DNA from: an uncultured Collinsella sp. | GTDB lineage: Bacteria; Actinomycetota; Coriobacteriia; Coriobacteriales; Coriobacteriaceae | Assembly (NCBI GenBank): GCA_900549575.1 | Contig: URPB01000001.1 | Span: 2,560 to 66,559, forward strand | Direction: 5' to 3' | Length of the DNA: 64,000 bases | Part shown: positions 1-64,000 of the stretch, piece by piece | Position numbering within the stretch: the first letter of the stretch is position 1 | How the letters are laid out: each line of letters starts with the position of its first letter | The notes under the pieces: generated by a model | Database searches by the model: none | What the model was told of the DNA's origin: nothing | The model's input: only the letters and a program-made list of their open reading frames with translations | Position numbers and translations under genes: made by a program

Positions 1-1
1 C

Positions 2-799
2 ATGGACACGCGCTGCACCCGCCCGCTTTTCGCGCTGGTGCGCCCCGCCGTGTCGAACCGCTTCTACGACTACTGCGCGATGGGCGCGAGCGTGTACTGC
101 AACGCCGTGGGGGCCATGAAGGTGGTCGACGAGGCCGCCACCTCCCTGCTCGACCACATTCGCGTGGGCCGCCCGCGCACGTTCGTGGACAAGACCCTCA
201 TAGAGTCCAAGACCGACAAGGGGCCGGACGGCAGCCTCACGAAGACCTACTACGCCTTCGGCGAGGCCGACGACACCATCTTCAGCATGAACCCCGGCGA
301 CGAGGGGTCGGCCAAAATCCAGACCGTGCAGAGCGACCTCAAGGCCGACGAGAACGCCAGCGCCATCAACACGGGCCTGCGCCTGCTGTCGGTGGCGTGC
401 GGCTTCGGCAACGGCTACTTCTCCTGGGAGTCGCACACGGGCCTGAAGACCGCCAAGGAGGTGGCGGCCGACAACTCGCAGCTGATGCGATCCATCCACC
501 GGCACGAGAACGCCCTGCGCAAGTCCATCGTGCGCCTCGTGAACGGCATGGCCGACGCGTGCCGCAGCATCAGGGGCGAGGCCGTGCCCTACGGCGACGT
601 CACCGTGGACTTCGACGACTCCATCATCAGCGACACGCAGAGCGCGCGCGAGATGGCCATGAGCGAGGTCGGCGCGGGCATCATGGCCCCGTGGGAGTAC
701 CGCCGCCGCTTCTACGGCGAGACCAGCAACGAGGCCAAGGCCAACGTGCCCGAGCAGCAGGGCGGCGCGTTCGACATGCTTGGCGACGGGCTCGCCTGA
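2..799 (+). CDS. Portal protein, C-terminal part (gene starts upstream of window)
   Basis: Open from window edge; 265 aa; sits immediately 5' of a MuF/gp7 head-morphogenesis gene with ATGA overlap, the usual SPP1-like order portal-MuF. Confidence 0.65.
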   Translation: MDTRCTRPLFALVRPAVSNRFYDYCAMGASVYCNAVGAMKVVDEAATSLLDHIRVGRPRTFVDKTLIESKTDKGPDGSLTKTYYAFGEADDTIFSMNPGDEGSAKIQTVQSDLKADENASAINTGLRLLSVACGFGNGYFSWESHTGLKTAKEVAADNSQLMRSIHRHENALRKSIVRLVNGMADACRSIRGEAVPYGDVTVDFDDSIISDTQSAREMAMSEVGAGIMAPWEYRRRFYGETSNEAKANVPEQQGGAFDMLGDGLA

Positions 800-2475
800 T
801 GCTGGGGCCGGACTACATAGAGCACTTCACCGACGCAGCGCAGGGGGCCATGGACGAATACGCCCTGCGCCTGGTGTGCATCTACGCCGCGCTCATAGGC
901 TCCATCGACTTCGAGGGCGACAGCGCCTACTCGCAGGCCGCCCGCAGGGCGGCGCGTGCCGCCAAGGACGTGCAGAAGGCCATGAACGACGAGGGCCGCA
1001 GAGCCGCGCGCGAGGCTGCCAAGGCTGCGGCCGAGGCCGTGGCCAAGAGCGCCGAGGCCGACCTGGCCACGCTGGGCACGGCCATGGGCGCGCTGTCCAA
1101 GGCGATGCAGTGGAGGCTGCACAACTCCGCGCGGGCCACGGCGGCGGGAGTGCAGGACGTCGTGAGCCGCGACAACCTGAAGATGCCCGCCAACGTGCAG
1201 CGCGCCTACCTCGAAGTCGTGGCGCAGGCCGTGGCTCGGGTGAACTCGGGCATGGCGGGCTACGAGCAGGCCACCCGCGAGGCCGTGCTGAAGCTGGCGC
1301 GGCGCGGCGTGTCCGTCGTGGACTACAAGAGCGGGGCGTGGGCGCAGGCCGACGTGGCCATGCGCCGCCACATCCGCACCCAAGCGGTGCAGGCGGGCAG
1401 CCGCAACACGCTGGAGCTGCTTGAGGAGACCGGGCACGACCTCGTGCAGACCTCCTCGCACGGCGGGGCGCGCGAGAGCCACGCCAAGTGGCAGGGCCGC
1501 GTGTTCAGCCTGTCGGGCAAGTCCAAGAAGTACCCGCCGTTCTACCGCGAGACGGGCTACGGCTCTGTCGATGGCCTGTGCGGCGCGAACTGCAAGCATG
1601 ACTTCGGCATCTACGTGGAGGGCCAGCCGCTGCGCTACGAGCGCGACCCCGACGGAGGCGACGAGAAGCGCGAGAAGCGATACCAGGCCAGCCAACAGCA
1701 GCGCGCCATCGAGCGCGAGGTGCGCACCACGAGGCGCGAGGCCGCCGCGCTCGAAGCGGCTGGCATCGACAACACCAAGGAGCGCATAAAGCTGAGCAGA
1801 CTCCAGCAGAAGCGCCGCGACCTCGTGACGAAGTACCCGCACCTGAACGCAGAGCACGGGCGCGAGAACCCCTACGAGACGGGCAGCAAGGTGTACGCCC
1901 TCACCCGCCAGAAGGTGAGCCGCACGGCCTACATGGCGCACCCGAACACCAAGGCGCTCATAGCCGAGGCAGGCGTGAGCCAGAAGCGCGTGGGCGAACT
2001 GGTCAAGGCCAGCGGCGATGGCTTCGAGCTGAAAACCGCAGCAGAGCGCCGCGCGGCGCTGGACAACGCCATCAAGCGCGCCAAGGCCGAGAAGGAACGC
2101 GACCGGCGCGTGGCGAACGCCGCAGCCATGGAGGTGCACGCAGACAAGCAGGCCAAGCACATCGCGGGCAGCCGCCAGCACGAGCAGTACGTTGCGAACC
2201 TGAAGCGCAAGGGCGGCGCGTACAAGGAGCCGAGCGGCATCACGGTGACGCTTGAGGAGGTGCGCGACCTCATAGCGAAGCATGCGGGCACGGGCACGGC
2301 GCAGACCACCAGAAGCGGCAAATGGAGCGGGCGCGAAACATGCGACGCCGGGCGTGTGATCGGCTACGTGATAGGCGATAATGGGGAGCACATACCGACG
2401 ACGCGCTTCACCATCCACTACGCCGACGGCGACGTGCACATAGTCCCGACCAAACCAGAGGAGGCACAGCAATGA
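799..2475 (+). CDS. MuF/SPP1 gp7-like minor head (head morphogenesis) protein with C-terminal polymorphic-toxin-like domain
   Basis: ATG at 799 overlaps portal stop (ATGA). Core motifs ...SSHGGARESHAKWQGRVFS...GLCGANCKHDF typical of Phage_Mu_F. Charged linker, then C-terminal HADKQAKHIAGS...AGTGTA...TIHYADGDVHIVPTKP. The ORF-track start 397 is a spurious 5' extension. Confidence 0.8.
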   Translation: MLGPDYIEHFTDAAQGAMDEYALRLVCIYAALIGSIDFEGDSAYSQAARRAARAAKDVQKAMNDEGRRAAREAAKAAAEAVAKSAEADLATLGTAMGALSKAMQWRLHNSARATAAGVQDVVSRDNLKMPANVQRAYLEVVAQAVARVNSGMAGYEQATREAVLKLARRGVSVVDYKSGAWAQADVAMRRHIRTQAVQAGSRNTLELLEETGHDLVQTSSHGGARESHAKWQGRVFSLSGKSKKYPPFYRETGYGSVDGLCGANCKHDFGIYVEGQPLRYERDPDGGDEKREKRYQASQQQRAIEREVRTTRREAAALEAAGIDNTKERIKLSRLQQKRRDLVTKYPHLNAEHGRENPYETGSKVYALTRQKVSRTAYMAHPNTKALIAEAGVSQKRVGELVKASGDGFELKTAAERRAALDNAIKRAKAEKERDRRVANAAAMEVHADKQAKHIAGSRQHEQYVANLKRKGGAYKEPSGITVTLEEVRDLIAKHAGTGTAQTTRSGKWSGRETCDAGRVIGYVIGDNGEHIPTTRFTIHYADGDVHIVPTKPEEAQQ

Positions 2476-2672
2476 ACCTGAGCGAAACGCTGAAATACTA
2501 CGGCAAGCAGGTGCGGGTGACGTGCACCGACGGCGAGGAGTACCGGGGCAGGTACGACTGGTACCAAAGCGACGCCGAATCGCTAGACGAGCCCAATGCC
2601 ATCGGCATAGAGGGCGCGGGCATCATCACCGAGATACCCATCGACGAGGTGGCGAGCATCGCCGCCCTGTAG
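2472..2672 (+). CDS. Small acidic protein, candidate immunity protein for the MuF C-terminal toxin
   Basis: 66 aa; ATGA overlap with MuF stop; followed directly by a terminator; acidic (many D/E). Confidence 0.45.
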   Translation: MNLSETLKYYGKQVRVTCTDGEEYRGRYDWYQSDAESLDEPNAIGIEGAGIITEIPIDEVASIAAL

Positions 2673-2706
2673 CGAAGCAACGGCAACCGAACAGCGACAC
2701 GGCATC

Positions 2707-2738
2707 AAGGCCGCCCACCACGGGCGGCCTTTTCTTTT
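2707..2738 (+). terminator. Rho-independent terminator
   Basis: aaggccgccc-accac-gggcggcctt stem (10 bp) followed by ttttctttt. Confidence 0.7.
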
Positions 2739-2874
2739 GCCTGGCGACACCTCGGGGAAGATGCAGGCACGCGATGGGGCGGCGACAACATGCCCCGCAC
2801 GCGACCACGGCGACAACGGTGGGCCATCCAAGCGCGCAGGGAAGCGCGACAACCAAACACGGAAGGAGCAAGCG

Positions 2875-3432
2875 ATGGCTGAAGACAACAAGCCCCAGGG
2901 AAACGAGGGCGGCGAAGGCCAGCAGACCGAGCCCCAGAAGGAGGTCGTGTCCTACGCGAAGTACAAGCGCGAGACCGACGAGTACCAGGAGCAGGTGAAG
3001 GCCCTCAAGGCCGAGCTGGAGCATCGCGACAAGCAGATCGAGGAGCTCACCTCCAAGGCAGGCAACGCCGAGGAGCTGCAGGCCGCGCTCGACAAGGCCA
3101 AGGCCGACAACGAGGCGTACAAGGCCGACGCCGAGAAGCGCGAGGCCGACATGCGCCGCGACTTCGCCATCGACACCAAGCTGGCGCAGATGGGGGTGCG
3201 CAACGCCAAGGCGGCGCGCGCGGTCATCCCGAACATCGCCGACGCGAAGCTGGACGAGCAGGGCAACCTAACGGGCATCGACTTCGAGGCCCTGAAGAAG
3301 GACAACGCCTACATGTTCACCGACCAGCCCCGCGAGAGCGCGGGCGGCGACCCCAAGGGCGGCGCAGGCTCCGACGGCCTGGCCGACTTCCGCGCAGCTT
3401 TCGGACTCACCGACGGATCTTCAAAGGAGTAA
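2875..3432 (+). CDS. Scaffolding protein
   Basis: ATG 2875 preceded by ggaaggag RBS; E/K/A-rich coiled-coil 185 aa protein directly upstream of the major capsid gene. Confidence 0.65.
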   Translation: MAEDNKPQGNEGGEGQQTEPQKEVVSYAKYKRETDEYQEQVKALKAELEHRDKQIEELTSKAGNAEELQAALDKAKADNEAYKADAEKREADMRRDFAIDTKLAQMGVRNAKAARAVIPNIADAKLDEQGNLTGIDFEALKKDNAYMFTDQPRESAGGDPKGGAGSDGLADFRAAFGLTDGSSKE

Positions 3433-3435
3433 ATC

Positions 3436-4317
3436 ATGCCAAACAGCATCGAACTGCCCAAGGGCTACGAGAACGTGCTCATGGAGGCGTACCGCAAGGA
3501 ATCCCTGACCGCATTGCTTGAGAGCGCCGCGCCGCAGGGCAACATCGCGCAGATGGAGCAGCTGGGCGAGTTCTACTACCCCGTCTACTCCATGGGCGGC
3601 CTGGGCGACGTGCAGGCCAACGGGCGACTGCCGCAGAACAGCGGCGCGTCCCTGACTTGGAAGCCCATCAGCGCCAACTACGACCGCGGCACCATCCTGG
3701 AAATCGACCAGAAAGTGGACGCCCAGTCCTTCAACCTGGCGTTCGGCAACGCCGCCGCGCACTTCAACCGCACCAAGGTGGTGCCCGAGGGAGACGCGTT
3801 CGTGTTCTCCACGCTGTGCGCAGGCACCGGCATCACCAAGGAGCAGAAGACCTACGCCGACGGCGCGGACATGCTCAAGGGCCTGAACGCCGCCATGTGC
3901 GACATGGACGAGAAAGAGGTGCCGGAAGAGGGCCGCGTGCTGTTCATCACCCCCACCCTGCTGGGTATGGTGAAGGACCTGGACACCACCAAGTCCCGCG
4001 AGGCGCTGGACAGCTTCTCCTCCATCGTGAAGGTGCCGCAGTCCCGCTTCTACAGCGCCATCGACCTTTTGGACGGCACCACCAAGGACGAGGAGATCGG
4101 CCACTACAAGAAGGGCACCGGCGCGGTGGACATGAACTTCCTCATCGTCCACAAGGACGCCGTGGTGCTGCGCTGGAACTTCGCGCACGGCAAGGTCATC
4201 GACGCCGAAGACAACCAGCAGGGCTTCGGCCACCTGTTCAAGTACCGCAAGTACGGCGTGTGCGGCGTCCGCGAGAACCTGGCGCACTACATCACCGCAG
4301 GCATGAAGGCCGCGTAG
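3436..4317 (+). CDS. Major capsid protein
   Basis: 293 aa ORF immediately after scaffold gene; position and size typical of SPP1/Sfi11-like major capsid proteins. Confidence 0.65.
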   Translation: MPNSIELPKGYENVLMEAYRKESLTALLESAAPQGNIAQMEQLGEFYYPVYSMGGLGDVQANGRLPQNSGASLTWKPISANYDRGTILEIDQKVDAQSFNLAFGNAAAHFNRTKVVPEGDAFVFSTLCAGTGITKEQKTYADGADMLKGLNAAMCDMDEKEVPEEGRVLFITPTLLGMVKDLDTTKSREALDSFSSIVKVPQSRFYSAIDLLDGTTKDEEIGHYKKGTGAVDMNFLIVHKDAVVLRWNFAHGKVIDAEDNQQGFGHLFKYRKYGVCGVRENLAHYITAGMKAA

Positions 4318-4331
4318 GAAGGAGGCGCGAC

Positions 4332-4436
4332 ATGCGCACCGTTGGACTGGCCTTCGAGAAGGAGGCCCCGAAGAAGGCCAAGCCCGCCAAGGGCAAGGCA
4401 GAAAAGCCCGAGGCGGCCGAGGACGATGGAAACTAG
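4332..4436 (+). CDS. Small Lys-rich hypothetical protein (34 aa)
   Basis: ATG 4332 preceded by aggaaggagg; MRTVGLAFEKEAPKKAKPAKGKAEKPEAAEDDGN; overlaps next start by 11 nt; too short to be sure. Confidence 0.3.
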   Translation: MRTVGLAFEKEAPKKAKPAKGKAEKPEAAEDDGN

Positions 4437-4785
4437 AGCCCCGACCTACGAGGACTACCTGGCAGTCGGGCGCGGGGAGCTGTCCGCCGAGGAGTTCAAG
4501 GCGGCGCTCCCCCACGCCACGGCAGCCGTGCGCGACCTGATCTTCCCCAACGAGCCGGACGGCTCCGAGGAGTGGGCGCGCGCGGTCATGGCGGCCTGCG
4601 AGGTCGACGCCGCATACGGATGCTCGGGCGGCATCATGGAGGGCGGCGGCTTTACCGTCGGCTCGTTCTCGTGGAACCCCGGTACCGAAGGGGCCAGCAC
4701 CTACCGCAGCGACATGGAGGCCGCCGTCCGCCGCGAGCTGCTTGGAACGCCGCTGCTCTACGCGGGCATCGGGGGTACCAGATGA
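4426..4785 (+). CDS. Head-tail connector (neck) protein
   Basis: 119 aa, METRAPTYEDYLAVGRGE...; position after capsid gene; ORF-track 5' extension from 4342 judged spurious. Confidence 0.5.
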   Translation: METRAPTYEDYLAVGRGELSAEEFKAALPHATAAVRDLIFPNEPDGSEEWARAVMAACEVDAAYGCSGGIMEGGGFTVGSFSWNPGTEGASTYRSDMEAAVRRELLGTPLLYAGIGGTR

Positions 4786-5111
4786 TGCGGGTGCCGCGCT
4801 CGGCGCGGCCCTCCACCATGTACGTCAAGGTGCCCAGGGAGGGCGGCTACGGCGGCGAGTTCGAGCAGCCCGTCGAGGTGCGCCGCGTGCGCTTCGAGCC
4901 CGTCTCGGCGTGGCTCGTGCGCGAGTACGCCCTGGGCGACGGCGCGCAGGGCCTCGTGATAGCAGACGGCGCGGACAGCCCCGGCATGTTCGACGTGCCC
5001 GTGGGCAGCCGCGTGAGCATCGACGGGGGCGAGTGGATGAACGTGGCGAGGTGCACGCCCCGCCGCGCGTTCGGCACCCGTCCCCACCACTGGGAACTGG
5101 AGGTGAGGTAG
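4782..5111 (+). CDS. Head-closure/minor capsid (neck) protein
   Basis: 109 aa; ATGA overlap with preceding gene; synteny. Confidence 0.5.
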   Translation: MMRVPRSARPSTMYVKVPREGGYGGEFEQPVEVRRVRFEPVSAWLVREYALGDGAQGLVIADGADSPGMFDVPVGSRVSIDGGEWMNVARCTPRRAFGTRPHHWELEVR

Positions 5112-5113
5112 CC

Positions 5114-5464
5114 ATGCCCGCAGCAGTTACGGTCGACCTGACCAAGCTCATGGAGCGTTTCAGCGCGAAGGAGCTGGAGGCCAAGCAGGTGAAGTTCGCC
5201 ATGAGCGTGGCCGAGGACATGAACGCGTTCACGCCAGAGGACACCAAGCGCATGCACAACTCCATGCAGGCCGCCTCAGACTTCAGGCAGGGCCTCGTCA
5301 TATGGGACGCCGACTACGCCACCTACGTGCGCGACCTGCCCGACAGCTCCATCAAGCACGGCAAGAACCCGAGGGCCAAGGCCGACTGGCCGAAGGCCGC
5401 GAAGGAAGCGCACGGCGAGGACTGGGAGCGCCTGGCCGTCGACCTCCTGACCGAGGGGGCGTGA
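5114..5464 (+). CDS. Neck/tail-joining protein (HK97 gp10-like position)
   Basis: 116 aa; RBS ggaggtgagg upstream; synteny. Confidence 0.5.
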   Translation: MPAAVTVDLTKLMERFSAKELEAKQVKFAMSVAEDMNAFTPEDTKRMHNSMQAASDFRQGLVIWDADYATYVRDLPDSSIKHGKNPRAKADWPKAAKEAHGEDWERLAVDLLTEGA

Positions 5465-5465
5465 C

Positions 5466-5864
5466 ATGGCCCCGGACGTGATGGAGGCGGCGAAGGCCGC
5501 CATAGAGGCCCTGGGCTACGGCCCGGTGCTCCTCACCCGCCTGGCAGCATCGCGCGGCCACGACGACGCGGTGGTGCTGAGGCCCATGCCCACGGCCGAC
5601 GCGGTGCGCCACATGGACGGCACCCGCCGTGTCGGATACGTGCTGCAGGTCATCGTGAAGGACACCTCCGAGGCCAAGGCCATGGGCAACGCCTACGACC
5701 TGGCCGACGCGTTGGACGGGGCCGACCTGTCCTCGCCCACCGGCTCCTACGGCTTCACCAGCGCGGCGCTGTACACAGAGCCGCAGGAGATAACGCCGCC
5801 GGAGGGCGGGCCGTACCTGTGGGAGTTCCGAATCAAAGCGACCATAACCATAGAGAAGGGATAA
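5466..5864 (+). CDS. Tail completion/minor capsid protein
   Basis: 132 aa; tight coupling to neighbours; synteny upstream of major tail gene. Confidence 0.5.
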   Translation: MAPDVMEAAKAAIEALGYGPVLLTRLAASRGHDDAVVLRPMPTADAVRHMDGTRRVGYVLQVIVKDTSEAKAMGNAYDLADALDGADLSSPTGSYGFTSAALYTEPQEITPPEGGPYLWEFRIKATITIEKG

Positions 5865-5866
5865 CG

Positions 5867-6583
5867 ATGGCAAAGAACCAAGACCTGGGCTTCGCGCCCA
5901 ACTACATGAGCGCGCTGGAGATCGACACTACGCCAGACGCGGCCAGCCCCACGTGGGCCATCTTCTCGCGCGGCATCACCGAGGTGAAGCCGACCACCAA
6001 CGAGACCACCGAGACCAAGGACTACTACGACGGCTACGGCACTCCCACCGATAAGGTGAAGAGCGTGCAGCCGCAGTACGAGGTCACAGGCGACCGCTGC
6101 TACGGCGACCCCGCGCAGGACTTCGTTGCCAGCCTGGCGCTTGAGACCGGCGAGGGCCGCGCGGGCCACTTCCGCCACACCGACCCCAACGGCGACGTGG
6201 TGGAGGGCGACTGCACCTACCTGGGCCTAACCGTCGGCTCGCAGCAGGGCGCGGCGTCCGACCCCGGCGTGTTCTCCTGCACAATCTCGGGCGCTGGCGC
6301 TATGCGCTACATCCCCGCCAACAAGCTCAAGCAGCCCACGGGCGTCACCTGCACCGCGCAGACCGGCCCGGCCGTGGGCAAGTCCATGAAGCTCGCGCCG
6401 ACCGTCACGCCCGCCGAGGCGAACGCCAAGTGCTTCTTCGCATCGGGCAACACCGACGTGGCCACCGTCGACAGCGACGGCAACGTGACGGGCGTGGCCG
6501 CAGGCGAGGCGGTCATCACCGTGCGCTGCGCGTCCAAGCCGAGCATCTGCACGCAGGTGAAGGTCACCGTGGCGGCGAAGTAG
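5867..6583 (+). CDS. Major tail protein with C-terminal Ig-like (Big_2-type) domain
   Basis: MAKNQDLGFAPNY...; C-terminus ...LAPTVTPAEANAKCFFASGNTDVATVDSDGNVTGVAAGEAVITVRC... resembles Big_2 repeats that decorate tail tubes. Confidence 0.7.
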   Translation: MAKNQDLGFAPNYMSALEIDTTPDAASPTWAIFSRGITEVKPTTNETTETKDYYDGYGTPTDKVKSVQPQYEVTGDRCYGDPAQDFVASLALETGEGRAGHFRHTDPNGDVVEGDCTYLGLTVGSQQGAASDPGVFSCTISGAGAMRYIPANKLKQPTGVTCTAQTGPAVGKSMKLAPTVTPAEANAKCFFASGNTDVATVDSDGNVTGVAAGEAVITVRCASKPSICTQVKVTVAAK

Positions 6584-6618
6584 CCGCAGGCGACACCAGA
6601 CATAACCTCCTGGACATG

Positions 6619-6655
6619 GGGGCGCGGGCTAGTGAGCGGCCCGCGCCCCTTTTCT
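6619..6655 (+). terminator. Rho-independent terminator after major tail gene
   Basis: 11-bp GC stem ggggcgcgggc/gcccgcgcccc followed by ttttct. Confidence 0.7.
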
Positions 6656-6691
6656 ATGCCCGACGCTCACCGCTCACGAAAGGGGCAACAA

Positions 6692-7195
6692 ATGGAACTT
6701 CTGAAAAACATCCGCGCGTACGAGGACGTGTTCTTCGAGGACCCCGAGGAGAACCCCGACACGCCGCGCTTCCGCGTGTGGTTCGACGACAAGCACATCG
6801 AGGAGTACCTGGCCAAGGTCGGCAACGCCATCGACCGCGCGCAGGCCAACGAGCAGATGGCCCGCGAGGCCGACACCCCCGAGAAGGCGGCCGAGGCCAA
6901 CGCCGCGCAGGCCCGCCTCATGAAGCGCACCATCTCGGCGTTCATCGGCACCGAGGGCTGGGAGCAGCTGCTCGCGTGGATGGGCGGCGACGAGGGCCCC
7001 ATCGCGCCCGAGGAGAACATCCGCATCCTGGGCGAGGTCTTCGCCACGTTCCTCAACATGTTGGCGCGCCACGCGACCAGCGAGCAGCTGATGGCGTGCG
7101 GCCTTGCATACAGCGAGCGCGCCGATCAGGTCCAGGCGCTCAACCGCGCCCAGCGCCGCGCCAAGGCCAAGCGCAAGAAGAAGGGCGGCAAGTAA
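6692..7195 (+). CDS. Tail assembly chaperone
   Basis: 167 aa between major tail and tape-measure genes; RBS gaaagggg. Confidence 0.6.
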   Translation: MELLKNIRAYEDVFFEDPEENPDTPRFRVWFDDKHIEEYLAKVGNAIDRAQANEQMAREADTPEKAAEANAAQARLMKRTISAFIGTEGWEQLLAWMGGDEGPIAPEENIRILGEVFATFLNMLARHATSEQLMACGLAYSERADQVQALNRAQRRAKAKRKKKGGK

Positions 7196-7851
7196 TGCTG
7201 TCAGCCGCGCTCACGGCCGAGCGGGTGCGGCTGCCCGACGGCACGAGCGCCACGCGCTACCCGTGGAACGGCGAGGAGGTGCTGGTGCGCGACGACGCGC
7301 TCACGATCATCCGCGTCATCGAGGTGCTGACCGACGAGGGCAAGTCCGACGACCAGCGCCGGGACGAGTTCCTGGCGCTGTTCTTCGTGGACTGGGCGGA
7401 CGCGTGGTGCGCATGCGACTACGACGCCGCCGAGTTCGTGCGGATGCGCGACGCGGCGGTATGGGACATGTGCGGACTCGACCTGAGCGGCGACCGCCCG
7501 CACGAGACCCCGCTGTGGGACTTGGAGGAGGACGCGGCGCGCATACGCACCAGCTTCCGCCAGGCCTACGGCATCGAGTGGGACGAGGTGCGCGATCGCA
7601 TCAGCTTCGCCGAGTTCGTGGCACTCGTGGGCGGCTGCCCGCAGGACACGCCGCTCGGCGCGGCCATCCACTACCGCAACCCGGCGACCAAGCCGAAGCC
7701 AACCAAATACAACAGGCAGGAGGTCGAGGCCTGGAACGCCGCCCACAAGGCGTTCGAACTCGGCAAAGGCCGCAGCTCACACGGCTCTGAGGAAGGAAGC
7801 GACGCGGCGATGCGCGATGTGTTCGCCGCGCTCAAGAGAGCGACGAGGTGA
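7195..7851 (+). CDS. Gp15-like tail assembly protein
   Basis: 218 aa; TAATG junction with previous gene; overlaps TMP start; N-terminal pattern resembles phage Gp15 family as I recall it. Confidence 0.5.
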   Translation: MLSAALTAERVRLPDGTSATRYPWNGEEVLVRDDALTIIRVIEVLTDEGKSDDQRRDEFLALFFVDWADAWCACDYDAAEFVRMRDAAVWDMCGLDLSGDRPHETPLWDLEEDAARIRTSFRQAYGIEWDEVRDRISFAEFVALVGGCPQDTPLGAAIHYRNPATKPKPTKYNRQEVEAWNAAHKAFELGKGRSSHGSEEGSDAAMRDVFAALKRATR

Positions 7852-10544
7852 GCATGGACGGCAACGTCATCATCAAAGCGGTGCTCGACACCGTTGACGT
7901 ATCCAAGAACATCAAGGCCCTGGAGCGCGACCTCCAGGGCATCTCCTGGAAGAACATAGCCGAGGGCGACGAGAAGGCCGCGAAGCTGTCGTCCTCGTTC
8001 AAGAAGGCCGGCACGGCCGCCACGGTGACGCTGACCGCGCCCGTGGTGGCCGCCGGCAAGGCCGTATTCGGCGTGGCCAGCGACTACGAGCAGGCCAACG
8101 CCCGCATAGCCGCCGCGTTCGGCGTGTCCGGCGAGGAGGCCGAACGTTTCAGCGGCATAGGCAAGCGCATATACGAGGGCGGCTGGGGCCAGTCCCTGGA
8201 CGAGGTCAACGATGCGCTGATCCAGTGCAAGTCCACCCTTCGCGACGTGTCCGACGAGGACCTGCAGACCGTCACCACCAACGCACTCATGCTGTCGGAC
8301 ACCTTCGGCGCAGACGTGAACGAGTCCATACGCGGCACCAACGCCCTCATGGAGGGCTTCGGGCTGTCCGCCACCGAGGCCAGCGACCTGCTGACGGCGG
8401 GCATGCAGCGCGGCCTGAACTACACCGACGAGCTGGGCGACAACCTGAGCGAATACTCCGTGCGATGGGGCGAGGCGGGAATGAGCGCCAGCGAGTACTT
8501 CTCGCTGCTCGAAGCGGGCACGTCCAACGGCGCGTACAACCTGGACAAGGTGGGCGACTACCTCAACGAGTTCCTGACGGCGCTGTCCGACGGCCGCATG
8601 GAGGAATCCATCGGCTCGTTCAGCGAGGGCACGCAGGAGGTCTTCGAGAACTTCAAGAACGGCAGCGCCACCGCCGAGGACATGCTGCAGGCGGTGCTGG
8701 GCGACCTCACGCAGATGCCAAACGAGTACGACAAGGCCGCGCTGGCCTCCACCCTGTGGTCCTCGCTGGGCGAGGACAATGCCATGGGCATGATCGAGTC
8801 CCTGGCTGGCGTGCAGGACAGCTTCGGCGACGTGGCGGGCGCTGCGCAGCAGGCCCAGGAGGCCGCCTCCGACAGCTTCGCCGTGAAATCGCAGGAGGCC
8901 ATGCGCGAGCTGCAGGGCTCCATCGAGCCGCTTGGCGAGCCGCTGCTCAACATCGCCACCAACGTGGCTGGTGTCGTCAAGTCGTTCTCCGAGTGGTTCG
9001 CCGGCATCGGCGAGGGCGGCCAGACCGCCGTGCTGGCGATCGCCACGATAGCGGCCGCCATAGGCCCCGTGCTGTCGACGGTCGGCACCGTCGTGGACAC
9101 CGTGCCGAAAATCGGAGCGGCCTTCCAGGTGGTCGGCAAGCTGGGCACCGGCGCGCTGGGGCTCATAGCCGCGCACCCCGTGGTAGCGGCCATAGCGGCC
9201 ATCATCGCCGCCGTGGTGCTGCTGTGGAACAACTGCGAGGAGTTCCGCGACGCGGTGACCGCCGTGTGGGATGCCGTGTGCGCCGCGTTCGAGGTGGCCA
9301 CCCAGGTGGCGGGCGACGTGGCCCAAAGCGTCGGCGAGTTCTTCTCGCAGCTCGGCGAGAAGCTGGGCGGCGTGTGGGACGGCATCTGCTCCACGGTGCA
9401 GGGGGCCATCGACGCCATAGCCGGGTTCTTCCAAGGCCTGGCCGGCACCGCCTCGTCCATCTGGGACGGCATCTGCAACGTGGTGCAGGTCGCCGTGATG
9501 CTGCTGGGCGAGATTCTGAACCTGGCCATCGAGACGCTGCTCATACCCTGGAACTTCATCTGGGAGAACTTCGGCGAGCAGCTGACGGCGGCATGGGACG
9601 CAATCTGCGGCGCGGTGGGAGGCTACATCGACGCGGTGAGCCAGGTCATCACCGACGTGGTGACGGCGCTCTCCGAATGGTGGGGCGCGACGTGGGAAGG
9701 CATCAGCGGCACCGCCAACGCCATATGGGAGGCCATCTACGGCGCGGTGAGCGCGTACATCCAGTACGTCAGCGACGTGATAGGCGCGGCCCTTGGGGTC
9801 ATCCAGGGCGTGTGGGACACGGTGTGGGGCGCGGTGAGCTCCACCGCCTCCAGCATATGGGATGCCATCAGCTCGGCGATAGGCGCGGCCATCAATGCCA
9901 TCAGCTCCACCATATCGGCGGTGCTGTCGGCAATTCAGGCGGTGTGGGACTCCATATGGGGGGCCGTGAGCAGCACGGCGTCGAGCGTGTGGGGCGGCAT
10001 CAGCTCCACCATATCCAGCATCGCGAACGGCATCCGCGACACGATCTCCAGCGTGTTCAACGCCGCCAAGGACACCGTGAGCAGCGTGTGGAACTCCATC
10101 AAGAGCGCCATCGAGACGCCGATACAGAACGCCCGCGACACCGTGCGCAACGTCATCGACTCCATCAAGGGGTTCTTCAACTTCTCGTGGTCGCTGCCCC
10201 ACCTGAAGCTGCCGCACCTGTCCATCTCCGGCAGCTTCAGCATCGCCCCGCCGAGCGTGCCGCACTTCGGCATCGACTGGTACGCCAAGGGCGGCGTGTT
10301 CAACGGCCCCAGCGTCATCGGCGTCGGCGAGGCGGGCCCCGAGGGCGTGGTGCCGTTCAACGAGCGCGGCGCGCGCCCGCTGGCCGAGGGCATCGCCAAG
10401 CTGCTCGACGGCAAGGGCGGCGCGGCCCATGGCGACACGAACGTGACAATCAACCTGTACGCGACCGTGCGGGAGGAGGCCGACATCGAGAAAATCTCCC
10501 GCCAGATAGCCAAGGAAATCAAACGGCAGGAGTGCTTCGCATGA
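7848..10544 (+). CDS. Tape measure protein
   Basis: 898 aa; Ala/Gly-rich hydrophobic central region; repeated W-x-x-I/V motifs; position before Dit/Tal. Confidence 0.85.
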   Translation: MSMDGNVIIKAVLDTVDVSKNIKALERDLQGISWKNIAEGDEKAAKLSSSFKKAGTAATVTLTAPVVAAGKAVFGVASDYEQANARIAAAFGVSGEEAERFSGIGKRIYEGGWGQSLDEVNDALIQCKSTLRDVSDEDLQTVTTNALMLSDTFGADVNESIRGTNALMEGFGLSATEASDLLTAGMQRGLNYTDELGDNLSEYSVRWGEAGMSASEYFSLLEAGTSNGAYNLDKVGDYLNEFLTALSDGRMEESIGSFSEGTQEVFENFKNGSATAEDMLQAVLGDLTQMPNEYDKAALASTLWSSLGEDNAMGMIESLAGVQDSFGDVAGAAQQAQEAASDSFAVKSQEAMRELQGSIEPLGEPLLNIATNVAGVVKSFSEWFAGIGEGGQTAVLAIATIAAAIGPVLSTVGTVVDTVPKIGAAFQVVGKLGTGALGLIAAHPVVAAIAAIIAAVVLLWNNCEEFRDAVTAVWDAVCAAFEVATQVAGDVAQSVGEFFSQLGEKLGGVWDGICSTVQGAIDAIAGFFQGLAGTASSIWDGICNVVQVAVMLLGEILNLAIETLLIPWNFIWENFGEQLTAAWDAICGAVGGYIDAVSQVITDVVTALSEWWGATWEGISGTANAIWEAIYGAVSAYIQYVSDVIGAALGVIQGVWDTVWGAVSSTASSIWDAISSAIGAAINAISSTISAVLSAIQAVWDSIWGAVSSTASSVWGGISSTISSIANGIRDTISSVFNAAKDTVSSVWNSIKSAIETPIQNARDTVRNVIDSIKGFFNFSWSLPHLKLPHLSISGSFSIAPPSVPHFGIDWYAKGGVFNGPSVIGVGEAGPEGVVPFNERGARPLAEGIAKLLDGKGGAAHGDTNVTINLYATVREEADIEKISRQIAKEIKRQECFA

Positions 10545-11254
10545 TATACAACGGCTTCGACTTCGCGCCGTGGTTCGACACCCGGCTCGTGACCCGCTCG
10601 CTGCTGCCCGAGTACGAAATCGCCACGCGCGACGTGCCCGGGCAGCCCGGCTCGCGCTTCATGCGCGCAGAGCTGAAACCCCTGACGATAGACGTGGCGG
10701 CGGCCTGGAGGGCGCGCCCCGCCGACGACATGGCGGCCCTTCGCCGCCTCATGGCCTCGCGCCTGCTGTGCCTCAAGGAGGCCGAGCTGTGGCTGGACGA
10801 CGAGAGGCACCTGGGCCTGCGATACATGGCCGTGCTGACCTCGCCGGGCGCGCTCGACACGTTGTGGCACACCGGCGAGGCCACGCTGACGTTCACGGCA
10901 TACGACCCCGTGGCCTACGGGGCCGAGGGGCGCGCAACCGTGTCGGGCACCTCGGGCGTGCAGGTGGGCGGGACGTTCCGCACCTACCCCACCGTGACCG
11001 TCAGGCCCGGCGGCAGCACGTCGGCGCTGCGGCTGACGAACATGGGCACGGGCGAGTTCGTGCAGATCGACAAGGCGGTGACGGCATCGAGCGCGGTGGT
11101 CATCGACATGGCCGCCCCGCAGGCCACGGTGGACGGCAGCCCCGCGCCCGTGACCTTCGAGAGTGACTTCTTCCCGCTGGAGCCGGGGGCCAACAGCCTC
11201 AAGCTGTCCAGCGGCACCGCGACGGTACAGTGGACGGAAAGGTACGTGGGCTGA
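10541..11254 (+). CDS. Distal tail protein (Dit)
   Basis: 237 aa, MIYNGFDFAPWFD...; ATGA overlap with TMP; homologous in position and N-terminus style to prophage 2 gene 29079-29816. Confidence 0.7.
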   Translation: MIYNGFDFAPWFDTRLVTRSLLPEYEIATRDVPGQPGSRFMRAELKPLTIDVAAAWRARPADDMAALRRLMASRLLCLKEAELWLDDERHLGLRYMAVLTSPGALDTLWHTGEATLTFTAYDPVAYGAEGRATVSGTSGVQVGGTFRTYPTVTVRPGGSTSALRLTNMGTGEFVQIDKAVTASSAVVIDMAAPQATVDGSPAPVTFESDFFPLEPGANSLKLSSGTATVQWTERYVG

Positions 11255-13806
11255 TGATTCTGTGGGCATGCGACCGCTGGGAGGCGTACAAGGGACCCAT
11301 CAAGACGCTGTTCGAGTGCGAGGACACGCGCGAGGTCAACGGCGAGAACGCCCTGAGCATCACAACGCTGGCGCGCCTGGACAAGGGCGACCGCCTGGTG
11401 TGGCGCGACCTCAAGGGCCGCTGGCACGAGAACATCGTGGACGGCGTGGAGGAGGAGCGCGCAAGCGCGGGCATCCTCTACACGTACTACTGCCCGACCT
11501 CGGCGCAAATCGAGCTCCTGGGCGACTACCTGGAGGACAAGCGCCCCTACGACGTGAGCGCCTACGCCGCGCTGGCCTCGGCGCTGTCCTCCTCGCGCTG
11601 GCAGGTCGGAACCGTGGCCGACCTCGGGCAGGCCGGCACGAACTTCTACCACACCAACGCATGGGCGGCCATCCACGACGTGGCAGACACTTGGGGCGGC
11701 GAGCTGTCGTTCGAAATCCAGGTGAGCGGCACCAAGGTGACCGCACGCCGCGTGTGCATGGCCAAGCAGGTCGGCGAGGACAACGGCAAGCGTTTCACCT
11801 ACGCCAAGGACCTCGTGAGCGTCAAGCGCAGCGTGGACGAGGGCAACGTGTGCACCGCCCTGTACGGCTACGGCAAGTCCCTGCAGACCGCCGACGAGGA
11901 CGGCAACCTGACGGGCGGCTACGGCCGCAAGCTGACCTTCGGCGACGTGAACGGCGGGCAGAACTGGGTGGGGTCGGCCGACGCGCTGGCGCGCTGGGGA
12001 CGGCCCGACGGCAAGGGCGGCAAGGCGCACGTGTTCGGCGACGTGGAGTTCTCCGACTGCGAGGACGCCGCCGAGCTGAAGAAGCTCACCGAGGCGCAGC
12101 TGGTGAAGTCGTGCGTGCCCACCGTGTCCTACACTGCGGACGCCGTGGCGCTTGCGCGCGCCGGCGAGGGCTTCGAGGGCGCGGACGAGGGCGACCTGGT
12201 GACCGTGGTGGACAAGGTGTACGACCCGCCGCTGCGCGTGCGCACGCGCATCACCAAGGTGGTGGAGGACCAGCTGCGCCCCGGCGAGGTCACCTACACG
12301 TTCGGCAACTACCAGACGGTCGCCGAGCTGATGGCCGCGCAGAAGTCCAGCGCAAAGAGAACGGCTTCGAGCATCCGCGCCACCGTGGCCGACGCGGTAA
12401 ACGCGTCCAACAAGGCATCGACCGGCAAATGGGGCGAGAGCCTGGCGGCCTCCGAGAAGCGCCAGGAGGCGTTCGCCAGGGAGCAGGGCGGCGCGGCCAA
12501 GGACTACACCGACGAGGTGAAGGACGCGCTTGACAAGGCCCTCAAGGAGTATGCCGACAAGGGCGACACCACGCTGGAAGAGGCGCTGAAGAAGTACTCC
12601 GACGACGGCAACCTGTCCCTTGAGGAAGTGCTCAAGCTCTACACCGACACCACGGTGGAGCAGAGCGAGAGCGTGCTCAAGCAGATAGACGAGGCCAACA
12701 AGGAGTACCTGGAAGGCGTCACCGGCTCGCTGGACGAGCGCCTGACGAGCGCCGAGAGCGAGGTTGATGGGCTGCAGAACCAGCTCGATCAGCTGCCGAC
12801 GGATATCCGCAAGAAGATCGTGGAAATGCTCAACAGCGAGATAAACACCACGGGCGGTTGGGTGTACGAGGAGCCCGGCCAGGGCATCCTCGTGTACGAC
12901 AAGAAGCCGGAGAACGCGACCAAGTGCGTGAAGATAGGCGGCGGCGTCATCGGCGTGGCCAACTCAAAGTACTCCAGCGGCGCGTGGAAGTGGCGCACGG
13001 CCATCACCGGCGACGGCGTGACCGCCGACGAGCTGACCACGGGCCGCATCAAGGGCGGCAACTCGTACTGGGACCTCGACAGCGGGGCCTTCTATCTGCG
13101 CGACGGCTCCATCTTCATGACGGACGGCAACGGCAACAAGGTGTACATCAACGCCACCAACGGCTTCCAGATATACGACAAGAACGGCTCCATCATCGCG
13201 GGCACCGTGCTGGTGGGCAGCACCTCCATGTTCCGCTGCAACATGGTCGGCACGTCGTCCACCAACTACATCACCACCGGCACGACGACGAACGACCACC
13301 CGGGAGCGTCGTTTGTGAACGGCTCGACCGAGTACTGCACCATCGAGGCCGTCCACGCGAAGGACAGCCCCACGGCGAGCTCTACCGACGGCGTGGGCAT
13401 ATCCGCCTGCGGCTACGGATTCCTGGCAGTCAACCGCTACTACCGCCAGACGTGGCTGACGACCCCCTACTACGCGGGATACATGAGCCATCCCGACGAG
13501 CAGCTGTACATGAAGAGTGGCAACAGCAACGCGGGCGGCTCGGCGTACGTGAAGCTGCAAGAGAACTCCAGCAACTACGTGTACCTGGATAGCAGCCGCG
13601 CAGACATTGGGTCGTCGGGCACCGCCAGGATACTCGCCCCGAAGTTCGCCATAGGAACCAACCCGAGCAGCGGCGGCACCTACGGATACACGGGCTCCAC
13701 GCAGTTCATCGGGTGCATCACCAACAACGGCAACAACTGGACGTGGGGCACCATCAACGTGGTGAACGGAATCATTACCGGCATGAGCAGCATCACGGGA
13801 AACTAG
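11254..13806 (+). CDS. Tail-associated (Tal-like) minor structural protein
   Basis: 850 aa; N-terminal third alignable by eye with prophage 2 protein 26962-29088 (…RLDKGDRLVW.DL.G..HE.IVD…, …KRFTYAKDLVSVKRSVD…). Confidence 0.75.
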   Translation: MILWACDRWEAYKGPIKTLFECEDTREVNGENALSITTLARLDKGDRLVWRDLKGRWHENIVDGVEEERASAGILYTYYCPTSAQIELLGDYLEDKRPYDVSAYAALASALSSSRWQVGTVADLGQAGTNFYHTNAWAAIHDVADTWGGELSFEIQVSGTKVTARRVCMAKQVGEDNGKRFTYAKDLVSVKRSVDEGNVCTALYGYGKSLQTADEDGNLTGGYGRKLTFGDVNGGQNWVGSADALARWGRPDGKGGKAHVFGDVEFSDCEDAAELKKLTEAQLVKSCVPTVSYTADAVALARAGEGFEGADEGDLVTVVDKVYDPPLRVRTRITKVVEDQLRPGEVTYTFGNYQTVAELMAAQKSSAKRTASSIRATVADAVNASNKASTGKWGESLAASEKRQEAFAREQGGAAKDYTDEVKDALDKALKEYADKGDTTLEEALKKYSDDGNLSLEEVLKLYTDTTVEQSESVLKQIDEANKEYLEGVTGSLDERLTSAESEVDGLQNQLDQLPTDIRKKIVEMLNSEINTTGGWVYEEPGQGILVYDKKPENATKCVKIGGGVIGVANSKYSSGAWKWRTAITGDGVTADELTTGRIKGGNSYWDLDSGAFYLRDGSIFMTDGNGNKVYINATNGFQIYDKNGSIIAGTVLVGSTSMFRCNMVGTSSTNYITTGTTTNDHPGASFVNGSTEYCTIEAVHAKDSPTASSTDGVGISACGYGFLAVNRYYRQTWLTTPYYAGYMSHPDEQLYMKSGNSNAGGSAYVKLQENSSNYVYLDSSRADIGSSGTARILAPKFAIGTNPSSGGTYGYTGSTQFIGCITNNGNNWTWGTINVVNGIITGMSSITGN

Positions 13807-13828
13807 ACCAAGCAAGAGAGGAAACGGA

Positions 13829-14149
13829 ATGTTCTACCACCTTGTGCAGCAACCCGAAGCGCCGCAGGCGCTCGACGGCGCGCCGAAGCCGCCCGAGGCG
13901 CTTCCGGTGTTCGAGTGCATCAGCGACCCGGCCACGGCGCGGGCCATCGTGGAATCGGAAGACGTGTTCGAGTTCGACGGCAAGGGCGGCTTCACGCTCG
14001 TGTCCAGCCCCGTGGCCGTCATGGACGCGGAAGGCGGCGAGGCCAACGCCGTTGACTTCTCGGCGCTCACTGACGAGGAGATATGCGGGGTCCACAGAGC
14101 GCAACCCGGCGACATATCGCGGACACTTGCGGCCGAAGGAAAGGAGTGA
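13829..14149 (+). CDS. Hypothetical tail-module protein
   Basis: 106 aa ORF with RBS gagagga; no recognisable motif. Confidence 0.4.
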   Translation: MFYHLVQQPEAPQALDGAPKPPEALPVFECISDPATARAIVESEDVFEFDGKGGFTLVSSPVAVMDAEGGEANAVDFSALTDEEICGVHRAQPGDISRTLAAEGKE

Positions 14150-14152
14150 GGC

Positions 14153-15055
14153 ATGGCAACGCACGAGCTTACGCTCAACCTCAAGAAGACCAACATAGCG
14201 CCGCCCGTCATCACCGTGCACCAGGGCGACAGCGCCGAGGTCCTGAAGGCCGCCATCTACGACGGCGACAAGAAGGCGGCCCTGACGGGCTGCAAGGTGC
14301 ACCTCATGGCTGCGAAACCCGACCACACCTACGTGGAGCAGCAGTTCACTGGCATCAGCGACAACGTGGCCACCGTGACGGTCGACCCCGCCGTCTTCGG
14401 CGTGGCCGGGCTGCTCAAGGTGTGCTACGTGCGCGTGCGGAACGCGGCAGGGCTGGACGCCACCACCGAGAACGTCCTGGTGAACGTGCTGCCCTCGGCG
14501 AGCGCGTCGGGCGAGATATCCGGCCCGTACGTCGATGCGGTGGAGGCGATCATCGCGAACCTCGAAGGGCAGCTAGCCGACGTGAGCGCGCTGAACGCGC
14601 AGATGCAGAAGGCCGAGGCCTCCCGCGCGAGCGCGGAAAACCAGCGCGCCACGAACGAGAAGGCACGCCAGACCGCCGAAACCAAACGCGCAGAGGCCGA
14701 GAAGAAGCGAGCCGCGGCGGAAAGCGACCGCGTGACCGAGGCGTCGCAGCTGAAGACGGCCTCGCAAGCCGCCACGGCTGCGGCAAACGGCGCGGCCTCG
14801 AACGCCGACGCGGCGGCAAACATCGCCCTGCAGATAGCCAACAGCGTGGCGCAGGGCAGCGCGGGCAGCTCGGACATGGCCAAGCAGAAGCAGCAGATAG
14901 CCGACCTGTACGGCAAGCTGGCCGACGCCACTGACGCGTTCATCTACGACGACGGCACCGTGTACTGCCCCGCCTCCAAGGCCAGTGCATCTGGCAGCAC
15001 CATCACGTTCGGGAGCACCTGCACGGCGTCCGGCACAACCCTCAACCTCAAGTAG
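14153..15055 (+). CDS. BppU-N-like baseplate/fibre protein with Ala-rich coiled coil
   Basis: N-terminus LTLNLKKTNIAPPVITVHQGDSAEVLKAAIYDG...LTGCKVHL fits BppU N-terminal Ig-like domain; counterpart of 25776-26774. Confidence 0.55.
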   Translation: MATHELTLNLKKTNIAPPVITVHQGDSAEVLKAAIYDGDKKAALTGCKVHLMAAKPDHTYVEQQFTGISDNVATVTVDPAVFGVAGLLKVCYVRVRNAAGLDATTENVLVNVLPSASASGEISGPYVDAVEAIIANLEGQLADVSALNAQMQKAEASRASAENQRATNEKARQTAETKRAEAEKKRAAAESDRVTEASQLKTASQAATAAANGAASNADAAANIALQIANSVAQGSAGSSDMAKQKQQIADLYGKLADATDAFIYDDGTVYCPASKASASGSTITFGSTCTASGTTLNLK

Positions 15056-15067
15056 AAAGGCAACGAA

Positions 15068-15976
15068 ATGGCACAAGCGAAAACCCTGTCGGTGGGCGGC
15101 ACCGGCTACGAGGTCATCGACGATACCGCGCGCAGCAACGCGCAGACGGCGCTCAACAACGCCGAGTACAACCGCCAGGGCCAAATCGGCAAGTACGGCG
15201 GGCAGAACATCGCCACCATCCTGGCGGGAGAGATCGGCAGCGGCAGCGTGTACGACGCGCTGCACAAGCGAGCCGCCAACGGCAACTTCGCGGGCCTGCG
15301 CGTGGGAGACTACATCGACGTGCCGCTGGTAAGCGCGTCGGGCGTGGCGGCCCAGCAGTCCGTGCGCTTCCTCCTGGCGCACTTCGACCCGTACTACTGC
15401 TGCGGCGACAGCTCCAAAGGCCACCACATCGCCTTCGTGGCCTCCGCGCCCATCGCCGTGGCCAAGACCGTGACCGGCGTTGCCAACGACAGCTTCCTGA
15501 TGTGGAACACGACCAACACGAACCAGGGCACCGCTGACCAGAAATGCCCCTACCCCAACAGCAACCTCAAGGCGTGGGAGACGGCCTTCGAGGCGTGCCT
15601 GCCCGAGAGCCTGACCAAGTACCTGCTGACCCAGCGCGTGCTGCTTGAGGAGCGGTACAGCGCCAGCGGCGCGCTCAACGACTCCAACTCGTGGAGCTGG
15701 CAGGATATCGGCAAGGTGTTCTCGCTGTCCGAGATGGAGGTGTACGGCTGCCCGGTGTGGGGCACCAAGGGCTACAGCGTCGGCTTCGACTGCCAGTTCG
15801 ACCTGTTCCGCGATACCGCGCACCGCTTGAACGGAACTCGGTACAATTGGTGGTTGCGTTCCGTCATGGGTGGCTCCTCGTCCGGCGTGTGCTACGTCAA
15901 CAACAACGGCATTGCCTACTGCAATTCGGCGCCGGCCGTCTGGGTTCGCCCCCGCCCCGGCTTCCTCGTCGGCTAG
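15068..15976 (+). CDS. Receptor-binding (tail fibre tip) protein, DGR target-type with C-terminal variable region
   Basis: 302 aa; homolog of prophage 2 DGR target (shared ...CPVWGTKGYSVGFD.QF... and ...WWLRSVMGGS...); C-terminal 39 codons correspond to the VR of prophage 2. Confidence 0.8.
   Translation: MAQAKTLSVGGTGYEVIDDTARSNAQTALNNAEYNRQGQIGKYGGQNIATILAGEIGSGSVYDALHKRAANGNFAGLRVGDYIDVPLVSASGVAAQQSVRFLLAHFDPYYCCGDSSKGHHIAFVASAPIAVAKTVTGVANDSFLMWNTTNTNQGTADQKCPYPNSNLKAWETAFEACLPESLTKYLLTQRVLLEERYSASGALNDSNSWSWQDIGKVFSLSEMEVYGCPVWGTKGYSVGFDCQFDLFRDTAHRLNGTRYNWWLRSVMGGSSSGVCYVNNNGIAYCNSAPAVWVRPRPGFLVG
15845..15961 (+). repeat. VR-like segment of prophage 1 DGR target (no cognate TR found)
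   Basis: Aligns to prophage 2 TR/VR codon for codon. Positions that are AAY in the prophage 2 TR are here ggc, tac, att, tac, tgc, gtc etc., with aac aac aac retained. Ends in a G/C-only run cgcccccgccccgg. Confidence 0.6.
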
Positions 15977-16015
15977 CCAGCCGAGTAGGCCCCAGGGCCG
16001 AAAGCAGAGCGCGGA

Positions 16016-16171
16016 GAGGAAGGAAGGCGCGACCGTCGGGCTCACGCCCGTAAATACGCACCCCGCGAGGGTGGCCGGACGCTGCTTGCATGGCGCGGCG
16101 CTCCGTGGCTTCGCCGCGTTTCATGGCCATACCTCAAGCGGCTGTCAGAGCCACATTGAAAGCCGTGCGGG
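16016..16171 (+). ncRNA. DGR spacer (Sp)-like conserved region upstream of RT
   Basis: About 75-80 percent identical by eye to 24003-24165 (reverse strand) of prophage 2, with stems conserved and loops changed (cgggc-tcac-gcccg vs cgggc-atgc-gcccg). Confidence 0.5.
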
Positions 16172-17362
16172 GTGCCTCCTGTGAACTCCGAGCAAAGGCG
16201 GGCGGCGCGCCGGAAGCGCCGCGAGGAGAAGCGGGCCAAGGCCAAGGCCGAGCGCGTCAAGACGTGCACGCTTGAGACCGTGGCCGACCTCAACAGCCTG
16301 TGCAAGGCTTCCAAGCAGGCCGCGCGCGGCGTGATGTGGAAGGCGTCCACGCAGCGGTACATGAAGGACTACCTGCGCAACGCCGTCCTGTCCCGCCGCG
16401 ACCTTTTGGAGGGCCGCGACATATGCCGGGGCTTCATCCGCTTCGAACTATGGGAGCGCGGCAAGCTGCGCCACATCAGCGCCGTGCACTTTCCCGAGCG
16501 CGTGGTGCAGAAGTCGCTGTCGCAGAACGCGCTCGTGCCCGCGATCGTGCCCACCCTCATAGCCGCGAACTCCGCGAACATAAAGGGGCGCGGCACCGAC
16601 TACGCCCTGAAGCTGCTCAAGCGCCACCTGGCCGACCACTGGAGGCGGCACGGCCGCGAGGGCTACATACTGCTCGGCGACTTCTCCGACTACTTCGCGC
16701 GCATAGCGCACCAACCCGTCAAAGACCAGGTGGCCTCCGCACTGCTAGATCCGCGCGTGGTCGCCTTGGAGCACCGCCTGATAGACGCGCAGGGCGATGT
16801 GGGCCTGGGGCTGGGCAGCGAGCCGAACCAGATATGCGCCGTCGCGCACCCCAACCGCATCGACCACTACGTAATCGAGATGCTGCGCCCCGAGGCCTAC
16901 GGTCGATATATGGACGACTTCTACCTGATACACGAGTCCAAGGACTACCTGCAGGTGTGCCTGCTGCTCATAGAGCGCAAATGCGCCGAGCTGGGCATCG
17001 AGCTGAACCCGCGCAAGACCCGCGTGGTGAAGCTCACGCGCGGGTTCACGTGGCTGAAGAAGCGCATCTTCTACACGGACACGGGCCGCATAGTCGTGAA
17101 GCCGTGCCGAGACTCCATAACGCGGGAGCGCCGCAAGCTCAAGAAGATGGCCCGCATGGTCGCCGATGGCATCATGACCCCTGAGCAGGTGGAGCAGAGC
17201 TACCAGAGCTGGCGCGGAGGCATGAAGCGGCTGGACGCGCACCGCAGCGTGCGGGCCATGGACGCGCTGTACCGCAGCTTGTTCGGAAATCCCGCGGGGG
17301 GGGGTTGCTCAATGCAATCCAAACCTGGAGGCGACACGGATGGGAACATGCCCCTACCCTAG
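16172..17362 (+). CDS. DGR-type reverse transcriptase
   Basis: GTG 16172 (alternative in-frame GTG 16181). Motifs ...GRYMDDFYLI... (YxDD) and ...LGLGSEPNQICA...; roughly half identical by eye to prophage 2 RT; ORF intact. Confidence 0.85.
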   Translation: MPPVNSEQRRAARRKRREEKRAKAKAERVKTCTLETVADLNSLCKASKQAARGVMWKASTQRYMKDYLRNAVLSRRDLLEGRDICRGFIRFELWERGKLRHISAVHFPERVVQKSLSQNALVPAIVPTLIAANSANIKGRGTDYALKLLKRHLADHWRRHGREGYILLGDFSDYFARIAHQPVKDQVASALLDPRVVALEHRLIDAQGDVGLGLGSEPNQICAVAHPNRIDHYVIEMLRPEAYGRYMDDFYLIHESKDYLQVCLLLIERKCAELGIELNPRKTRVVKLTRGFTWLKKRIFYTDTGRIVVKPCRDSITRERRKLKKMARMVADGIMTPEQVEQSYQSWRGGMKRLDAHRSVRAMDALYRSLFGNPAGGGCSMQSKPGGDTDGNMPLP

Positions 17363-17380
17363 CAACGGAAGGAGCGACCC

Positions 17381-17626
17381 ATGACGGAACAGGAAATCGC
17401 CGGGGAGATCAACGGCTACAAACAGCAGCTTGAGCAGAGCGACTACAAGGTCATGAAGGCGGTGGAGCGCATCTTCTCCGCATCGTCCATCACCGACCTG
17501 CTCTCGGCCATCGCCGCAGCTGCCAAGGAGGTGGCCGAGATCATCTCGCAGCGCCAGACGTGGCGCGACCGCATCAACGAGCTGGAAGCCATGGAGCCCG
17601 ACCAGCCGGAAGCGCCGCAGGAGTAG
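17381..17626 (+). CDS. Hypothetical protein
   Basis: 81 aa; RBS ggaaggag upstream; followed by terminator. Confidence 0.5.
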   Translation: MTEQEIAGEINGYKQQLEQSDYKVMKAVERIFSASSITDLLSAIAAAAKEVAEIISQRQTWRDRINELEAMEPDQPEAPQE

Positions 17627-17628
17627 CG

Positions 17629-17656
17629 AGCGCCCCTTCGGGGGCGCTTTTCTTTT
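17629..17656 (+). terminator. Rho-independent terminator
   Basis: agcgcccc-ttcg-ggggcgct followed by ttttctttt. Confidence 0.7.
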
Positions 17657-17712
17657 GCCCGGCGACACCTCGCGGACAATCGCGGCAGCGATTCGAGGAG
17701 GTGAGAAAACGA

Positions 17713-18126
17713 ATGACCGACGTGCTGGAAATCTTCGCGCCGTACGGCCCCGGGTCGCTTTTCGGCGCGCTGCTCGTCCTAGTGGTCCTGTACTTCGGCA
17801 AGCAGTTCCTCGAAGAGTTCAAGGCCCAGAACGAGCGCAAGGCGAACATCGACCTCAAGCGCGAAGAGCGAAAGCAGGACGAGGTGAGCGAGCGGGCGCA
17901 GCGCGACCGCGAGCGCAGCCAGATGGAGGGCCGCATCGCCGCGCAGATGGAGCGCAGCAACGCGCTGATGGAGGCTATGAAGGCGCTCATGGAGTCCGTC
18001 GTGACCTCCAACGAGGTGCTGCACGCCGACCTGGCGAACAGCCAGGCGCGCAGCCAGGGCATGGCGGCGAAGGTCGACCACATCGCCGACCGCGTTGACC
18101 TGCTCTACAAGGAATCGACTCGATAG
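17713..18126 (+). CDS. Membrane-anchored coiled-coil protein of the lysis module
   Basis: 137 aa; N-terminal TM (LFGALLVLVVLYF) then coiled coil; paralog of 21920-22366 with near-identical core ERAQRDRERS.MEGRIAAQMERSN. Confidence 0.6.
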   Translation: MTDVLEIFAPYGPGSLFGALLVLVVLYFGKQFLEEFKAQNERKANIDLKREERKQDEVSERAQRDRERSQMEGRIAAQMERSNALMEAMKALMESVVTSNEVLHADLANSQARSQGMAAKVDHIADRVDLLYKESTR

Positions 18127-18139
18127 AAAGAAATCCGAA

Positions 18140-18445
18140 ATGACAGAAATGCAAGCAATCGCAGCCATCGTGCTGTCTTTCGCCGTGCCGTTCGCGGTGC
18201 AGCTGATCAAGACCGAGGCCATGACCGGCAAGGCCGCGCGCATCCTGGCGCTGGGCTGCTCGCTCCTGGCGGGCGTCGTGACCGGCTTCGTGGGCGGCGT
18301 GCCCGCAGACCCGGGCGCATGGGTCACGTGCGCCTTCGCCGTGGTAGGCGGCGTGCAGGCGGCCTACACGCTGTTCAAGTCGGTGGGCATCACATCCAAG
18401 TGGCTCGACGCCCTGTTGGGCGTGACCGTAGGCGGGAAGGAGTAG
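18140..18445 (+). CDS. Holin (putative)
   Basis: 101 aa, three hydrophobic segments, immediately upstream of endolysin. Confidence 0.55.
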   Translation: MTEMQAIAAIVLSFAVPFAVQLIKTEAMTGKAARILALGCSLLAGVVTGFVGGVPADPGAWVTCAFAVVGGVQAAYTLFKSVGITSKWLDALLGVTVGGKE

Positions 18446-18448
18446 GCA

Positions 18449-19261
18449 ATGGCTAAACTGTTCATCATCTGCGGCCACGGCGCTGGCGACCCCGGCTGCT
18501 GCGCAGGCGGCTGCACCGAGGCCGAGCGCGTTCGCGCCCTGGGCCAGCGAATCAAGGAACTGGGCGGTTCCGAGGTCGAGCTGGGCGATACGTCCCGCAA
18601 CTGGTACGCCGACGGCGGGCTTAACCGCCTGAGCACCGACGCGCCAGTGGTGGAGCTGCACATGGACGCCAGCGGCATCGCCACGGCCCACGGCGCGCAC
18701 GTCATCATCAAGGAGGGCTTTGAGCCTGACGAGTACGACAATGCGCTGGCCGACAAGCTGGCGGCGTTCATGCCCGGGCGCTCCGAGAAGCTGGTGCGCC
18801 GTTCCGACCTCGCGAACCCGAACCGAGCCGCCGCGCGCGGCATCAACTACCGCCTGTGCGAGAACGGCTTCATCGACAACGACGGCGACCGCGAGAAGTT
18901 CAACGGCAACCTGGACGAGCTGGCGCGCATCTACCTGGAATGCTTCGGCATCACTGCTGGAAGCGCCCCCGCAGCCGTCCCGCAGCCGCAGCCTGCGCAG
19001 CAGGAAACGACCGAGAACTTCGGCGGCACCTACCGCTGCACTGTGGACTACCTGCGCGTGCGCGACGCCCCCGGCCTGGGCGGCACCGAGGTGGCGCACT
19101 ATTCCAGCGGCGAGACCGTGACGCTGGATAACTGGTACAAGATCGCCGACGGCTACGTGTGGGGCCGATACACGGGCTACAGCGGCGCAACGCGCTACAT
19201 CGCCGTGGGCAAGGCCACGGGCAAGCCAGAGGCCGACGACTATCTGGTGAAGGTGGGATAG
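18449..19261 (+). CDS. Endolysin: N-acetylmuramoyl-L-alanine amidase with C-terminal SH3b-like domain
   Basis: IICGHGAGDPG...VELHMDAS...ENGFIDNDGDREKF fits Amidase_3-type; C-terminal YLRVRDAPGLGGTEVAHYSSGETVTLDNWYKIADGYVWGRY is SH3b-like. Confidence 0.75.
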   Translation: MAKLFIICGHGAGDPGCCAGGCTEAERVRALGQRIKELGGSEVELGDTSRNWYADGGLNRLSTDAPVVELHMDASGIATAHGAHVIIKEGFEPDEYDNALADKLAAFMPGRSEKLVRRSDLANPNRAAARGINYRLCENGFIDNDGDREKFNGNLDELARIYLECFGITAGSAPAAVPQPQPAQQETTENFGGTYRCTVDYLRVRDAPGLGGTEVAHYSSGETVTLDNWYKIADGYVWGRYTGYSGATRYIAVGKATGKPEADDYLVKVG

Positions 19262-19264
19262 GCC

Positions 19265-19576
19265 ATGCCGTACCCGAGCCCCGCAGACGAGGAGCGCAAC
19301 GGCGGGTGCGGCCCCATCCTCGCGGCGGTCGTCCTGCTGTTCATCGTCCTGGCCGCCGCCAGCTGCGCGTCGCAGGCCATGGGAGCGCAAGACGTGACCG
19401 TGAGGCAAGCCCGCACGGACGGCCCCATATACGACCTGCCCGAGGGCATCGGCCAGGAAATCGTGTGCGACGAGCACAACCGCGAGTACCTGCTGCTTAC
19501 CACCGAGCAGGGCGGCGTGTTCCTCATGCCGTACATGGACGAGGACGGCGAGCAGGAGATCATGCCGCAGGCCTAG
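19265..19576 (+). CDS. Small putative lipoprotein at prophage end
   Basis: 103 aa; hydrophobic signal-like segment ending in lipobox-like LAAASC. Confidence 0.45.
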   Translation: MPYPSPADEERNGGCGPILAAVVLLFIVLAAASCASQAMGAQDVTVRQARTDGPIYDLPEGIGQEIVCDEHNREYLLLTTEQGGVFLMPYMDEDGEQEIMPQA

Positions 19577-19582
19577 AACGCA

Positions 19583-19616
19583 AAGAAGCCGCCCCGTATG
19601 GAGCGGCTTCTTTCTA
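19583..19616 (+). terminator. Rho-independent terminator closing prophage 1 late operon
   Basis: aagaagccgc / gcggcttctt stem followed by tttctat. Confidence 0.7.
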
Positions 19617-19870
19617 TCTGACGAGCAATACGAACGCCCGCCTAACGACGAACACGCGTATGTGTTCGCCTACTGAACAATTGGTGGAGCTTATGAGAAA
19701 AACGGCGAACTCCACAAGCACCGCCAACCGCGCAGCTATCCAGCTTGATACTTGCATCGTTAGGGTATCGAAAAACTGGTTTGTTGTCGTTGGCACGTGT
19801 CAAAAATAGCAATTTCCGGTGTTTGCAAAACACCAGATGGGCGGCTTGCTGTAAGCCCGTCTAACGCCAG

Positions 19871-19902
19871 AAAGCGGGGCACCCCTTGTCAGGGTACCCC
19901 GC
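19871..19902 (-). terminator. Terminator downstream of prophage 2 endolysin
   Basis: gcggggcaccc / gggtaccccgc stem (10 of 11 pairs); short T-run on - strand. Confidence 0.5.
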
Positions 19903-19909
19903 TTGAACA

Positions 19910-20974
19910 CTAATAAGAAAGCTTCTGGCCGGGGTAGATCGTATAAGGTGCCCCAATGCCGTTCTTGCTTGCGATGGTGTGCCAGTCGATACCGAGCGAA
20001 GCGCCAATCTCGCTGAGCGTGTCGCCGCTCTTGACGGTGTAGACGCGCGCAGCGCCAACGCCCGCCCTCTGGTTGACGATTGCCTGAACCTCGCTGAAGC
20101 GTTCGCCCAGAACGTCGCTGCGCGTCGGCACAACGCCGAACATTCCGCGTTCAACATCATCTGCGAGCTGAGAAGCGGAAGCGCCGTCAATGTAGTTGAT
20201 GAGGTCTTGCACCTCTTGGTAACGGTCGCCGAGCTTTTCGCGGCGCTCATCGTCAACGCCATACTCGCCGCGCATGACCGCTGCTGCAAGGTCAAGCGTC
20301 GTGCCCTCCGGCGAAGGCTCGGCGACCTCTGCGGGCGGAACGTCGGGCGCTGCCGCGCCGGACGGGTTGGCAAACTTACCCCACACTTCGCGCGTCATAT
20401 AGGCGATATCGAGATCAAGCGGCGCGTTGAAGCCATCGAGACGGCCATTCGACGTGTACTGGTGGATTGCGCAGCTACCCCAAGCGCCAAAGCCGCCATC
20501 GGGAAGCCACGGCGAAGACTGGTAGCCGGTTCGGTTGTTGTTGGCGTACTGCGCAACCCAGAGCGCGTGATTCGGCGCGATCTGCGACCAATCCTCTTCG
20601 GTGCAAACGCTACGGCTCATGTAGACGATGCAGCGAACGCCGGTCTGATCGTAGACGTAATCGAGGAACTGCTTTGCCTTGTCGGTTCCGATGCGCCCGT
20701 ACATCTCATAATCGAGAACGGGAATGCCATTTCCGAAGTAGTTACGGCAGCTTGCGACGAAGTGCTTAGCCTGAGCGATGGGGTCTTCTCCGTTCATGAA
20801 GTGATAGAAGCCCCAGAGCTTGCCGAGCTTGATAGCCTGCTGAATCCACGGGTCGCAGGTGTTGTGAACGATGGTGGTTCCCTCGGTCGCCTTGCAGATA
20901 ACGAAATCGCAAGGCACCTGCGCGAGGTCAAGCCCTCGCTGGTAGTTGGAAATATCAATGCCGTTGAGTGCCAT
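19910..20974 (-). CDS. Endolysin: GH25 muramidase + two CW_7 repeats + LysM
   Basis: N-terminus NGIDISNYQ...DFVICKATEG...FYHF is GH25-like. GEYGVDDERREKLGDRYQEVQDLINY and GMFGVVPTRSDVLGERFSEVQAIVNQ resemble Cpl-7 repeats. C-terminal YTVKSGDTLSEIGASLGIDWHTIASKNG is LysM. Confidence 0.85.
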   Translation of the reverse strand: MALNGIDISNYQRGLDLAQVPCDFVICKATEGTTIVHNTCDPWIQQAIKLGKLWGFYHFMNGEDPIAQAKHFVASCRNYFGNGIPVLDYEMYGRIGTDKAKQFLDYVYDQTGVRCIVYMSRSVCTEEDWSQIAPNHALWVAQYANNNRTGYQSSPWLPDGGFGAWGSCAIHQYTSNGRLDGFNAPLDLDIAYMTREVWGKFANPSGAAAPDVPPAEVAEPSPEGTTLDLAAAVMRGEYGVDDERREKLGDRYQEVQDLINYIDGASASQLADDVERGMFGVVPTRSDVLGERFSEVQAIVNQRAGVGAARVYTVKSGDTLSEIGASLGIDWHTIASKNGIGAPYTIYPGQKLSY

Positions 20975-21665
20975 AGAAGCCCCCTCTGATGCAGTAGAAG
21001 TAATGAAAATCGACCTGCTCTAGCTCTTCGAGCGTGAAGGCGCGCGCGGAGTTCCCAGCGCTCGCCGGGTCGCGTATCCAGTAGCCGTCATCGTCGGCGC
21101 GCCAGATAAGCACGACGTGCCCGCCGTAGTCCCTATCGCCGAGCGTTCCGCTCATGCCAGCGAAGGCGAGCCACCCATCAGACACGTTCTGAAGGACGGG
21201 TGCGAGATCGTAAGAAATCGGCGTGCTCTCGATGCCGTATTCCGGGTAATGCTCGGCAATCCACGCGCAGAACTTGCCGGGGTCGTTAACGCCATCGGTA
21301 AGGCACGTGTCACCCACGAACGATGCGAGCGTGAGCGGCGTAATGTCCTGAAGCGTCATGTATTTGACAGACATAGCCGCGCATGTAAGGCCGCAGCCGT
21401 TGTCGCCGATTGTTCCGCCCGCATAGGGTATGTAGTCCCATTGCGGGTCGGTCTGAAGCCATAGCGGCATGCTGTTACCCTCGGCAATCGGCCTATCGAC
21501 CACGATTGCAAGGCGGTCTTCCTCAGCCGCCGCGTAGCCCTCTTCGCGCGCTTCAGCGAGCGCGCCCGCGTCGCTCTCGATATGGCCGACGATGAGCCAG
21601 CCGCAGAAGAGCATTGACGCGAGCGCGCCGGAAAGCACGAGGGCGACAGCCTTTAGCCTACTCAT
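20955..21665 (-). CDS. Membrane-anchored papain/C39-like cysteine peptidase (second lysin candidate)
   Basis: N-terminal TM (AVALVLSGALASMLFCGWLIV); QTDPQWDYIPYAGGTIGDNGCGLTCAAM Cys motif and later GHVVLIW His; start 21665 overlaps holin stop. Confidence 0.6.
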   Translation of the reverse strand: MSRLKAVALVLSGALASMLFCGWLIVGHIESDAGALAEAREEGYAAAEEDRLAIVVDRPIAEGNSMPLWLQTDPQWDYIPYAGGTIGDNGCGLTCAAMSVKYMTLQDITPLTLASFVGDTCLTDGVNDPGKFCAWIAEHYPEYGIESTPISYDLAPVLQNVSDGWLAFAGMSGTLGDRDYGGHVVLIWRADDDGYWIRDPASAGNSARAFTLEELEQVDFHYFYCIRGGFYGTQRH

Positions 21666-21918
21666 CGCGCTTCGGCTCGGTGTAGGTGAGCGCTTGCGCG
21701 GAATCGCCAACGCCCGCCGTGGTCGGGTCGGTCACGATGCCAAGAATCGCGAGCACGGCGAAAAACGCGTTGATGATCGCGGCCAACTGCTCGTTCAGAA
21801 CGCCGAAGTCCCACTGGTAGCCGAACGGCGCGGCGACCACCTGCACGAGCAGCAGGACGGCGGGAATGAGAGTCAGCCAGAACGTCTTGTTCTTGATTCG
21901 TGCGGTGAAGTTAATCAT
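21658..21918 (-). CDS. Holin
   Basis: MINFTARIKNKTFWLTLIPAVLLLVQVV... resembles LL-H/phi LC3-type holins; AAGGAG RBS 7 nt upstream of ATG 21918. Confidence 0.7.
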   Translation of the reverse strand: MINFTARIKNKTFWLTLIPAVLLLVQVVAAPFGYQWDFGVLNEQLAAIINAFFAVLAILGIVTDPTTAGVGDSAQALTYTEPKRDE

Positions 21919-21919
21919 T

Positions 21920-22366
21920 TCAGTTCTCCTTTTCATAGATGAGGTCTACGCGGTCGTAGATGTGATCGACCTTGTTTGCCATATCGTGCGAGTGCTCGCG
22001 CGATTCCCTGATTTCGTCGTGCAGCGCCGCCGTGGAAGCCCTGAGAGATTCCATAGCGGCTTGCAGCCCTTCCGAAATGTTGTTGCTTCGCTCCATCTGC
22101 GCAGCGATGCGGCCTTCCATTTCCGAGCGCTCGCGGTCGCGCTGCGCGCGCTCGTTGAGTTCGTCGCGCTTACGCTCTTCGCGCTTCAGCTCTAGCTCTG
22201 CCTGTCGCGCTGCGTTTCTCTCTTCAAGCTCCGCCTTGCGCTCGTTGTTGCGCTGGTACTCGTTAAGCAACTGCTTTGCGAGGATCCCGAAGCCGATAGC
22301 AACGAGGAACGCGAAGAACCATTCGGCACCGAAGGCCGCTGCATGGTCTAAAACGCTCTCCGCCAC
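21920..22366 (-). CDS. Membrane-anchored coiled-coil protein of the lysis module
   Basis: 148 aa; TM then coiled coil; paralog of 17713-18126. Confidence 0.6.
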   Translation of the reverse strand: MAESVLDHAAAFGAEWFFAFLVAIGFGILAKQLLNEYQRNNERKAELEERNAARQAELELKREERKRDELNERAQRDRERSEMEGRIAAQMERSNNISEGLQAAMESLRASTAALHDEIRESREHSHDMANKVDHIYDRVDLIYEKEN

Positions 22367-22367
22367 G

Positions 22368-22814
22368 TCAGCCCTCCGTCACCTCTCGCCAGACGGTTTC
22401 GGTTCCGACAGCACCCGGCTCCCAGACGTTGCTAGCAACGAGGGATTCCCAGACCTTGCCGTTGTGCTTCACGCGGGCACCGAGCGGGTAGGGATTCGTA
22501 GAATCGGGCTGCACCCATTCGGGCACTTCCTCTGTCGGCGTGTCGGGCGTGCCCGCTTCAAGCACCTTCGCCCAAAGGCTCGGCGCTGCCGTGGGTTCCC
22601 AATCGGTCTGCGACGTGTGCGCCTGAAGGCAAACGTAAAGCTCGCCCTCATAGCTCGCGCGCTCGCCCTCGGCGTAGGCATGGCCGTTGCCGTCCCACGC
22701 GGCGAAGAGCGCGGCGGCTCGGCTCGCCACGTCGGTTGAGAGAGACGGCGCTTGTGTCTTGTAAATCGCGATGATCGCGCGCACCATGCTCTCTTCGTCT
22801 TCGGTGAGTGCCAT
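22368..22814 (-). CDS. Protein with two CBM5/12-like carbohydrate-binding repeats
   Basis: YAEGERASYEGELYVCLQAHTSQTDWEPTAAPSLW and YPLGARVKHNGKVWESLVASNVWEPG match the Y-x-G-x-V-x-Y-x-G-x-x-Y-x-x-x-x-H-T-S-x-x-x-W-x-P pattern. Confidence 0.6.
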   Translation of the reverse strand: MALTEDEESMVRAIIAIYKTQAPSLSTDVASRAAALFAAWDGNGHAYAEGERASYEGELYVCLQAHTSQTDWEPTAAPSLWAKVLEAGTPDTPTEEVPEWVQPDSTNPYPLGARVKHNGKVWESLVASNVWEPGAVGTETVWREVTEG

Positions 22815-22841
22815 TTGTTGCCCCTTTCTCTCAGTAACGAA

Positions 22842-22870
22842 AAAGCCCCCGCGTCTGCGAGGGCTTTGGT
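22842..22870 (-). terminator. Terminator downstream of RT
   Basis: On - strand aaagccctcgc-aga-cgcgggggcttttt; T-run follows. Confidence 0.55.
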
Positions 22871-22892
22871 ACCTGATGGTGTGTGTTCGCTC

Positions 22893-24002
22893 TTAGCTGA
22901 AGAGCTGCTTATAGAGCGCGTCCATGCGCCTTACCGTCTCGTGAGCGTCAAGTCGCTTCATGCCTCCGCGCCACGATTGGTAAGACTGGTTAACTTGCTC
23001 GACGGTCATAACGCCGCGAGCGACCAGCGCCGCTTGCTTCTTAAGCTTGCGCCGCTGCCGTGTCACGGAAGAGCGGCAAGGGCGAACAACCACCTTTTCA
23101 CCCTCGCCATATGAAAACCTCTTCTTCAGGAACACGAAGCCGCGCGACAGCTTCACTACGCGCGTCTTCTTGCGGTTGATGATGATTCCCAGATCGTCGC
23201 AGAGCGCTTCGATGCGCGAAAGCGCGTCCCAAAGCGTCTGCTTGTCAAGCGCGATGCAATAGCTATCGTCCATGTAGCGACCGCTCGCGAGGATGCCCGG
23301 AAGCGAAAGCATCAGATGGTCTATCGGCGACGGTAAGGCCACCGCTAAAATCTGGTTCGGCTCGCTGCCAAGACCAAGCCCGCGCGCGCCGTGAGCGTCT
23401 ATCTGGTCGCACATGACGCGCTTAACGCGCTCATCGTCAATGGCTCTGTCGATGATGCGCTTGCAAGCGTCGTGGTCGATGTTCGCGAAATAGTCCGAGA
23501 AATCGACCTGCAAGATGTAGCCTTCCGTCCCGTGCTTTCGCCGGTGGGCTACAAGCTGACGCTTCATGCGATTGATTGCGTACTCGGTGCCGCGCCCCTT
23601 CACGTTTGCGGCGCATCCCTCTGTCAGGGTAGGCCAGATCGCGGGTGCGAGCGCGTGACGGCTTAAAGACTTCTGTATGACACGCTCCGAGAAGTGGACA
23701 GAGCAGATATGACGAAGCTTTCCGCGCTCGAAAAGGTCAAACTCGATGAAGCCGCGCCGGAAGTCAGCGCCCGTGAGCAGGTCGCGGCGCGCCCGCATGA
23801 TGTTTGGCATGACGCGCCCCATGTAGCGCTGAACGCTTGCCTTCCAGCGAACGCCCGCAGCAGCGCCGTTCGCCGCGCTGTATAGGTTATCGAGGTCTGC
23901 GACGGCTTCTAGCGTGCATCCTTCGATGCGCCTAGCCCTATTCTCCGCGCGTTTGGCATCTCGCCTTGCGCGGCGTGCTGCGCGTCGCTCTTCAGAGTTC
24001 AC
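22893..24002 (-). CDS. DGR reverse transcriptase
   Basis: GTG 24002 (VNSEERRAARR..., colinear with prophage 1 RT start); GRYMDDSYCI and LGLGSEPNQILA motifs; adjacent to TR. ORF-track extension to 24173 overlaps the conserved spacer and is judged non-coding. Confidence 0.9.
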   Translation of the reverse strand: MNSEERRAARRARRDAKRAENRARRIEGCTLEAVADLDNLYSAANGAAAGVRWKASVQRYMGRVMPNIMRARRDLLTGADFRRGFIEFDLFERGKLRHICSVHFSERVIQKSLSRHALAPAIWPTLTEGCAANVKGRGTEYAINRMKRQLVAHRRKHGTEGYILQVDFSDYFANIDHDACKRIIDRAIDDERVKRVMCDQIDAHGARGLGLGSEPNQILAVALPSPIDHLMLSLPGILASGRYMDDSYCIALDKQTLWDALSRIEALCDDLGIIINRKKTRVVKLSRGFVFLKKRFSYGEGEKVVVRPCRSSVTRQRRKLKKQAALVARGVMTVEQVNQSYQSWRGGMKRLDAHETVRRMDALYKQLFS

Positions 24003-24165
24003 GAGGGCACCCCGCGCGGCTTGCAGTCGGCATCCAGCAGCCGCTTGACGGTTGACCATGAAACGCGGTCGGAAGCCGAGAACCGCGCCATGCAAGCAGC
24101 GAACGGCAACCGTCGCGGGGTGCATATTTACGGGCGCATGCCCGATGGTCGCCCCTTCCTTCCTC
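24003..24165 (-). ncRNA. DGR spacer (Sp) region between TR and RT
   Basis: Conserved with 16016-16171 of prophage 1, including compensatory-looking changes; lies where DGR RNAs carry the cDNA-priming spacer. Confidence 0.55.
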
Positions 24166-24218
24166 AAATGCACGGCGCGCGGCGCTTACGGCCGCGCGGT
24201 CTGGCAAAGCTTGGGAAT

Positions 24219-24342
24219 CACGGCAGCGGGCGTATCCAGTCGTTCGTCGGCGCGTTGTTGTTGGCATTGCCGTTGTTGTTGACATTGCACGCGTTGGACG
24301 CAGAACCACCCATGACAGACCGCAGCCACCAATTGACGCGAC
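24219..24342 (-). repeat. DGR template repeat (TR)
   Basis: 124 bp identical to VR 24874-24997 except 8 positions, all T on + strand (A on the coding strand); encodes 11 AAY codons in the target frame. Confidence 0.95.
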
Positions 24343-24370
24343 GATTTCCAAGGGACAACTCGCGAACATT

Positions 24371-24781
24371 TTACCCCTTTCCTATGAGTTTCACGCCAGC
24401 GCGAGCGCCCTTTATCAGCTTAATGTCGCTGTCGATTCGGTCTAGGATTCCTTCGAGCCGCGCGGCCTTGATGGGAAGCCCCATAGTCAGAAGGCTTTGC
24501 ATGTCTTGGTAGAGCTGGTTTAGGTCTGCCAGCGCAAGCGTCATGTAGCGCTTCCGCTCATCGACGTTGCGCGCCGTGTTCGGATAGAATGCGTCGGCCT
24601 TAACCAGATTGAAGACAACGCTTCTCGCCGTCTCTGCCATAGGTACCGCGAAGATGAAGCGGTAGGATTTCGGAACGTCGCGCGACGTTACAAGGCGCGT
24701 CACGTCGTTTCTGATCGCAACCGCCGTGTTGAAATACTCGAAAGCGCTTAGGTTGCGGTTGCGCATGTATACGCCGCTCAC
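24371..24781 (-). CDS. avd: Accessory variability determinant (Avd), four-helix-bundle type
   Basis: 136 aa between VR and TR; GTG 24781 with AGGAGG 7 nt upstream; sequence style of the 23S-rRNA-IVS/Avd family (…SYRFIFAVPMAETARSVVFNLVKADAFYP…). Confidence 0.75.
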   Translation of the reverse strand: MSGVYMRNRNLSAFEYFNTAVAIRNDVTRLVTSRDVPKSYRFIFAVPMAETARSVVFNLVKADAFYPNTARNVDERKRYMTLALADLNQLYQDMQSLLTMGLPIKAARLEGILDRIDSDIKLIKGARAGVKLIGKG

Positions 24782-24811
24782 TTCGCGGCACCTCCTAATC
24801 TGCGACGGTTA

Positions 24812-24834
24812 GGCGCATGCGCAAGGCATGCGCC
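24812..24834 (-). promoter_or_regulatory. GC-rich hairpin just 3' of the target gene (DGR target-recognition-type stem-loop)
   Basis: Perfect 9-bp stem ggcgcatgc / gcatgcgcc with 5-nt loop, 24 nt beyond the stop codon. Confidence 0.5.
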
Positions 24835-24857
24835 AGCGCGGTACTGTGTACGGCTTA

Positions 24858-25760
24858 TCAGCCTATGAGGAAGCACGGCAGCGGGCGTATCCAGTCGTGC
24901 GTCGGCGCGTTGTAGTTGGCATAGCCGTTGGAGCTGACAGTGCACGCGTTGGACGCAGAACCACCCATGACAGACCGCAGCCACCAAGTGACGCGACCGC
25001 CCGCGATGCGGCTTGCCGTATCGCTGGAGATGGGGAACTGGCTATCGAAGCCGACAGAGTAGCCCTTGGTGCCCCATACCGGACAGCCGTAAACCTCCAT
25101 CTCTGAGGGCGACCAGACCTTGCCCAAGTCCGCCCAGCTCCAACCGCTCGATTCGGTGAGCTTTTCGCTCGAAGAATAGCGCTCTTCGAGAAGCACGCGC
25201 TGCGCCATGATCGCGTTCTGAAGCGCGGTCGGCAGCGCTGGCAGGAAGTCGTTGATTTCCCAGTCGTGCAGCTTCGAAACCAAGTATGGGTGCTTTTCCT
25301 CGGCGGTACCGTTGTTGTCGTTCGTATCGCGCCACTGAAGGTAGCTGGTGTTTGATGCCTTGTCTCCGGTGACGCTCACGGGCGCGAGCGGCACCATGAC
25401 GATATGGTGCCCCTTCGCTGTGTCGCCGCACTGGTAATAGTGGTCGATAGCGCCGATGCGGTAGCGCACCGTCTGCGACGGCACGTTAGCGCCCGCTGTG
25501 ATGGGAACGTCGATGTAATCGCCGATGCGAATACCGGCGAAGTTGGCGCTTCGAGCGCGGTTCCGAAGCCATGTGTAAACGTCGGTGCTCCCGATCTCGT
25601 TTGCGAAGACCGAAGCGAGCGAGCGCCCAGCGTAAGAGTTTGTGTTGTGCTGTCGGTCGTATTCCTCGGCAGTCGTTACGGCGTTCGCCGTGTTGCGCGC
25701 AGAAGAATCCTTCAGATTGTAGGCGGTTCCGCCGATAGAGAACTTCGACAAGTCGGCCAT
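24858..25760 (-). CDS. DGR target: receptor-binding (tail fibre tip) protein
   Basis: 300 aa; contains VR at C-terminus; follows BppU-like fibre gene. Confidence 0.9.
   Translation of the reverse strand: MADLSKFSIGGTAYNLKDSSARNTANAVTTAEEYDRQHNTNSYAGRSLASVFANEIGSTDVYTWLRNRARSANFAGIRIGDYIDVPITAGANVPSQTVRYRIGAIDHYYQCGDTAKGHHIVMVPLAPVSVTGDKASNTSYLQWRDTNDNNGTAEEKHPYLVSKLHDWEINDFLPALPTALQNAIMAQRVLLEERYSSSEKLTESSGWSWADLGKVWSPSEMEVYGCPVWGTKGYSVGFDSQFPISSDTASRIAGGRVTWWLRSVMGGSASNACTVSSNGYANYNAPTHDWIRPLPCFLIG
24874..24997 (-). repeat. DGR variable repeat (VR) at 3' end of target gene
   Basis: See TR. Substitutions give N to T, T, S, S, Y, Y, H in the protein ...VTWWLRSVMGGSASNACTVSSNGYANYNAPTHDWIRPLP. 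Confidence 0.95.
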
Positions 25761-25775
25761 TGCTTTTCTCCTTCC

Positions 25776-26774
25776 TTAGTTGAGCGTCGCCGTCTCGCCG
25801 CTCACGTTCGCCTGAGCGACGGTTACGGTCTCGCTAGAAAGTGCAGTGCGTCTGTTGGTGGGCATGTACGCCGTTTCGCCAAGGACTATGTAGCCGTCCT
25901 GTAGCTCCACAAGCGCCGTCGCAAGCGTCGCGTTCTCTTCGCGCAGCTCTTGCACCTCGTCATCTGAGGGCGGCTCGATAGAAGCGATAGAGTTTGCGAT
26001 GTTAAGCGCGTTCTGCGCAGCGGCGGTGGCATCCTCCGCCGCGCCGTTTGCCGCAGCAGCGGCGGCGTTGGCGCTTGAAGCGGAACTGTTCGCCGCGCTC
26101 GCGGCGGCGTTGGCGTTGGATGTTGCCGCGTCGGCGTTCTGCTTGGCGGTGTTGGCGGCTGATGCCGCGTTGTTCGCAGCCGTGGTTGCAGCGTCGGCGT
26201 TCTGCTTGGCGGTGTTCGCCGCCGAAGCTGCGCTTGTCGCCGAAGCTGCGGCATCGTTTGCAGCCTTCGCGGCGTTGGTCGCGCTCGTAGCAGCCGAGTT
26301 CGCCTTGCTCGCGGCGCTGTTCGCCGCGCTGGCCGCACTGTTGGCTGAGCTTACGGCCTGATTGCCACGGTCGATGAGGTCTTGCACGGCATCGTCCCAG
26401 TTCTGCGAGGGCTGCTGCCCGTCAAGAGCGCTGCGCAGGATTTCGATTGCGAAGCGCTCCGTCGAATAGGTCTTGTCGCTCTTCGTGATCGTGAAATAGG
26501 CTTCGTCGGTGTAGCCGGGGACGCTGCAAAGCTTGGATTCGTCAACCGTGATCGTGGCGGCGTTGCCGCTCACCGAGCACTGGCCGCGATAGTAGTTGCG
26601 CTTGTTCGGCAGAAGCACGACAAGCCATGCGGTAGCGCCTGAAAGCGAGAACTCAGCGCCGTTGTCGTAGATAAGCGCCTTGATTGTGGTTCCGCCATTG
26701 TCGCCCTGACCAACCTTGACGCAGGTTCCCGCACCTTCTTTCGAAATATCGAGTTCAAGCGTTCTGGTGTTCAT
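25776..26774 (-). CDS. BppU-N-like baseplate/fibre protein with Ala/Asn/Ser-rich repeats
   Basis: N-terminus LELDISKEGAGTCVKVGQGDNGGTTIKALIYDNG...LSGATAWLVV; long AAN(S/T)A repeat region; counterpart of 14153-15055. Confidence 0.55.
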   Translation of the reverse strand: MNTRTLELDISKEGAGTCVKVGQGDNGGTTIKALIYDNGAEFSLSGATAWLVVLLPNKRNYYRGQCSVSGNAATITVDESKLCSVPGYTDEAYFTITKSDKTYSTERFAIEILRSALDGQQPSQNWDDAVQDLIDRGNQAVSSANSAASAANSAASKANSAATSATNAAKAANDAAASATSAASAANTAKQNADAATTAANNAASAANTAKQNADAATSNANAAASAANSSASSANAAAAAANGAAEDATAAAQNALNIANSIASIEPPSDDEVQELREENATLATALVELQDGYIVLGETAYMPTNRRTALSSETVTVAQANVSGETATLN

Positions 26775-26971
26775 AAGGAATCACCGCCTGAATCTCTGGC
26801 CGATATGACCGATTCCTGCATGGTAGAAACAAGCACGCTGATAGCGTCAACAAGATTGTTCGTATTCTGCACAAGCGCAGATACCATCTCCTTTAGCCCT
26901 TCCTCGTGCTCAACCGCAGCCGGCGGCGCGGCGCTTTGGGCTGTGTCTTCCATGATTCCCCCTAACTCCAA
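26771..26971 (-). CDS. Small hypothetical tail-module protein
   Basis: 66 aa, coupled to flanking genes. Confidence 0.4.
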   Translation of the reverse strand: MELGGIMEDTAQSAAPPAAVEHEEGLKEMVSALVQNTNNLVDAISVLVSTMQESVISARDSGGDSL

Positions 26972-29088
26972 GTCAAACTTTCGTGGAACTCGCCGTTAAG
27001 CCACCCGAACCCCTTCGACCCGCAGCGGCATTGAACGCCGCTTGAATCAACCCTTATGTAATGGGTCGAATCGAACGCAAGCGTTGCATGTCTCCCGGAG
27101 GTCATAGTCAGACGCGGGTATCCCTGATTCGTTGAATCTGTCGATTGCGGAGGGCTGAGGATGATGTAAGGGTTGCCGGTAGTTGCCCCCGAGTAATACT
27201 GCACGGCTTCGAGGAAGTACCGGCCTGTGTTTCTCATCCCAACGCCGTTGTCTACGAATCTCACAAGGTCGAACAGCTGGTTTCCTGAGCATTCGAAGCT
27301 GAACCCCGATTTTCCGTCGCTCGTCGCTCCGACGGTTACGTTCGTATCAGAGTTGCGGTAGCTCTCAATCTTGTTGGTCGATACGGTGCCGGATCGGATG
27401 TACTCACCGTTGATGTATATGCGACCGCCACTGAGATAGATTCCCTGTGTCTGGCCGTTGTTAGTCAGCTTGTTGAATATGTCACGCTGCGTCTGCGCAC
27501 TGACGGCTGAACTTGCCGCATTGGCGGCGATATCCTGAACTGTCTTGCCGCCAACCTCCGCACTTGCTGAAAGCGAGAACTCGCCGGTGGTCAAGTCCCA
27601 GAAGTTCTCGCCTTCCTCGTCCGTGAGAAGCCCGGCGCGCACTCGGTCTGCGCGCATCGTCCCAGCATTGATGCAGTCAGCCGCGACCATTCCGCCCGTT
27701 AGGAAAGTCCGCCAGTCCCACGAGCCGTCGGATGCAAGACCGGAGGCAAGGCGCAAGCCCATTCCGTTTATGTTGATTGCCCACATGCCGGACGTGCTAT
27801 TTAGCGGAAGGCCGGTATGCGCGTCGATGGGGACGTTAGACCATATGGTTCCAATCTCGAAAGTCTCAACCTTGTAGGTGCCCACTGCGTTGAACTGAGC
27901 GTTGAGCGCGGATTGAAGCTGCTGAAGCCATGAAACCGACGTTCCAGCCGCCGTGTCGTAGAGCGCGTTTTGCTGGCTGTTGCTCTTCAGGGCGCTGCTG
28001 ACGCTCTGCCACATGTCGGCCATCGTGTCAGTAAGCGTGCCGAACGTCACGGTCGCGTCGCCGGTGAGCAAGTCGCGCTCAATCTGAGACACGCGGCCAT
28101 GAAGACGCACGCCCTCGGCAGAAAAGCCCTTGTCGATGATCGCCACGTCATCGCCAACGCCCACGCCCTCCCACGAGCGCCCGAAGGCGTATAGGTCGAT
28201 AACCGAAGCGGTGTAGGTTACTTTCGGCTCCTTCACTTGCTCCAAGTAATCTTGCGTTTCCTGCAAGAGCTGCGCCGCGTCCTCGCACTGCTCGTTGACG
28301 TATGACGCGACGGCGGGAAGAATGCCGCCCTCGCCGTCAGGGTGCCCCCAAACGGCGGTTGCTTCTGCATCCTCCACGTAGTCTTTGCCGCCGTTTATAT
28401 CGCCGAAGGTGAGACGGCGACCGTAGCCGCCGCCCTCAGTCTCAACGCCCTTGCCGTAACCGTAGACGCGCGTTTTCGGGTTGTCGCTCGCAACCGAGCG
28501 CTTGACGGAAACGAGGTCTTTAGTCCACGTGAACCGCTTTGCGCTGCTCTGGTTGCCGCGCTTGGCGCGCACTCCCACGCGGCGGCTAACGATTCCCGCG
28601 CCGTCGTGGACGATGAGCGTTTCAAGCTCGCCGCCCCATGTCTCGATGATTCCGGCCAAACCCTCGCGCACGCTCTCATGGTAGAAGGTGCGCGAAGCGC
28701 TGCCGCCCTGATCGCACGTGCCGACCTCCCAGCGCGTGTCTGCGAGAATGGATGTGAGGGCTACCGACACGCTGCCAGAAGGCCGCTTATCGTCCAACCA
28801 GTCATCCCACGTCTCGTTTACCGAGTTGATGCAGACGGCTTGCGTCTCTGGCGCGCCGTCATCGTCGTGTACGCGGTCGATAGTGTCAACGATGTGTTCG
28901 TGGCAAACTCCCTGAAGGTCAATCCAGACTACGCGGTCGCCCTTCACGAGGTCTTCGGCGCACGTGATGTTCAGTTCGTCGGTTCCGTCCAGCGCGTCGG
29001 TGTGCGTCGCTGCGCTCACCGTGAGCCGCCCCAGATTGTCGCCCCAGCGGTTGAAGCGGGTGAAGCCGATACGTCTAACTAAAGCCAT
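26962..29088 (-). CDS. Tail-associated (Tal-like) minor structural protein
   Basis: 708 aa from ATG 29088; N-terminal third homologous to 11254-13806. Confidence 0.75.
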   Translation of the reverse strand: MALVRRIGFTRFNRWGDNLGRLTVSAATHTDALDGTDELNITCAEDLVKGDRVVWIDLQGVCHEHIVDTIDRVHDDDGAPETQAVCINSVNETWDDWLDDKRPSGSVSVALTSILADTRWEVGTCDQGGSASRTFYHESVREGLAGIIETWGGELETLIVHDGAGIVSRRVGVRAKRGNQSSAKRFTWTKDLVSVKRSVASDNPKTRVYGYGKGVETEGGGYGRRLTFGDINGGKDYVEDAEATAVWGHPDGEGGILPAVASYVNEQCEDAAQLLQETQDYLEQVKEPKVTYTASVIDLYAFGRSWEGVGVGDDVAIIDKGFSAEGVRLHGRVSQIERDLLTGDATVTFGTLTDTMADMWQSVSSALKSNSQQNALYDTAAGTSVSWLQQLQSALNAQFNAVGTYKVETFEIGTIWSNVPIDAHTGLPLNSTSGMWAININGMGLRLASGLASDGSWDWRTFLTGGMVAADCINAGTMRADRVRAGLLTDEEGENFWDLTTGEFSLSASAEVGGKTVQDIAANAASSAVSAQTQRDIFNKLTNNGQTQGIYLSGGRIYINGEYIRSGTVSTNKIESYRNSDTNVTVGATSDGKSGFSFECSGNQLFDLVRFVDNGVGMRNTGRYFLEAVQYYSGATTGNPYIILSPPQSTDSTNQGYPRLTMTSGRHATLAFDSTHYIRVDSSGVQCRCGSKGFGWLNGEFHESLTWS

Positions 29089-29816
29089 CGTTCCACCCAC
29101 TCAAGAATCGCGGTGCCGTTAGTGATGTTCAGGTGGCATCGTCCGTTGATCTCGAAGTAATCCGAATCAATCGTTACCGGCGCGGTCTGGTTGTTTACCG
29201 TCGCGTGCTCGGTCGCCATGTCAAGCCGTATGGTGCTCGAAGACGTGAGCGCGGTATTGATAGCCACGAACTCGCCGGTATCGACGTTCGTAATCCGCCA
29301 CGTGCTGCCAGCGGAGGGCTTCGCCGTGACCTTCAGGTAAGCGGGTCGGTTGCCGCCAGCGTTTACGTAGATGTTGCCAGCCGAAACCTCCATGCGGCGC
29401 TTCTGTCCGTAATAGTCGGGGTCGCCGATATGGAAAGTCACGGTTGTAGTCGGGCAATCGTCGGTGATCTCGTCAAGGTCGGTGCTGCCGCTCACGATTG
29501 CGAGCAGGTAGCGCGTCGGGTCATCAGGAAGGTAGAGCGGAGCTGGTTCGTCCGTCCAGAGAGCCGCCGCGAGCTTATGCCGCATCTCCGCGACCTCGCG
29601 GCGGTCTTCCGTCCTAAGCCAAATCTCAACGGGAAGGTCGTAGCCGCCACGGTAGGCGCTCTTGAAGACCTCGCCATGCCGCCCCGGCACGCTCTCGAAC
29701 GTCGCGTTGACGGTCGCCATGATGGGGCGGCGCACCTTGCAGTAAACCAGCTTCGATAGGTCGGTGCCGTTGAAGATGATTCGGTCGTGCTGGTTCCTAG
29801 TCCGTCTAAGTTGCAA
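29079..29816 (-). CDS. Distal tail protein (Dit)
   Basis: 245 aa between TMP and Tal; overlaps both. Confidence 0.65.
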   Translation of the reverse strand: MQLRRTRNQHDRIIFNGTDLSKLVYCKVRRPIMATVNATFESVPGRHGEVFKSAYRGGYDLPVEIWLRTEDRREVAEMRHKLAAALWTDEPAPLYLPDDPTRYLLAIVSGSTDLDEITDDCPTTTVTFHIGDPDYYGQKRRMEVSAGNIYVNAGGNRPAYLKVTAKPSAGSTWRITNVDTGEFVAINTALTSSSTIRLDMATEHATVNNQTAPVTIDSDYFEINGRCHLNITNGTAILEWVERWL

Positions 29817-32460
29817 CTGGCACCCCCCTTTGCTTCAGCTTGCTTGCGATGCCAGCGCCGATCTGCTGGCCTGTCTCGTATGCGTCCACGCCGTCAGCGA
29901 CCGTGGCGTAAACCGTCACGGCGACGTTAACGGGCTGGCTCGGCGTGTCGGCGAACCGCGAGAAGGCGCGGTTTACCGAAGTCTCGATGAAGCCTTGCAA
30001 CTGCTTCTCAGGCGCGATGAACTCGCCGCCCGCTTCGCCAACGCCGACGATTGAAGGCTCATCGAAGTAGCCGCCGCGCGCGTACCAACTGATGCTCACG
30101 CTCGGTAGTGAAATCGGGCCGAACTCGTTCCAGCTCACGTTGAAGTGCGGAAGCTTTGGCTTCGGAATGCTTATCTTGATTCCGCCGAAGGCGTTCATGA
30201 TCTTCTGCGGAATGCTCGAAATCGCGTTCCATGCGCTTTCGATAGGGTTCTCTATGAAGCCCCGAATGCTGTTGAACACGCCCTGCACCTTCGAGCCAAG
30301 GCCGGGGAATCCCAGCTTGTCGCCGATTCGGTCTGCGATGCTAACCGCCGTGCTCTCGGCAGCGTCAAGCTTCGAGCCGATGTTGTCTTTAATCGCGTTG
30401 AAGGCGTTTGCCGCTTGGCTCTTCGCCGTCTCCCAGTCGCCGTTCATCGCGGCTTGCAGAGCGCCAGCCGCAGAGCTGCCAACCGTCTTCGCGGTGTTCA
30501 TGTCGTTCTGCACCGTGGAAGCGATTTGCCCGAAGGCCGAATCGGTGTTGCCGGTTAGGTTGTTCCACCAGTTAGACACGGTATCGACCGCGCCTTGTGC
30601 GAGGTTCCCGACGTTGGTTTTAAGATCGTTCCAAGCGTTCGAAGCGCCGGTTTTGATGTTCTCCCAAGTGTCGGAAGCACCTTGCTTCAACTGCTCCCAC
30701 TTCTCGCCAACGCCGGTGCAGAAATCAGAAACGCCAGTGCTGACCTGCTCCCAGATTCCGCCCCAGAACTCAGGCACGCCAGCAAAGAAATCCTGCACGG
30801 CTTGCCACTTCTCCGAAATCCAGCCGGTGAAGTCAGACCACATCTGCTTACCCGTCTCGGTCTGCGTGAAGAACCACGTAAGACCAGCGACGGCGGCGGA
30901 CACGGCGGCAACGCCAAGGGCGATAGGATGCGCGGCGATAAGCCCGGTAAAGCCCGTCCATCCGCTAGAGAGCGTGCCGGTGAGCATGCTTCCAAGACCG
31001 CCCGCCTTGGTAACGATGTTAGAGAAGCCGGTTCCGATTTTGCTTAGAAAGCCCGTATCGCCCATGAGCTTCTTAGCGCCGCCCCAAAGCTCGCCAGCGG
31101 TCTTGAAGGCGCTTCCCACGCCCTCTGCGGCTTCCATCGTCTTACCAACGGCTGTTGTCACGCCGCCGAAGGCGACGGCTCCTAGAGCGAGGTTGTTAAC
31201 AAGCGTCTGCTGCTCTGGCGAAAGGTTCTTGTACCAGCCCGTGACGGTTTCGAGCGCGGGCGCGAGCGTGTTAAGAAGGCTCGTGCCAATCTCGGTAACG
31301 GCAGTCTTGACGGGCAAGGCCGCTTCGCCGAGTTCCTGCATGCTCTGGTTCATCTCGTTCTGCGCGTCGCGCGAAGCGAGAAGGTCTTTGTTCGTCTCTT
31401 GGTACTGCTGTCCAGCTTCGCCGAGAAGCCCGTTGAGCGTTTCGGTGATGAGCGTAGACCGCTCTTGCTGGTCGCTGCACGACGCGAGGGCGGCGTTGAA
31501 CGCGTCTTCTTTCGTCTGACCCTCTGCTATCGCTTGGTTGAACGCTGCTTGCGCGTCAGAGTTGCCGGAAAGCGCCGCGCTCCACTGATCGGCGGAAATC
31601 TTCGACCAATTGAGGGCATCGGATAGGCCAGAAACGGCCTGTCCGGTGGAAGCGGCCTCTTGGGCACCCTCGGCAAGGTTGGTGATAGGTAGAGCGTCAC
31701 CGAACACCGCAAAAGCGCCAGCGGCAATGTCTGTCCACTGTTGAAGCTCTTGCTCGTTCGTGGTCAGGCGCGCCAAGTTCTGCGCCGCTTCTGTCGCGGT
31801 GTCTTCCTCGCCAAGGATGCGGTAGAAACTCGAATAGACGCTTTGCGCCGTCTCGGCGGTGCTACCCGCCTGAGTGAACGCAACTTCGAGCTGACCGCTG
31901 CGCTGTATCGCTTCCTCTTGGCTCGATGCAAGGCCGGTGAGCGCGCCAGCCGCACCGATGATGCCGCCAGACAAAGCGGTTCCTGCGCTCGAAACCTTAG
32001 ACCCGGCGTTTGAAATAGCGTCGGCGTTGTCCTCGATGGTCTGGCCGAGCTTGCCAAGCGCGGTCTTAGACCCTTCGGCCTGTCGCGCCGTGTCCGCAAG
32101 CTCGCTGCCGTAGCTGTCAAGCTGGCGCTCGCACTGCATGATCGCGCGCTTCAGGCTGTCGTACTGCCGTTCTTCCTGAGCCGTGAGCTGCGCGCCGCTC
32201 TGTTTCTTGCTCTCCAACTGCGCGAGCGCCTGCTTGTAAGCGTCAAGCTTCTGCTTCGTCTCGCCGTAGGCAGAGTTGAGCGCCTTTACCTTCTGCTCTA
32301 GCAGCTCGGTGTTTCCGGGGTCGAACTTCAGCGCCTTGTTGATATCGCGCAAGTCGCTTTGGGTGTCGCGCGATGCTTGCTGAACCTTCTTCAGGGCGCT
32401 TTGCAGCTCGGTAGTGTCGCCGCCGAACTTGATAACAAGCCCCTTGTAAGTGACCGCCAC
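29806..32460 (-). CDS. Tape measure protein
   Basis: 884 aa; coiled-coil N-terminus, hydrophobic Gly/Ala-rich centre, W-repeat C-terminal region. Confidence 0.85.
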   Translation of the reverse strand: MAVTYKGLVIKFGGDTTELQSALKKVQQASRDTQSDLRDINKALKFDPGNTELLEQKVKALNSAYGETKQKLDAYKQALAQLESKKQSGAQLTAQEERQYDSLKRAIMQCERQLDSYGSELADTARQAEGSKTALGKLGQTIEDNADAISNAGSKVSSAGTALSGGIIGAAGALTGLASSQEEAIQRSGQLEVAFTQAGSTAETAQSVYSSFYRILGEEDTATEAAQNLARLTTNEQELQQWTDIAAGAFAVFGDALPITNLAEGAQEAASTGQAVSGLSDALNWSKISADQWSAALSGNSDAQAAFNQAIAEGQTKEDAFNAALASCSDQQERSTLITETLNGLLGEAGQQYQETNKDLLASRDAQNEMNQSMQELGEAALPVKTAVTEIGTSLLNTLAPALETVTGWYKNLSPEQQTLVNNLALGAVAFGGVTTAVGKTMEAAEGVGSAFKTAGELWGGAKKLMGDTGFLSKIGTGFSNIVTKAGGLGSMLTGTLSSGWTGFTGLIAAHPIALGVAAVSAAVAGLTWFFTQTETGKQMWSDFTGWISEKWQAVQDFFAGVPEFWGGIWEQVSTGVSDFCTGVGEKWEQLKQGASDTWENIKTGASNAWNDLKTNVGNLAQGAVDTVSNWWNNLTGNTDSAFGQIASTVQNDMNTAKTVGSSAAGALQAAMNGDWETAKSQAANAFNAIKDNIGSKLDAAESTAVSIADRIGDKLGFPGLGSKVQGVFNSIRGFIENPIESAWNAISSIPQKIMNAFGGIKISIPKPKLPHFNVSWNEFGPISLPSVSISWYARGGYFDEPSIVGVGEAGGEFIAPEKQLQGFIETSVNRAFSRFADTPSQPVNVAVTVYATVADGVDAYETGQQIGAGIASKLKQRGVPVAT

Positions 32461-32550
32461 GTAATCACCCCTCTTCGGTTGTCAAAGTCCCATGAGTGCT
32501 TGAAGCAACGCGCCCTCGCGGGTGCGCTGCCGTCAAGAACTCACTTCACG

Positions 32551-32832
32551 TCATGACCAGAACGCGGCTTCTGCCTTGCGCGCCTTCTCGTCCTCGTCGT
32601 AGTACGCCGCAGCGTCGGCGTAGAACGCGTTAATCTCCAGAAGGTCTTTAACCTGCCGGTAGCTCATCATCTGAAGGTCTGAGAGCGTCAGTCCGCATTG
32701 CTGGCAGTTGTAGATGTATCGCGCGTCGCACGCGTCTTGCAGGTTACTTGGAAGCGGCGGGGCTGGCCTTTTCGGCTCCCTCGGCTTCCACTGCATCTTT
32801 CGCGGCGCTTGGAAAAAAGTTGTCCTCGACAA
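32551..32832 (-). CDS. Tail assembly chaperone, frameshift-extension ORF (gpT-like part)
   Basis: Overlaps 3' end of 32744-33154 by 89 nt in the +1 frame; only a TTG start available; a T6 run lies at the start of the overlap. Confidence 0.45.
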   Translation of the reverse strand: MSRTTFFQAPRKMQWKPREPKRPAPPLPSNLQDACDARYIYNCQQCGLTLSDLQMMSYRQVKDLLEINAFYADAAAYYDEDEKARKAEAAFWS

Positions 32833-33154
32833 TGCGCATCACGTCGGAAGCCCAACCGTCCCTGCGCTCCAAGTTGTACGCGTCCGGTGGGAAGGAAGAA
32901 ACCCACTCATCGAATCCGATATCAAACTTCGGCGTTGCGGTCTTGATGCACGCGTAGAAGATTTCGAGCAGCGGGACGATAGCGGGCACGTCGCTAGTCA
33001 TGAGAGAACCGGCGATCTTGGAAACTGCGTCCGCAATGTCCTTCGGGCGCTTCCTGCCGCCCTCGACAACCTCATTGAAGCATCGAGAATAGGCAATCGG
33101 CGTGAACGCGTTGAATGTCGCTTCGTAGCTCTTTTCGCCAACATTGATAAGCAT
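32744..33154 (-). CDS. Tail assembly chaperone (gpG-like)
   Basis: 136 aa between major tail and TMP genes. Confidence 0.65.
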   Translation of the reverse strand: MLINVGEKSYEATFNAFTPIAYSRCFNEVVEGGRKRPKDIADAVSKIAGSLMTSDVPAIVPLLEIFYACIKTATPKFDIGFDEWVSSFPPDAYNLERRDGWASDVMRIVEDNFFPSAAKDAVEAEGAEKASPAASK

Positions 33155-33173
33155 TCGCTACCTCCTATGCGGT

Positions 33174-33761
33174 CTACTCGGTCTTGTGCGCAAGCTCGAT
33201 ATCGACCGCATCAAAGAAGGTGTCGTAATCGGCAAGGCCGGTGAAGCTGTCATAGCCGCTCGTGCGAATGTCGGTGCTCGGGATGGTGACGGGTCGCCAC
33301 GTGAACGGGTAATCGAGCTGCGTAATCTCCGGCGTATCCTGAATGGTGTTAAGCTCCTGCGTCGGCTTCGAGAGCTGGCACATGAGAAGGCAGCGGCGGC
33401 GACCGAGCACGTGCCCCGGCTGCTCGCACATGAAGGCGAACTTTTTAGGCGTTCGGTCTGCGCTCAGGATGGTTCGCCCGTCCTGCGCGATCTCGTAGCC
33501 CACGAGGTCTGCGATGAGCTGGCGAAGCTCAGCCGTCCCCTCGGTGTCGTAGAAGCTCATGGTGCCGCTTCCGCCGTTGTCCTGCTGCTTGTCAAGCCAA
33601 ACCTCGTTGTCGGCGTAGCTAGAAGCCGTCTCAACGGTCGGCTCCATGCTGATAGCGACGGTGCCCGCGACGTGCACGGGGTCTTCGTAGGTAAGCGCGT
33701 CTTCGTCGGTGCAGATCGCGAAATGCGAGTTCTTCACGCCGAAGAATCCGTTTCGTGCCAT
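33174..33761 (-). CDS. Major tail protein
   Basis: 195 aa; MARNGFFGVKNSHFAICTDEDALTYEDP... resembles phi13-family major tail proteins; synteny. Confidence 0.7.
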   Translation of the reverse strand: MARNGFFGVKNSHFAICTDEDALTYEDPVHVAGTVAISMEPTVETASSYADNEVWLDKQQDNGGSGTMSFYDTEGTAELRQLIADLVGYEIAQDGRTILSADRTPKKFAFMCEQPGHVLGRRRCLLMCQLSKPTQELNTIQDTPEITQLDYPFTWRPVTIPSTDIRTSGYDSFTGLADYDTFFDAVDIELAHKTE

Positions 33762-33771
33762 TTGTTTTCTC

Positions 33772-34101
33772 CTAACTCTCGGCGACGTTCACGGTGAACG
33801 CCGCTTCGGTAAGCTCTTCTGAATCAATGTTCGTGATGCTCAGCGTGAACGGGCACTCTGCGGCTTCGAGTGCATCGCGTATGCGTTTCTCGTTCGCGTA
33901 GTCGCGGTGCCGCGTGTAGAGCGCGATATCGTAGGGCATCCACGAAAGGTAGGTGCCGTTGTCCGCGTAGGCCGCTTCGTTGTAGCCCGCGACAAGGCAG
34001 ATGAAGGGCGGTGCCGGTTCCTCACCGTCAGCGAAGCGCTGGTTAGCCCACGGGATGCCGAGCGAATCGAGAACGCCGCAGAGCGCCTTTAGCTCAATCA
34101 T
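33772..34101 (-). CDS. Tail completion protein
   Basis: 109 aa from ATG 34101; synteny; the longer ORF-track form overlaps the upstream gene. Confidence 0.5.
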   Translation of the reverse strand: MIELKALCGVLDSLGIPWANQRFADGEEPAPPFICLVAGYNEAAYADNGTYLSWMPYDIALYTRHRDYANEKRIRDALEAAECPFTLSITNIDSEELTEAAFTVNVAES

Positions 34102-34469
34102 CGTCCGTCGCCCCCCATCTCCGCGAACTCTCGCGCCACTTGGTCTGCAACCTTCCTGATAACGCCGTCGCCGGGAACGGTGCCGTAATCCTCGCCAGTC
34201 TGGTTCGTGATCTGGTGGCCGTTCTCCAACAGGTGCGTTAGCTGGTATCGCCGGTTGTGCACGGTGCATTCGGTGCCCGTCTCATCGGTCTTAACGTCGG
34301 CCTTCCAACCCTTCTTGTAAGCACCGGTGCGCACCTTGCTTTCTTGCTTCAACAGCTTTACGGCGCGCCTTCCGGCTTCGCCCGCGTTCTCAGCGAGCGC
34401 GGAAACGTTGTCTTCCACGCACTCTTTCATGCAGCTGCTTATGAACCGCTCGATGCTCTGCTCAGCCAC
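34098..34469 (-). CDS. HK97 gp10-like neck protein
   Basis: ...VRTGAYKKGWKADV...HNRRYQLTHLLENGH... typical of the HK97 gp10 family. Confidence 0.65.
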   Translation of the reverse strand: MAEQSIERFISSCMKECVEDNVSALAENAGEAGRRAVKLLKQESKVRTGAYKKGWKADVKTDETGTECTVHNRRYQLTHLLENGHQITNQTGEDYGTVPGDGVIRKVADQVAREFAEMGGDGR

Positions 34470-34773
34470 GGTCGCCCACCACCTCAGCGAGCGTCAGGCG
34501 CACGAAGTCGGGGCTTGACCTGTCAACGCGCGCGACCGTGAGCCGCGCGCCGTCGAACTCGACTAGCCGCTCACCTTCGTATGCGCTCTTGCGAATCTGC
34601 AATACGGCTTCGGGGTGTACGCCAGCGGCAGCGGCGGCGTAATAGGCCGCGTCGCCCATAGAGAAGACGTTGCAGAACACCTTGCGCTTTGTTTCCTCCG
34701 TCTGCTGCACTCCGTATTCGTCCTTCTTGACGGTCTTAGCGATGAGCTGGCACGTGCCAGCCCACATGCTCAT
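34462..34773 (-). CDS. Head closure / head-tail adaptor protein
   Basis: 103 aa; ...TVKKDEYGVQQTEETKRKVFCNV... pattern of head-closure proteins; synteny. Confidence 0.6.
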   Translation of the reverse strand: MSMWAGTCQLIAKTVKKDEYGVQQTEETKRKVFCNVFSMGDAAYYAAAAAGVHPEAVLQIRKSAYEGERLVEFDGARLTVARVDRSSPDFVRLTLAEVVGDRG

Positions 34774-35072
34774 TTCACGCCCCCGAACTCCGAGCTGCCG
34801 CGCATCATGGTTAGCAGATCGTCGAAGCTCTGAGTAAGGCGGTCGGCATCGGGGTTGTCCATGCCGAAGTTCGCCTTGCAGTAGACCTTCACCGCGAGCC
34901 GAACCGTGCTGTTCGAATCGTCGGCGGCTACGGTATCGGCAACGCCGCCCGCGCGCATCGCGGCGCGGGCGGCTTCGATGAGGTCTTCGATCTCAGCGTC
35001 AAAGTCGGTGCAGTCGGCGGGAATCCTCAGCGCTTCGCGGCACGCGTCAAGCAGCTTCGGCTTCTCTGCCAT
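34770..35072 (-). CDS. gp6-like head-tail connector protein
   Basis: 100 aa; ...LRIPADCTDFDAEIEDLIEAARA... typical N-terminus; synteny. Confidence 0.6.
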   Translation of the reverse strand: MAEKPKLLDACREALRIPADCTDFDAEIEDLIEAARAAMRAGGVADTVAADDSNSTVRLAVKVYCKANFGMDNPDADRLTQSFDDLLTMMRGSSEFGGVK

Positions 35073-35086
35073 CTGTCACCACCTCG

Positions 35087-36367
35087 TTACTTTGCGGCGG
35101 TGCCGATGGTGAGCTGTCCGAAAGCCTTAGGCACGACAAGGCCGCCGTCAAAGAGCAGGTAGCCGTCAAAGCAGCGCTTCTGCGTACCAGGCTCGACATA
35201 GGGCGTAACGTCCACGCCGTCGAAGATGTTTCCACGGAACAGGTCGGGATAACCAGCCTTGATGATGCCATCTGCCATAGAATCGTCGCGCTTAACGAGC
35301 TTGCCGAAGATATGACCCTCAACGGCGGGGTCTTCGGTCTTCTCGTCCACGAAGTAAGAGCGCCCGTTGGCATCCTCGACCATAGCAATGTGGTTCCAAA
35401 TAGTGTTGCCGTTGGCGTAGATAATGCAGCCCTTCGGCGCAGGGTTGCCGTAGGTGTAGAGCAGGCCGAGAAGCTTGGTAATATCCGCCTTGGCAAGCGT
35501 TCCAGCGGTGGCGCAGTTAATCTTGTTGCCGGAATCCATGCCGAGCGTGCCATCAACAGTCTTGGCGTGGACACGCGCGTTGGCGGCGACGGCAAGGCGC
35601 GCGCCAGTCTCGTTGACGATGTACTGCTCAAAGCCGTTGATAGACTGAACCGCCATCTTACGGCTCATCTTCACGGTCTTCTTGATCTCCTCGCCCGTAA
35701 GGGTGATGGGGTCGAACTCGTTCTGCTCCTCATCGGCGGGCGCGGCTCCCTCGTCGGTCTTCGCAGCGTCGCCAGCCTTGATGCTCTTATGGCGGATAAG
35801 CTCGAACTGATGCGGGAAGTTGTCCTTGTGGATATCTCCGTAGAGAACAGCTGTGTTGTCAATCAGCGTGAAAATCTGCGTCTGAAGCTCGACGGGGATA
35901 ACCGCATCGGTGTTGCTGGTCAGATGCGTGAACGCGGTGCGGCGCTCGACAAGCGCGTTGTAAGCGTCGCGCTCAACCTGCGTGAAATCGGTACCCTCGA
36001 TGAGCTGCACGCCGCTCCGGCGGGCAATGTCCTTCACCCAAGCGCGGCGGGCGGCGGCGTTGTAGTCGGTCGTGTCGCGCACCTGCGGCAGAGCCCCGCG
36101 AGCGCTCGCGGAAGTGCCCAGCGGCACGGCATCGACGCGGCGGGCGCTGCCGTTCTCGATAGCGGCGCGCGCGGCGGCGACGGTCGCGTCGTGGCTGTCG
36201 CGGCGCTGCGCTGCGGCGGCGTTTCGCTTCTCGATCTCGGCGGTAAGCGCGCTCATGCGCTCCGCGTCCTGCTCGCTCGGCTCAGCATCGGTGCCGTCAT
36301 CGGCCTTGTACTTGTCAACAAGCCCCTGAAGCTCGTTAAGCAGGTCATCCATAGTCAGTTCGTCCAT
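35087..36367 (-). CDS. Major capsid protein, HK97 family (with N-terminal delta domain)
   Basis: 426 aa from ATG 36367; coiled-coil delta region then capsid core; preceded by the S78-type prohead protease gene. Confidence 0.8.
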   Translation of the reverse strand: MDELTMDDLLNELQGLVDKYKADDGTDAEPSEQDAERMSALTAEIEKRNAAAAQRRDSHDATVAAARAAIENGSARRVDAVPLGTSASARGALPQVRDTTDYNAAARRAWVKDIARRSGVQLIEGTDFTQVERDAYNALVERRTAFTHLTSNTDAVIPVELQTQIFTLIDNTAVLYGDIHKDNFPHQFELIRHKSIKAGDAAKTDEGAAPADEEQNEFDPITLTGEEIKKTVKMSRKMAVQSINGFEQYIVNETGARLAVAANARVHAKTVDGTLGMDSGNKINCATAGTLAKADITKLLGLLYTYGNPAPKGCIIYANGNTIWNHIAMVEDANGRSYFVDEKTEDPAVEGHIFGKLVKRDDSMADGIIKAGYPDLFRGNIFDGVDVTPYVEPGTQKRCFDGYLLFDGGLVVPKAFGQLTIGTAAK

Positions 36368-36371
36368 TGTC

Positions 36372-37007
36372 CTAAACCTTTCTGCTCTTGGCGATTGCCA
36401 GTGTTGCCCTAGCGATTGCAAGGGCGCTCTTACGGCGCGCAAGCTCCTTGCGCGACTGCTCAATCACTCCGTTGAGCAGGTTTCTTGCTGAAATCTCCGT
36501 ATTGGGGTCAGCCGGAAGGCTCACCGCCGACACGTCGAAAACCTTTTTGACGCGCGTAATGGTCGTGGTGTGCGTGTCCCGGTCGTATTCGTCAGCGCCC
36601 ACGCTGAAAGCCCACGACATGCGCGTGATAAGGCCGTTAGTAATCTCTTCGTAAAGGTCGCGCGCGGCCTGAGAGCCGCTAAGGTCTGCCGCGATGAATA
36701 GCCCGTGCTTGTCAGGCTCGACAATGAGCGTGTTGTTGCTCATGCGCGCAAGCACCTTGCCCGCATGGTCGTACTGCATGATAACGTCGCTCATGTCCGC
36801 GCCGTCGAAAGCGCCGGGGTCGATGATCTCGCGATACTCGTTGCCGTCCCAGTCGGTGAAAAGCACGTATGGGTCGTTGAATGTCGATGCGTAGCCCTCG
36901 ACGTAGTAATCGGTGTCCAAGCGCTTGTTCGCGCTTCCGTCAGCCGTCCGCACGTTGAGCGGCACGGCAAGGGAACGGTATTGCCGCTCACTCGGTTTCG
37001 CTGGCAT
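36372..37007 (-). CDS. Prohead serine protease (HK97/S78 family)
   Basis: ...YYVEGYASTFNDPY...QYDHAGKVLAR...MSWAFSV... typical of HK97 prohead protease. Confidence 0.8.
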   Translation of the reverse strand: MPAKPSERQYRSLAVPLNVRTADGSANKRLDTDYYVEGYASTFNDPYVLFTDWDGNEYREIIDPGAFDGADMSDVIMQYDHAGKVLARMSNNTLIVEPDKHGLFIAADLSGSQAARDLYEEITNGLITRMSWAFSVGADEYDRDTHTTTITRVKKVFDVSAVSLPADPNTEISARNLLNGVIEQSRKELARRKSALAIARATLAIAKSRKV

Positions 37008-38265
37008 CGTCTACCTCCTTGCTGGTTCCAACGCCGCTGCTCGCGTCGATAGCGGCTATGTTCGCGTTCGTCTGCGCGGCTTGCGCCGCCTGTTCCGCCG
37101 TGTGCTCGCTGATGAGCGCAAGGTCGATATACTCGCCGCGTATCACGTGGCGCTCTCCGCCCTCGTAGTGCGGGGATTGGAAAACATCGGCTACCTGATT
37201 GCCGTTCCAGATACCACGGTCGAACAGCGCGACGGAAACGTTAAGCTTCGTCGTGTTGCTGGCGAACTCTAGGCGGTTCGCGCTGAACATGATTGAGTTT
37301 CCGTGCGCGATCTCGTTTGCCGTGTACGTCATGGACGTGATAACGAAGCCGAGCTGAACAGCGAACGGCTCGATGCGTCCTTCGTAGTAGCTGTTGAAGG
37401 TGTCTTCGTCCGCGCGGTTCGTGACGATATCCTCATTGGAGCCGAAGAAGCGGTAAGCGCTCTTCTCGATTCGCTCCATCTGCGCCGCATCGACCGTGTA
37501 ACTGTTCGGCGTTATCTGCTGCACGTCTGAAAACAGCTTGTCATATACGGCGATGCCGCCCGCGTTGTCTGCGGAAAGCTGAGCGTTGAACGCCTTGCGC
37601 GCCTTCTCTTGGTCGCCCTCGTTGCGGTTCTGGCTGAGCTTGCCGATGAACCGCACCGCCGCGCCCTGATTGATAGCCGACTGCTCGGCTTCGTTCTGCG
37701 CGTGCATCAGCTCCAACGTCGGCTGAAGAACGTTCGTGCCGTCGCCGAACAAATCGCTTTGGTACTGGTGGCGCGTCATCACGCCCACGCGCGACCACTC
37801 TACAAGCACGCTGTCGCCGGTCGGAAACGTGAGCTTCAGCCAAAGCTCGCCGTCAACGTCGTATGCTTCGCACTGGCTCGGCAGCACGGGATAGTACCCG
37901 GTTATCGTAATGCCGTCGCCAGCGTCGATAGGCACGATAAGCGCCGTGTCGTTGACCTGAAGAATCGTCCAAATGCGCTTGATGAACTGCGGCGTTGTCA
38001 TCCAAGGGTTAGGCTGCTGTCGCAGCGCTCGCGCAGCCGTCGGCTGAGCCGTGCCCGATACTTCGGGTTTCAGCTTGCTTGCGTGGTCTGCGCCGCTCTC
38101 GATGATGCTTCGCGTAAGCTCTGCTTCGTAAAGTCCGCCCTGCCACGTCGTGAACGACGGCGCATAGGCCGTGAACGTGGAGAAATAGCCGTTGACAGCT
38201 TGCATCTGCGGACGGTGGAACACCGCATCGAAGAGCGAGCGCAGAAACGGTTGTGATCTGCTCAA
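36988..38265 (-). CDS. Portal protein, HK97 family
   Basis: TTG 38265 with GGAGG 6 nt upstream, just after TerL stop; 425 aa. Confidence 0.75.
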   Translation of the reverse strand: MSRSQPFLRSLFDAVFHRPQMQAVNGYFSTFTAYAPSFTTWQGGLYEAELTRSIIESGADHASKLKPEVSGTAQPTAARALRQQPNPWMTTPQFIKRIWTILQVNDTALIVPIDAGDGITITGYYPVLPSQCEAYDVDGELWLKLTFPTGDSVLVEWSRVGVMTRHQYQSDLFGDGTNVLQPTLELMHAQNEAEQSAINQGAAVRFIGKLSQNRNEGDQEKARKAFNAQLSADNAGGIAVYDKLFSDVQQITPNSYTVDAAQMERIEKSAYRFFGSNEDIVTNRADEDTFNSYYEGRIEPFAVQLGFVITSMTYTANEIAHGNSIMFSANRLEFASNTTKLNVSVALFDRGIWNGNQVADVFQSPHYEGGERHVIRGEYIDLALISEHTAEQAAQAAQTNANIAAIDASSGVGTSKEVDDASETE

Positions 38266-38267
38266 CT

Positions 38268-40016
38268 CTAACCTCCTATCATCGCGCGGTAATCGTCCGC
38301 AATGTTCTTCATCGCAATGAACGCGTCGCACTCAGCCGCCCACGCGTCTATGCGGTTGCGCGGGTCTTGGTTCTTCTTGTCCGGCTGAATGTTCCCGTTA
38401 ACGTCGGTTCGAATGGCGACGTTCGAACGGCACCATTCGGCAATCGGATTGGCGTTGTCCACGATGCGCCCCTCCTTGTAGAGCGCTCGAAGCTCCTTCA
38501 TCGGCATTGACAGCGTTTGCGCGCCCTGAATGACCTTTTGCAGGTTGTCAGCGCCGAAATAGTCTTCGTATGCTTCCACGGTAGGCACATCGCGCATGTG
38601 CCACGGGTCGTATCCGCACGCTACGGCATAGATTCCGTACTTGTCTTGAACTTCCGCCACCCAATCCAGAACGTCGCGCTTGTCCATGATGGGCGTTTCG
38701 CACGTTCGCATAAGCCCGCGCGCAATCCACGCATCGTAAGGCACACCGTCGCGACCGCCGCGCCGCCCCTCGCGCTCTGCTTGCTCCAAAGCGCGAAGCG
38801 GAATCCACGCCATATGAAGCGCGTAGATGTTCGGGTCGTTCGGTCGCTGCATCAGAAGGCAAGCAGCGGTAAGGTCGGTCGTGTCCGCCGCGTCAACGCC
38901 AAGAACGGCATACGTAAAGGTTCCGTCGCCGGGGTCGAATGTCGCTTCGTTGTGTATCTCAGCCCACGTCAACCAAGCCTGAGACTGGTTTTCAATGAGG
39001 TTGAAATCCTTAACAAGCAGCGTGGGAAGGTATGTCGCATCATCCTTAGCCTTGGAAACGTTCTGTCGAAGAGCCGAAAGCGATTTGATCGTGCCAAGGC
39101 CGGGGTTCGCCTTAATCCAAGCGCTTTCGTCTTCCCATTCCTCGCGCCCGTCAAGCTCGAAAATGAACGCGATGAAACGCTCTGCCTTCTCGCCGGTCGC
39201 CTTGCCGTCAAGCCATTTGGTCGCGTACTCGTATTGCGCATCGAAGATGCTGTTTCGCACGAAACCGTTAGTCGTGATCTCCAACACGAGCGGCTGGCGG
39301 CGCGCAGACGTTCCCTGCATCGTCAGGTCGTAAAGGTCGCGGTTCTTCATCGCGGCCAGCTCGTCCACGATTGCGCCGGAAATGTCCAAGCCGTCAAGAT
39401 GGTTCGTGTTTGCGCTCAGAGCGCGAATGCTGCCCATGTTCAGATCGCAGTACAAGTCTGCAACCCTCTTGCGGATGTGCTTAGCGAGCGCAGGGCTGGT
39501 CTGCACCATGCGCCACGCGTTGTTGAAGCCTTTAGCCGCCTGATCGCGCGCGGTTGCTACGTTATAGACCTCCGGCGCGCCTTCATCGTCGTTAACGAGC
39601 AAGTCAAGCTCTATCGCAGACGCAAGCGCGGTCTTTCCGTTCTTGCGTCCCATAATCCAGAGCACTTCGCGGTACTGCCGCACGCCCTCAGCGTCAACGA
39701 ATCCGAAAACGACGGACAGAATGGCGCGTTGGAAAAGCTCAAGCTTGAAATCGTGCCCCAAGCGCCCGGACGGTAGGCGGCAGAAGCTTTCGATGAAGCG
39801 AACATGCTTCTGCGCGTATTCCTCGCGGTAGTGGTACGGATAGAGCGGGTCTGTGTTGTCCATGCCCTGAAGCACGATAGCGGCAACCTGCTTCATCTTG
39901 CCGCATGCGGTTATATCGCCGCGCAGGATGCCGCCGAAGTAGTCACGTATGGCGCGCTCGCACGAACCATACTTGCCGGTCGCTCTAACCGAACCGCGTT
40001 TCATTGATGAAGTCAA
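38268..40016 (-). CDS. Terminase large subunit
   Basis: 582 aa; Walker-like ...WIMGRKNGKTALAS...; nuclease-half motifs; between TerS and portal. Confidence 0.85.
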   Translation of the reverse strand: MTSSMKRGSVRATGKYGSCERAIRDYFGGILRGDITACGKMKQVAAIVLQGMDNTDPLYPYHYREEYAQKHVRFIESFCRLPSGRLGHDFKLELFQRAILSVVFGFVDAEGVRQYREVLWIMGRKNGKTALASAIELDLLVNDDEGAPEVYNVATARDQAAKGFNNAWRMVQTSPALAKHIRKRVADLYCDLNMGSIRALSANTNHLDGLDISGAIVDELAAMKNRDLYDLTMQGTSARRQPLVLEITTNGFVRNSIFDAQYEYATKWLDGKATGEKAERFIAFIFELDGREEWEDESAWIKANPGLGTIKSLSALRQNVSKAKDDATYLPTLLVKDFNLIENQSQAWLTWAEIHNEATFDPGDGTFTYAVLGVDAADTTDLTAACLLMQRPNDPNIYALHMAWIPLRALEQAEREGRRGGRDGVPYDAWIARGLMRTCETPIMDKRDVLDWVAEVQDKYGIYAVACGYDPWHMRDVPTVEAYEDYFGADNLQKVIQGAQTLSMPMKELRALYKEGRIVDNANPIAEWCRSNVAIRTDVNGNIQPDKKNQDPRNRIDAWAAECDAFIAMKNIADDYRAMIGG

Positions 40017-40407
40017 TGAGCGCGTCGGCTGCGGCGGTTCCGTTCGGCATCATGTCGGTTAGCTGCTTAACGCCGCGTGAGAACGTGGTGAACAGCTTGT
40101 TGTATGCACTGAATCCGGGATGCTCTCGCAGCCCGGTTTGCCCGCCGCCGTTGTCGTACTCGGTGAAGATGTCTTCGTAGAGCAGATCGGCGCGGGCATC
40201 GTCAAGCTTGACTTTCAGAAACGCGAGGTTGGCCAAAAGCGGCATGACGGCTTTTCGCTTTTCGTCGGGGATAGCGCCCTTGGTGATCTCGCGCAGCTTC
40301 CGAAGCTCGCTCTCTACGCGCTTCTCCTTGGCAACTCGCCGCTTCGGCGGGCTATTCCCCGCGACTGCGGGCGAAACTTTCGAAGTATTGCCTACTTTTG
40401 CCGTCAT
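39985..40407 (-). CDS. Terminase small subunit (P27 family-like)
   Basis: 140 aa; basic N-terminus; ...YDNGGGQTGLREHPGFSAYNKL... as in P27-type TerS. Confidence 0.7.
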   Translation of the reverse strand: MTAKVGNTSKVSPAVAGNSPPKRRVAKEKRVESELRKLREITKGAIPDEKRKAVMPLLANLAFLKVKLDDARADLLYEDIFTEYDNGGGQTGLREHPGFSAYNKLFTTFSRGVKQLTDMMPNGTAAADALIDFINETRFG

Positions 40408-40577
40408 CGCAAGACCACCCCCTTTCGAAAATCCGTCACGCGCAAGAAATTACCTCCCGGCGTTGGTGCCCTAGGCACCACCTGCGTTTTGCAGACCGGG
40501 GGGATTGTCTCGCGGGTTTACCTGCGGTTTTGCGTCCGCTTTCTCGCGGTCGCTCTGTGTTGTGTTGCGTTTTTGAA

Positions 40578-40907
40578 TCAATCGCCAAGCGATATCAAAT
40601 TGCCGTCGCTGTCGAATGCCAGCCCTTGCCTAGTTGAACCCTGCCTTATCCAACCATGCACCTTCTTATGGCATCGGTCGCATAGGCTAACAAGGTTGCT
40701 TGGGTCGGTAGCAATGCTTGGGTCGCTGATGTTCGCTGGCGTAAGCTCGATGATGTGATGCACCATGACTGCGGGCGTGATCTCTCCCTGCTGCAAGCAG
40801 TGCTGGCATAGGTGAGCGTCACGCGTCAATGCCGCGTCTCTGGCGCGTTCCCAATCGGCGGAAGCGTAGAAGGCGCGCGAGAAGTCCTTAGCCATGCGCA
40901 CCCCCAA
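40578..40907 (-). CDS. HNH endonuclease (packaging-associated)
   Basis: CQHCL...VHHIIEL...NLVSLCDRCHKKVH; directly upstream of terminase genes as in HK97-like cos phages. Confidence 0.85.
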   Translation of the reverse strand: MGVRMAKDFSRAFYASADWERARDAALTRDAHLCQHCLQQGEITPAVMVHHIIELTPANISDPSIATDPSNLVSLCDRCHKKVHGWIRQGSTRQGLAFDSDGNLISLGD

Positions 40908-40914
40908 ACAAAAA

Positions 40915-40949
40915 TGCCACGAGCGCTGCCGCCCGTGGCCTTACCTAAT
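40915..40949 (-). terminator. Terminator between late regulator gene and HNH/terminase
   Basis: On - strand gccacg-ggcggcagcgct-cgtggc followed by atttttgttt. Confidence 0.5.
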
Positions 40950-41000
40950 CCACCGTACCGAACTTTAGCAGAATGCGGAAAGTGAACGCAAGTGCCAATC

Positions 41001-41450
41001 TTAGGCGTTCTTCAATTTCGCCCATCCTACGCGGTCGATGTAGGCGAAACCAGCCTTGCATAGTTCGCGGCACCATTGCTGCGAGCACTGCATAATGTCC
41101 GCTATCTCCGCCCATTCCTGCGCCTGAAGGTAGCCCATGCAGATTGCGTCGGCGTATCTGGTGCCTTTGAGCTTGGCAAGCCCACCGCGTCCGTCTTGCC
41201 CGTAAAGCAGTTCGCACGCTTCTTCAATCATTCCTTGCGCGTCGTTGATTCGCCGCTGCAACCTGTCTTCGAAGTCGATACGCTGCAATATCGAGAGTGA
41301 CCCATCGGAAACCTCACCGCCCCCGCGCCCCTCCGTGTAGCTCTGCGCTTTGGCGCCTTCTTTGGCCTTCATGCGTTCGAGCATATCCCGCGCCTTATCG
41401 GTCTTCACCACCTCGGCGCGGATACCCTCGAAATACTCCTTGGCTTTCAA
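41001..41450 (-). CDS. Putative late-gene transcriptional regulator (sigma region 4 / ArpU-RinA-like)
   Basis: 149 aa; C-terminal HTH-like ...EWAEIADIMQCSQQWCRELCKAGFAYI...; last early gene before packaging genes. Assignment by position and weak motif. Confidence 0.4.
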   Translation of the reverse strand: MKAKEYFEGIRAEVVKTDKARDMLERMKAKEGAKAQSYTEGRGGGEVSDGSLSILQRIDFEDRLQRRINDAQGMIEEACELLYGQDGRGGLAKLKGTRYADAICMGYLQAQEWAEIADIMQCSQQWCRELCKAGFAYIDRVGWAKLKNA

Positions 41451-41461
41451 GATCGCGTCAC

Positions 41462-41902
41462 CTACTCAACGCCCGTGCTTCCGAAGCCGCCCGCGCCGCG
41501 CTCGGTGTCGCTCAGCTCATCGACCGGCACAAGCTCGCACGGCACATAGGGCATAACGACAAGCTGGCATACGCGCGTACCCGCTTCGAGCGTCACCGTC
41601 TCATAACTCTGATTGATGAGCGCCGCGCAAACCTCGCCGCGATAGCCGCTGTCGATAACGCCAACGCTATTCGAAAGCGTGATGCCCTGCTTTGCCGCAA
41701 GGCCGCTGCGCGGGAACACCAGCCCCACGCAACCGCTCGGAATCTCGACGGCAAGGCCGCAACCGACAACGCACTTCTGCATCGGTTCGAGCGTGACAGT
41801 CTCGGTAATGCGAAGGTCAAGCCCAGCATCGCCCTCATGCGCATAGCGCGGCATCTCGATTCCCTCATTGACCTTCTTAGCGCGAAGCTTCCTGCCAATC
41901 AT
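41462..41902 (-). CDS. dut: dUTP diphosphatase
   Basis: ...AHEGDAGLDL...PRSGLA...GVIDSGYRGE...RGAGGFGSTG canonical dUTPase motifs. Confidence 0.9.
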   Translation of the reverse strand: MIGRKLRAKKVNEGIEMPRYAHEGDAGLDLRITETVTLEPMQKCVVGCGLAVEIPSGCVGLVFPRSGLAAKQGITLSNSVGVIDSGYRGEVCAALINQSYETVTLEAGTRVCQLVVMPYVPCELVPVDELSDTERGAGGFGSTGVE

Positions 41903-42186
41903 TAGCGCACCCCCAGAACATGACGCGTGACGCGCACGCTTCCAGCCTTAACCCACTTGCCGCCGTAAGTCTGACCCTTCGGGCGGATAACAACCTTGTT
42001 TCGGTGGCTCATCGCGACAACCTGATATTCGCTGCCCTCATGCTCCACCGTGTCGTTTAGGAAAACGAGCTTACCCGCCGAATCGACCGGGAACGAAGCG
42101 GCGCTGGCGTATGCCGCTACCTCCGGCACGAGCACGACATAAACGGGCTGCTTGATCTCTGCGCCCTTCTTCTTGATTCCGAACAT
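41902..42186 (-). CDS. Hypothetical protein
   Basis: 94 aa, coupled to dut. Confidence 0.45.
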   Translation of the reverse strand: MFGIKKKGAEIKQPVYVVLVPEVAAYASAASFPVDSAGKLVFLNDTVEHEGSEYQVVAMSHRNKVVIRPKGQTYGGKWVKAGSVRVTRHVLGVR

Positions 42187-42197
42187 CCTTCTTCCTC

Positions 42198-42653
42198 CTA
42201 AAACGGTACGTCATCGTCGTAAAGGTATGGCGCTGCCGGTTGTGCTGGCGCAACGGGCGATGGGTCGCCGGTAGCCATCGCAAGGCCGGGCGCGGCTGCG
42301 TTCGCTGATGCCGTCGATTGCGCGTCGCGCTTGTACTGCATCAGCTCCACATCATCAACGCGAACTTCCCAGCGCTTGATGCTCTGGCCGTCCTTCTGGT
42401 AGCTGCGCGTATGGATGCGCCCGAGAAGCGAAATCTTGGTGCCCTTGCGAAGCCACGGCGCGAGCTCTTCGGCGCGCTTGCCGAACATGACGCAATCAGG
42501 CCAGTTCGTATATTCGCCCCATGTTCCGTCGCCGTTCGGCGTGCGCTCATTGACCGCCAGAGAGAATGAAACGACAGGGTTTCCGCTCTTCGTATAGCGC
42601 AACTCGGCATCTGCACCGAGATTGCCCGAAAGTGTGATCTTGTTTAGGCTCAT
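42198..42653 (-). CDS. ssb: Single-stranded DNA-binding protein
   Basis: MSLNKITLSGNLGADAELRYTKSGNPVVSFSLAVNE... OB fold and acidic tail ...DDDVPF. Confidence 0.9.
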   Translation of the reverse strand: MSLNKITLSGNLGADAELRYTKSGNPVVSFSLAVNERTPNGDGTWGEYTNWPDCVMFGKRAEELAPWLRKGTKISLLGRIHTRSYQKDGQSIKRWEVRVDDVELMQYKRDAQSTASANAAAPGLAMATGDPSPVAPAQPAAPYLYDDDVPF

Positions 42654-43054
42654 ACTTCATCGCCGCCCATCTTGCGCATTTGCTGCACGATATGAAGGCT
42701 GAGCGTCATAACGCCCTTGATGCAGTCTTCTTTGCTCCCCATCTGCTCACCTTGCAGGGTGTCGCAACCGCAGCAAGAGCCATACCAAACGCGGACGTAC
42801 CAGTATTCGCTAGGCTGATAGCCAACTTCGGGAATGACGTAAACAAGCGTCCCTTGATAGTCGCCATCATTGATTTCATGGATGTTCTCGAAGTCCGGTT
42901 TAGGGTCGCCATAGTCGCCCGTCGCTTCAAGCGCAATTGCCTTGACGGTCGCCTTGACGATATCTGAGTAATCGCAATATAGGCATATCGGCTCAAGCCA
43001 GCTTTGGATGAGATCGCGATTCTTAGTCCACGCGTCAACAAACTTCTGAATCAT
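42650..43054 (-). CDS. Hypothetical protein (Cys cluster WYGSCCGCD)
   Basis: 134 aa; overlapping starts/stops. Confidence 0.45.
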   Translation of the reverse strand: MIQKFVDAWTKNRDLIQSWLEPICLYCDYSDIVKATVKAIALEATGDYGDPKPDFENIHEINDGDYQGTLVYVIPEVGYQPSEYWYVRVWYGSCCGCDTLQGEQMGSKEDCIKGVMTLSLHIVQQMRKMGGDEV

Positions 43055-43371
43055 CGAGTACCACCGCCGAACAGCTCGACAAGCGCCGCGCGCTGGTTAG
43101 CTCCCAAACCGCGAAGGCGGCGCGATTCGGAAATGTGCAGCTTTCGCATGGTCTGCTGAGTTCGGGCGAATCCGTAGCCCGGTGCAGCCTTGATGAGTGT
43201 AAAGACCTTCATTCGCGCCACGGCATCATCGGTGCCAGCCATGTTGAGCACGTCGGGCACGCTGTAAGAACCGTCGGCAACGCCCTTCAAGATCGCGGCG
43301 CGGCGCTGGCGTGCTGCCTTCGCCTTTTCGAGGTTTGCGCGGCGCTGCTCAGTTGTCAGATTCGGAATCAT
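43051..43371 (-). CDS. Actinobacterial-type integration host factor (mIHF) homolog
   Basis: ...LTTEQRRANLEKAKAARQRRAAI...MKVFTLIKAAPGYGFARTQQTMRKLHISESRRLRGLGANQRAALVELF parallels the mycobacterial mIHF pattern; ATG 43371 has an AGGAAGG RBS (ORF track starts at 43392). Confidence 0.75.
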   Translation of the reverse strand: MIPNLTTEQRRANLEKAKAARQRRAAILKGVADGSYSVPDVLNMAGTDDAVARMKVFTLIKAAPGYGFARTQQTMRKLHISESRRLRGLGANQRAALVELFGGGTR

Positions 43372-43525
43372 CTTCGTAGCCTTCCTTCTCATAGGTGATG
43401 TACTCGTTGCCGTGCGTCAGCTTGACGGGCGGCGTGTAGTCCTTCAGGGCACCGTCAACGCTGCCGTTCATCAGCTTGCGTTTGAGCCGCGCCCAGTCAT
43501 CGTCGTTAAGCTCAATGGTTTTCAT
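43349..43525 (-). CDS. Small hypothetical protein (58 aa)
   Basis: MKTIELNDDDWARLKRKLMNGS...; below the ORF-track size cutoff; fills the gap between coupled genes. Confidence 0.35.
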   Translation of the reverse strand: MKTIELNDDDWARLKRKLMNGSVDGALKDYTPPVKLTHGNEYITYEKEGYEDDSESDN

Positions 43526-43531
43526 CGCACC

Positions 43532-43789
43532 TCATTTCTTCGTGATGCGGTAAGTGCCAGTGAGCTTCAAGCCCTTCAACGTCCGCAAGATGTGCTCTGC
43601 GTGCTCCTTGCCGAAGATGGTTAGCGTTTGCGTCGGAATCGTGATCTCGTAGACCGTTTGCGCTTCCCGCTTCTCGCGTTCCCACATCTGCTTTAGGGCT
43701 GCTTCGGTCTTCGCCAACGTCGCTTGCATTTCCTTACTCAGCTTCGGCGTGTCGGGCTTGAAATCGAACGTTTGCGGCTCCACTGGCAC
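43532..43789 (-). CDS. Hypothetical protein
   Basis: 85 aa; RBS aaggaggg upstream. Confidence 0.5.
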   Translation of the reverse strand: MPVEPQTFDFKPDTPKLSKEMQATLAKTEAALKQMWEREKREAQTVYEITIPTQTLTIFGKEHAEHILRTLKGLKLTGTYRITKK

Positions 43790-43936
43790 CCTCCTTTCTC
43801 ACGATTGCCTGATAATTACTTCTTATCTGGCGCGGGCAGTCTTAACCCGTGCCGAAAGCGGCGGTTTATCTCGCGTTTCGTCCTCGGTCGCCGCGATGCC
43901 CGAAAACGGCGTTTTGGTTCACCTTTGGCACACCTC

Positions 43937-45121
43937 CTAACCCGCCGCGCGGCGCTTCGCTTCGCTGAAGAGCTGAGCCGCCGCCGCGTCTCGCCCGGGC
44001 ATCAGGTGGCCGTAGATTCGAAGCGTCGTTGCTTCGTCCGCGTGCCCCATGCGCTCCGATAGCGTCTTCAGGTCGCAGCCGTTGGCGATAAGCCACGAAG
44101 CGTGCGTGTGCCGCAGGCTGTGAAACGTGATCTCTCGCGGCAGTCCGCATGCGTCGCGTATGCGGCTGAAAGCCCGTGAAATCGTCGTTGGGCGCATATA
44201 TGAGCCGTCTAGCGTCACCAGTGGGCAATCTGCGCCCAAACGCCCTAGAACGTCGCTCTGAAGCCTCGTGAAGGCATCAATGACCGCGATATCGTCTTGC
44301 GTAAGCGCGATGTTGCGGCACTTGCGGCCTTTGGTGACGTTTCTGCGATAAGGCTTCTTGCCCTTGCCCTCAATGACGTTGCCGCCGACGTGGACGTAAG
44401 ACAGGGAGCGCTTAACGTCGATGCGCTGCACCGCGCAGACCTCGCCAACGCGCATGCCAGTAACGAGCGACAGCCACGAAGCGAAGGCGTAGACGGCGGC
44501 GCGGTAGTCGGCCTTCGTCACGATCTCCTTGCTAAGCGCGCCTTCCAGCTTTCCGTTGAAGCCCTCGAAGTCCCATTCGGTGAGCGCCGAAGCTTCGTGT
44601 CGTTCCGGCGATGGTTTGGCGACGTATACCAGCGGGTTAGCATCGCAGATGCCAGCGTCTACGAAGTGGTTATAAGCGCCGCGCAAGAAGTTGTGGACGT
44701 TGATAACGCTATTGCGGCAAAGCCCTTGCCCTCCTTCGTCCTTTGCCATGAGCAAGCGTTGCTCAAATCGGTTGAAGTCCATAACGCCAAGATCGCGTGC
44801 GTTTGCGGTCTTCAGGTAACGTGCGACGTAGCGGCAGAACAGCCGATAGCTCTTAATGCTGTTCGGGCTTGCGCCGTTGCGCTCGCGCAGTTGCACGTAG
44901 TCTTCGAGCAAATCGGTCAAGCGGGCGCTTCTAACCGTTCCGTCAGCCGTCACGTAAGCCGCCCACGTCTCAGCGAGGGCTTGCGCTTCATCTTCGGTTG
45001 CCGCATTCGGAAACCGCTTGTAAGGGCGAATCGCCTTGCCGTCGATGCTGCGCCCAAGGTACAACCGGCACTCGAAAACGCCATCTGCACCGCGCTTGAC
45101 CTTAACGCCCATCATGACCAC
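43937..45121 (-). CDS. Tyrosine recombinase / phage integrase family
   Basis: C-terminal ...FHSLRHTHASWLIANGCDLKTLSERMGHADEATTLRIYGHL... (R..HxxR..Y catalytic region); N-terminal arm-binding-like domain; start GTG 45121 or ATG 45115/45112. Confidence 0.9.
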   Translation of the reverse strand: MVMMGVKVKRGADGVFECRLYLGRSIDGKAIRPYKRFPNAATEDEAQALAETWAAYVTADGTVRSARLTDLLEDYVQLRERNGASPNSIKSYRLFCRYVARYLKTANARDLGVMDFNRFEQRLLMAKDEGGQGLCRNSVINVHNFLRGAYNHFVDAGICDANPLVYVAKPSPERHEASALTEWDFEGFNGKLEGALSKEIVTKADYRAAVYAFASWLSLVTGMRVGEVCAVQRIDVKRSLSYVHVGGNVIEGKGKKPYRRNVTKGRKCRNIALTQDDIAVIDAFTRLQSDVLGRLGADCPLVTLDGSYMRPTTISRAFSRIRDACGLPREITFHSLRHTHASWLIANGCDLKTLSERMGHADEATTLRIYGHLMPGRDAAAAQLFSEAKRRAAG

Positions 45122-45345
45122 TCGCAGTTTTCACGAATCCGCGAAGGGCAGTCATCGTCGGGGCAGTCCGCGCAATCCAACGGCTCTTTCCTGATGTTGA
45201 ACTCAACGATTCGGTACTTCAGAGAAAAGCGGATAAGCAACAGCAGGGCATGAGCAAGCGAGTTGGTAAATTGTCCGCACCAGAACGGGCAAAGCCCGCT
45301 CATCGCGCCGCGAACCTCGTACTTGCCGCCCATGCTACTTGCCAA
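45112..45345 (-). CDS. Small Cys-rich protein translationally coupled to the tyrosine integrase
   Basis: Up to 77 aa (alternative start MSGLCPFWCGQ at 45303); CPFWC...CADCPDDDC; stop overlaps integrase start. Confidence 0.4.
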   Translation of the reverse strand: MASSMGGKYEVRGAMSGLCPFWCGQFTNSLAHALLLLIRFSLKYRIVEFNIRKEPLDCADCPDDDCPSRIRENCEWS

Positions 45346-45532
45346 CCTTCATGAACGCGCGCATAACGCAGATGAGCGCGAACACGACGAACACCGCAAG
45401 GGCGATAAGCCCGAACCCAGCGCCGAAGAACACGCCAACCGCGATGCTCACAACGAGCGCCAGAACGGCAAAAAGGACGATTGCGGCGCATCCGTAAGCG
45501 CCCTGCTCGATCTCTCTATCTTCTTTCAGCAT
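45335..45532 (-). CDS. Small membrane protein
   Basis: 65 aa from ATG 45532 with AGGAGG RBS; two hydrophobic helices. Confidence 0.55.
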   Translation of the reverse strand: MLKEDREIEQGAYGCAAIVLFAVLALVVSIAVGVFFGAGFGLIALAVFVVFALICVMRAFMKVGK

Positions 45533-45542
45533 GTGAAACCTC

Positions 45543-45689
45543 CTAAAACGTGAGCGCAATAAGCGCGAGAAACACTAGAAACAGCGCTATTGCCAGAAGC
45601 GCTTGATAAGCCCAGTAACAGACGCACCAGAACGCGGCTACGGTCGCTGCGGTGGCAATGGCGCAAAGTACGATCTGGTAGCGCTTCAC
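45543..45689 (-). CDS. Small membrane protein (48 aa)
   Basis: GTG 45689 in GTGA overlap with upstream stop; MKRYQIVLCAIATAATVAAFWCVCYWAYQALLAIALFLVFLALIALTF. Confidence 0.4.
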   Translation of the reverse strand: MKRYQIVLCAIATAATVAAFWCVCYWAYQALLAIALFLVFLALIALTF

Positions 45690-45967
45690 TTCTTGCCTTC
45701 CGTCTCGGCAATCAGGTAGTCGATGCACTGCTTGCACTTCTGCAAGTCTTGAACGCCGTTCTTGCGCCGCCAGCGCCAAAGGTATTTGAATGCGCAGCCC
45801 CACCAGTAGGCCGATTGGGCGGGCAAGGCGTACTGGTCGCCGCTCATCATCGAGCGCATAGCGTCCATGCACTCAATCTGGCCGTCGCCCGCGTAGTGGT
45901 CGGGATGCTCCACGGCATCACCGCGCGAAAGCTCGCCAAGGCTCTTCGCGTGCTTCGTCTCAATCAT
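45686..45967 (-). CDS. DUF3310-like phage protein
   Basis: ...VEHPDHYAGDGQIECMDAMRSM...AFKYLWRWRRKNGVQDLQKCKQCIDYL matches the pattern I recall for DUF3310; ATGA overlap start at 45967. Confidence 0.6.
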   Translation of the reverse strand: MIETKHAKSLGELSRGDAVEHPDHYAGDGQIECMDAMRSMMSGDQYALPAQSAYWWGCAFKYLWRWRRKNGVQDLQKCKQCIDYLIAETEGKK

Positions 45968-46356
45968 CGGTAGGTAACTCCAATCATCCACTCGCAAACC
46001 CACTTGTGAAACGCTCTGAGAAATGGCTTAACGTTCGTGTCATCAGCCCAGCCCGCAATGCCTATGAACCCGTCTTCGTTGAACGAGATAGCTTCACGGC
46101 CTGAGAAGTAGAAGCCGCTAACGCGCAGAAACGCGCTTCTGATTCCTCTACCGCCATCGGCAAGGTTGATTTGCGGCTGGTACTTCTTGCGATAGCACGG
46201 GTGCATTTCCATGTGCTCGCCGTTGCGCTCATGCTGCGCATACTCGATTGCAAGGAATCCTTCGAGCGCTCGAATGTCGTTCGTCGTGATCTGCTCATAG
46301 GAAAGCTTGCTTGCGAACAGCTCGCGCGCGCCGTCTCGTGTCGTTGGCGCAATCAT
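45964..46356 (-). CDS. Hypothetical protein
   Basis: 130 aa from ATG 46356. Confidence 0.45.
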   Translation of the reverse strand: MIAPTTRDGARELFASKLSYEQITTNDIRALEGFLAIEYAQHERNGEHMEMHPCYRKKYQPQINLADGGRGIRSAFLRVSGFYFSGREAISFNEDGFIGIAGWADDTNVKPFLRAFHKWVCEWMIGVTYR

Positions 46357-46359
46357 GCC

Positions 46360-46650
46360 GTCACCCCCATTTCGTGCGATTGTTGAAAACTCTGTTGAAA
46401 ACCTGTGGAAAGTCGTTTTTCTGGCGCTCGAATGAGCCGCACAAAACAAGACCGCAAAGAGAAGAAGCAAGAGAAAGAACCTTGCTTGTAAGGTTGACTA
46501 ACAAGCAAGTACGGTGGGTTTTGGTTTTGGTTCAAGGAACCAAAACCCACCTCATCTTGTTTTGTTTTGTTTTGTTTTATGGTTAGGCGACCATTTGCGA
46601 GTGGGTTTAGCACCCATAAAACCACTGGTTTTGCTTTGGGTTTGGCAAAC
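46360..46650. repeat. Repeat-rich, AT-richer non-coding region: candidate phage replication origin
   Basis: tgttgaaaac x2 (46381, 46393); 9-bp inverted repeat cttgcttgt/acaagcaag; ggtgggttttgg...ccaaaacccacc inverted repeat; (tgttt)x4-5 at about 46557-46579; next to the replisome organiser gene. Confidence 0.5.
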
Positions 46651-46656
46651 ATGCTT

Positions 46657-47112
46657 TTACACCTCCTGACCTGCTGAATTGTTGTTCTGTGAGTTCTTGC
46701 GCGGTCTTCCGCCCTTGCGCCCGTTGGCGCGTTGGCGACCGAAATAGAGCGCGTTTTTGAGCATGCGAAAGTTCGTCAAGAAGCCGTCTTCGTCTCGTTC
46801 GAGCAACCCTATATCCAACATCTCTTCGACAAAGGATTTGCAATCTTCAATCGCCATGTACTCATCGAACGCGCCAGACTGTCCGAAGCCCAGAACGCCC
46901 GCGAGAATAAGCGCGTCTTCCTCCGTCTCGAAAGCGATACGGTGCCCCTTGGTAGCCGCCAGATATTCGCAGAGCCGCCACCAGCGCCCGTAGCCGTCAT
47001 AGCCCCAGCGATGAATGAGCCGTTGGCACTTCACGTCTTGTGAAGCGTTGGAATCGTGCGAGAAGAAGGCCATAGGCTCTTGCGCAGCGGTCGTTTCCTC
47101 CCGTGTAGGCAT
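46657..47112 (-). CDS. Replisome organiser, Lin1244/Lin1753 (DUF4373)-like N-terminal domain
   Basis: ...FFSHDSNASQDVKCQRLIHRWGYDGYGRWWRLCEYL... matches the F-F-x-H-D-x-N-A...GYG.YW motif; ATG 47112. Confidence 0.65.
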   Translation of the reverse strand: MPTREETTAAQEPMAFFSHDSNASQDVKCQRLIHRWGYDGYGRWWRLCEYLAATKGHRIAFETEEDALILAGVLGFGQSGAFDEYMAIEDCKSFVEEMLDIGLLERDEDGFLTNFRMLKNALYFGRQRANGRKGGRPRKNSQNNNSAGQEV

Positions 47113-47123
47113 GTAGTCACCTC

Positions 47124-47351
47124 CTAACCGTCTTCCTCGTCGCAGATAACGTCTGGCGCGCCCTGCTGGTGCCATCCGTCCCATACGCAGTGCCCGACTT
47201 CGCGGCAGTTCGTCCAAACGTCGCGCCCAACGAACGTGCAGCACGTCTTGCCGCGATGTCGCATGCTTTCGAACTCGCATGCTTCGGGGTCTGGCATGGG
47301 CGGTTCGCCGAAATCGAGCGGCAAGGTTGCCTGTGCGCTATTCCTCTTCAT
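47124..47351 (-). CDS. Small Cys-rich hypothetical protein
   Basis: 75 aa from ATG 47351. Confidence 0.4.
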   Translation of the reverse strand: MKRNSAQATLPLDFGEPPMPDPEACEFESMRHRGKTCCTFVGRDVWTNCREVGHCVWDGWHQQGAPDVICDEEDG

Positions 47352-47616
47352 CGCTTGAAATGTCGTAGGCAATCGAGCTGCCAACGTAGGTGAGCAGCTT
47401 TTGCATGTGCTTAACGGTGCTCGGCTCGGGCTTCGCGTCATCTTCAAACAGGGTGTCAACCCATGCGAGGGTGCCGCGAACGATTGCGAGCGTCGCGCCC
47501 ATATCAACGTCGAAGCCCTCGCCGGTCTTGGGATTGATAAGCGACATGCTGCCGTTGAGGTCGAAAGTGCCAGCGCCGACCTTGGCGATAGTCTCGGTAA
47601 TCTCTTTACGCTTCAT
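47338..47616 (-). CDS. Hypothetical protein
   Basis: 92 aa from ATG 47616. Confidence 0.45.
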   Translation of the reverse strand: MKRKEITETIAKVGAGTFDLNGSMSLINPKTGEGFDVDMGATLAIVRGTLAWVDTLFEDDAKPEPSTVKHMQKLLTYVGSSIAYDISSDEEE

Positions 47617-48007
47617 CTTTCTTCTCCTTGTCAAACATGGATGTTCTAAGCTCGATGCGAAGCTTCGGGTTGCGTTCGAGCAGCCAGCGAGCGAGCAAAG
47701 AGCTATCGCTGTTGTTGATTCCGTAGGTGTGTTCGTTGCCCTGATCGTCAACGAAGGGCACGCCAACGAGCTTCGTAGTGCCCTCATAGCGCTGCTTTTC
47801 GATGAGGTACTTAGTGGAGACGCGAAGCCCGCGAGCGTCGATTGCGAGCGCTGTAAGCTCGATTTCGCGCAGCGCCTTTGGGTTCTTCTCGCACCACTCC
47901 TTGAACAGGTAACGCCTGTCCGCGACCTTTAGCGGCATCGAGTAGACGCGCTGGCGCTCTTGGCGCATGACGGCTTCGAGCGGTTGCGTGTAGTTATCGG
48001 TGTCCAT
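47606..48007 (-). CDS. Hypothetical early protein
   Basis: 133 aa from ATG 48007. Confidence 0.45.
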   Translation of the reverse strand: MDTDNYTQPLEAVMRQERQRVYSMPLKVADRRYLFKEWCEKNPKALREIELTALAIDARGLRVSTKYLIEKQRYEGTTKLVGVPFVDDQGNEHTYGINNSDSSLLARWLLERNPKLRIELRTSMFDKEKKDEA

Positions 48008-48200
48008 GCGGGCACCTCGCTTCACGGCTCATGACGCGGCGCAAGGCCGCTTCTGCTTCCGCCTTGCTCGCCGATGGTGCGACGGGTAGCATCTGGCGGC
48101 GGTAGACCCTGCCGATGCCCCGGTTTTCCGGCGTGCTCGCGTCTTCCTCAATGCGCGCCATCCAGAAGCCCGCGTTGTCGCGGTAGACTTCGGCCTTCAT
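47994..48200 (-). CDS. Hypothetical early protein
   Basis: 68 aa; ATGA overlap with upstream gene at 48197-48200. Confidence 0.4.
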   Translation of the reverse strand: MKAEVYRDNAGFWMARIEEDASTPENRGIGRVYRRQMLPVAPSASKAEAEAALRRVMSREARCPHGHR

Positions 48201-48373
48201 GACCAGATCACGCGCCACAAGACGCGACCAACCACGATGTAAAGCGGGATGAGAAGCCACCAGCCCACGAGATCGCACAACCAACCCAGAAGGGCGGCAG
48301 CGGCCATAGGGAGGATGCCGGTTAGCGTCAGAGCAGCGAAAGCATACAAAGCCCAGCGCTGCCAGCGCGGCAT
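48197..48373 (-). CDS. Small membrane protein
   Basis: 58 aa, two hydrophobic helices; start uncertain. Confidence 0.35.
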   Translation of the reverse strand: MPRWQRWALYAFAALTLTGILPMAAAALLGWLCDLVGWWLLIPLYIVVGRVLWRVIWS

Positions 48374-48599
48374 GCGCGCTATACTGTCTTCTGTCAATTG
48401 GTAAGCCCCTTTTGACACGCCCGTTCGGTGCTGCAACACCGGGCGGGCATCCTTCTTTGCATCCACGCGGCAACGAGAGTTGTAATCGCGTGGAATAACT
48501 GCCGTTGCGCGGCATCTAGGCCGCATGATTCGCGCATTCGTAAAACCACCCCCAAAACCACCGGTTTTAATCTCGGTTTTCATCCTTGGAAACCTCCGT

Positions 48600-48809
48600 T
48601 TACTTTTGGAACTCAACAAACCCCAGAAGCTCATTGGGCATGCAGTCGTACAACCTGCAAAGCTCAACCAGCTTCAGAGCCGATGGGGCGGTTTTCCCGT
48701 TCTCCCAACTAAGAAGCGTCGTGATGGAAATATCCAACTGCGTAGCGGCTTGCTGAGCAGTTAGAGCAGCCCGCTCACGTGCTTCTCTATACATTGCAAC
48801 CATGTTCAC
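48600..48809 (-). CDS. Cro-like XRE-family HTH regulator
   Basis: ...LTAQQAATQLDISITTLLSWENGKTAP...; first gene of the - strand early operon, divergent from the cI-like gene. Confidence 0.75.
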   Translation of the reverse strand: MNMVAMYREARERAALTAQQAATQLDISITTLLSWENGKTAPSALKLVELCRLYDCMPNELLGFVEFQK

Positions 48810-48835
48810 CTCCTAATAAGCCCTAGCGATTTCAA

Positions 48836-48887
48836 AGTAAGCGGAACCGCTTACTCACGAGAAAGATAGTAAGCGGTTCCGCCTAGT
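48836..48887. promoter_or_regulatory. Operator pair in the cI/Cro intergenic region
   Basis: Perfect 20-bp palindrome agtaagcggaaccgcttact (48836-48855) and related half-degenerate copy agtaagcggttccgcctagt (48868-48887). Confidence 0.6.
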
Positions 48888-48944
48888 CTGTCAACGAATT
48901 TTTGTGTACAATAATCGGTGCAGATTACTAGAAAGAGGTCTACT

Positions 48945-49190
48945 ATGAGTTCAGACGATGAAGATATCCGCAAGCTCATTGGTTCACGAATAGCAATCGC
49001 ACGAAAGGCGGCAGGGCTGAATCAAGAAGAGTTAGCCGCTGCCGTTGGTGTTCATAAGCAAACTATTTCGCGCTACGAACGCGGCGTGCTCGTACCAGAT
49101 GCCAACGAAATATGCGCGATGGTATCCACGCTCAATTGTTCGGCTGACTTCCTTCTTGGTTTTTCAGACACGTTGACCATACGCGGTTAA
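48945..49190 (+). CDS. cI-like XRE-family HTH repressor
   Basis: ...RKAAGLNQEELAAAVGVHKQTISRYERG...; ATG 48945 with gaaagagg RBS. Confidence 0.7.
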   Translation: MSSDDEDIRKLIGSRIAIARKAAGLNQEELAAAVGVHKQTISRYERGVLVPDANEICAMVSTLNCSADFLLGFSDTLTIRG

Positions 49191-49227
49191 ATAAGCCGTG
49201 GAATCCTAGAATGAAAGGCGAAGTGCG

Positions 49228-50163
49228 GTGAATAGACTTGAAAAGCTTCGGGCAATCAGCCCAAGCGACATTCTTATTTTCGATACCGAAACAACGGGTC
49301 TTAATGTCGGCGGCTCGCGCCGTGATGAAATACTGTCACTCGCTGTCATGAATCTTGACGGAGACGTTCTGTTTTGCGATCTATTGAGGCCATCAGAACG
49401 CAAAAAGTGGCCGAAAGCAGAAAGCATAAACGGCATATCTCCGTCTATGGTGAAGGACAAGAAGACGATTATAGAAAGGCGCTCGGAAATCGAACCGATT
49501 TTCAAGAGCGCTAAGCTATACGTCGCATACAATGCCGATTTCGACCTAGGCTTTCTTAGAGCTTCCGGTTTGGATATACCAGATCGTCAGACGTTTGACG
49601 TGATGAAAGAGTTTGCGAAGATACATGGGGCATGGGACGGCACGCATGATGAATGGTCATGGTGCAAGTTAGAAGATTGCGCGGCGTTTTACGGATATCG
49701 TAACTTCGAAGCTCACGACGCGCTGAACGACGTTAAGGCAACCGCGCATTGCTTCAATTCGATTCTCGATGATTTTCTTTTCGGTGAGCCGCGCCGCCGA
49801 CCGAAGCTGGTTAAGGATGAGTTCGGCGATTCGTATTTCGAGTATGGCGACAAAGAGTTTAGAAGCATCGTTTGCAGCGGTTATGCTGCCGCATTGTCCG
49901 AAACTGGCAAACACACTAACTACGCGCCATCATCTAACGAGCTTCAGCAGCAAGCCAAGGATGAAAAAGACAGTGCAGATAACCAACCGGCCAGAAACCA
50001 TGCCGTGTCAGATCAGCGGAGCACCAATAAAGCACTGGTGTTAATCGGTTCCGTTTGCGCATTGATTGGTCTTGCAATCACTGTTTTAGGTGCTGCAATC
50101 GTCGGTGTTCCAATTGCTATATTGGGCGCTTTGCTTGCCGTAGGTGCAAGGGGAAGGAAATAG
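49228..50163 (+). CDS. DEDDh (DnaQ-like) 3'-5' exonuclease with C-terminal membrane anchor
   Basis: ExoI ILIFDTETTGL, ExoII VAYNADFDLGFL, ExoIII EAHDALNDVKA; C-terminal LVLIGSVCALIGLAITVLGAAIVGVPIAILGALLAVG; markedly AT-richer than surroundings. Confidence 0.75.
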   Translation: MNRLEKLRAISPSDILIFDTETTGLNVGGSRRDEILSLAVMNLDGDVLFCDLLRPSERKKWPKAESINGISPSMVKDKKTIIERRSEIEPIFKSAKLYVAYNADFDLGFLRASGLDIPDRQTFDVMKEFAKIHGAWDGTHDEWSWCKLEDCAAFYGYRNFEAHDALNDVKATAHCFNSILDDFLFGEPRRRPKLVKDEFGDSYFEYGDKEFRSIVCSGYAAALSETGKHTNYAPSSNELQQQAKDEKDSADNQPARNHAVSDQRSTNKALVLIGSVCALIGLAITVLGAAIVGVPIAILGALLAVGARGRK

Positions 50164-50255
50164 AAAACCCTGCGCGGCTTCTTGGCGGTCGGCGCGCAGG
50201 GCAAGTGCAAAGAACGAAGCGCATTAGCGCACTCGCTCTAAGGGGTGATTTTAGC

Positions 50256-51752
50256 ATGGTGAAGAACAGAGCAGCCATATACGCGCGCTTCAGCTCGCAC
50301 AATCAGCGCTCTGAGAGTATCGAGATACAAGTTGAGAACTCGCGCGCATACTGCGAGCGCGAGGGCTTGCAGGTCGTGCGGGAATACTGCGACTATGCGC
50401 AGACAGGGCGCAACGTCAACCGCGCTGAGTTCCAGCGCATGATGAACGATGCGAAGCTAGGTCTATTTGATTTTGTGGTGATTTACAAGGTGACGCGCAT
50501 AATGCGCAACCGAGATGAAATGGCCTTGGCTCGAATCATGCTGCGCAAGGCCGGTGTTGAAATACTGTACGCGGGCGAAGAGATCGCGAGCGGTTCGAGC
50601 GGTGTGCTGCAACTAGGCATGCTCGAAGTTCTCGCGGAATGGGAAAGCGCTATCGACAGTGAGCGCATAAGAGACGGAATCCAGAAGAACGCCGCTCGGT
50701 GCCTTGCTAACGGGCATTCGCTATACGGTTGGGATATTGTAGACGGTCGTTATAGCGTCAATGAGCGCGAAGCGGCGCTTATGCGCAAGATGAAGAACAT
50801 GCTGTTTTCCGGCCATTCGGTAGCCGATATCGTGCGGGCGCTCGAAGGTGAGAAGACACGCAATGGAAAGCCCTTCAACCAAGACAAGGTGACTAAGCTT
50901 CTGCGAAGGGTGCAGAACGGCGGAACATATAGCTATGCCGGTCATGTGGTAGAAGGTGGGATGCCGGGTCTTTGGCCGCAAGTAGAACAAGACATGATAG
51001 AAAGCGTCCTTAACGACAGGCACCGCCCGCGCCGCAAGGTAGATTCGTCTAAAGAGTTTCCGCTTTCCGGCAAACTCTACTGCACGAAATGCGGTATGCC
51101 AATGGCGGGAATGAGTGGAACATCTAAGACAGGCAAAGCCTATCACTACTACCGTTGCCGCAAGTGCAGAAGAACAGTGCGCCGTGATCTGATAGAAGAT
51201 GCCGTAGTAGATATGACGCTGCAAGCCGTTGCGCGCGACGATGTGCGACAGCGGATAGCGCAAGGAATGGCGCTCTACCAATCAGAGCAAGAAGAGACGA
51301 AGCCAGAAAGCTACTATCTGAAGAAAGAGCTTAGGCGCATTGATGCGGCGTTCGAACGCATCTGGCAAGCGATAGAAGATGGGATTGCACCACCGGGCGG
51401 AAAAGAGCGCACGGACGAACTGAAGTGCCGCAAAGCGGAAATCGAAGCGCAGCTGCGCATAGCAGAGCGCGACGAATCTATGTCGTTTGGCGTTGACGAA
51501 CTCATGCTGTGGCTCGATGAGATCGCAACGGAACTAACGCCGCTCGATATCCTCAACAAGTTTGTTCGGTTCGCTGAGATTGACGGCAAGAGCAACCGCA
51601 TACGCGTTTACTTTGCCTTCGATAAGCACGGTGACGGCTTTTCGCCTAACAGCGCGGACAAAGGCGAACACCTCTATGAAGAGAGGTGTTCGCCTAATTC
51701 TACGCTGGTGGAGGCGCGGAGAATCGAACTCCGGTCCACGAAAGCCCCCTGA
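50256..51752 (+). CDS. Large serine recombinase (phage integrase)
   Basis: N-terminal resolvase domain AAIYARFSSHNQ...; recombinase domain; zinc ribbon CTKCGMPM...YYRCRKC; coiled coil. Last 47 nt overlap ssrA on the opposite strand. Confidence 0.9.
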   Translation: MVKNRAAIYARFSSHNQRSESIEIQVENSRAYCEREGLQVVREYCDYAQTGRNVNRAEFQRMMNDAKLGLFDFVVIYKVTRIMRNRDEMALARIMLRKAGVEILYAGEEIASGSSGVLQLGMLEVLAEWESAIDSERIRDGIQKNAARCLANGHSLYGWDIVDGRYSVNEREAALMRKMKNMLFSGHSVADIVRALEGEKTRNGKPFNQDKVTKLLRRVQNGGTYSYAGHVVEGGMPGLWPQVEQDMIESVLNDRHRPRRKVDSSKEFPLSGKLYCTKCGMPMAGMSGTSKTGKAYHYYRCRKCRRTVRRDLIEDAVVDMTLQAVARDDVRQRIAQGMALYQSEQEETKPESYYLKKELRRIDAAFERIWQAIEDGIAPPGGKERTDELKCRKAEIEAQLRIAERDESMSFGVDELMLWLDEIATELTPLDILNKFVRFAEIDGKSNRIRVYFAFDKHGDGFSPNSADKGEHLYEERCSPNSTLVEARRIELRSTKAP

Positions 51753-52069
51753 TTGGCATCTCCAAGCTCAGTCGCTGGTTTAGTCTCGGACGCTTTGCGC
51801 GCAGCGACACGCTCGCGGCATCCCAACCGGTTCGGTCTTAGCCCGCGCCATACCGATTACGTGCGCAGGAGCATTCCCCTAACATGACGTCGCGCCGGTG
51901 TCGGGGAAATCACCGGGTTGACGCGCCGCTATAAACTAAGCAGCGAGAGCCATAGGCTCAAAAGAAGAGTTGTTGTCAATTCAATTTGACGGTACCCCTG
52001 TTTAACGAGGCGAGGAGACCTCGGCTTGCTTCCTCTCTCAGAGCTATCGTGTCGAAACCAGTCGCCCCC
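51706..52069 (-). ncRNA. ssrA: tmRNA
   Basis: 5' GGGGGCGACTGGTTTCGAC... pairs with 3' ...CGCCTCCACCA (7-bp acceptor stem with G3-U); T-arm CGGAG-TTCGATT-CTCCG; internal tag ORF ...DNNSSFEPMALAA-stop. Confidence 0.9.
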
Positions 52070-52308
52070 GGATGTCGGGAAAGTCTGGATGGTATCGGGC
52101 CTGCAAACACCCGATAACCGTCGACTTTTCAAGGAACATACGGGGCGAGCCCCGCTCGTGGAGTGTTATCTTACCACGTTCTGAAAGCGGACAGCTGTTC
52201 TATGCACGAGCTGTGAAGACCCCAATGTGCGCCGCACTTCGCACTTTTGCTACCGATCGCGTCACGTATATTTTCGCCAAGCAGAATTGACCCGTCGAAA
52301 GGACCGTT

Positions 52309-52743
52309 ATGGATACCAAGCAGCAACTCGTCAATGCCCTCGCAGGCCTGGGCTCAACCATTACCGAAGCTATGGATGTCATCGAGGGCTTTGTCCCCTG
52401 CGGACATCCTGCCCTCACGGTATCGAACGCACTCGTCGCGCTGGACGCTGACGATGATGCAGCTCTCGCCCAGCAGCTTGAAACCGTCGAGGGCTTTATC
52501 GACCACGTGAGTGAGAACCGCGGCGTGGCCGCCTACCACGGCATCGAGGTCGAGCTCGCGGGTCCCAAAGCCGATCTGCTCGCAGCAATCCGCGAGGTAG
52601 GCGCCCTTATGCAGACCGCAGGCGTCAAGAACACCCAGGTCAACGAGTGGGTCTACCGCAGTCTGGCAGCACTCGACAGCTCCGACGAAAAGGCAGTCGA
52701 GCAGCTCGCAGAAAGTCCCGCCATTAAGGCCGAGCTTTTGTAA
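52309..52743 (+). CDS. Hypothetical protein
   Basis: 144 aa acidic helical protein; RBS gaaagga. Confidence 0.5.
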   Translation: MDTKQQLVNALAGLGSTITEAMDVIEGFVPCGHPALTVSNALVALDADDDAALAQQLETVEGFIDHVSENRGVAAYHGIEVELAGPKADLLAAIREVGALMQTAGVKNTQVNEWVYRSLAALDSSDEKAVEQLAESPAIKAELL

Positions 52744-52801
52744 ATAGCAGACGCGGGTCCCTTGGCGCATCGTCGTCCAAGAGGCCCGCAAACAGTTTGC
52801 G

Positions 52802-53317
52802 TCAACCGATAGCCGCGCCGCCGCGTTCGGCCAAAGCAAGAATCGGCATCATTTGGCGCGGGGTCTTTGCTGCAAGATCGGCATGTTCGAGCAGCTTGCG
52901 ATCGTTGGTCACCAAGTAATCGACCTGCGCGCGTTTGCATGCGGCGAGTACCAAGTTGTCCTCGTAATCGCGATGGAGCGCTAAGTATTTGTCGGCCAGC
53001 CAAAGGTCCGACGCATCTGCACCCACGGCCGTGGCGTTTTCGGTCATGTTCCGAACAAACGCCAGCGCCGCATCGCCAATTGCACGGGCAGATGCCTCGT
53101 CGAGCGCTCCCCCACTGGCAAGAACGCTACGCTTCAGCTCGTGTTGGACAACGTACAGCACGTCCTTGGCGATATGCACCGGAAAGAACATCAATGCCCC
53201 TGCCTCCGCCGCCTGCCCAATAAACGCACGCGCGGCAAGCGACTCGGCATGGTCGACGCAAAACGAATCAACCCATACGTTGGCGTCCACCATTATTTTG
53301 AGGGGAGCCCCGCTCAC
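52802..53317 (-). CDS. PIN-domain toxin (VapC-like)
   Basis: GTG 53317 in GTGA overlap with antitoxin stop; acidic PIN residues in MVDANVW, VVQHEL, ADASDLW, YLVTNDRKL. Confidence 0.7.
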   Translation of the reverse strand: MSGAPLKIMVDANVWVDSFCVDHAESLAARAFIGQAAEAGALMFFPVHIAKDVLYVVQHELKRSVLASGGALDEASARAIGDAALAFVRNMTENATAVGADASDLWLADKYLALHRDYEDNLVLAACKRAQVDYLVTNDRKLLEHADLAAKTPRQMMPILALAERGGAAIG

Positions 53318-53667
53318 AGGATCATCTCCTTTTGGCGATAGCGCTCGTCCATGGCTTCGGAATAGATTGTGTCCCAATCGCGATCGTCGGATACGGGCGA
53401 CGTAGCGATGCCCAAATCTGCATAAAGCCGGTCTGCCGCTGCCCATGATGCGGCGAACGGAGTATCGGGCGCGACGGATTGCCGCCGGTCGTCGACGGCC
53501 GCAAGCACTTCCTCGCACGAACCACCGCCCTGCGCGACCTTGGCCACCACCTTTTTGATGAGCTCGGGCAGTGACCTGCCCGAAAGCTGCAGCGCTTCCT
53601 CGGCGCGCTCTTTAACCGAGCGATCTACGCGAACGTTCACCTGCGCCATGCCGCTAACAGCACCCAT
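53314..53667 (-). CDS. RHH (RelB/DinJ-like) antitoxin
   Basis: ...MAQVNVRVDRSVKERAEEALQLSGRSLPELIKKVV...; ATG 53667 has a GGTGAGG RBS (alternative ATG 53649). Confidence 0.65.
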   Translation of the reverse strand: MGAVSGMAQVNVRVDRSVKERAEEALQLSGRSLPELIKKVVAKVAQGGGSCEEVLAAVDDRRQSVAPDTPFAASWAAADRLYADLGIATSPVSDDRDWDTIYSEAMDERYRQKEMIL

Positions 53668-53805
53668 CTCAACCTCACCTTCGACTCCTGCTATCTTAGC
53701 TAGCACAACTATATATTGCTGCTAGCACACGGTCAAACGCAAAAGGCCTGCATTCTGGCGGCTGCAACACCGTCCGAATGCAGGCCATTAACTCAAGCAA
53801 AAGCG

Positions 53806-55881
53806 CTAACGCAGGTAAGCCTTCGCGTTGCTCAGGCTGTAGGCAATCGTCGAGCCGTTGTGCAGTAACGACGACGTCTGCGGGGTAATCGCGCCGGTAA
53901 TACCCAATGCCAACAGCGCCGAGTTGGTGAGCATCACCTTAGAGTAGGAGCTCGTCAGACGATCAATGAGGCCCTGACTCATGCGGCGCAGGCGCACGAT
54001 TGCGGCCAGATCCGTATCGGTCAGGATGATATCGGCGACCTCCTTGGCGATGTCGCTTCCGCCACCCATCGCCAAGCCCACGTCGGCCAAACCGAGCGCC
54101 GGCGAATCGTTGACACCGTCGCCCACCATGGCAACGTGGCGCCCCTCGCCCTTAATGCGCTCCACATACGCGTACTTGTCCTCGGGCAGCAGCTCGGCCT
54201 TAAACTCGTCGACCCCTGCCTCGCGAGCAATGCGCTCGGCCGTGCGCTCCGAGTCGCCCGTGAGCATAACGACATGCTTAACGCCCAACGCGTGCAGGTC
54301 GGCGATGGCCTCACGGACCCCGGCCTTGAGCGGATCCTCGATGCCGAGCACGCCGACGACCTTGCCGTCGACCGCCAGATACAGCGGCGACAGGCCCTGC
54401 ATCTGGGACTCGATTTGCTCCTTAATGTCGGCCTCGAGCTGCGCGCTCTCGTCCTCAAACACAAAGTGTGCCGAGCCGATAATCGCGCGACGCCCCTCGA
54501 TGGACGAAGCGATGCCGTGCGCCACGATGTACTCGACGGCAGCATGGCGCTCGCGGTGCTCGAGCCCGCGCTCGCGGGCGGCGTTGACCACGGCACGCGC
54601 CACCGGATGCGGAAAATGCTCCTCCAAGCAAGCGGAAAGGCGCAGGACCTCGTCCTCGCTCCAGCCGTCGGTCGTGAGCACGCAAGCTAGGCGCGGCTGG
54701 GCCTCGGTAAGCGTGCCGGTCTTGTCAAACACAATGGTGTCGGCCTTGGCAAACGACTCAAAGTACTTCGCGCCCTTGACCATGACGCCCATCTTGGCAG
54801 CATCGCTCATAGCGGTCATGACGGCAACGGAACCCGTGAGCTTGAGTGCGCACGAGTAGTCGACCATCAGTGCCGCGGAGGTCTTGATGAGACTGCGCGT
54901 GGTGAGCGCAACCAGGCCCGCGAGCAGGAAGTTCCACGGGACGATCTTGTTGGCAAGGTCCTCCATATGCGACTGGCCCTCGGACTTGAGCGAGTCGGCC
55001 GTCTGCACGAGCGAGACGATTGAGCGCAGTTTGGTTTGCGCCGTATTGGCGCGCACGCGCACCAAGATGCCGCCGTCTTCCACGACGGTACCGGCGAACA
55101 CGTCGTCGCCCACGCTGCGCTCGACGGCCAGCGGCTCGCCGGTCAGGGTCGCCTGGTTGACCATAGCGCTCCCCTGCTCGACAACACCGTCAATGCAGAT
55201 GGACATGCCGGTGCGCACGGCGACCAAGTCGCCGGGCTCGAGCTCGGTGGCGGCAACGCTTACCTCGGTGTCGCCGACGACCTTTTGCGCCTTGTCGGGC
55301 ACATCGAGCAGCGAGTTGATGAGCTCGTTTTCGCTCATGGCGCGGGTGTAGTCCTCGAGCAGCTCGCCCACGTTGAGCAGGAACATCGTCTGGCCCGCGG
55401 TGTCGACATCACGCTTGACGAACGAAATGCCGATGGCCGAAGCGTCGAGCACGGGAACGGTCAGGCGCGGCTGCGCGAGCTCATGAAGGGCAGCGCGCAA
55501 AAATGCCATGTAACCGGCCACGACAAACACCGCACGCAGAGGCGTCGGCAAGAACCAGCGACGTGCGTAATGGGCACCGATAAGTGTGGCAAGATCCATG
55601 ACGAGCTTGTGCTTGCGTGGCTCAAGCTGCATCACGTAGCCTGTCTTTGCGTCGGCAATGGCCTGAGCATCGAGTGCGCCCAAGGCGTCGAGCACGCTCG
55701 CGCGGCGCGGCTCATCGTATTCGAGCGCCATCTGGCCGATGCGGCCGTAGACGCGCACCTTGTGCACGCCGTCGATGTCGCCGCCAAGCTTAAGAAGTGC
55801 ATCGAGATCGCTCTCTGGCACAGGACCCGCCAATTGAAGACGGGTCCTGCCGGGGATCTCGCTAATAATCGAGAATCTCAT
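53806..55881 (-). CDS. P-type ATPase, P1B (heavy-metal)-like, atypical metal motifs
   Basis: DKTGTLT, MLTGDS, MVGDGVNDSPAL present; TM6 has YSCALKL where CPC/SPC is expected; N-terminal HMA-like fold lacks CxxC. Confidence 0.8.
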   Translation of the reverse strand: MRFSIISEIPGRTRLQLAGPVPESDLDALLKLGGDIDGVHKVRVYGRIGQMALEYDEPRRASVLDALGALDAQAIADAKTGYVMQLEPRKHKLVMDLATLIGAHYARRWFLPTPLRAVFVVAGYMAFLRAALHELAQPRLTVPVLDASAIGISFVKRDVDTAGQTMFLLNVGELLEDYTRAMSENELINSLLDVPDKAQKVVGDTEVSVAATELEPGDLVAVRTGMSICIDGVVEQGSAMVNQATLTGEPLAVERSVGDDVFAGTVVEDGGILVRVRANTAQTKLRSIVSLVQTADSLKSEGQSHMEDLANKIVPWNFLLAGLVALTTRSLIKTSAALMVDYSCALKLTGSVAVMTAMSDAAKMGVMVKGAKYFESFAKADTIVFDKTGTLTEAQPRLACVLTTDGWSEDEVLRLSACLEEHFPHPVARAVVNAARERGLEHRERHAAVEYIVAHGIASSIEGRRAIIGSAHFVFEDESAQLEADIKEQIESQMQGLSPLYLAVDGKVVGVLGIEDPLKAGVREAIADLHALGVKHVVMLTGDSERTAERIAREAGVDEFKAELLPEDKYAYVERIKGEGRHVAMVGDGVNDSPALGLADVGLAMGGGSDIAKEVADIILTDTDLAAIVRLRRMSQGLIDRLTSSYSKVMLTNSALLALGITGAITPQTSSLLHNGSTIAYSLSNAKAYLR

Positions 55882-55899
55882 AGTTTGTGCCTGGAAGCG

Positions 55900-56145
55900 T
55901 TACTCGGCTGCCTCGTCAGCAGCGGCCTCGCTCTGGGTGATGTAAGCCGCCTCGGCAACCATGTCGTCGACATTAGCCTTGGCCTGCTCGACCATGTCCT
56001 GGTAGCCGTTCTTGATGCGCATACCGCACGCAATACCCTGCACGCAGACATTCTTGACCGGAGCGCTGGTAAGCAGCTTGATGCCGGCCGTGCCAAGCAG
56101 AAAACCGCCACCGACAAGCAGGGTATTGAACGTCGACTTCTTCAT
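55900..56145 (-). CDS. Small membrane-anchored protein upstream of the ATPase
   Basis: 81 aa from ATG 56145 (RBS aagggagaag); one N-terminal TM, acidic tail. Confidence 0.5.
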   Translation of the reverse strand: MKKSTFNTLLVGGGFLLGTAGIKLLTSAPVKNVCVQGIACGMRIKNGYQDMVEQAKANVDDMVAEAAYITQSEAAADEAAE

Positions 56146-56340
56146 GTTGCTTCTCCCTTTTGCCGCATTGGACGCGGCATGGTGCCTCAGCACCCGAGTA
56201 AACAAGTTTGCTCGAGCACGCTTTTGAAATATCTCAATTTTATCTAACTATCTAGGTCAGCCATGGCTAACCTTTTGAAAATTAACGATGCGGAGTAACC
56301 GATTGTCAATGTGAGAAAGGGACTGTCCCTTTGCCCCTTC

Positions 56341-58098
56341 TTACAACTGCCAGGTAGCTGCTTCCTTTTGCAGCGCCACCATGCGGGCGAATTCTCCACC
56401 TGCCGCCTTGAGCTGCGCCGGAGTGCCCTGCTCGGCTACCACACCATCCTTGAGCACAACGATCTTATCGGCATTTTCTACCGTGCGCATACGGTGGGCG
56501 ATCACGATAACCGTCTTGCCTGCGAGCAGGCGGGAAAGCGCCTGCTGCACCACGGTCTCGTTCTCCACATCCAAGCTCGCTGTTGCCTCGTCCAGCAACA
56601 CGATCGGCGCGTCTTTGAGCAGCGCACGGGCGATAGAGATGCGCTGGCGCTCACCGCCGGACAGCTTGGAGCCGTTCTCGCCGATCATGGTGTCATAGCC
56701 CTGCGGCATGCGGCTCACAAACTCGTCGCAGTTGGCGGCACGCGCGGCAGCAAGCACTTCCTCATCGGTGGCATCGCGACGACCAAGACGGATGTTTCCC
56801 ATCACCGTGTCGTCAAAGAGCAGCACGTCTTGGAACACAATGGCGTAGTCGCGCAGCAGCACCTCGGGATCCACGCTCGCAACATCCACGCCACCCACGG
56901 TGACCGTGCCTTCGGTGGCGTCCCAAAAGCGCGCAGCCAGGCGGCTCACCGTAGACTTGCCGGAACCCGAAGGACCGACCAGTGCCGTAACTTCGCCTTC
57001 CTTGGCGGTAAAGCTCACGTCGGTAAGAACTTTCTCGCCGGCGCGGCCGTCCTCGCCCGCACCATAGCCAAATGCCACGTGATCGAACACCACATCGTGG
57101 CCCACGGGCTCAAATTTCTCGCTGCCCCGCGCCACGGGCTCTTCCATGATGGAACGCATGCGCTTGGCCGACGACTCGGCGGCAAACAGCTCGGACATCA
57201 GCATCAGCGCCTGATCAAAGGGCGCATAGATGCGGCTCACCATAAGCAGGAAGGCAAACATCACCAAAAAGTCGACCTGGCCGGAGGCGACCATCGCAGC
57301 GCCCGTGACCAACGTGGTGGCAATCCCCAGGCGCAGGATGGCAAAGGCGGAGTTGACCAAAAGCCCATTGGCGAGCTCGCCTTTGGTGGTCTCGCGCTCC
57401 TCGGCATCGATCACGGCGTTGAGCCCCTCAAGATAATGAGCCTCCTGGTTGGTGGCGCGGATCTCGCGCACGCAGTCAAGCGTCTCCTGGATCGCCTCGG
57501 TAACCTTGACCTTCTCGGCACGCACATGGTCGAACACCGGGGTCATGGGGCCGCGTGTCAGATACAGCACGGCAAAGGCCACGGGCACGCTCCAAAACGC
57601 CGCGATCGCCAGCTGCCAGCAAAAGAACAGCGACGCCACGAACACAATGGCGCTTGCGATGATGGCACCCCAAAGCTCTCCCAGCACGTGGCTGTAGGCG
57701 TGCTCCATGGCCTGGACGTCGCCCATGATGGTTTCGGTTAAATCGGCCAGATCACGACGGCCAAAAAACGACAGCGGCAGCTTGCGCAAGCGCTCGGCAA
57801 TCTCCATACGCTGCTTGCCGCACTCCTCGTAAAAGATGCAGTAGGTGTAGTAATACTGCTGCCAGTTAGAGGCAAAGAGCAACACGAAAAAGACCAGGAG
57901 GCCGCCCACAATCGGCAGGGCATCCGGCAGGTCGGCACCGGTGGCGAGATGTTCGACAAAACCGGCCATGACCAGGAACAATAAGCCCATGCCGGCCATG
58001 GTCACAAGATTGGTGAGCGCGGTCCAGAAAATGCCGCGTTTTACGCCGGCGACGCCTTTATCGGATAGGAAGTACTTCTTTTGGAATGAGGCGAACAT
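56341..58098 (-). CDS. ABC exporter, fused permease/ATPase
   Basis: Six-TM N-terminal half; Walker A GPSGSGKST, signature LSGGERQR, Walker B IVLLDEATS. Confidence 0.9.
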   Translation of the reverse strand: MFASFQKKYFLSDKGVAGVKRGIFWTALTNLVTMAGMGLLFLVMAGFVEHLATGADLPDALPIVGGLLVFFVLLFASNWQQYYYTYCIFYEECGKQRMEIAERLRKLPLSFFGRRDLADLTETIMGDVQAMEHAYSHVLGELWGAIIASAIVFVASLFFCWQLAIAAFWSVPVAFAVLYLTRGPMTPVFDHVRAEKVKVTEAIQETLDCVREIRATNQEAHYLEGLNAVIDAEERETTKGELANGLLVNSAFAILRLGIATTLVTGAAMVASGQVDFLVMFAFLLMVSRIYAPFDQALMLMSELFAAESSAKRMRSIMEEPVARGSEKFEPVGHDVVFDHVAFGYGAGEDGRAGEKVLTDVSFTAKEGEVTALVGPSGSGKSTVSRLAARFWDATEGTVTVGGVDVASVDPEVLLRDYAIVFQDVLLFDDTVMGNIRLGRRDATDEEVLAAARAANCDEFVSRMPQGYDTMIGENGSKLSGGERQRISIARALLKDAPIVLLDEATASLDVENETVVQQALSRLLAGKTVIVIAHRMRTVENADKIVVLKDGVVAEQGTPAQLKAAGGEFARMVALQKEAATWQL

Positions 58099-59922
58099 TT
58101 AGGCCTCGCCTCCCTTCGTGACGGCGGCATCCGCGGCAGCAGTGATCTTCCAGCTCGCGGCCTGTTCGTATTCGGCCCACATCTTGGCGTATAGACCGTT
58201 TTGGGACAGCAACTCGGCATGGGTACCCGACTCCTGCACGCTACCCTGGTTGAGCACCACGATCTTGTCGGCCCCCACTACAGTCGAGAGTCGGTGCGCA
58301 ATCATAATGACCGTGCGACCCGCCGCCAGCTTGCTAAAGGCGCGCTGGATGAGCGCCTCGTTCTCGGGGTCGGCAAACGCCGTGGCCTCATCGAGCACCA
58401 CGATAGGCGCGTCTTTAAGGATCGCGCGGGCGAGTGCCACGCGCTGGACCTCGCCGCCCGAAAGATATGCTCCGCCGGCACCGAGCATGGTATTGATGCC
58501 CTGTGGAAGCTTGGCCACAATGTCGTCGCACTGAGCTGCGGAGAGGGCCGCACGCACTTCGTCGTCAGTGGCCGAAGGCTTGGAGGCGCGCACGTTATCG
58601 GCAAGTGTTTGCCGGAACAGCTGGTTGGTCTGGAACACGAAGGCGACCTGGTCCATAAGCTCGTGCGGATCCATATCGCGAACGTCCACACCGCCTACGA
58701 GCACTCGACCCGAGGAGACATCCCAAAAACGCGGAATCAGGCTTGCGCAGGTTGACTTACCGCCACCCGAGGGACCCACCAGGGCGAGGGTGCTACCAGC
58801 GGGAACGCTGAAACTCACATGGCTAACGGCAGGTGCTTCGGCACCTTCGTACGTAAAGCTCACGTCCTCAAAGCGCACGTCGCCGCCGGCAGGGTGCTTG
58901 GGTTGCGCGGGCACGGAGAGCCGCTTGGAATCCATGACGCTTCGAATGCGAGCCAGCGAATCGGCACTCATCTGAGAGGCCTCGCCCACAAACATGAGCT
59001 TGGTCATGGCCGTCGGTACCACGGCCGAAAATATCGCGTAAAACGTGAAGTTGGCCATAAAATGCGCGAAGTCCGTCTCGCCCGGCGCCAACAGCAACGC
59101 CACGGGCAACAGGAATGTCACAAGACCATTGAGCGCGGTAAGGTTGAGTACCTGCGGACCTCGGCAAAACGTGCCCGCATAGCTTTGTGCCATGTCGGCG
59201 TATTCGGCTATCGCGTCGTGGAACGCCTTAAAGGAATAGACCGTCTGCTGAAACACCTTGACCACGGGAATGCCGCGTACGTATTCGGTACCGGTCTTGT
59301 TCATCTTGACCAGCGCGCCCATGTAGGCCTTCATGAACTCGGCGCCCTTGCCGCTCATCATGGTGGCCATGGCGCCAAGCGAAACGGCGACCGAGATAAG
59401 GCATGCCGCGCCCAAGCGCCAATCGAGGGCGAAAAGCAGCACGAGCAGACCTGCGACCATGGCGGTGGCGCCGGCGATATCGGGTAGCATGTGCGCGAGC
59501 AGGGTCTCGGTGGAGGCGGCGCATCCGTCTACGATACGGCGCAGCTCACCGGTGGCGTGCGTGTCAAAGTAGCCGAGCGGCAGCTTAAGCAGATGCTCGC
59601 TCGTAGCCTTGCGGATATTGGACGCGCAACGAAACGCGGATAGGTGTGTGCACATGAGCCCCACGAAATAAATCACGATGCTTGCCAGCGCAAACCCCAC
59701 GGCCCACCAGCCATACGTCGCGATGCCGCAGGCTTCGCTCCAGTTAGGTGCCACGGCGATCAGATCGCGCGCGACAAGCCAAATGCACACGTACGGGCCA
59801 AAGCTCAGCAGCTGCGAGAGCGCCGAGAGAGCCATGCCCAAATACGTTAGGAATTTGCGGTCGCCGGCATATGCAAGCAGCTCGCCGATACCGCCGCCTT
59901 CCCTTTTTGACCCCTTTGCCAT
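58099..59922 (-). CDS. ABC exporter, fused permease/ATPase (partner subunit)
   Basis: Walker A GPSGGGKST, LSGGEVQR, IVVLDEATA; ATG 59922 with aaaggaa RBS; stop adjacent to downstream start (heterodimer-type operon). Confidence 0.9.
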   Translation of the reverse strand: MAKGSKREGGGIGELLAYAGDRKFLTYLGMALSALSQLLSFGPYVCIWLVARDLIAVAPNWSEACGIATYGWWAVGFALASIVIYFVGLMCTHLSAFRCASNIRKATSEHLLKLPLGYFDTHATGELRRIVDGCAASTETLLAHMLPDIAGATAMVAGLLVLLFALDWRLGAACLISVAVSLGAMATMMSGKGAEFMKAYMGALVKMNKTGTEYVRGIPVVKVFQQTVYSFKAFHDAIAEYADMAQSYAGTFCRGPQVLNLTALNGLVTFLLPVALLLAPGETDFAHFMANFTFYAIFSAVVPTAMTKLMFVGEASQMSADSLARIRSVMDSKRLSVPAQPKHPAGGDVRFEDVSFTYEGAEAPAVSHVSFSVPAGSTLALVGPSGGGKSTCASLIPRFWDVSSGRVLVGGVDVRDMDPHELMDQVAFVFQTNQLFRQTLADNVRASKPSATDDEVRAALSAAQCDDIVAKLPQGINTMLGAGGAYLSGGEVQRVALARAILKDAPIVVLDEATAFADPENEALIQRAFSKLAAGRTVIMIAHRLSTVVGADKIVVLNQGSVQESGTHAELLSQNGLYAKMWAEYEQAASWKITAAADAAVTKGGEA

Positions 59923-60036
59923 GAGATTCCTTTCTAACGGCTTGAGAGTTAACCGTAATGAACTTATCATTGATGTGTTAGCCATGGCTCACAATTAAGC
60001 CAGGCGTGGACGTTTCTGCAAAGGAAAGGGACGCTC

Positions 60037-61041
60037 TTGCAAATACGGCGGGCAGCGACCGACATAACCGAGCTCTACGCACCGCAGTTTGAGCAGTTTG
60101 GCCTGGAGCTTACCGGCAAGGGCGCCGTCTTTACCGGCGAGGTGGCAAACGACCGGGCGCACGGCCGCGCATGGATCATGCCCCTCTCCCCCACCTGCAT
60201 CGTCATGGAGCATTTCATTACCCCGACGCACGATATGTACCTAGCCGAATACACACCCGAACCGTACGCATGCGTGAGCGAAGTCAGCGCGCCCACGCTC
60301 ATGTGCATGCCCGAGGCTGGCATAACGCCTGCGAACCTTAAACCCTTGCATGGACCGTGGCCAAACAATGCCGTGTGCAGCTTTATCCAAGATAACTGTG
60401 GCGAGGAGTTAAGCCCACTGTTTGCAGGGCGGCTCTATCACTCGCGCTCGGTGCTCTTTTTGCCTGGATATTTTGACGAACTGGAGCACCGCTATCCCAC
60501 CGAGTTCGCAGGGGTCTTTGAGGCGTTTGCCGAGCCATGGCACGAGGAAGCGACGTCTGCCATCTGCCACACGTTGCGCAGGATTAACGAGGACCGCGCC
60601 CGCACCGCAGGCGGACACGTCTATATGCAGGGCATCGTGGAGACCATGGTCGCGGAGCTCGCCTGTTCGCGCGCGGCCCACAAGCAGGCGCGGCAGGCGG
60701 CAGACACACGCGTCAGCATAACCATTGCCGAAGAAGCAACGGCAATGATTGAGCGCGCGCTCGACAAAGGCAGGCGTGTGGGTATCAACGAGGTGGCCGA
60801 GAGGCTCTACACAAGCCGCTCCAAGCTATGCGCCACCTTTAAGGCCCAAACTGACGAGTCCCTGGGCGCCTACATTCGCAGACGCCGTATGGAGCGAGCA
60901 CAGGACCTTTTGGCTGATAGCTCGCTCACGATAGCGCAGGTGGCAGAGCGTCTAGGCTACCCTCAGCAGGCTGCCTTCGCCCAAGCCTTCAAGCAACACA
61001 CCGGCACCACCCCCACCACCTGGCGCTCCCAACATATATAA
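60037..61041 (+). CDS. AraC-family transcriptional regulator
   Basis: C-terminal double HTH ...IAQVAERLGYPQQAAFAQAFKQHTGTTPTTWR; TTG start at 60037 uncertain; divergent from the ABC operon. Confidence 0.8.
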   Translation: MQIRRAATDITELYAPQFEQFGLELTGKGAVFTGEVANDRAHGRAWIMPLSPTCIVMEHFITPTHDMYLAEYTPEPYACVSEVSAPTLMCMPEAGITPANLKPLHGPWPNNAVCSFIQDNCGEELSPLFAGRLYHSRSVLFLPGYFDELEHRYPTEFAGVFEAFAEPWHEEATSAICHTLRRINEDRARTAGGHVYMQGIVETMVAELACSRAAHKQARQAADTRVSITIAEEATAMIERALDKGRRVGINEVAERLYTSRSKLCATFKAQTDESLGAYIRRRRMERAQDLLADSSLTIAQVAERLGYPQQAAFAQAFKQHTGTTPTTWRSQHI

Positions 61042-61081
61042 AGAATGAGGACGCCATCAGCGCCCTCATTCACCAAATTTC

Positions 61082-61330
61082 ATTCAGCCCCGCCTGACCC
61101 GAACGGCCGAGTCGTCACGGAACCGAGGGGCCGGGCGCAGGGCCTTGCCTCTCAATGAGTTCCCTTCAAAACAATGGGCGTGCCGACGGCACGCCCATTC
61201 ACTCTATTCCATCCAGCCCGCCTGACCCGAACGGCCGAGTCGTCTGGCCGGGGAAGCCCCGAGTCGCCGGGGTGTTTGCTCCAAATGAGTTCCGCATGCA
61301 AAGAAGGCCACTAAATGTGGCCTTCGTCTT
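61082..61330. repeat. Two tandem copies of a ~125-bp intergenic repeat
   Basis: cag(c)cccgcctgacccgaacggccgagtcgtc at 61085-61116 and 61214-61244, each followed by related ...ggccgggg...c(a)aatgagttcc. Confidence 0.7.
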
Positions 61331-61388
61331 GCATAGGACTGTTTGAAATTTGGAGCAAACACCCCGGCGACTCGGGGCTTCCCCGGCC
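61246..61388. repeat. Perfect 41-bp inverted repeat with 61-bp spacer (MITE/REP-like; also gatB terminator)
   Basis: ggccggggaagccccgagtcgccggggtgtttgctccaaat (61246-61286) is the exact reverse complement of 61348-61388; the spacer has its own hairpin aaggccac-taaa-gtggcctt. Confidence 0.8.
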
Positions 61389-61394
61389 TCGCAG

Positions 61395-63071
61395 CTACGA
61401 GAGCGACGTTCTCAGCAACTCGTTGAAGAGCTTCGGGTTGCCCTTGCCGCGGCTTGCCTTCATGCACTGGCCCACCAAAAAGCCGATGACCTTCTGGTTG
61501 CCGTCACGATACTGCTGCGCCTGATCGGCACAGTTTGCCAGCACTTCGTCCACGATCGGCTGCAGCGCACCGGCATCGCTCACCTGACGCATACCGCGCT
61601 CGTCGACGATCTTGTTGGGATCGTCACCGGTCTGGGCCATGGCCTCAAAGACCTCGTGCGCCTGGTTGGAGCTGATGGCATCGGTCGCCAGCAGCTTGGC
61701 AAGCGCCGCCACCTGAGCCGGCGCGATGCCGGACTCGGCCAGCGACACGCCCGCGCCCTTAAGGTAGGCGATCATCTCGTTGACCAGCAAGTTTGCGACC
61801 GTCTGAGCCTCCTTGCCAGCCATTCCGGCAGCGGCGGCCTCAAAGAACTCGGCAAACTCGGGATCGCCGGCAATCTGCTCGGCATCGGCCGCCTTAATGC
61901 CAAAGTCGGCCTCAAAACGGGCGCGCTTGGCATCGGGCAGCTCGGGAATCTCGTCTCGGCAGCGGTCGATGAACTCGTCGTCCAAATCGAACGGCGCCAG
62001 GTCGGGGTCGGGGAACAGGCGATAGTCGTCGGCCGTCTCCTTGACGCGCATAACCACGGTTCGCTTGCGGCTGGGCTCCCAGTGGCGGGTCTCCTGATAG
62101 ATGATGCCGCCCTCCTCGAGCACCTCGGCCTGACGGCAGATCTCGTAGGCAAGGCCATCGTGCAGGCTCTTAAACGAGTTGAGGTTCTTGAGCTCGGTCT
62201 TGGTTCCCAGCTTGGTCTCGCCGCGGCGACGCAGCGACACGTTGCCGTCGCAGCGCATGGAGCCCTTCTCCATGGAGCAGTCCGAAATGCCCAGCGTCAC
62301 AAAGATGCGACGGAGCTTCTCCATAAACAGGCGAGCCTCCTCGGGCGTACGCAAGTCGGGCTCAGTGACAAGCTCGATGAGCGGCGTGCCGCAGCGGTTG
62401 TAGTCGACGAGCGACTCGGCCGCGGCGGTAATGCGGCCCTCGGCACCGCCCACGTGAACCATCTTGGCGGCGTCCTCCTCCATGTGGATGCGCAGGATGC
62501 GGATGGGCACCGTGTAGGAACCGTCCTCGCGACGCTCGGGCATCTGCAAGTTGGACGCATCATAGCTGGCCAGGTGGCCGGCGCGCTGGTTGCCCTCGCG
62601 CATGGTCGACGTCATGGACGTGGACAGGCCCTCGGCGTTGGCCGAGGCGCTCGCCAGACTCTGGGCCTCGGCCTCGCCAAACGCGCAGTCGGGGCGCTCG
62701 CCGGCACCGCGACCGGTCACGTCCAGGTCCAGGTGACCGTACATGGCAAAGGCGATCGGACCCTGCGTGGTCTGGAAGTTCTTGGCCATATCGGGATAGA
62801 AGTAGTGCTTGCGGTAGAACATCGAGTGGCGCTGGATCTCGCAGTTGGTGGCGAGACCAGCCTTGACGATGCTCTCGATGGCACGCTTGTTGGGCACCGG
62901 CAGGGCGCCGGGCAGGCCCAGGCACACCGGGCACACGTTGGCGTTGGGCTCGTCATCGTGGCTGAGCTTGCAGTTGCAGAACATCTTGGTATCGAGTGCG
63001 GTGAGCTCGGTATGGATCTCCAGGCCGATCACGGCCTCCCAATCCTGCAGGACCTCGGAAAGCTCCTTCAT
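61395..63071 (-). CDS. gatB: Asp/Glu-tRNA amidotransferase subunit B
   Basis: ...WEAVIGLEIHTELT...CPVCLGLPGALPV...RIHMEEDAAK...; C-terminal YqeY-like tail; 558 aa, longer than usual. Confidence 0.9.
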   Translation of the reverse strand: MKELSEVLQDWEAVIGLEIHTELTALDTKMFCNCKLSHDDEPNANVCPVCLGLPGALPVPNKRAIESIVKAGLATNCEIQRHSMFYRKHYFYPDMAKNFQTTQGPIAFAMYGHLDLDVTGRGAGERPDCAFGEAEAQSLASASANAEGLSTSMTSTMREGNQRAGHLASYDASNLQMPERREDGSYTVPIRILRIHMEEDAAKMVHVGGAEGRITAAAESLVDYNRCGTPLIELVTEPDLRTPEEARLFMEKLRRIFVTLGISDCSMEKGSMRCDGNVSLRRRGETKLGTKTELKNLNSFKSLHDGLAYEICRQAEVLEEGGIIYQETRHWEPSRKRTVVMRVKETADDYRLFPDPDLAPFDLDDEFIDRCRDEIPELPDAKRARFEADFGIKAADAEQIAGDPEFAEFFEAAAAGMAGKEAQTVANLLVNEMIAYLKGAGVSLAESGIAPAQVAALAKLLATDAISSNQAHEVFEAMAQTGDDPNKIVDERGMRQVSDAGALQPIVDEVLANCADQAQQYRDGNQKVIGFLVGQCMKASRGKGNPKLFNELLRTSLS

Positions 63072-64000
63072 TACAGCTCGCCTCCCTTCCCGGCAAAATC
63101 GGGCGCGACGGAAAGCGCGGGCGCACCCGTGGCGGCATCGGCAAAGCCGCGCTCCAGGGCGCGGGCAAACGTGAGCAGCTGACGGTCCCTAAAGGCAGGT
63201 CCCACCAGCTGGGCAGAAACGGGCAGCTTGCTGTCATCGCCCAGGCCCAGCGGCACCGAGATACCGCCGTTGCCGCAAATGTTGAGCGAGATGGTGTACA
63301 GGTCGGAGAGGTACATCTGCGTAGGGTCGTTGAGCTCGCCAAACTTAAAGGCCGTGCGCGGCGAGGCGGGCATGAGGATGGTGTCCACCTTGGCATACGC
63401 GGCGTCATAGTCCTGCGTGATGAGCGTGCGGGCCTTTTGCGCGGCGTAGTAGTACTTGTCGTACACGCCCGAGCTCAGCAGGTAGGCGCCGAGCATCTGA
63501 CGGCGCTTGGCCTCGGCGCCAAAGCCGTGGGCGCGCGAAAGCGAGCTCTGGTCGGACAGGTTGGCGCAGCCCTCCTCCTGGTAGCCGTAGCGAATGCCGT
63601 CGAAGCGAGCCAGGTTGGAGAACGCCTCGGCCGGGCCGATGACGTAGTAGGCGGCGATGGCGGCGTCCAGGTGCGGCAGGTCGACCTCGACCAGCTCGGC
63701 GCCCTGGTTCTGCAGTTCCTGGGCGGCGCGCTGAACAGCGGCCTTGACCTCGGGCGTCAGACCATCGGCCTCCATAAACGCGGGGATGATACCCACGCGC
63801 TTGCCCTCGATGCTGTCGTTGAGATGCTCGGTAAAGTCGACGGCGCAATCCTGGCTGGTGCAGTCGTACGGATCGTGGCCCGCGCCGGTAAGCGCGTTCA
63901 TGGCCAGCGCGACATCCTCGACCGTGCGGCCAAAGGGGCCCACCTGGTCGAGCGACGAGCCAAAGGCAACCACGCCGTAACGGCTCACGGCGCCATACGT
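63071..64000 (-). CDS. gatA: Glu-tRNA(Gln) amidotransferase subunit A, C-terminal part (gene continues beyond window)
   Basis: ...SRYGVVAFGSSLDQVGPFGRTVEDVA... amidase signature region; stop overlaps gatB start (TAATG). Confidence 0.85.
   Translation of the reverse strand, partial: TYGAVSRYGVVAFGSSLDQVGPFGRTVEDVALAMNALTGAGHDPYDCTSQDCAVDFTEHLNDSIEGKRVGIIPAFMEADGLTPEVKAAVQRAAQELQNQGAELVEVDLPHLDAAIAAYYVIGPAEAFSNLARFDGIRYGYQEEGCANLSDQSSLSRAHGFGAEAKRRQMLGAYLLSSGVYDKYYYAAQKARTLITQDYDAAYAKVDTILMPASPRTAFKFGELNDPTQMYLSDLYTISLNICGNGGISVPLGLGDDSKLPVSAQLVGPAFRDRQLLTFARALERGFADAATGAPALSVAPDFAGKGGEL

Follow-up and report, generated by a model that had tools for sequence, protein, structure and literature searches.

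The prototype diversity-generating retroelement (DGR), that of Bordetella phage BPP-1 (mtd-avd-TR-brt), combines a target gene whose variable repeat (VR) lies at the C-terminus and bears a G/C run and an IMH, a downstream hairpin, avd, a template repeat (TR) with an IMH*, a structured spacer RNA and a reverse transcriptase (RT); avd occurs in 74% of DGRs. Intact DGRs of Collinsella prophages have the same architecture. The spacer RNA of the locus described here belongs to the RT-2 family and that of BPP-1 to RT-10 (PMC5737381); the target is a DUF6273 protein, a family different from that of the BPP-1 target. In BPP-1, deletion of a segment upstream of TR, which forms the 'cPRT Stop' duplex, abolishes reverse transcription (bioRxiv 10.1101/2023.10.23.563531), and the hairpin is needed for efficient homing (PMC3240598); it was dispensable in one E. 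coli DGR reconstitution. DGRs with no avd beside the RT are also known (Architecture A, Wu et al. 2018, PMC5758913), but these still possess a TR and come from lineages that lacked avd from the outset, whereas all sister elements of the present DGR carry avd and its TR is gone as well. Catalogues usually record a DGR simply as present or absent, and natural routes of loss are rarely documented. No natural deletion of TR or avd was described in the full-text literature we searched, which mentioned only 'partial' or 'incomplete' DGRs, explained by assembly fragmentation, and theoretical work in which loss is predicted for stable environments.

We analyzed a 64,000-nt stretch of DNA from an uncultured Collinsella sp. 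(the window; assembly GCA_900549575.1, contig URPB01000001.1, positions 2,560 to 66,559), in which adjacent prophages of one host carry a collapsed DGR (prophage 1) and an intact one (prophage 2), providing an internal control. We consider, with a probability of roughly 85%, that the prophage 1 locus is the remnant of a canonical DGR recently inactivated by a 738-nt deletion. Its features are listed in Table 1 with those of prophage 2.

Table 1 Coordinates of the prophage 1 DGR, its upstream neighbour and the prophage 2 DGR in the window
Feature	Position	Strand	Basis or remark
BppU_N-domain tail/baseplate protein gene	14153..15055	+	Pfam PF10651, E 1.7e-10; directly 5' of target
DGR target gene, 302 aa, DUF6273, uninterrupted	15068..15976	+	ORF list; Pfam PF19789, E 5e-8
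VR including G/C-only run, orphan (TR missing)	15838..15960	+	Homology to VR and TR of L030 starts at 15838
G/C-only run CGCCCCCGCCCCGG	15947-15960	+	Within VR 3' end
VR-type IMH flank CTTCCTCGTCGGCTAGCCAGCCGAGT	15961..15986	+	Side-by-side VR/TR flanks of 7 canonical loci; includes stop codon 15974-15976
Deletion junction, CCAGCCGAGT	15977..15987	+	VR-side version of last shared patch; TR-side sequence AGGCCCCAGGG from 15987
RT-2 RNA (Rfam RF03077), DGR spacer RNA normally 3' of TR	15972-16195	+	121.5 bits, model positions 1-222
Spacer strand AAGGCGCGACCGTCG	16024..16038	+	Partner CGGCGGTCGCGCCTT just 5' of TR in most canonical relatives; deleted here
RT, uninterrupted, YMDD present	16181..17362 (longest ORF 16172-17362, 396 codons)	+	RVT_1; PHROG 1423, E 2e-65
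Prophage 2 canonical DGR	22893..25760	-	
Prophage 2 target	25760..24858	-	
Prophage 2 VR	24997..24869	-	
Prophage 2 hairpin		-	Between VR and avd
Prophage 2 avd	24781..24371	-	
Prophage 2 TR	24342..24214	-	
Prophage 2 RT-2 RNA	24209..23987	-	
Prophage 2 RT	24002..22893	-	

The RT reading frame, reported as uninterrupted in the preliminary description of this DNA, was confirmed at the position in Table 1, and so was the likewise uninterrupted target frame. The target matched DUF6273 with 33.3 bits against a Pfam gathering score of 23.5, and the same domain was found in nearly all of its homologues, which are 84–97% identical to it among the 120 matches listed. Its C-terminus is native, since homologues of 84–93% identity share the identical ending (...RPRPGFLVG*). 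As a candidate for the C-type-lectin fold that displays the VR residues in DGR variable proteins of the Mtd/TvpA type, the target found no useful match when the PDB was searched by sequence and by profile, and its AlphaFold2 model (mean pLDDT 41.5), made from a shallow alignment of 26 sequences of which all but one were 84–95% identical to the query, was unusable. Because the BppU_N tail/baseplate gene lies directly upstream, an order also seen in relatives, we assigned the target to the tail-tip module.

The C-terminal end of the target bears the marks of a diversified VR. As described earlier, 15845-15961 is colinear with the TR and the VR of prophage 2, ends in a G/C-only run and carries an adenine-mutagenesis footprint; we found it identical to that TR (24334-24218) at 87/117 positions and to that VR (24989-24873) at 83/117. 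Compared with the best of 50 distinct TRs of the family (family TR sequence AATTGGTGGYTGCGTTCCGTCATGGGTGGCTCCTCGTCCAACGTGTGCTACGTCAACAACAAC...), the window VR showed seven differences, all at TR adenines, and no difference at any other base. If about 22 of the 116 TR positions are taken to be adenines, we estimate the chance of seven out of seven at (22/116)^7, roughly 1e-5. The same adenine-only pattern was seen in 87 canonical TR/VR pairs of relatives, and canonical pairs differ on average at 9.5 adenine sites. Against the cognate TR of close relatives, every one of 7–8 substitutions falls at a TR adenine, and the diversified codons are AAC>GGC, AAT>ATT, AAC>TAC, TAC>TGC, ACG>CCG and AAC/GAC>GCC. 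In the codon list given earlier, the first 'tac' and the 'gtc' are templated rather than diversified. The previously counted 14 adenines of the VR segment also stand and are an ordinary VR number (VR mean 12.0 ± 2.8; TR mean 21.3); for the 124-nt TR of prophage 2, the earlier count of 27 adenines is corrected to 28. AAC AAC AAC is still present in the window VR. Both the G/C run and the IMH are intact, and the latter is of the VR type, distinct from the IMH* (ATTCCCTTACTGCCAGACCGAGT) that flanks the TR of relatives. The VR was identical among assemblies of the source strain, for both prophages, which does not discriminate on ongoing variation.

Directly behind the target lies the spacer RNA. 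The RT-2 match is full length (gathering threshold 40 bits) and ends inside the RT start; its score falls among those of junction-type relatives (117–127 bits) and below those of canonical ones (135–142 bits), and its 5' stem is slightly damaged. The preliminary description had given 39 nt between the target stop and the strongly conserved spacer and had seen in them patchy similarity to prophage 2. The length was correct, but these nucleotides (15977-16015) are more than that, namely the 5' hairpin of RT-2. The RT probably starts at GTG 16181, giving 393 aa, and is 99% identical to RTs from intact cassettes. Its best PDB match, over nearly the full length of the entry, was 8ub7_A, a 328-aa reverse transcriptase (E 8e-12); we take entries 8ub7-8ube to be BPP-1 bRT. 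An RT without damage next to a full-length RT-2 RNA would be seen if the event were very recent, but equally if function were retained.

We scanned both strands of the window for a copy that matches the VR or has adenine at the relevant positions and found only the TR and VR of prophage 2, all other places being at background (at most 77/117). When the window was queried by tblastn with the cognate Avd, taken from locus L001, and with the Avd of prophage 2, the sole match was the prophage 2 avd, encoded 8 kb away, whose product is 52% identical to the cognate Avd. The earlier statement that the prophage 1 part holds neither a second repeat nor an avd therefore holds, and neither was found in the 6.5 kb to the left of the window. 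Neither Avd was recognized by NCBIfam, PHROGs or Pfam models, and the PDB likewise yielded nothing useful for Avd, whether searched by sequence or by profile.

Two RNA elements are missing as well. Canonical relatives have a 10-bp hairpin stem downstream of the IMH, within a 76-nt hairpin-plus-terminator region of -21.4 kcal/mol (z -4.7), and in prophage 2 the stem is 9 bp long and the loop unchanged; in prophage 1 this VR-proximal hairpin is absent and the IMH runs straight into RT-2. The second element is the pairing partner of the spacer, a strand located just 5' of TR. We measured this pairing as the longest contiguous helix, with shuffles as control; this count replaced RNAduplex energies, which for 70-nt x 230-nt G+C-rich segments over-extended and discriminated poorly. 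The helix comprised 11–15 contiguous bp in most canonical loci, a length reached by 1 in 1000 shuffles, and 10 bp in prophage 2, at the usual place of the family. The best that the window offers for prophage 1 is 7 bp, which is the chance level. That the hairpin and the upstream strand are needed has been established for BPP-1 only and would extend to Collinsella by analogy.

Comparison with relatives that retain the target-avd-TR-RT arrangement allowed the deletion to be read directly against their flanks. Nearly all of about 120 related Collinsella loci have the order target-VR-hairpin-avd-TR-RT-2-RT. Among the 80 Collinsella loci whose RT is at least 92% identical to that of the window, all those with enough upstream sequence, except L026, have target-VR, about 620 nt with avd, and TR-RT-2-RT. 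In IMG/VR, avd lies beside TR in 56 loci and one locus is collapsed. Intact siblings such as L030 (JAXKBK010000045.1) and L001 (C. aerofaciens NZ_JBCPDH010000006.1) agree with the window in the target (98% identical), the G/C run, the IMH, the spacer RNA, the gene order and the place beside the tmRNA gene, but they carry the 738 nt that the window is without. By BLAST, L030 aligns to the window with its positions 1-5080 up to 15986 and with 5670 onwards from 15838, so that the missing 738 nt correspond to exactly one repeat period. Within them lie the VR-proximal hairpin, a terminator, avd, and TR together with the upstream strand that pairs with the spacer. The crossover lies in the last 6–10 nt of homology, CCAG(A)CCGAGT (15977-15986), at the end of IMH/IMH*. 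This junction lies downstream of both repeats, so that the whole VR, the IMH and the stop codon are kept and the whole TR is lost. The preliminary description had proposed a VR x TR recombination collapse that removed avd and one repeat. The more than 100 intact relatives compared here support that proposal, with the crossover refined to a point beyond the repeats.

Short-read assemblies are often broken or wrongly joined at VR/TR repeats, and many related contigs end at them, so that VR and TR might have been collapsed by the assembler. We regard such an artefact as almost certainly excluded. The junction is outside the long repeat, and because the parental flanks share only CCGAGT (6 nt), no k-mer path could join them. 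Moreover, the window sequence recurs with 0–1 mismatch over 20.9 kb in separate ENA and JGI contigs, and the same junction string is present in about 7–8 other contigs (7 from metagenomes and 1 viral).

Our preferred reading, a real and single deletion, would have started from a member of the canonical DGR family common in Collinsella prophages, in which target/VR, G/C run and IMH were followed by the 10-bp hairpin, the terminator, avd, TR with G/C run and IMH*, RT-2 and RT. Recombination at the last shared patch would have linked the 3' limit of the VR-side homology with the corresponding position behind TR. The deletion removed the hairpin, the terminator, avd, the spacer-pairing strand and the whole TR, and spared the diversified VR, the IMH, the native protein end, the spacer RNA and the RT. 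The event is recent, as the RT-2 and RT region is 99.5% identical to that of the closest intact relative, L030. With no template and no Avd, the RT would have nothing to copy, and the receptor-binding end of the tail protein would be fixed in its last diversified state. Prophage 1 has thus probably lost DGR activity, as a natural counterpart of the engineered delta-TR and delta-avd mutants, which lose activity. We also considered an origin of the deletion mediated by the RT itself and set it aside, as we found no known priming or homing intermediate that would yield an IMH-spacer junction.

The junction-bearing contigs have differing VRs, RT-2 variants and RT backgrounds, and in the RT region (aligned by MAFFT with fast settings) most of them are nearer to canonical loci than to one another. 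The same junction with different VRs on different RT backgrounds indicates that the deletion recurs independently. Some collapsed loci have decayed further: L086 has a 2-nt insertion that frameshifts the RT, and L084 a 1-nt deletion in the G/C run. Two further crossover classes are represented by L026 and L165; junction matches in L085 and L089 proved to be chance matches in unrelated sequence. The class at the IMH end is the sole one that leaves the protein unchanged, which suggests that it has been selected. The direct repeats of the cassette thus provide a concrete and recurrent route of DGR loss, and three crossover classes, one of them preserving the selected protein, make this family a natural setting in which to study when phages turn off the hypermutation of their tail fibres. 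DGR finders keyed to the RT would call such true deletions incomplete for technical reasons.

A patch of 6–10 nt is short for RecA-type recombination, and the deletion may instead have taken two steps, in which TR would first gain a VR-type IMH by gene conversion and recombination between the resulting near-identical repeats of about 150 nt would then delete avd. One locus, L087, has the structure predicted for the intermediate: avd, the TR 5' flank, a repeat with 6 adenine-site changes, a VR-type IMH and RT-2. However, it is a single contig with 2.7x coverage and could be a chimera of canonical and collapsed strains joined via the 39-nt conserved start of the repeat, and nothing in the window distinguishes one step from two. 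We consider the two-step route plausible but rather unlikely. The end product would be the same as that of our preferred single deletion, and only the route would differ.

A TR converted in this manner could itself be targeted. TR self-mutagenesis has been reported for engineered E. coli DGR systems, and the original IMH*-to-IMH swap was reportedly made in BPP-1. Engineered TRs that serve as homing targets resemble the window and L087 in having an IMH-bearing repeat directly 5' of the spacer RNA, but they retain avd and the segment upstream of TR, both of which the window is without.

This arrangement also invites the idea, raised in the preliminary description, that the target transcript templates itself: it would run through VR and IMH into RT-2, the RT would copy the VR, perhaps with the Avd of prophage 2, and the cDNA would return to the VR. 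The VR does occupy the place that TR should have before a full-length RT-2, the deletion took the terminator that would separate target from spacer, the RT is intact, and the only Avd in view, which shares 52% identity with the cognate Avd, has its gene 8 kb away. On the other hand, the cognate-type avd is absent, the hairpin beside the VR is gone, and so is the upstream strand of the spacer duplex, the equivalent of which is essential in BPP-1; the 7 bp left are what chance provides. The 5' stem of RT-2 is also weakened (121.5 bits compared with about 140 in canonical loci). Self-templating would furthermore erode adenines, whereas collapsed VRs have 8–16, compared with the ordinary 12.0 ± 2.8, and AAC AAC AAC persists. 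Finally, the RT is frameshifted in collapsed L086. We therefore consider self-templating very unlikely. A related view would see in the VR-IMH/spacer fusion more than debris, namely a recurrent, selected 'lock', with phages that own a good receptor-binding variant repeatedly deleting avd-TR at the protein-sparing crossover; in its boldest form, the locus would still be weakly active, the VR templating itself by means of the undamaged RT and RT-2 RNA and of an Avd from prophage 2 or a sibling phage. We find this very improbable.

Inactivation in cis, as our reading holds, would leave the VR exposed to a complete DGR elsewhere: another phage of this family that supplies a matching TR RNA, Avd and RT could still mutate the orphan VR in trans through the retained IMH, about 70 kb of the genome having been in view. 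The intact IMH and G/C run would permit this, some Collinsella genomes do hold two elements of the family (L018/L020 on one contig; L031/L047 in one complete genome), and VRs are diverse among the collapsed loci. Independent deletions on different backgrounds, however, account for that diversity, and the VR-proximal hairpin is deleted, which makes diversification in trans improbable. The only other DGR in view, that of prophage 2, has a target and an RT homologous to those of prophage 1 (52% and 59.5% aa identity, respectively), an Avd of the same family and an RT-2 RNA, but is complete and canonical where prophage 1 is collapsed. We examined it as a possible donor and rejected it: its TR has 16 non-adenine mismatches to the prophage 1 VR, its G/C run and IMH are different, and a TR so divergent could not act for prophage 1. 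Within prophage 2 itself, VR and TR differ at nine positions, all nine of them TR adenines.

The window carries two prophages arranged tail to tail, whose closest public relatives come from Collinsella, a gut actinobacterium. The DGR of prophage 2 is of textbook form, and all of its TR/VR differences (9/9) fall on TR adenines. In prophage 1, neither a TR nor an avd lies between the target gene and the RT. The coordinates and counts of the preliminary description were essentially correct on re-check.

Features of the two DGR regions in the window
Feature	Position	Strand	Remark
Prophage 1 target gene (DUF6273)	15068-15976	+	Homologous to prophage 2 target; downstream of BppU_N tail gene
Prophage 1 RT-2 RNA, full length	15972-16195	+	121.5 bits; nearly abuts target gene
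Prophage 1 RT, uninterrupted	16181/16172-17362	+	
Prophage 2 DGR target gene	25760..24858	-	Ends in VR 24997..24869
Prophage 2 hairpin		-	Between VR and avd
Prophage 2 avd	24781..24371	-	
Prophage 2 TR	24342..24214	-	
Prophage 2 spacer, Rfam RT-2 RNA (RF03077)	24209..23987	-	
Prophage 2 RT	24002..22893	-	

The prophage 1 part of the window had been described as lacking both a second copy of the repeat and an avd, and both absences held. We scanned the two window strands for 117-mers that matched the VR or carried adenine at each position; only the TR (101/117) and VR (94/117) of prophage 2 stood out, all other places scoring at most 77. When the window was searched by tblastn with the cognate Avd and the prophage 2 Avd, only the prophage 2 gene matched. 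Contigs of the same strain in public metagenomes (0–1 mismatch to the window in 20.9 kb) extend the view 6.5 kb leftward, into replication genes and the terminase, and no TR or avd was found in this recovered section of the left part of prophage 1. The 39 nt after the target stop codon do adjoin the spacer, but the "patchy similarity" to the sequence following the prophage 2 TR needs rewording, since these nucleotides form the initial hairpin of the RT-2 RNA.

The best match among 50 distinct family TRs differs from the window VR at seven adenines and at no other position; against the TR of the related locus L008, the changes are AAC>GGC, AAT>ATT, AAC>TAC, TAC>TGC, ACG>CCG and AAC>GCC. Family TRs contain a mean of 21.3 adenines per 116 nt, and by our own arithmetic the probability that 7/7 differences fall on adenines by chance is ~1e-5. 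Canonical VR/TR pairs of the family differ at a mean of 9.5 adenine sites and 0.8 other sites. The past adenine mutagenesis proposed earlier is supported, and the window VR is a genuine, formerly diversified VR. In one target homologue, P0042, the VR encodes exactly the TR sequence (NVCYVNNNGNANYNSATNVW) and is either undiversified or freshly reset.

A search with the RT yielded 80 Collinsella loci with an RT at least 92% identical. All but one of those with enough upstream sequence keep the canonical order: a target gene ending in the VR, ~620 nt containing avd, then TR, RT-2 RNA and RT. BLAST against the closest intact relative, L030 (JAXKBK010000045.1; RT-2 plus RT 99.5% identical), showed that the window is without exactly 738 nt, one repeat period. 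The lost segment comprises a 10-bp G+C hairpin, a terminator-like hairpin followed by T6, avd (156 aa in C. aerofaciens NZ_JBCPDH010000006.1; 52% identical to the prophage 2 Avd), the segment directly upstream of the TR, and the TR itself. In the flank alignment, canonical loci read ...CGCCCCCGCCCCGG CTTCCTCGTCGGCTAG CCAGCCGAGT GCTCTATAC... on the VR side and ...CGCCCCCGCCCCGG ATTCCCTTACTG CCAGACCGAGT AGGCCCCAGGGCCGAAAGC... on the TR side, and the window reads ...CCCCGG CTTCCTCGTCGGCTAG CCAGCCGAGT AGGCCCCAGGG...; it is VR-type through CCAGCCGAGT (15977-15986) and TR-side from 15987 onward. What remains is VR throughout, followed by the IMH that belongs to it, and the protein still ends in the native GFLVG*. 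The observation made in the preliminary description is therefore real and its main interpretation, a VR x TR collapse, correct in substance, except that the crossover lies in the last 6–10 nt of IMH/IMH* homology, outside the repeat. In canonical loci (e.g. L030 5081-5160), the terminator-like hairpin (GCCCGCGAAGCGGGC + T6) stands between the VR hairpin and avd; with its loss, transcription of the tail operon should read into the RT-2 RNA and RT of the window.

At the junction, the parental flanks have just CCGAGT in common, so that no k-mer assembler could build it from a canonical genome. This 6-nt patch, together with the identical junction sequence in separate ENA and JGI assemblies, ruled out an assembly artefact as the origin of the deletion. 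The 20-nt junction string was absent from the 80 genome loci (0/80) and present in seven human-gut metagenome contigs and one IMG/VR contig; two further matches were discarded as chance. Six of the eight contigs read target-VR-IMH-RT-2-RT and lack both avd and TR, a seventh is truncated at the VR, and the eighth is L087, discussed below. No two of them have the same VR, and the VR differences lie solely at TR-adenine positions (0–1 non-adenine and 6–12 adenine-site differences relative to the best TR). The RT-2 and RT sequences of these contigs diverge by 3–10%, and most have their nearest neighbour among the canonical loci rather than among the collapsed ones, L081 and L090 being ambiguous. 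Any crossover beyond the last IMH/IMH* difference produces this one string, so a shared junction is no evidence of common descent; the economical reading of these sequences would be several independent deletions, at least five.

Two related loci represent other crossover classes. L026 (3465-3810), a low-coverage MAG in which assembly collapse is possible, crossed over at the repeat 5′ end and has TR content, IMH* and the protein end GFPYCQTE*. L165 (4780-5000) crossed over in the 3′ conserved block and has VR content, IMH* and the end ...GFPYCQTE*, plus a 1-nt insertion causing a frameshift. In rough frequencies, GTDB genomes hold ~62 canonical loci, one 5′-class collapse and no window-class junction, and IMG/VR holds 56 loci with avd beside the TR and one window-class locus. 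The window class alone leaves the selected protein unchanged, which may be why it persists. Many public target homologues (P0005, P0023, P0030/31, P0034, P0044, P0062 and P0068/70; 488–494 aa) are target-Avd read-through fusions caused by 1-nt indels in the VR, G/C run or IMH, and P0033 (448 aa) has lost the stretch between the middle of the VR and a point just before avd; such variants reflect either genuine DGR-associated frameshifts or sequencing errors at homopolymers.

The most intriguing by-product of the analysis is L087 (ERZ824600 NODE_15000, 3985 nt), which carries in 1-865 avd, a TR-type 5′ flank including the spacer-pairing strand, a repeat, a VR-type IMH and the RT-2 RNA. The repeat is partly diversified, with six adenine-site changes. 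L087 could be a natural TR that acquired an IMH and became self-targeting and self-mutagenised, it could be an intermediate of a two-step collapse, or, as a single contig at 2.7x coverage, it could be chimeric.

The window DGR is without three required parts: Avd, the VR-proximal hairpin and the strand upstream of the TR. The prophage 2 hairpin has the same CTTGC loop as the canonical hairpin lost from the window; in BPP-1, efficient homing depends on a hairpin of this kind (PMC3240598), but it was dispensable in one E. coli reconstitution. In most canonical loci, CGGCGGTCGCGCCTT directly 5′ of the TR pairs with the spacer AAGGCGCGACCGTCG (window 16024-16038) in a contiguous helix of 11–15 bp, and 15 bp was reached by 1/1000 shuffles; in prophage 2 the equivalent site carries a helix of 10 bp, with a compensatory G-C swap. 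The counterpart of this helix in the BPP-1 ribonucleoprotein is the "cPRT Stop" duplex, which is predicted in 207/278 DGRs and whose upstream-strand deletion abolishes reverse transcription (bioRxiv 10.1101/2023.10.23.563531). The best VR-upstream/spacer helix in the window, 7 bp, is at chance level (shuffle mean 7.75). The RT-2 5′ stem is also slightly damaged (117–127 bits at junction-type loci versus 135–142 at canonical loci).

The preliminary description had also raised a VR-spacer transcript that templates itself. A self-templating VR would shed adenines over time, yet collapsed VRs retain 8–16 (window, 14) against 12.0 ± 2.8 in 88 ordinary VRs. In the collapsed locus L086 (9.6x coverage), a 2-nt GC insertion at the equivalent of window 16706 frameshifts the RT before the catalytic motif. 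With the three parts gone as well, self-templating is improbable. In another collapsed locus, L084, the G/C run (equivalent of window 15947-15960) is short of one C, which frameshifts the target. These sequence features point to a dead element whose RT is still undecayed in this strain. Rewriting of the window VR in trans by a sibling phage elsewhere in the genome would find an intact IMH, and in some Collinsella genomes this DGR family is represented twice, which makes trans-diversification of orphan VRs conceivable; we consider it very unlikely here. Examples are L018 and L020, 35 kb apart on CATXMO010000002.1, and L031 and L047 in Collinsella sp. i05-0019-G5. The prophage 2 DGR was ruled out as a trans source, its TR having 16 non-adenine mismatches to the window VR and its G/C run and IMH being different.

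The window element derives from a BPP-1-type, avd-containing DGR (Architecture B, PMC5758913) and resembles it. A TR/VR pair is the defining test of a DGR, and the window element, having none, is filed as a DGR remnant rather than a functional DGR. The original publication describes RT-2 solely as an RNA motif in the neighbourhood of RT genes, with RT-10 tied to the BPP-1 spacer and other motifs guessed to serve other DGRs (PMC5737381). In well over 100 DGRs we located RT-2 precisely in the interval from TR to RT, and its context is thereby settled. Our literature search turned up no account of avd and TR being deleted in nature at the boundary between IMH and IMH*; according to a theory preprint from 2026, DGRs are expected to be lost in stable environments. 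The window element is what ordinary decay of a known system leaves behind; the recurrence, the precision of the junction and the neighbouring intact control element add interest.

Near its 3′ end, the window RT gene has a run of nine Gs (17296-17304), which is G7 or G8 in relatives, both canonical (L030) and collapsed (L084, L088, L081). Because the reading frame of the final ~20 codons depends on the run length, the RT C-terminal tail varies in length and sequence. Prophage 2 (32 kb, 19690-51685) has inserted precisely at the point separating prophage 1 from the tmRNA gene (51706-52069, -); elements of the prophage 1 type in relatives stop ~2.3 kb from that gene. The insertion ends are marked by one short imperfect repeat only, GTGTTCGCCTA...TGGTGGAG. 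Outside both prophages, at 61246-61388, there is a perfect inverted repeat whose 41-nt arms are 61 nt apart. A 49-nt direct repeat, 80% identical, occupies two intergenic sites of prophage 1 (2721-2769 and 17639-17687; CGGG..CTTTTCTTTTGCC.GGCGACACCTCG...) and may be a shared terminator/promoter module.

Follow-up and report, generated by a model that had tools for sequence, protein, structure and literature searches.

The window analyzed here, 64,000 nucleotides of DNA from an uncultured Collinsella sp. (GCA_900549575.1 URPB01000001.1:2560-66559), carries on its minus strand a cassette in which a tail gene ending in a variable repeat (VR) is followed by a hairpin, an avd-like gene, a template repeat (TR), a structured spacer RNA, and a reverse transcriptase (RT) gene (Table 1). 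The element that hosts the cassette is a roughly 32-kb siphovirus-type prophage of Collinsella (Coriobacteriia, high-GC Gram-positive) with genes for an HK97-type capsid, a portal, and TerL. No duplicated tmRNA 3' end that could serve as its attachment site was detected. A separate CBM_5_12 protein is encoded just downstream of the RT.

Table 1. Features of the cassette, in window coordinates and in minus-strand order
Feature	Position	Strand	Details
Target (variable-protein) gene	24858..25760	-	300 aa; DUF6273 at residues 142-294 (Pfam E = 4.4e-10)
VR	24869..24997	-	Last 129 nt of target reading frame; 9/9 differences at TR adenines
GC-rich VR 3' end, putative IMH position	24869..24888	-	Holds fixed TR/VR discriminator
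Small hairpin	24852-24863		GGCT-GATA-AGCC
GC-rich hairpin downstream of VR	24812..24834	-	9-bp stem; GGCGCATGC-CTTGC-GCATGCGCC
Avd-like accessory variability determinant	24371..24781	-	136 aa from GTG, or 131 aa from ATG 24766
Predicted TR-bracketing long-range duplex, upstream strand	24350..24359	-	GUUGUCCCUU; pairs with 24148-24157 (RNAduplex)
TR	24214..24342	-	Noncoding; 28 adenines, 11 AAY codons in VR frame
RT-2 RNA (Rfam RF03077), structured spacer	23987..24209	-	cmscan 98.3 bits, E = 9e-23
Predicted duplex, downstream strand	24148-24157	-	AAGGGGCGAC; within RT-2 RNA
DGR reverse transcriptase	22893..24002	-	369 aa from GTG 24002; RVT_1, E = 8.6e-9
Rho-independent terminator closing cassette	22838..22867	-	AAAGCCCUCGC-AGAC-GCGGGGGCUUUUU

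A repeat search of the window returned TR and VR as a 129-nt pair, 93% identical at a spacing of 655 nt, and base-by-base comparison placed all nine mismatches at TR adenines of the coding (minus) strand. In TR coordinates, eight of them lie at 24244, 24259, 24268, 24276, 24277, 24279, 24285, and 24333, where a plus-strand T in the TR becomes G, A, A, G, A, C, G, and G in the VR; the ninth, at 24218, is a T-to-G change on the same strand. With 28 adenines in 129 nt, the chance of even eight mismatches all falling on A positions is 2e-6. An earlier note on this DNA had reported a 124-bp pair with eight differences: the repeat, the sites, and the bases are the same, but the pair is 129 nt long with nine differences, the last 5 nt having been omitted. 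That note's assignment of every listed difference to a coding-strand adenine agrees with our comparison, as does its tally of 27 adenines in the 124-nt TR, 11 AAY codons, and seven Asn changes with our recount. In the VR frame the TR reads RVNWWLRSVMGGSASNACNVNNNGNANNNAPTNDWIRPLP, with a TGA at its 3' end, and the seven altered Asn codons become T, T, S, S, Y, Y, and H in the VR. The VR lies inside the 3' end of the target reading frame and ends 9 nt before the stop codon (24858-24860), its diversified span covering about 24888-24989. The TR stands beside the RT gene, separated by 4 nt from the spacer RNA that lies between the two.

The ninth difference, at TR position 125, sets a coding-strand C at 24873 in the VR against an A at 24218 in the TR. 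All 44 related loci agree at this position, with A in every TR and C in every VR. We regard this fixed A-to-C difference as a TR/VR discriminator and not as a product of mutagenesis. The identical TR/VR difference, G[A/C]TTCC, also occurs in a second DGR family. By analogy with Bordetella phage BPP-1, the GC-rich VR end in which the discriminator sits may function as the IMH. Two candidate target-recognition elements are in place by their sequence features: a GC-rich putative IMH that departs from the IMH* of the TR by the one fixed A/C difference, and a GC-rich hairpin, which lies 34 nt after the VR (fold z = -2.5). This hairpin is kept in relatives with compensatory or replaced stems, as in loci L017 (GGCGCACGC/GCGTGCGCC), L014 (AGCGCCCGCC-GCAA-GGTGGGCGCT), and L124.

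The RT matches PHROG 1423, reverse transcriptase (E = 3.5e-63), and its best PDB match is 8ub7_A, a 328-aa RT chain that we take to be bRT of Bordetella phage (1.7e-12 over residues 12 to 321). It has the RT domain with YxDD and the motif 4 ([I/V/L]GxxxSQ) of DGR RTs, here YMDD and LGSEPNQ, as well as an Arg aligned to bRT R74. Motif 4 retains [LIV]G and ends in NQ in place of the canonical SQ, as do 86 of 155 motif 4 matches of related loci. The NQ variant is listed among accepted DGR RTs (PMC3521204) and is documented in functional-looking DGRs. GTG 24002 is most likely the RT start, because the RT-2 RNA ends there and because the conserved GTGAACTC start is common to the second RT; the GTG at 24173, which would open a 426-aa ORF, and the ATG at 24060 were rejected as starts, both lying inside the RT-2 RNA. 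The terminator beyond the gene (-24 kcal/mol, z = -5.3; 0 of 200 shuffles fold as well) was missed by the promoter/terminator scan and found by folding. A scan of the cassette's minus strand for promoters of the sigma-70 type gave none.

A predicted four-helix-bundle protein of the Avd type lies between the target gene and the TR. Its AlphaFold model (pLDDT of 82) has 2gsc and 2rld as top PDB fold matches (TM of 0.75/0.86) and aligns with 4dwl_C, the Avd of Bordetella phage, at a TM of 0.61/0.73. With the protein annotated as Avd in Roseburia phage Shimadzu it shares 29% identity (E = 5e-15), and a 99%-identical protein in nr is named Avd-like. Searches of Pfam, NCBIfam, and PHROGs gave no Avd match for it; a sub-threshold DUF1877 match was disregarded.

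The spacer between TR and RT matches the RT-2 RNA model over its full length (model positions 1 to 222 of 222), well above the gathering score of 40, and it adjoins the RT gene, ending 15 nt inside the RT start. It is the only Rfam match in the cassette, and 11 of 11 diverse related loci have an RNA of this family immediately before the RT gene. A predicted 10-bp long-range duplex brackets the TR, its downstream strand being followed by the stem-loop CGGGC-AUGC-GCCCG and by UAAAUA. Covariation demonstrates that the duplex exists: among 44 distinct helices, pairing holds in 95.5% of cells and 10 of 12 pairs have changed on both sides, values reached in 0 of 500 shuffles. The TR is flanked by structured RNA, a spacer stem-loop and a bracketing duplex. 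The covariance model and covariation were needed to bring this structure out; folding of the whole region from 23990 to 24400 was no better than for shuffles (z = +0.4).

The target gene is the last of the tail module, which runs from TMP through Dit, Tal, and a BppU-like (BppU_N) baseplate protein to the target, and its product is presumed to be a receptor-binding or tail fiber protein. DUF6273, a published DGR-target domain (PMC11792537, PMC10743442), was found in all 27 aligned target homologs. Fold matches in BFVD comprise DUF6273, receptor-binding, tail fiber, and tail-collar fiber proteins, the PDB fold match is 9qa6, whose N-terminal domain is DUF6273, and the protein is 37% identical to the annotated tail fiber protein of phage Shimadzu. 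Over most of the C-terminal third the AlphaFold2 model has a pLDDT of only 28 to 57, and a C-type lectin (CLec) structure was absent from the PDB matches of this weak model. The 27 homologs searched against Pfam at E values up to 10 gave no weak DUF1566 or FGE-sulfatase signal, and at distant loci of the RT clade the targets have the same type of VR motif, with no CLec-annotated relative there. No sequence similarity of the target to solved DGR variable proteins was detectable, and phmmer against PDB sequences returned nothing for the target or the accessory protein. Weak matches of the target profile to cytochrome c oxidase subunit 1 in the PDB (E of about 0.1) were judged spurious.

Related Collinsella prophages contribute 44 loci with 12 distinct TRs and 43 distinct VRs. 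Adenines account for 512 of the 541 TR/VR mismatches in these loci, and across 43 loci the VR is changed at 40.0% of TR-adenine sites vs 0.36% of other sites. L080, the nearest relative, has 20 differences in 2,868 nt, 15 of them inside the 129-nt VR; of 152 differences between VRs, 142 fall on TR-adenine positions. Within a locus, TR and VR share non-adenine polymorphisms, indicating transfer of information from TR to VR. Adenine-specific TR/VR pairs also occur in 13 of 13 diverse loci of the RT clade. At the population level, then, the lineage has repeatedly rewritten its VR, and this particular lysogen, represented by a single sequence, is probably active at present. Near-identical copies of the cassette are present in public genomes and IMG/VR, whereas blastn against GenBank phages gave no match, so no close isolated relative was found there. 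The exact target protein, with the same VR, occurs on at least five public contigs, indicating that the VR is stable over at least short timescales.

We consider it very probable that the cassette is an intact, canonical DGR in a Collinsella prophage. In our model of its action, a transcript would span the TR together with the sequence immediately 5' of it and the RT-2 spacer RNA, with the 10-bp duplex bracketing the TR. By analogy with BPP-1, the RT and the Avd-like protein would bind this RNA and make TR cDNA by cis-priming, misincorporating opposite template adenines, and the cDNA would then replace the VR at the 3' end of the tail fiber gene, a recipient marked by its GC-rich end and the downstream hairpin. 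The fixed A/C difference would allow donor and recipient to be told apart. For the last 40 residues of the DUF6273 protein, the output could reach about 2e15 variants, which in a receptor-binding position would presumably alter host or receptor specificity. A role in host range is suggested by gene position and precedent.

A mundane reading of the repeats would be an ordinary duplication or gene-conversion tract, beside an RT that belongs to some other retroelement (a group II intron, a retron, or an Abi/DRT defense system) and has nothing to do with the variation. The RT does have weak NCBIfam matches to group II intron RT/maturase (53 bits), retron, and DRT models, but the scores are far under the cut-offs: 53 vs 300 bits for TIGR04416, 21 vs 235 for retron St85, 21.5 vs 390 for Drt2, and 20 vs 200 for Drt3a. 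Neither a curated score nor a cognate RNA assigns it to group II introns, retrons, DRT, or Abi; the Rfam scan of the cassette contains no intron or retron RNA family, and the best structural relative is the presumed Bordetella DGR RT, 8ub7_A. A duplication would also have to explain adenine-only mismatches, improbable by chance as calculated above, that recur in 43 relatives and 13 distant loci of the RT clade. We regard this explanation as effectively refuted. Another possibility, unlikely in our judgment, is that the cassette is structurally intact but silent or inactive in the lysogen, a recent relic with a frozen VR, for instance through lytic-only expression or an unseen regulatory defect. 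The identical target and VR on at least five contigs would fit such a state, as would the absence of a sigma-70-like promoter on the minus strand, although that scan covers promoters of the sigma-70 type. The DGR of the neighboring prophage has collapsed, so such cassettes do decay. This cassette, however, shows no damage in any of its three ORFs, in the RNA elements, or in the hairpin and terminator, and the RT keeps the catalytic YMDD along with motif 4. L080, moreover, has an RT with 100% identity to this one, yet its VR differs at 15 positions.

A different question is whether an active DGR here diversifies something other than receptor binding, with a target that instead attaches to mucus, host glycans, or immunoglobulin or helps escape a host defense sensing the tail tip. 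DUF6273 is also the N-terminal domain of a bacterial IgA peptidase, DGR-diversified DUF6273 "tentaclins" have been suggested to attach to bacterial receptors or to intestinal or immune cells, and the CBM_5_12 protein downstream of the RT could be read in the same direction. Against this, the gene directly follows those for Dit, Tal, and the BppU_N baseplate protein, which is the slot of a receptor-binding protein, the BFVD fold matches carry names such as receptor binding protein and tail-collar fiber, and the Shimadzu homolog is annotated as a tail fiber. We hold such a role to be quite improbable, and retain the reading of the target as a presumed receptor-binding or tail fiber protein.

The prototype system, BPP-1 (mtd-avd-TR-brt), has the same series of elements: a target with a 3' VR, a hairpin, avd, TR, a structured spacer, and RT. 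Its TR-to-VR differences are likewise adenine specific. The YMDD box, the R74 equivalent, and the best structure match (8ub7_A, taken as bRT) link the two RTs, as the predicted four-helix-bundle fold (4dwl) does the accessory proteins, and the cPRT Stop element described for BPP-1 is matched by the duplex that joins the spacer to sequence before the TR, with a stem-loop and adenosines after it. Unlike BPP-1, whose spacer RNA is RT-10, this cassette has an RT-2 spacer; its motif 4 is NQ and not SQ, its target is a 300-aa DUF6273 protein and not Mtd, its host is a Gram-positive member of the Coriobacteriia, and its accessory protein has no Pfam-level similarity to Avd. The closest named phage is Roseburia phage Shimadzu (LR596903), with 48% identity in the RT, 37% in the tail fiber, and 29% in Avd, the last of the same 136-aa length. 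Shimadzu has the RT-2 RNA between Avd/TR and RT (144.9 bits) and the same gene order, followed by lysis genes. Its host belongs to Bacillota and not Actinomycetota, its target is 431 aa long, and there is no nucleotide-level similarity to the cassette. Faecalibacterium prophage DGRs and "tentaclin" phages also have DUF6273 targets, but they differ in their Bacillota hosts, phage backbones, and target architectures, some of the targets having Ig-like domains or an N-terminal VR (PMC11792537, PMC10743442).

Prophage DGRs of Eggerthella lenta are likened to this one by host class and architecture (an mtd-like gene, a putative avd, a TR of ~130 bp, and RT), in a different genus, and variation at their VR sites has been observed experimentally in a chemostat (PMC8778435). 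One member of the 90% cluster of the target is annotated from an Eggerthella lenta MAG. The earlier note had described a complete DGR with minus-strand order target, hairpin, avd, TR, spacer, and RT, its target the last tail-module gene of an HK97-like phage in a high-GC Gram-positive-type host. That description holds on each of these points: the RVT_1 domain, 8ub7_A match, YMDD, and [LIV]GxxxNQ speak for the RT, the fold type and the homology to Shimadzu Avd for the accessory gene, the compensatory changes for the hairpin, the gene order and DUF6273 for the target, and the capsid, portal, and TerL for the phage type. The novelty it implied does not stand, given the published E. lenta (Coriobacteriia) systems with experimental variation (PMC8778435). 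DGRs on tail fiber genes of gut prophages, Coriobacteriia included, are well documented, and one more has little discovery value. A literature search on Collinsella and DGRs found no paper, the single co-mention concerning CspRecT. The 43 VRs among 44 loci point to recurrent rewriting of the Collinsella phage tail fiber tip, which is relevant to phage-host dynamics in an abundant gut genus.

The data also tie the Rfam RT-2 RNA to DGR function, and the covarying duplex around the TR fits the mechanism of reverse transcription solved for the Bordetella phage. Until now RT-2 has counted as an orphan "RT-associated" motif: those who discovered it could assign only RT-10 to a DGR and speculated on the others. 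We tentatively suggest that RT-2 may serve as the spacer/priming RNA in a large DGR clade that crosses phyla and is devoted to DUF6273 tail fiber targets, with a functional unit that would reach past the Rfam model through the covarying pairing with sequence upstream of the TR. More boldly still, the collapsed neighboring DGR might persist by working in trans with the intact cassette or in another role. That neighbor, in the other prophage of the window, has lost avd and TR and keeps an intact RT and RT-2 RNA, and an intact and a collapsed DGR in one genome form a possible natural control pair.

A repeat search recovered a direct repeat at the position where the earlier note had placed a template repeat (TR) and a variable repeat (VR), 93% identical at a spacing of 655 nt. 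The length of 124 nt claimed there held for the inner part, but the homology runs 5 nt further, to a total of 129 nt. Base-by-base comparison of the 124 nt returned the 8 mismatches already reported (24244, 24259, 24268, 24276, 24277, 24279, 24285, and 24333), each a T in the plus strand of the TR and read in the VR as G, A, A, G, A, C, G, and G; the extra 5 nt add a ninth, T to G at 24218. All mismatches (9/9) lie at adenines of the coding (minus) strand. Given 28 A in 129 nt, the probability that even 8 mismatches would all fall on adenines is 2e-6. The counts of 27 adenines in the 124-nt TR and of 11 AAY codons in the frame RVNWWLRSVMGGSASNACNVNNNGNANNNAPTNDWIRPLP were reproduced, as was the alteration of seven Asn codons in the VR to T, T, S, S, Y, Y, and H. 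The TR could template 4^27 = 1.8e16 DNA variants and ~2e15 protein variants. The reading of the locus as a complete diversity-generating retroelement (DGR) is supported by every defining feature that can be tested, and we conclude that the element is a canonical DGR, of the kind for which Bordetella phage BPP-1 is the prototype.

Features of the intact and collapsed DGR cassettes and of the prophages that carry them
Feature	Coordinates	Strand	Remarks
Tape-measure gene, other prophage	7848-10544	+	
Tal, other prophage	11230-13806	+	
BppU_N gene, other prophage	14153-15055	+	Start of collapsed DGR region 14153-17362
DUF6273 target, other prophage	15068-15976	+	VR-like end (VR1, 15843-15976)
RT-2 RNA, other prophage	15972-16195	+	121.5 bits; directly after DUF6273 target
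Second RT	16181-17362	+	Intact; YMDD, LGSEPNQ; 59.5% identical to first RT
Amidase endolysin (amidase_3), other prophage	18449-19261	+	
GH25-CW_7-LysM endolysin	19910-20974	-	After cassette
C39-like peptidase			After cassette
Holin	21658-21936	-	After cassette
CBM_5_12 protein	22368-22814	-	148 aa, two CBM_5_12 modules; directly 3' of RT, before holin
Strong terminator	22838-22867	-	z -5.3 (folding); cassette end
RT	Start most likely GTG 24002	-	369 aa; RVT_1, PHROG 1423
RT-2 RNA (Rfam RF03077)	23987-24209	-	Full-length match, 98.3 bits, E 9e-23
TR	24214-24342	-	Repeat comparison
Accessory gene (Avd-like)	24371-24781	-	136 aa
GC-rich hairpin, 9 bp	24812-24834	-	3' of VR, after a small hairpin (folding)
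VR	24869-24997	-	Final 129 nt of target reading frame; the 27 TR-adenine positions fall at ~24888-24989
Target gene	24858-25760	-	300 aa; Pfam DUF6273 residues 142-294, E 4.4e-10
BppU_N protein	25776-26774	-	Before cassette, ahead of target
Tal (Prophage_tail)	26962-29100	-	Before cassette
Dit	29079-29816	-	Before cassette
Tape-measure protein	29806-32460	-	Before cassette
Large serine recombinase	50055-51752	+	Adjoins tmRNA gene
tmRNA gene	51706-52069	-	148 bits

TR and VR were compared within each of 44 loci (43 related loci and the window), which carry 43 distinct VRs but 12 distinct TRs. TR adenines account for 512 of the 541 TR/VR mismatches. With the divergent locus L124 and the two edge positions set aside, the VR differs at 40.0% of TR-adenine sites (to G in 186 cases, T in 131, and C in 110) and at 0.36% of non-adenine sites. 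Non-adenine polymorphisms recur in both repeats of a given locus (e.g., TR positions 23, 26, 35, 38, 42, 89, 92, and 116), a pattern that signals repeated TR-to-VR copying. At TR position 125, A is present in 44/44 TRs and C in 44/44 VRs. The position, in the GC-rich part at the repeat end, is a fixed mark that tells donor from recipient and does not stem from mutagenesis. L080, a locus among the closest relatives, has a 100% identical RT and a cassette that differs from that of the window at 20 of 2,868 nt, 15 of them in the VR. Overall, VR-to-VR differences fall at TR-adenine positions in 142 of 152 cases. At the level of the 44 related loci, the DGR lineage is demonstrably active, judged by these comparisons. 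The 90%-identity cluster of the target holds 790 distinct members versus 267 in the RT cluster, in keeping with hypervariability.

The reverse transcriptase (RT) matched RVT_1 and PHROG 1423 (E 3.5e-63); genes 93 to 99% identical to it occur in many Collinsella genomes, C. aerofaciens ATCC 25986 among them. The closest solved relative of the RT is the 328-aa chain 8ub7_A, also an RT (1.7e-12, chain residues 12-321), whose length and IGSLTSQ and YMDD motifs lead us to take it for the Bordetella phage RT (bRT). The protein contains YMDD, motif 4 LGSEPNQ, and an Arg aligned with bRT R74. The NQ ending of motif 4, versus the canonical SQ, is the majority state in the RT clade (86/155 motif matches) and has been recorded before in RTs of DGRs (PMC3521204). 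Identity as a group II intron, retron, or DRT enzyme was rejected, with all model scores far under their cut-offs. A start at the head of the 426-aa open reading frame is disfavored because the RT-2 RNA occupies that stretch; given this RNA match, translation most likely begins at the GTG listed in the table.

In 11 of 11 diverse loci from the RT clade, RT-2 RNA immediately precedes the RT; the record titles of these loci (genomes and MAGs) name Actinomycetota, Bacillota, Bacteroidota, Gastranaerophilales, a spirochete, Synergistales, and Mailhella, among others. An adenine-specific TR/VR pair was present in 13 of the 13 diverse loci tested. Pairing is seen between a segment 3 to 18 nt before the TR and the sequence after the AAGG conserved in RT-2; the partners in the window are GUUGUCCCUU (24350-24359) and AAGGGGCGAC (24148-24157). 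In 44 distinct helices, paired cells make up 95.5% and 10 of 12 pairs have both-side changes; the upstream register giving the best pairing was chosen, so that the paired percentage is inflated but the diversity of compensatory pairs is not. Of 500 shuffles, 0 reached the observed values. The stem-loop CGGGC-AUGC-GCCCG and then UAAAUA follow 3' of the duplex. Together these elements match the "cPRT Stop" of the Bordetella phage RNP, which consists of the avd:Sp duplex, a stem-loop, and A-minor adenosines and is predicted in 207/278 DGRs (10.1101/2023.10.23.563531). Weinberg et al. assigned RT-10 to the spacer of BPP-1 and offered the speculation that further DGRs are served by other RT motifs (PMC5737381); our data place RT-2 RNA in such a role. 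Since the partner strand of the duplex lies upstream of the TR and outside the Rfam model, the functional RNA appears to extend beyond what the Rfam RT-2 family covers.

Across several phyla (loci L033-L079 and L115-L157), the downstream duplex strand always comes after the conserved AAGG, a stretch marked unpaired in the Rfam RT-2 model. In these diverse loci, the regions concerned are ~40 nt upstream and 45 to 100 nt downstream of each TR. The stem of the GC-rich hairpin is likewise retained in relatives, through compensatory or wholesale replacement: it reads GGCGCACGC/GCGTGCGCC in L017, the hairpin of L014 is AGCGCCCGCC-GCAA-GGTGGGCGCT, and L124 has a GC-rich stem of different sequence.

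The accessory protein had no match in Pfam, NCBIfam, or PHROG, and one nr record calls it Avd-like (Avd, accessory variability determinant). Its AlphaFold model (pLDDT 82) is a four-helix bundle. The best PDB fold matches were the small four-helix-bundle proteins 2gsc and 2rld (TM 0.75/0.86), presumably of the Avd-related 23S-rRNA-IVS family, with Bordetella phage Avd 4dwl next (TM 0.61/0.73). Roseburia phage Shimadzu, the closest named relative, also has RT-2 RNA, as well as a 48% identical RT, a 37% identical tail fibre, and an annotated Avd of equal length that is 29% identical to the accessory protein (E 5e-15). By fold model, PDB fold matches, and this homology, the accessory protein is Avd-like.

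The target model (pLDDT 67.8) is weak toward the C terminus, where the VR lies. Its best PDB fold match is 9qa6, an IgA peptidase of Thomasclavelia ramosa whose N-terminal domain is DUF6273 (PMC12402451). In BFVD, its fold matches comprise DUF6273 proteins together with others designated receptor binding protein or tail-collar fibre. The occurrence of DUF6273 in both the target and a gut bacterial IgA peptidase hints at a general binding module. From precedent and from the slot of the gene after a BppU-like baseplate protein, we infer that the target may act in host range.

DGRs of Coriobacteriia prophages have been described from Eggerthella lenta, where VR variation was seen experimentally (PMC8778435), and NCBI, ENA, and IMG/VR contain cassettes nearly identical to this one as well as the exact target protein, so that the kind of system is already known; a literature search found no paper on Collinsella DGRs. 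Further upstream of the tail genes are an HK97-family capsid protein, portal, and TerL. The DGR-bearing prophage probably integrated at the junction of the tmRNA and serine recombinase genes; a search for a duplicated att core in the rest of the window was negative. With the lysis genes at one end and this junction at the other, the prophage therefore spans ~19.9 to 51.75 kb, which fits the 32 to 33 kb of IMG/VR contigs with the same RT.

The recombinase reading frame overlaps the tmRNA 3' end by ~46 nt. The CBM_5_12 gene, whose product may be virion-associated or lysis-associated, is also found 3' of the RT in locus L220. The window contains two related siphovirus-type prophages arranged end to end, ~1-19850 (+) and ~19900-51750 (-), with converging lysis modules (amidase_3 versus the GH25 endolysin) and a GC-rich hairpin between them near 19875-19905; L009 (C. 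aerofaciens 1001099B) has the same adjacency. Minor capsid protein 2 of the first prophage (Phage_min_cap2; 397-2475, +) has a C-terminal Ntox50 toxin domain (E 2e-18), a fusion unusual for a virion protein.

The first prophage carries a collapsed DGR related to the intact one, with neither an avd nor a TR for it anywhere in the window. Its RT opens with the same GTGAACTC as that of the intact cassette. Complete cassettes are found in ~40 IMG/VR relatives, those with enough upstream sequence to judge (e.g., L161), and their TR/VR differences are adenine specific. In these relatives, GGCTAGCCAGCCGAGT followed by GCTC lies 3' of the VR and TGCCAGACCGAGT followed by AGGCC lies 3' of the TR. The window has GGCTAGCCAGCCGAGT followed by AGGCC, which joins the VR side of the relatives to their TR side and points to a ~735-bp deletion. 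On the evidence of these junctions, the deletion arose by recombination in a short homology, GCCAG(A)CCGAGT, common to the VR flank and the RT-2 start. The junction in another locus, L184, is identical. Two relatives of the intact cassette, L092 (~5059-7106) and L116 (~1600-3317), have one repeat copy without avd, the target running collinear into RT-2 and RT; given these, it seems that recombination between repeats has repeatedly removed the TR/avd segment in these prophages.
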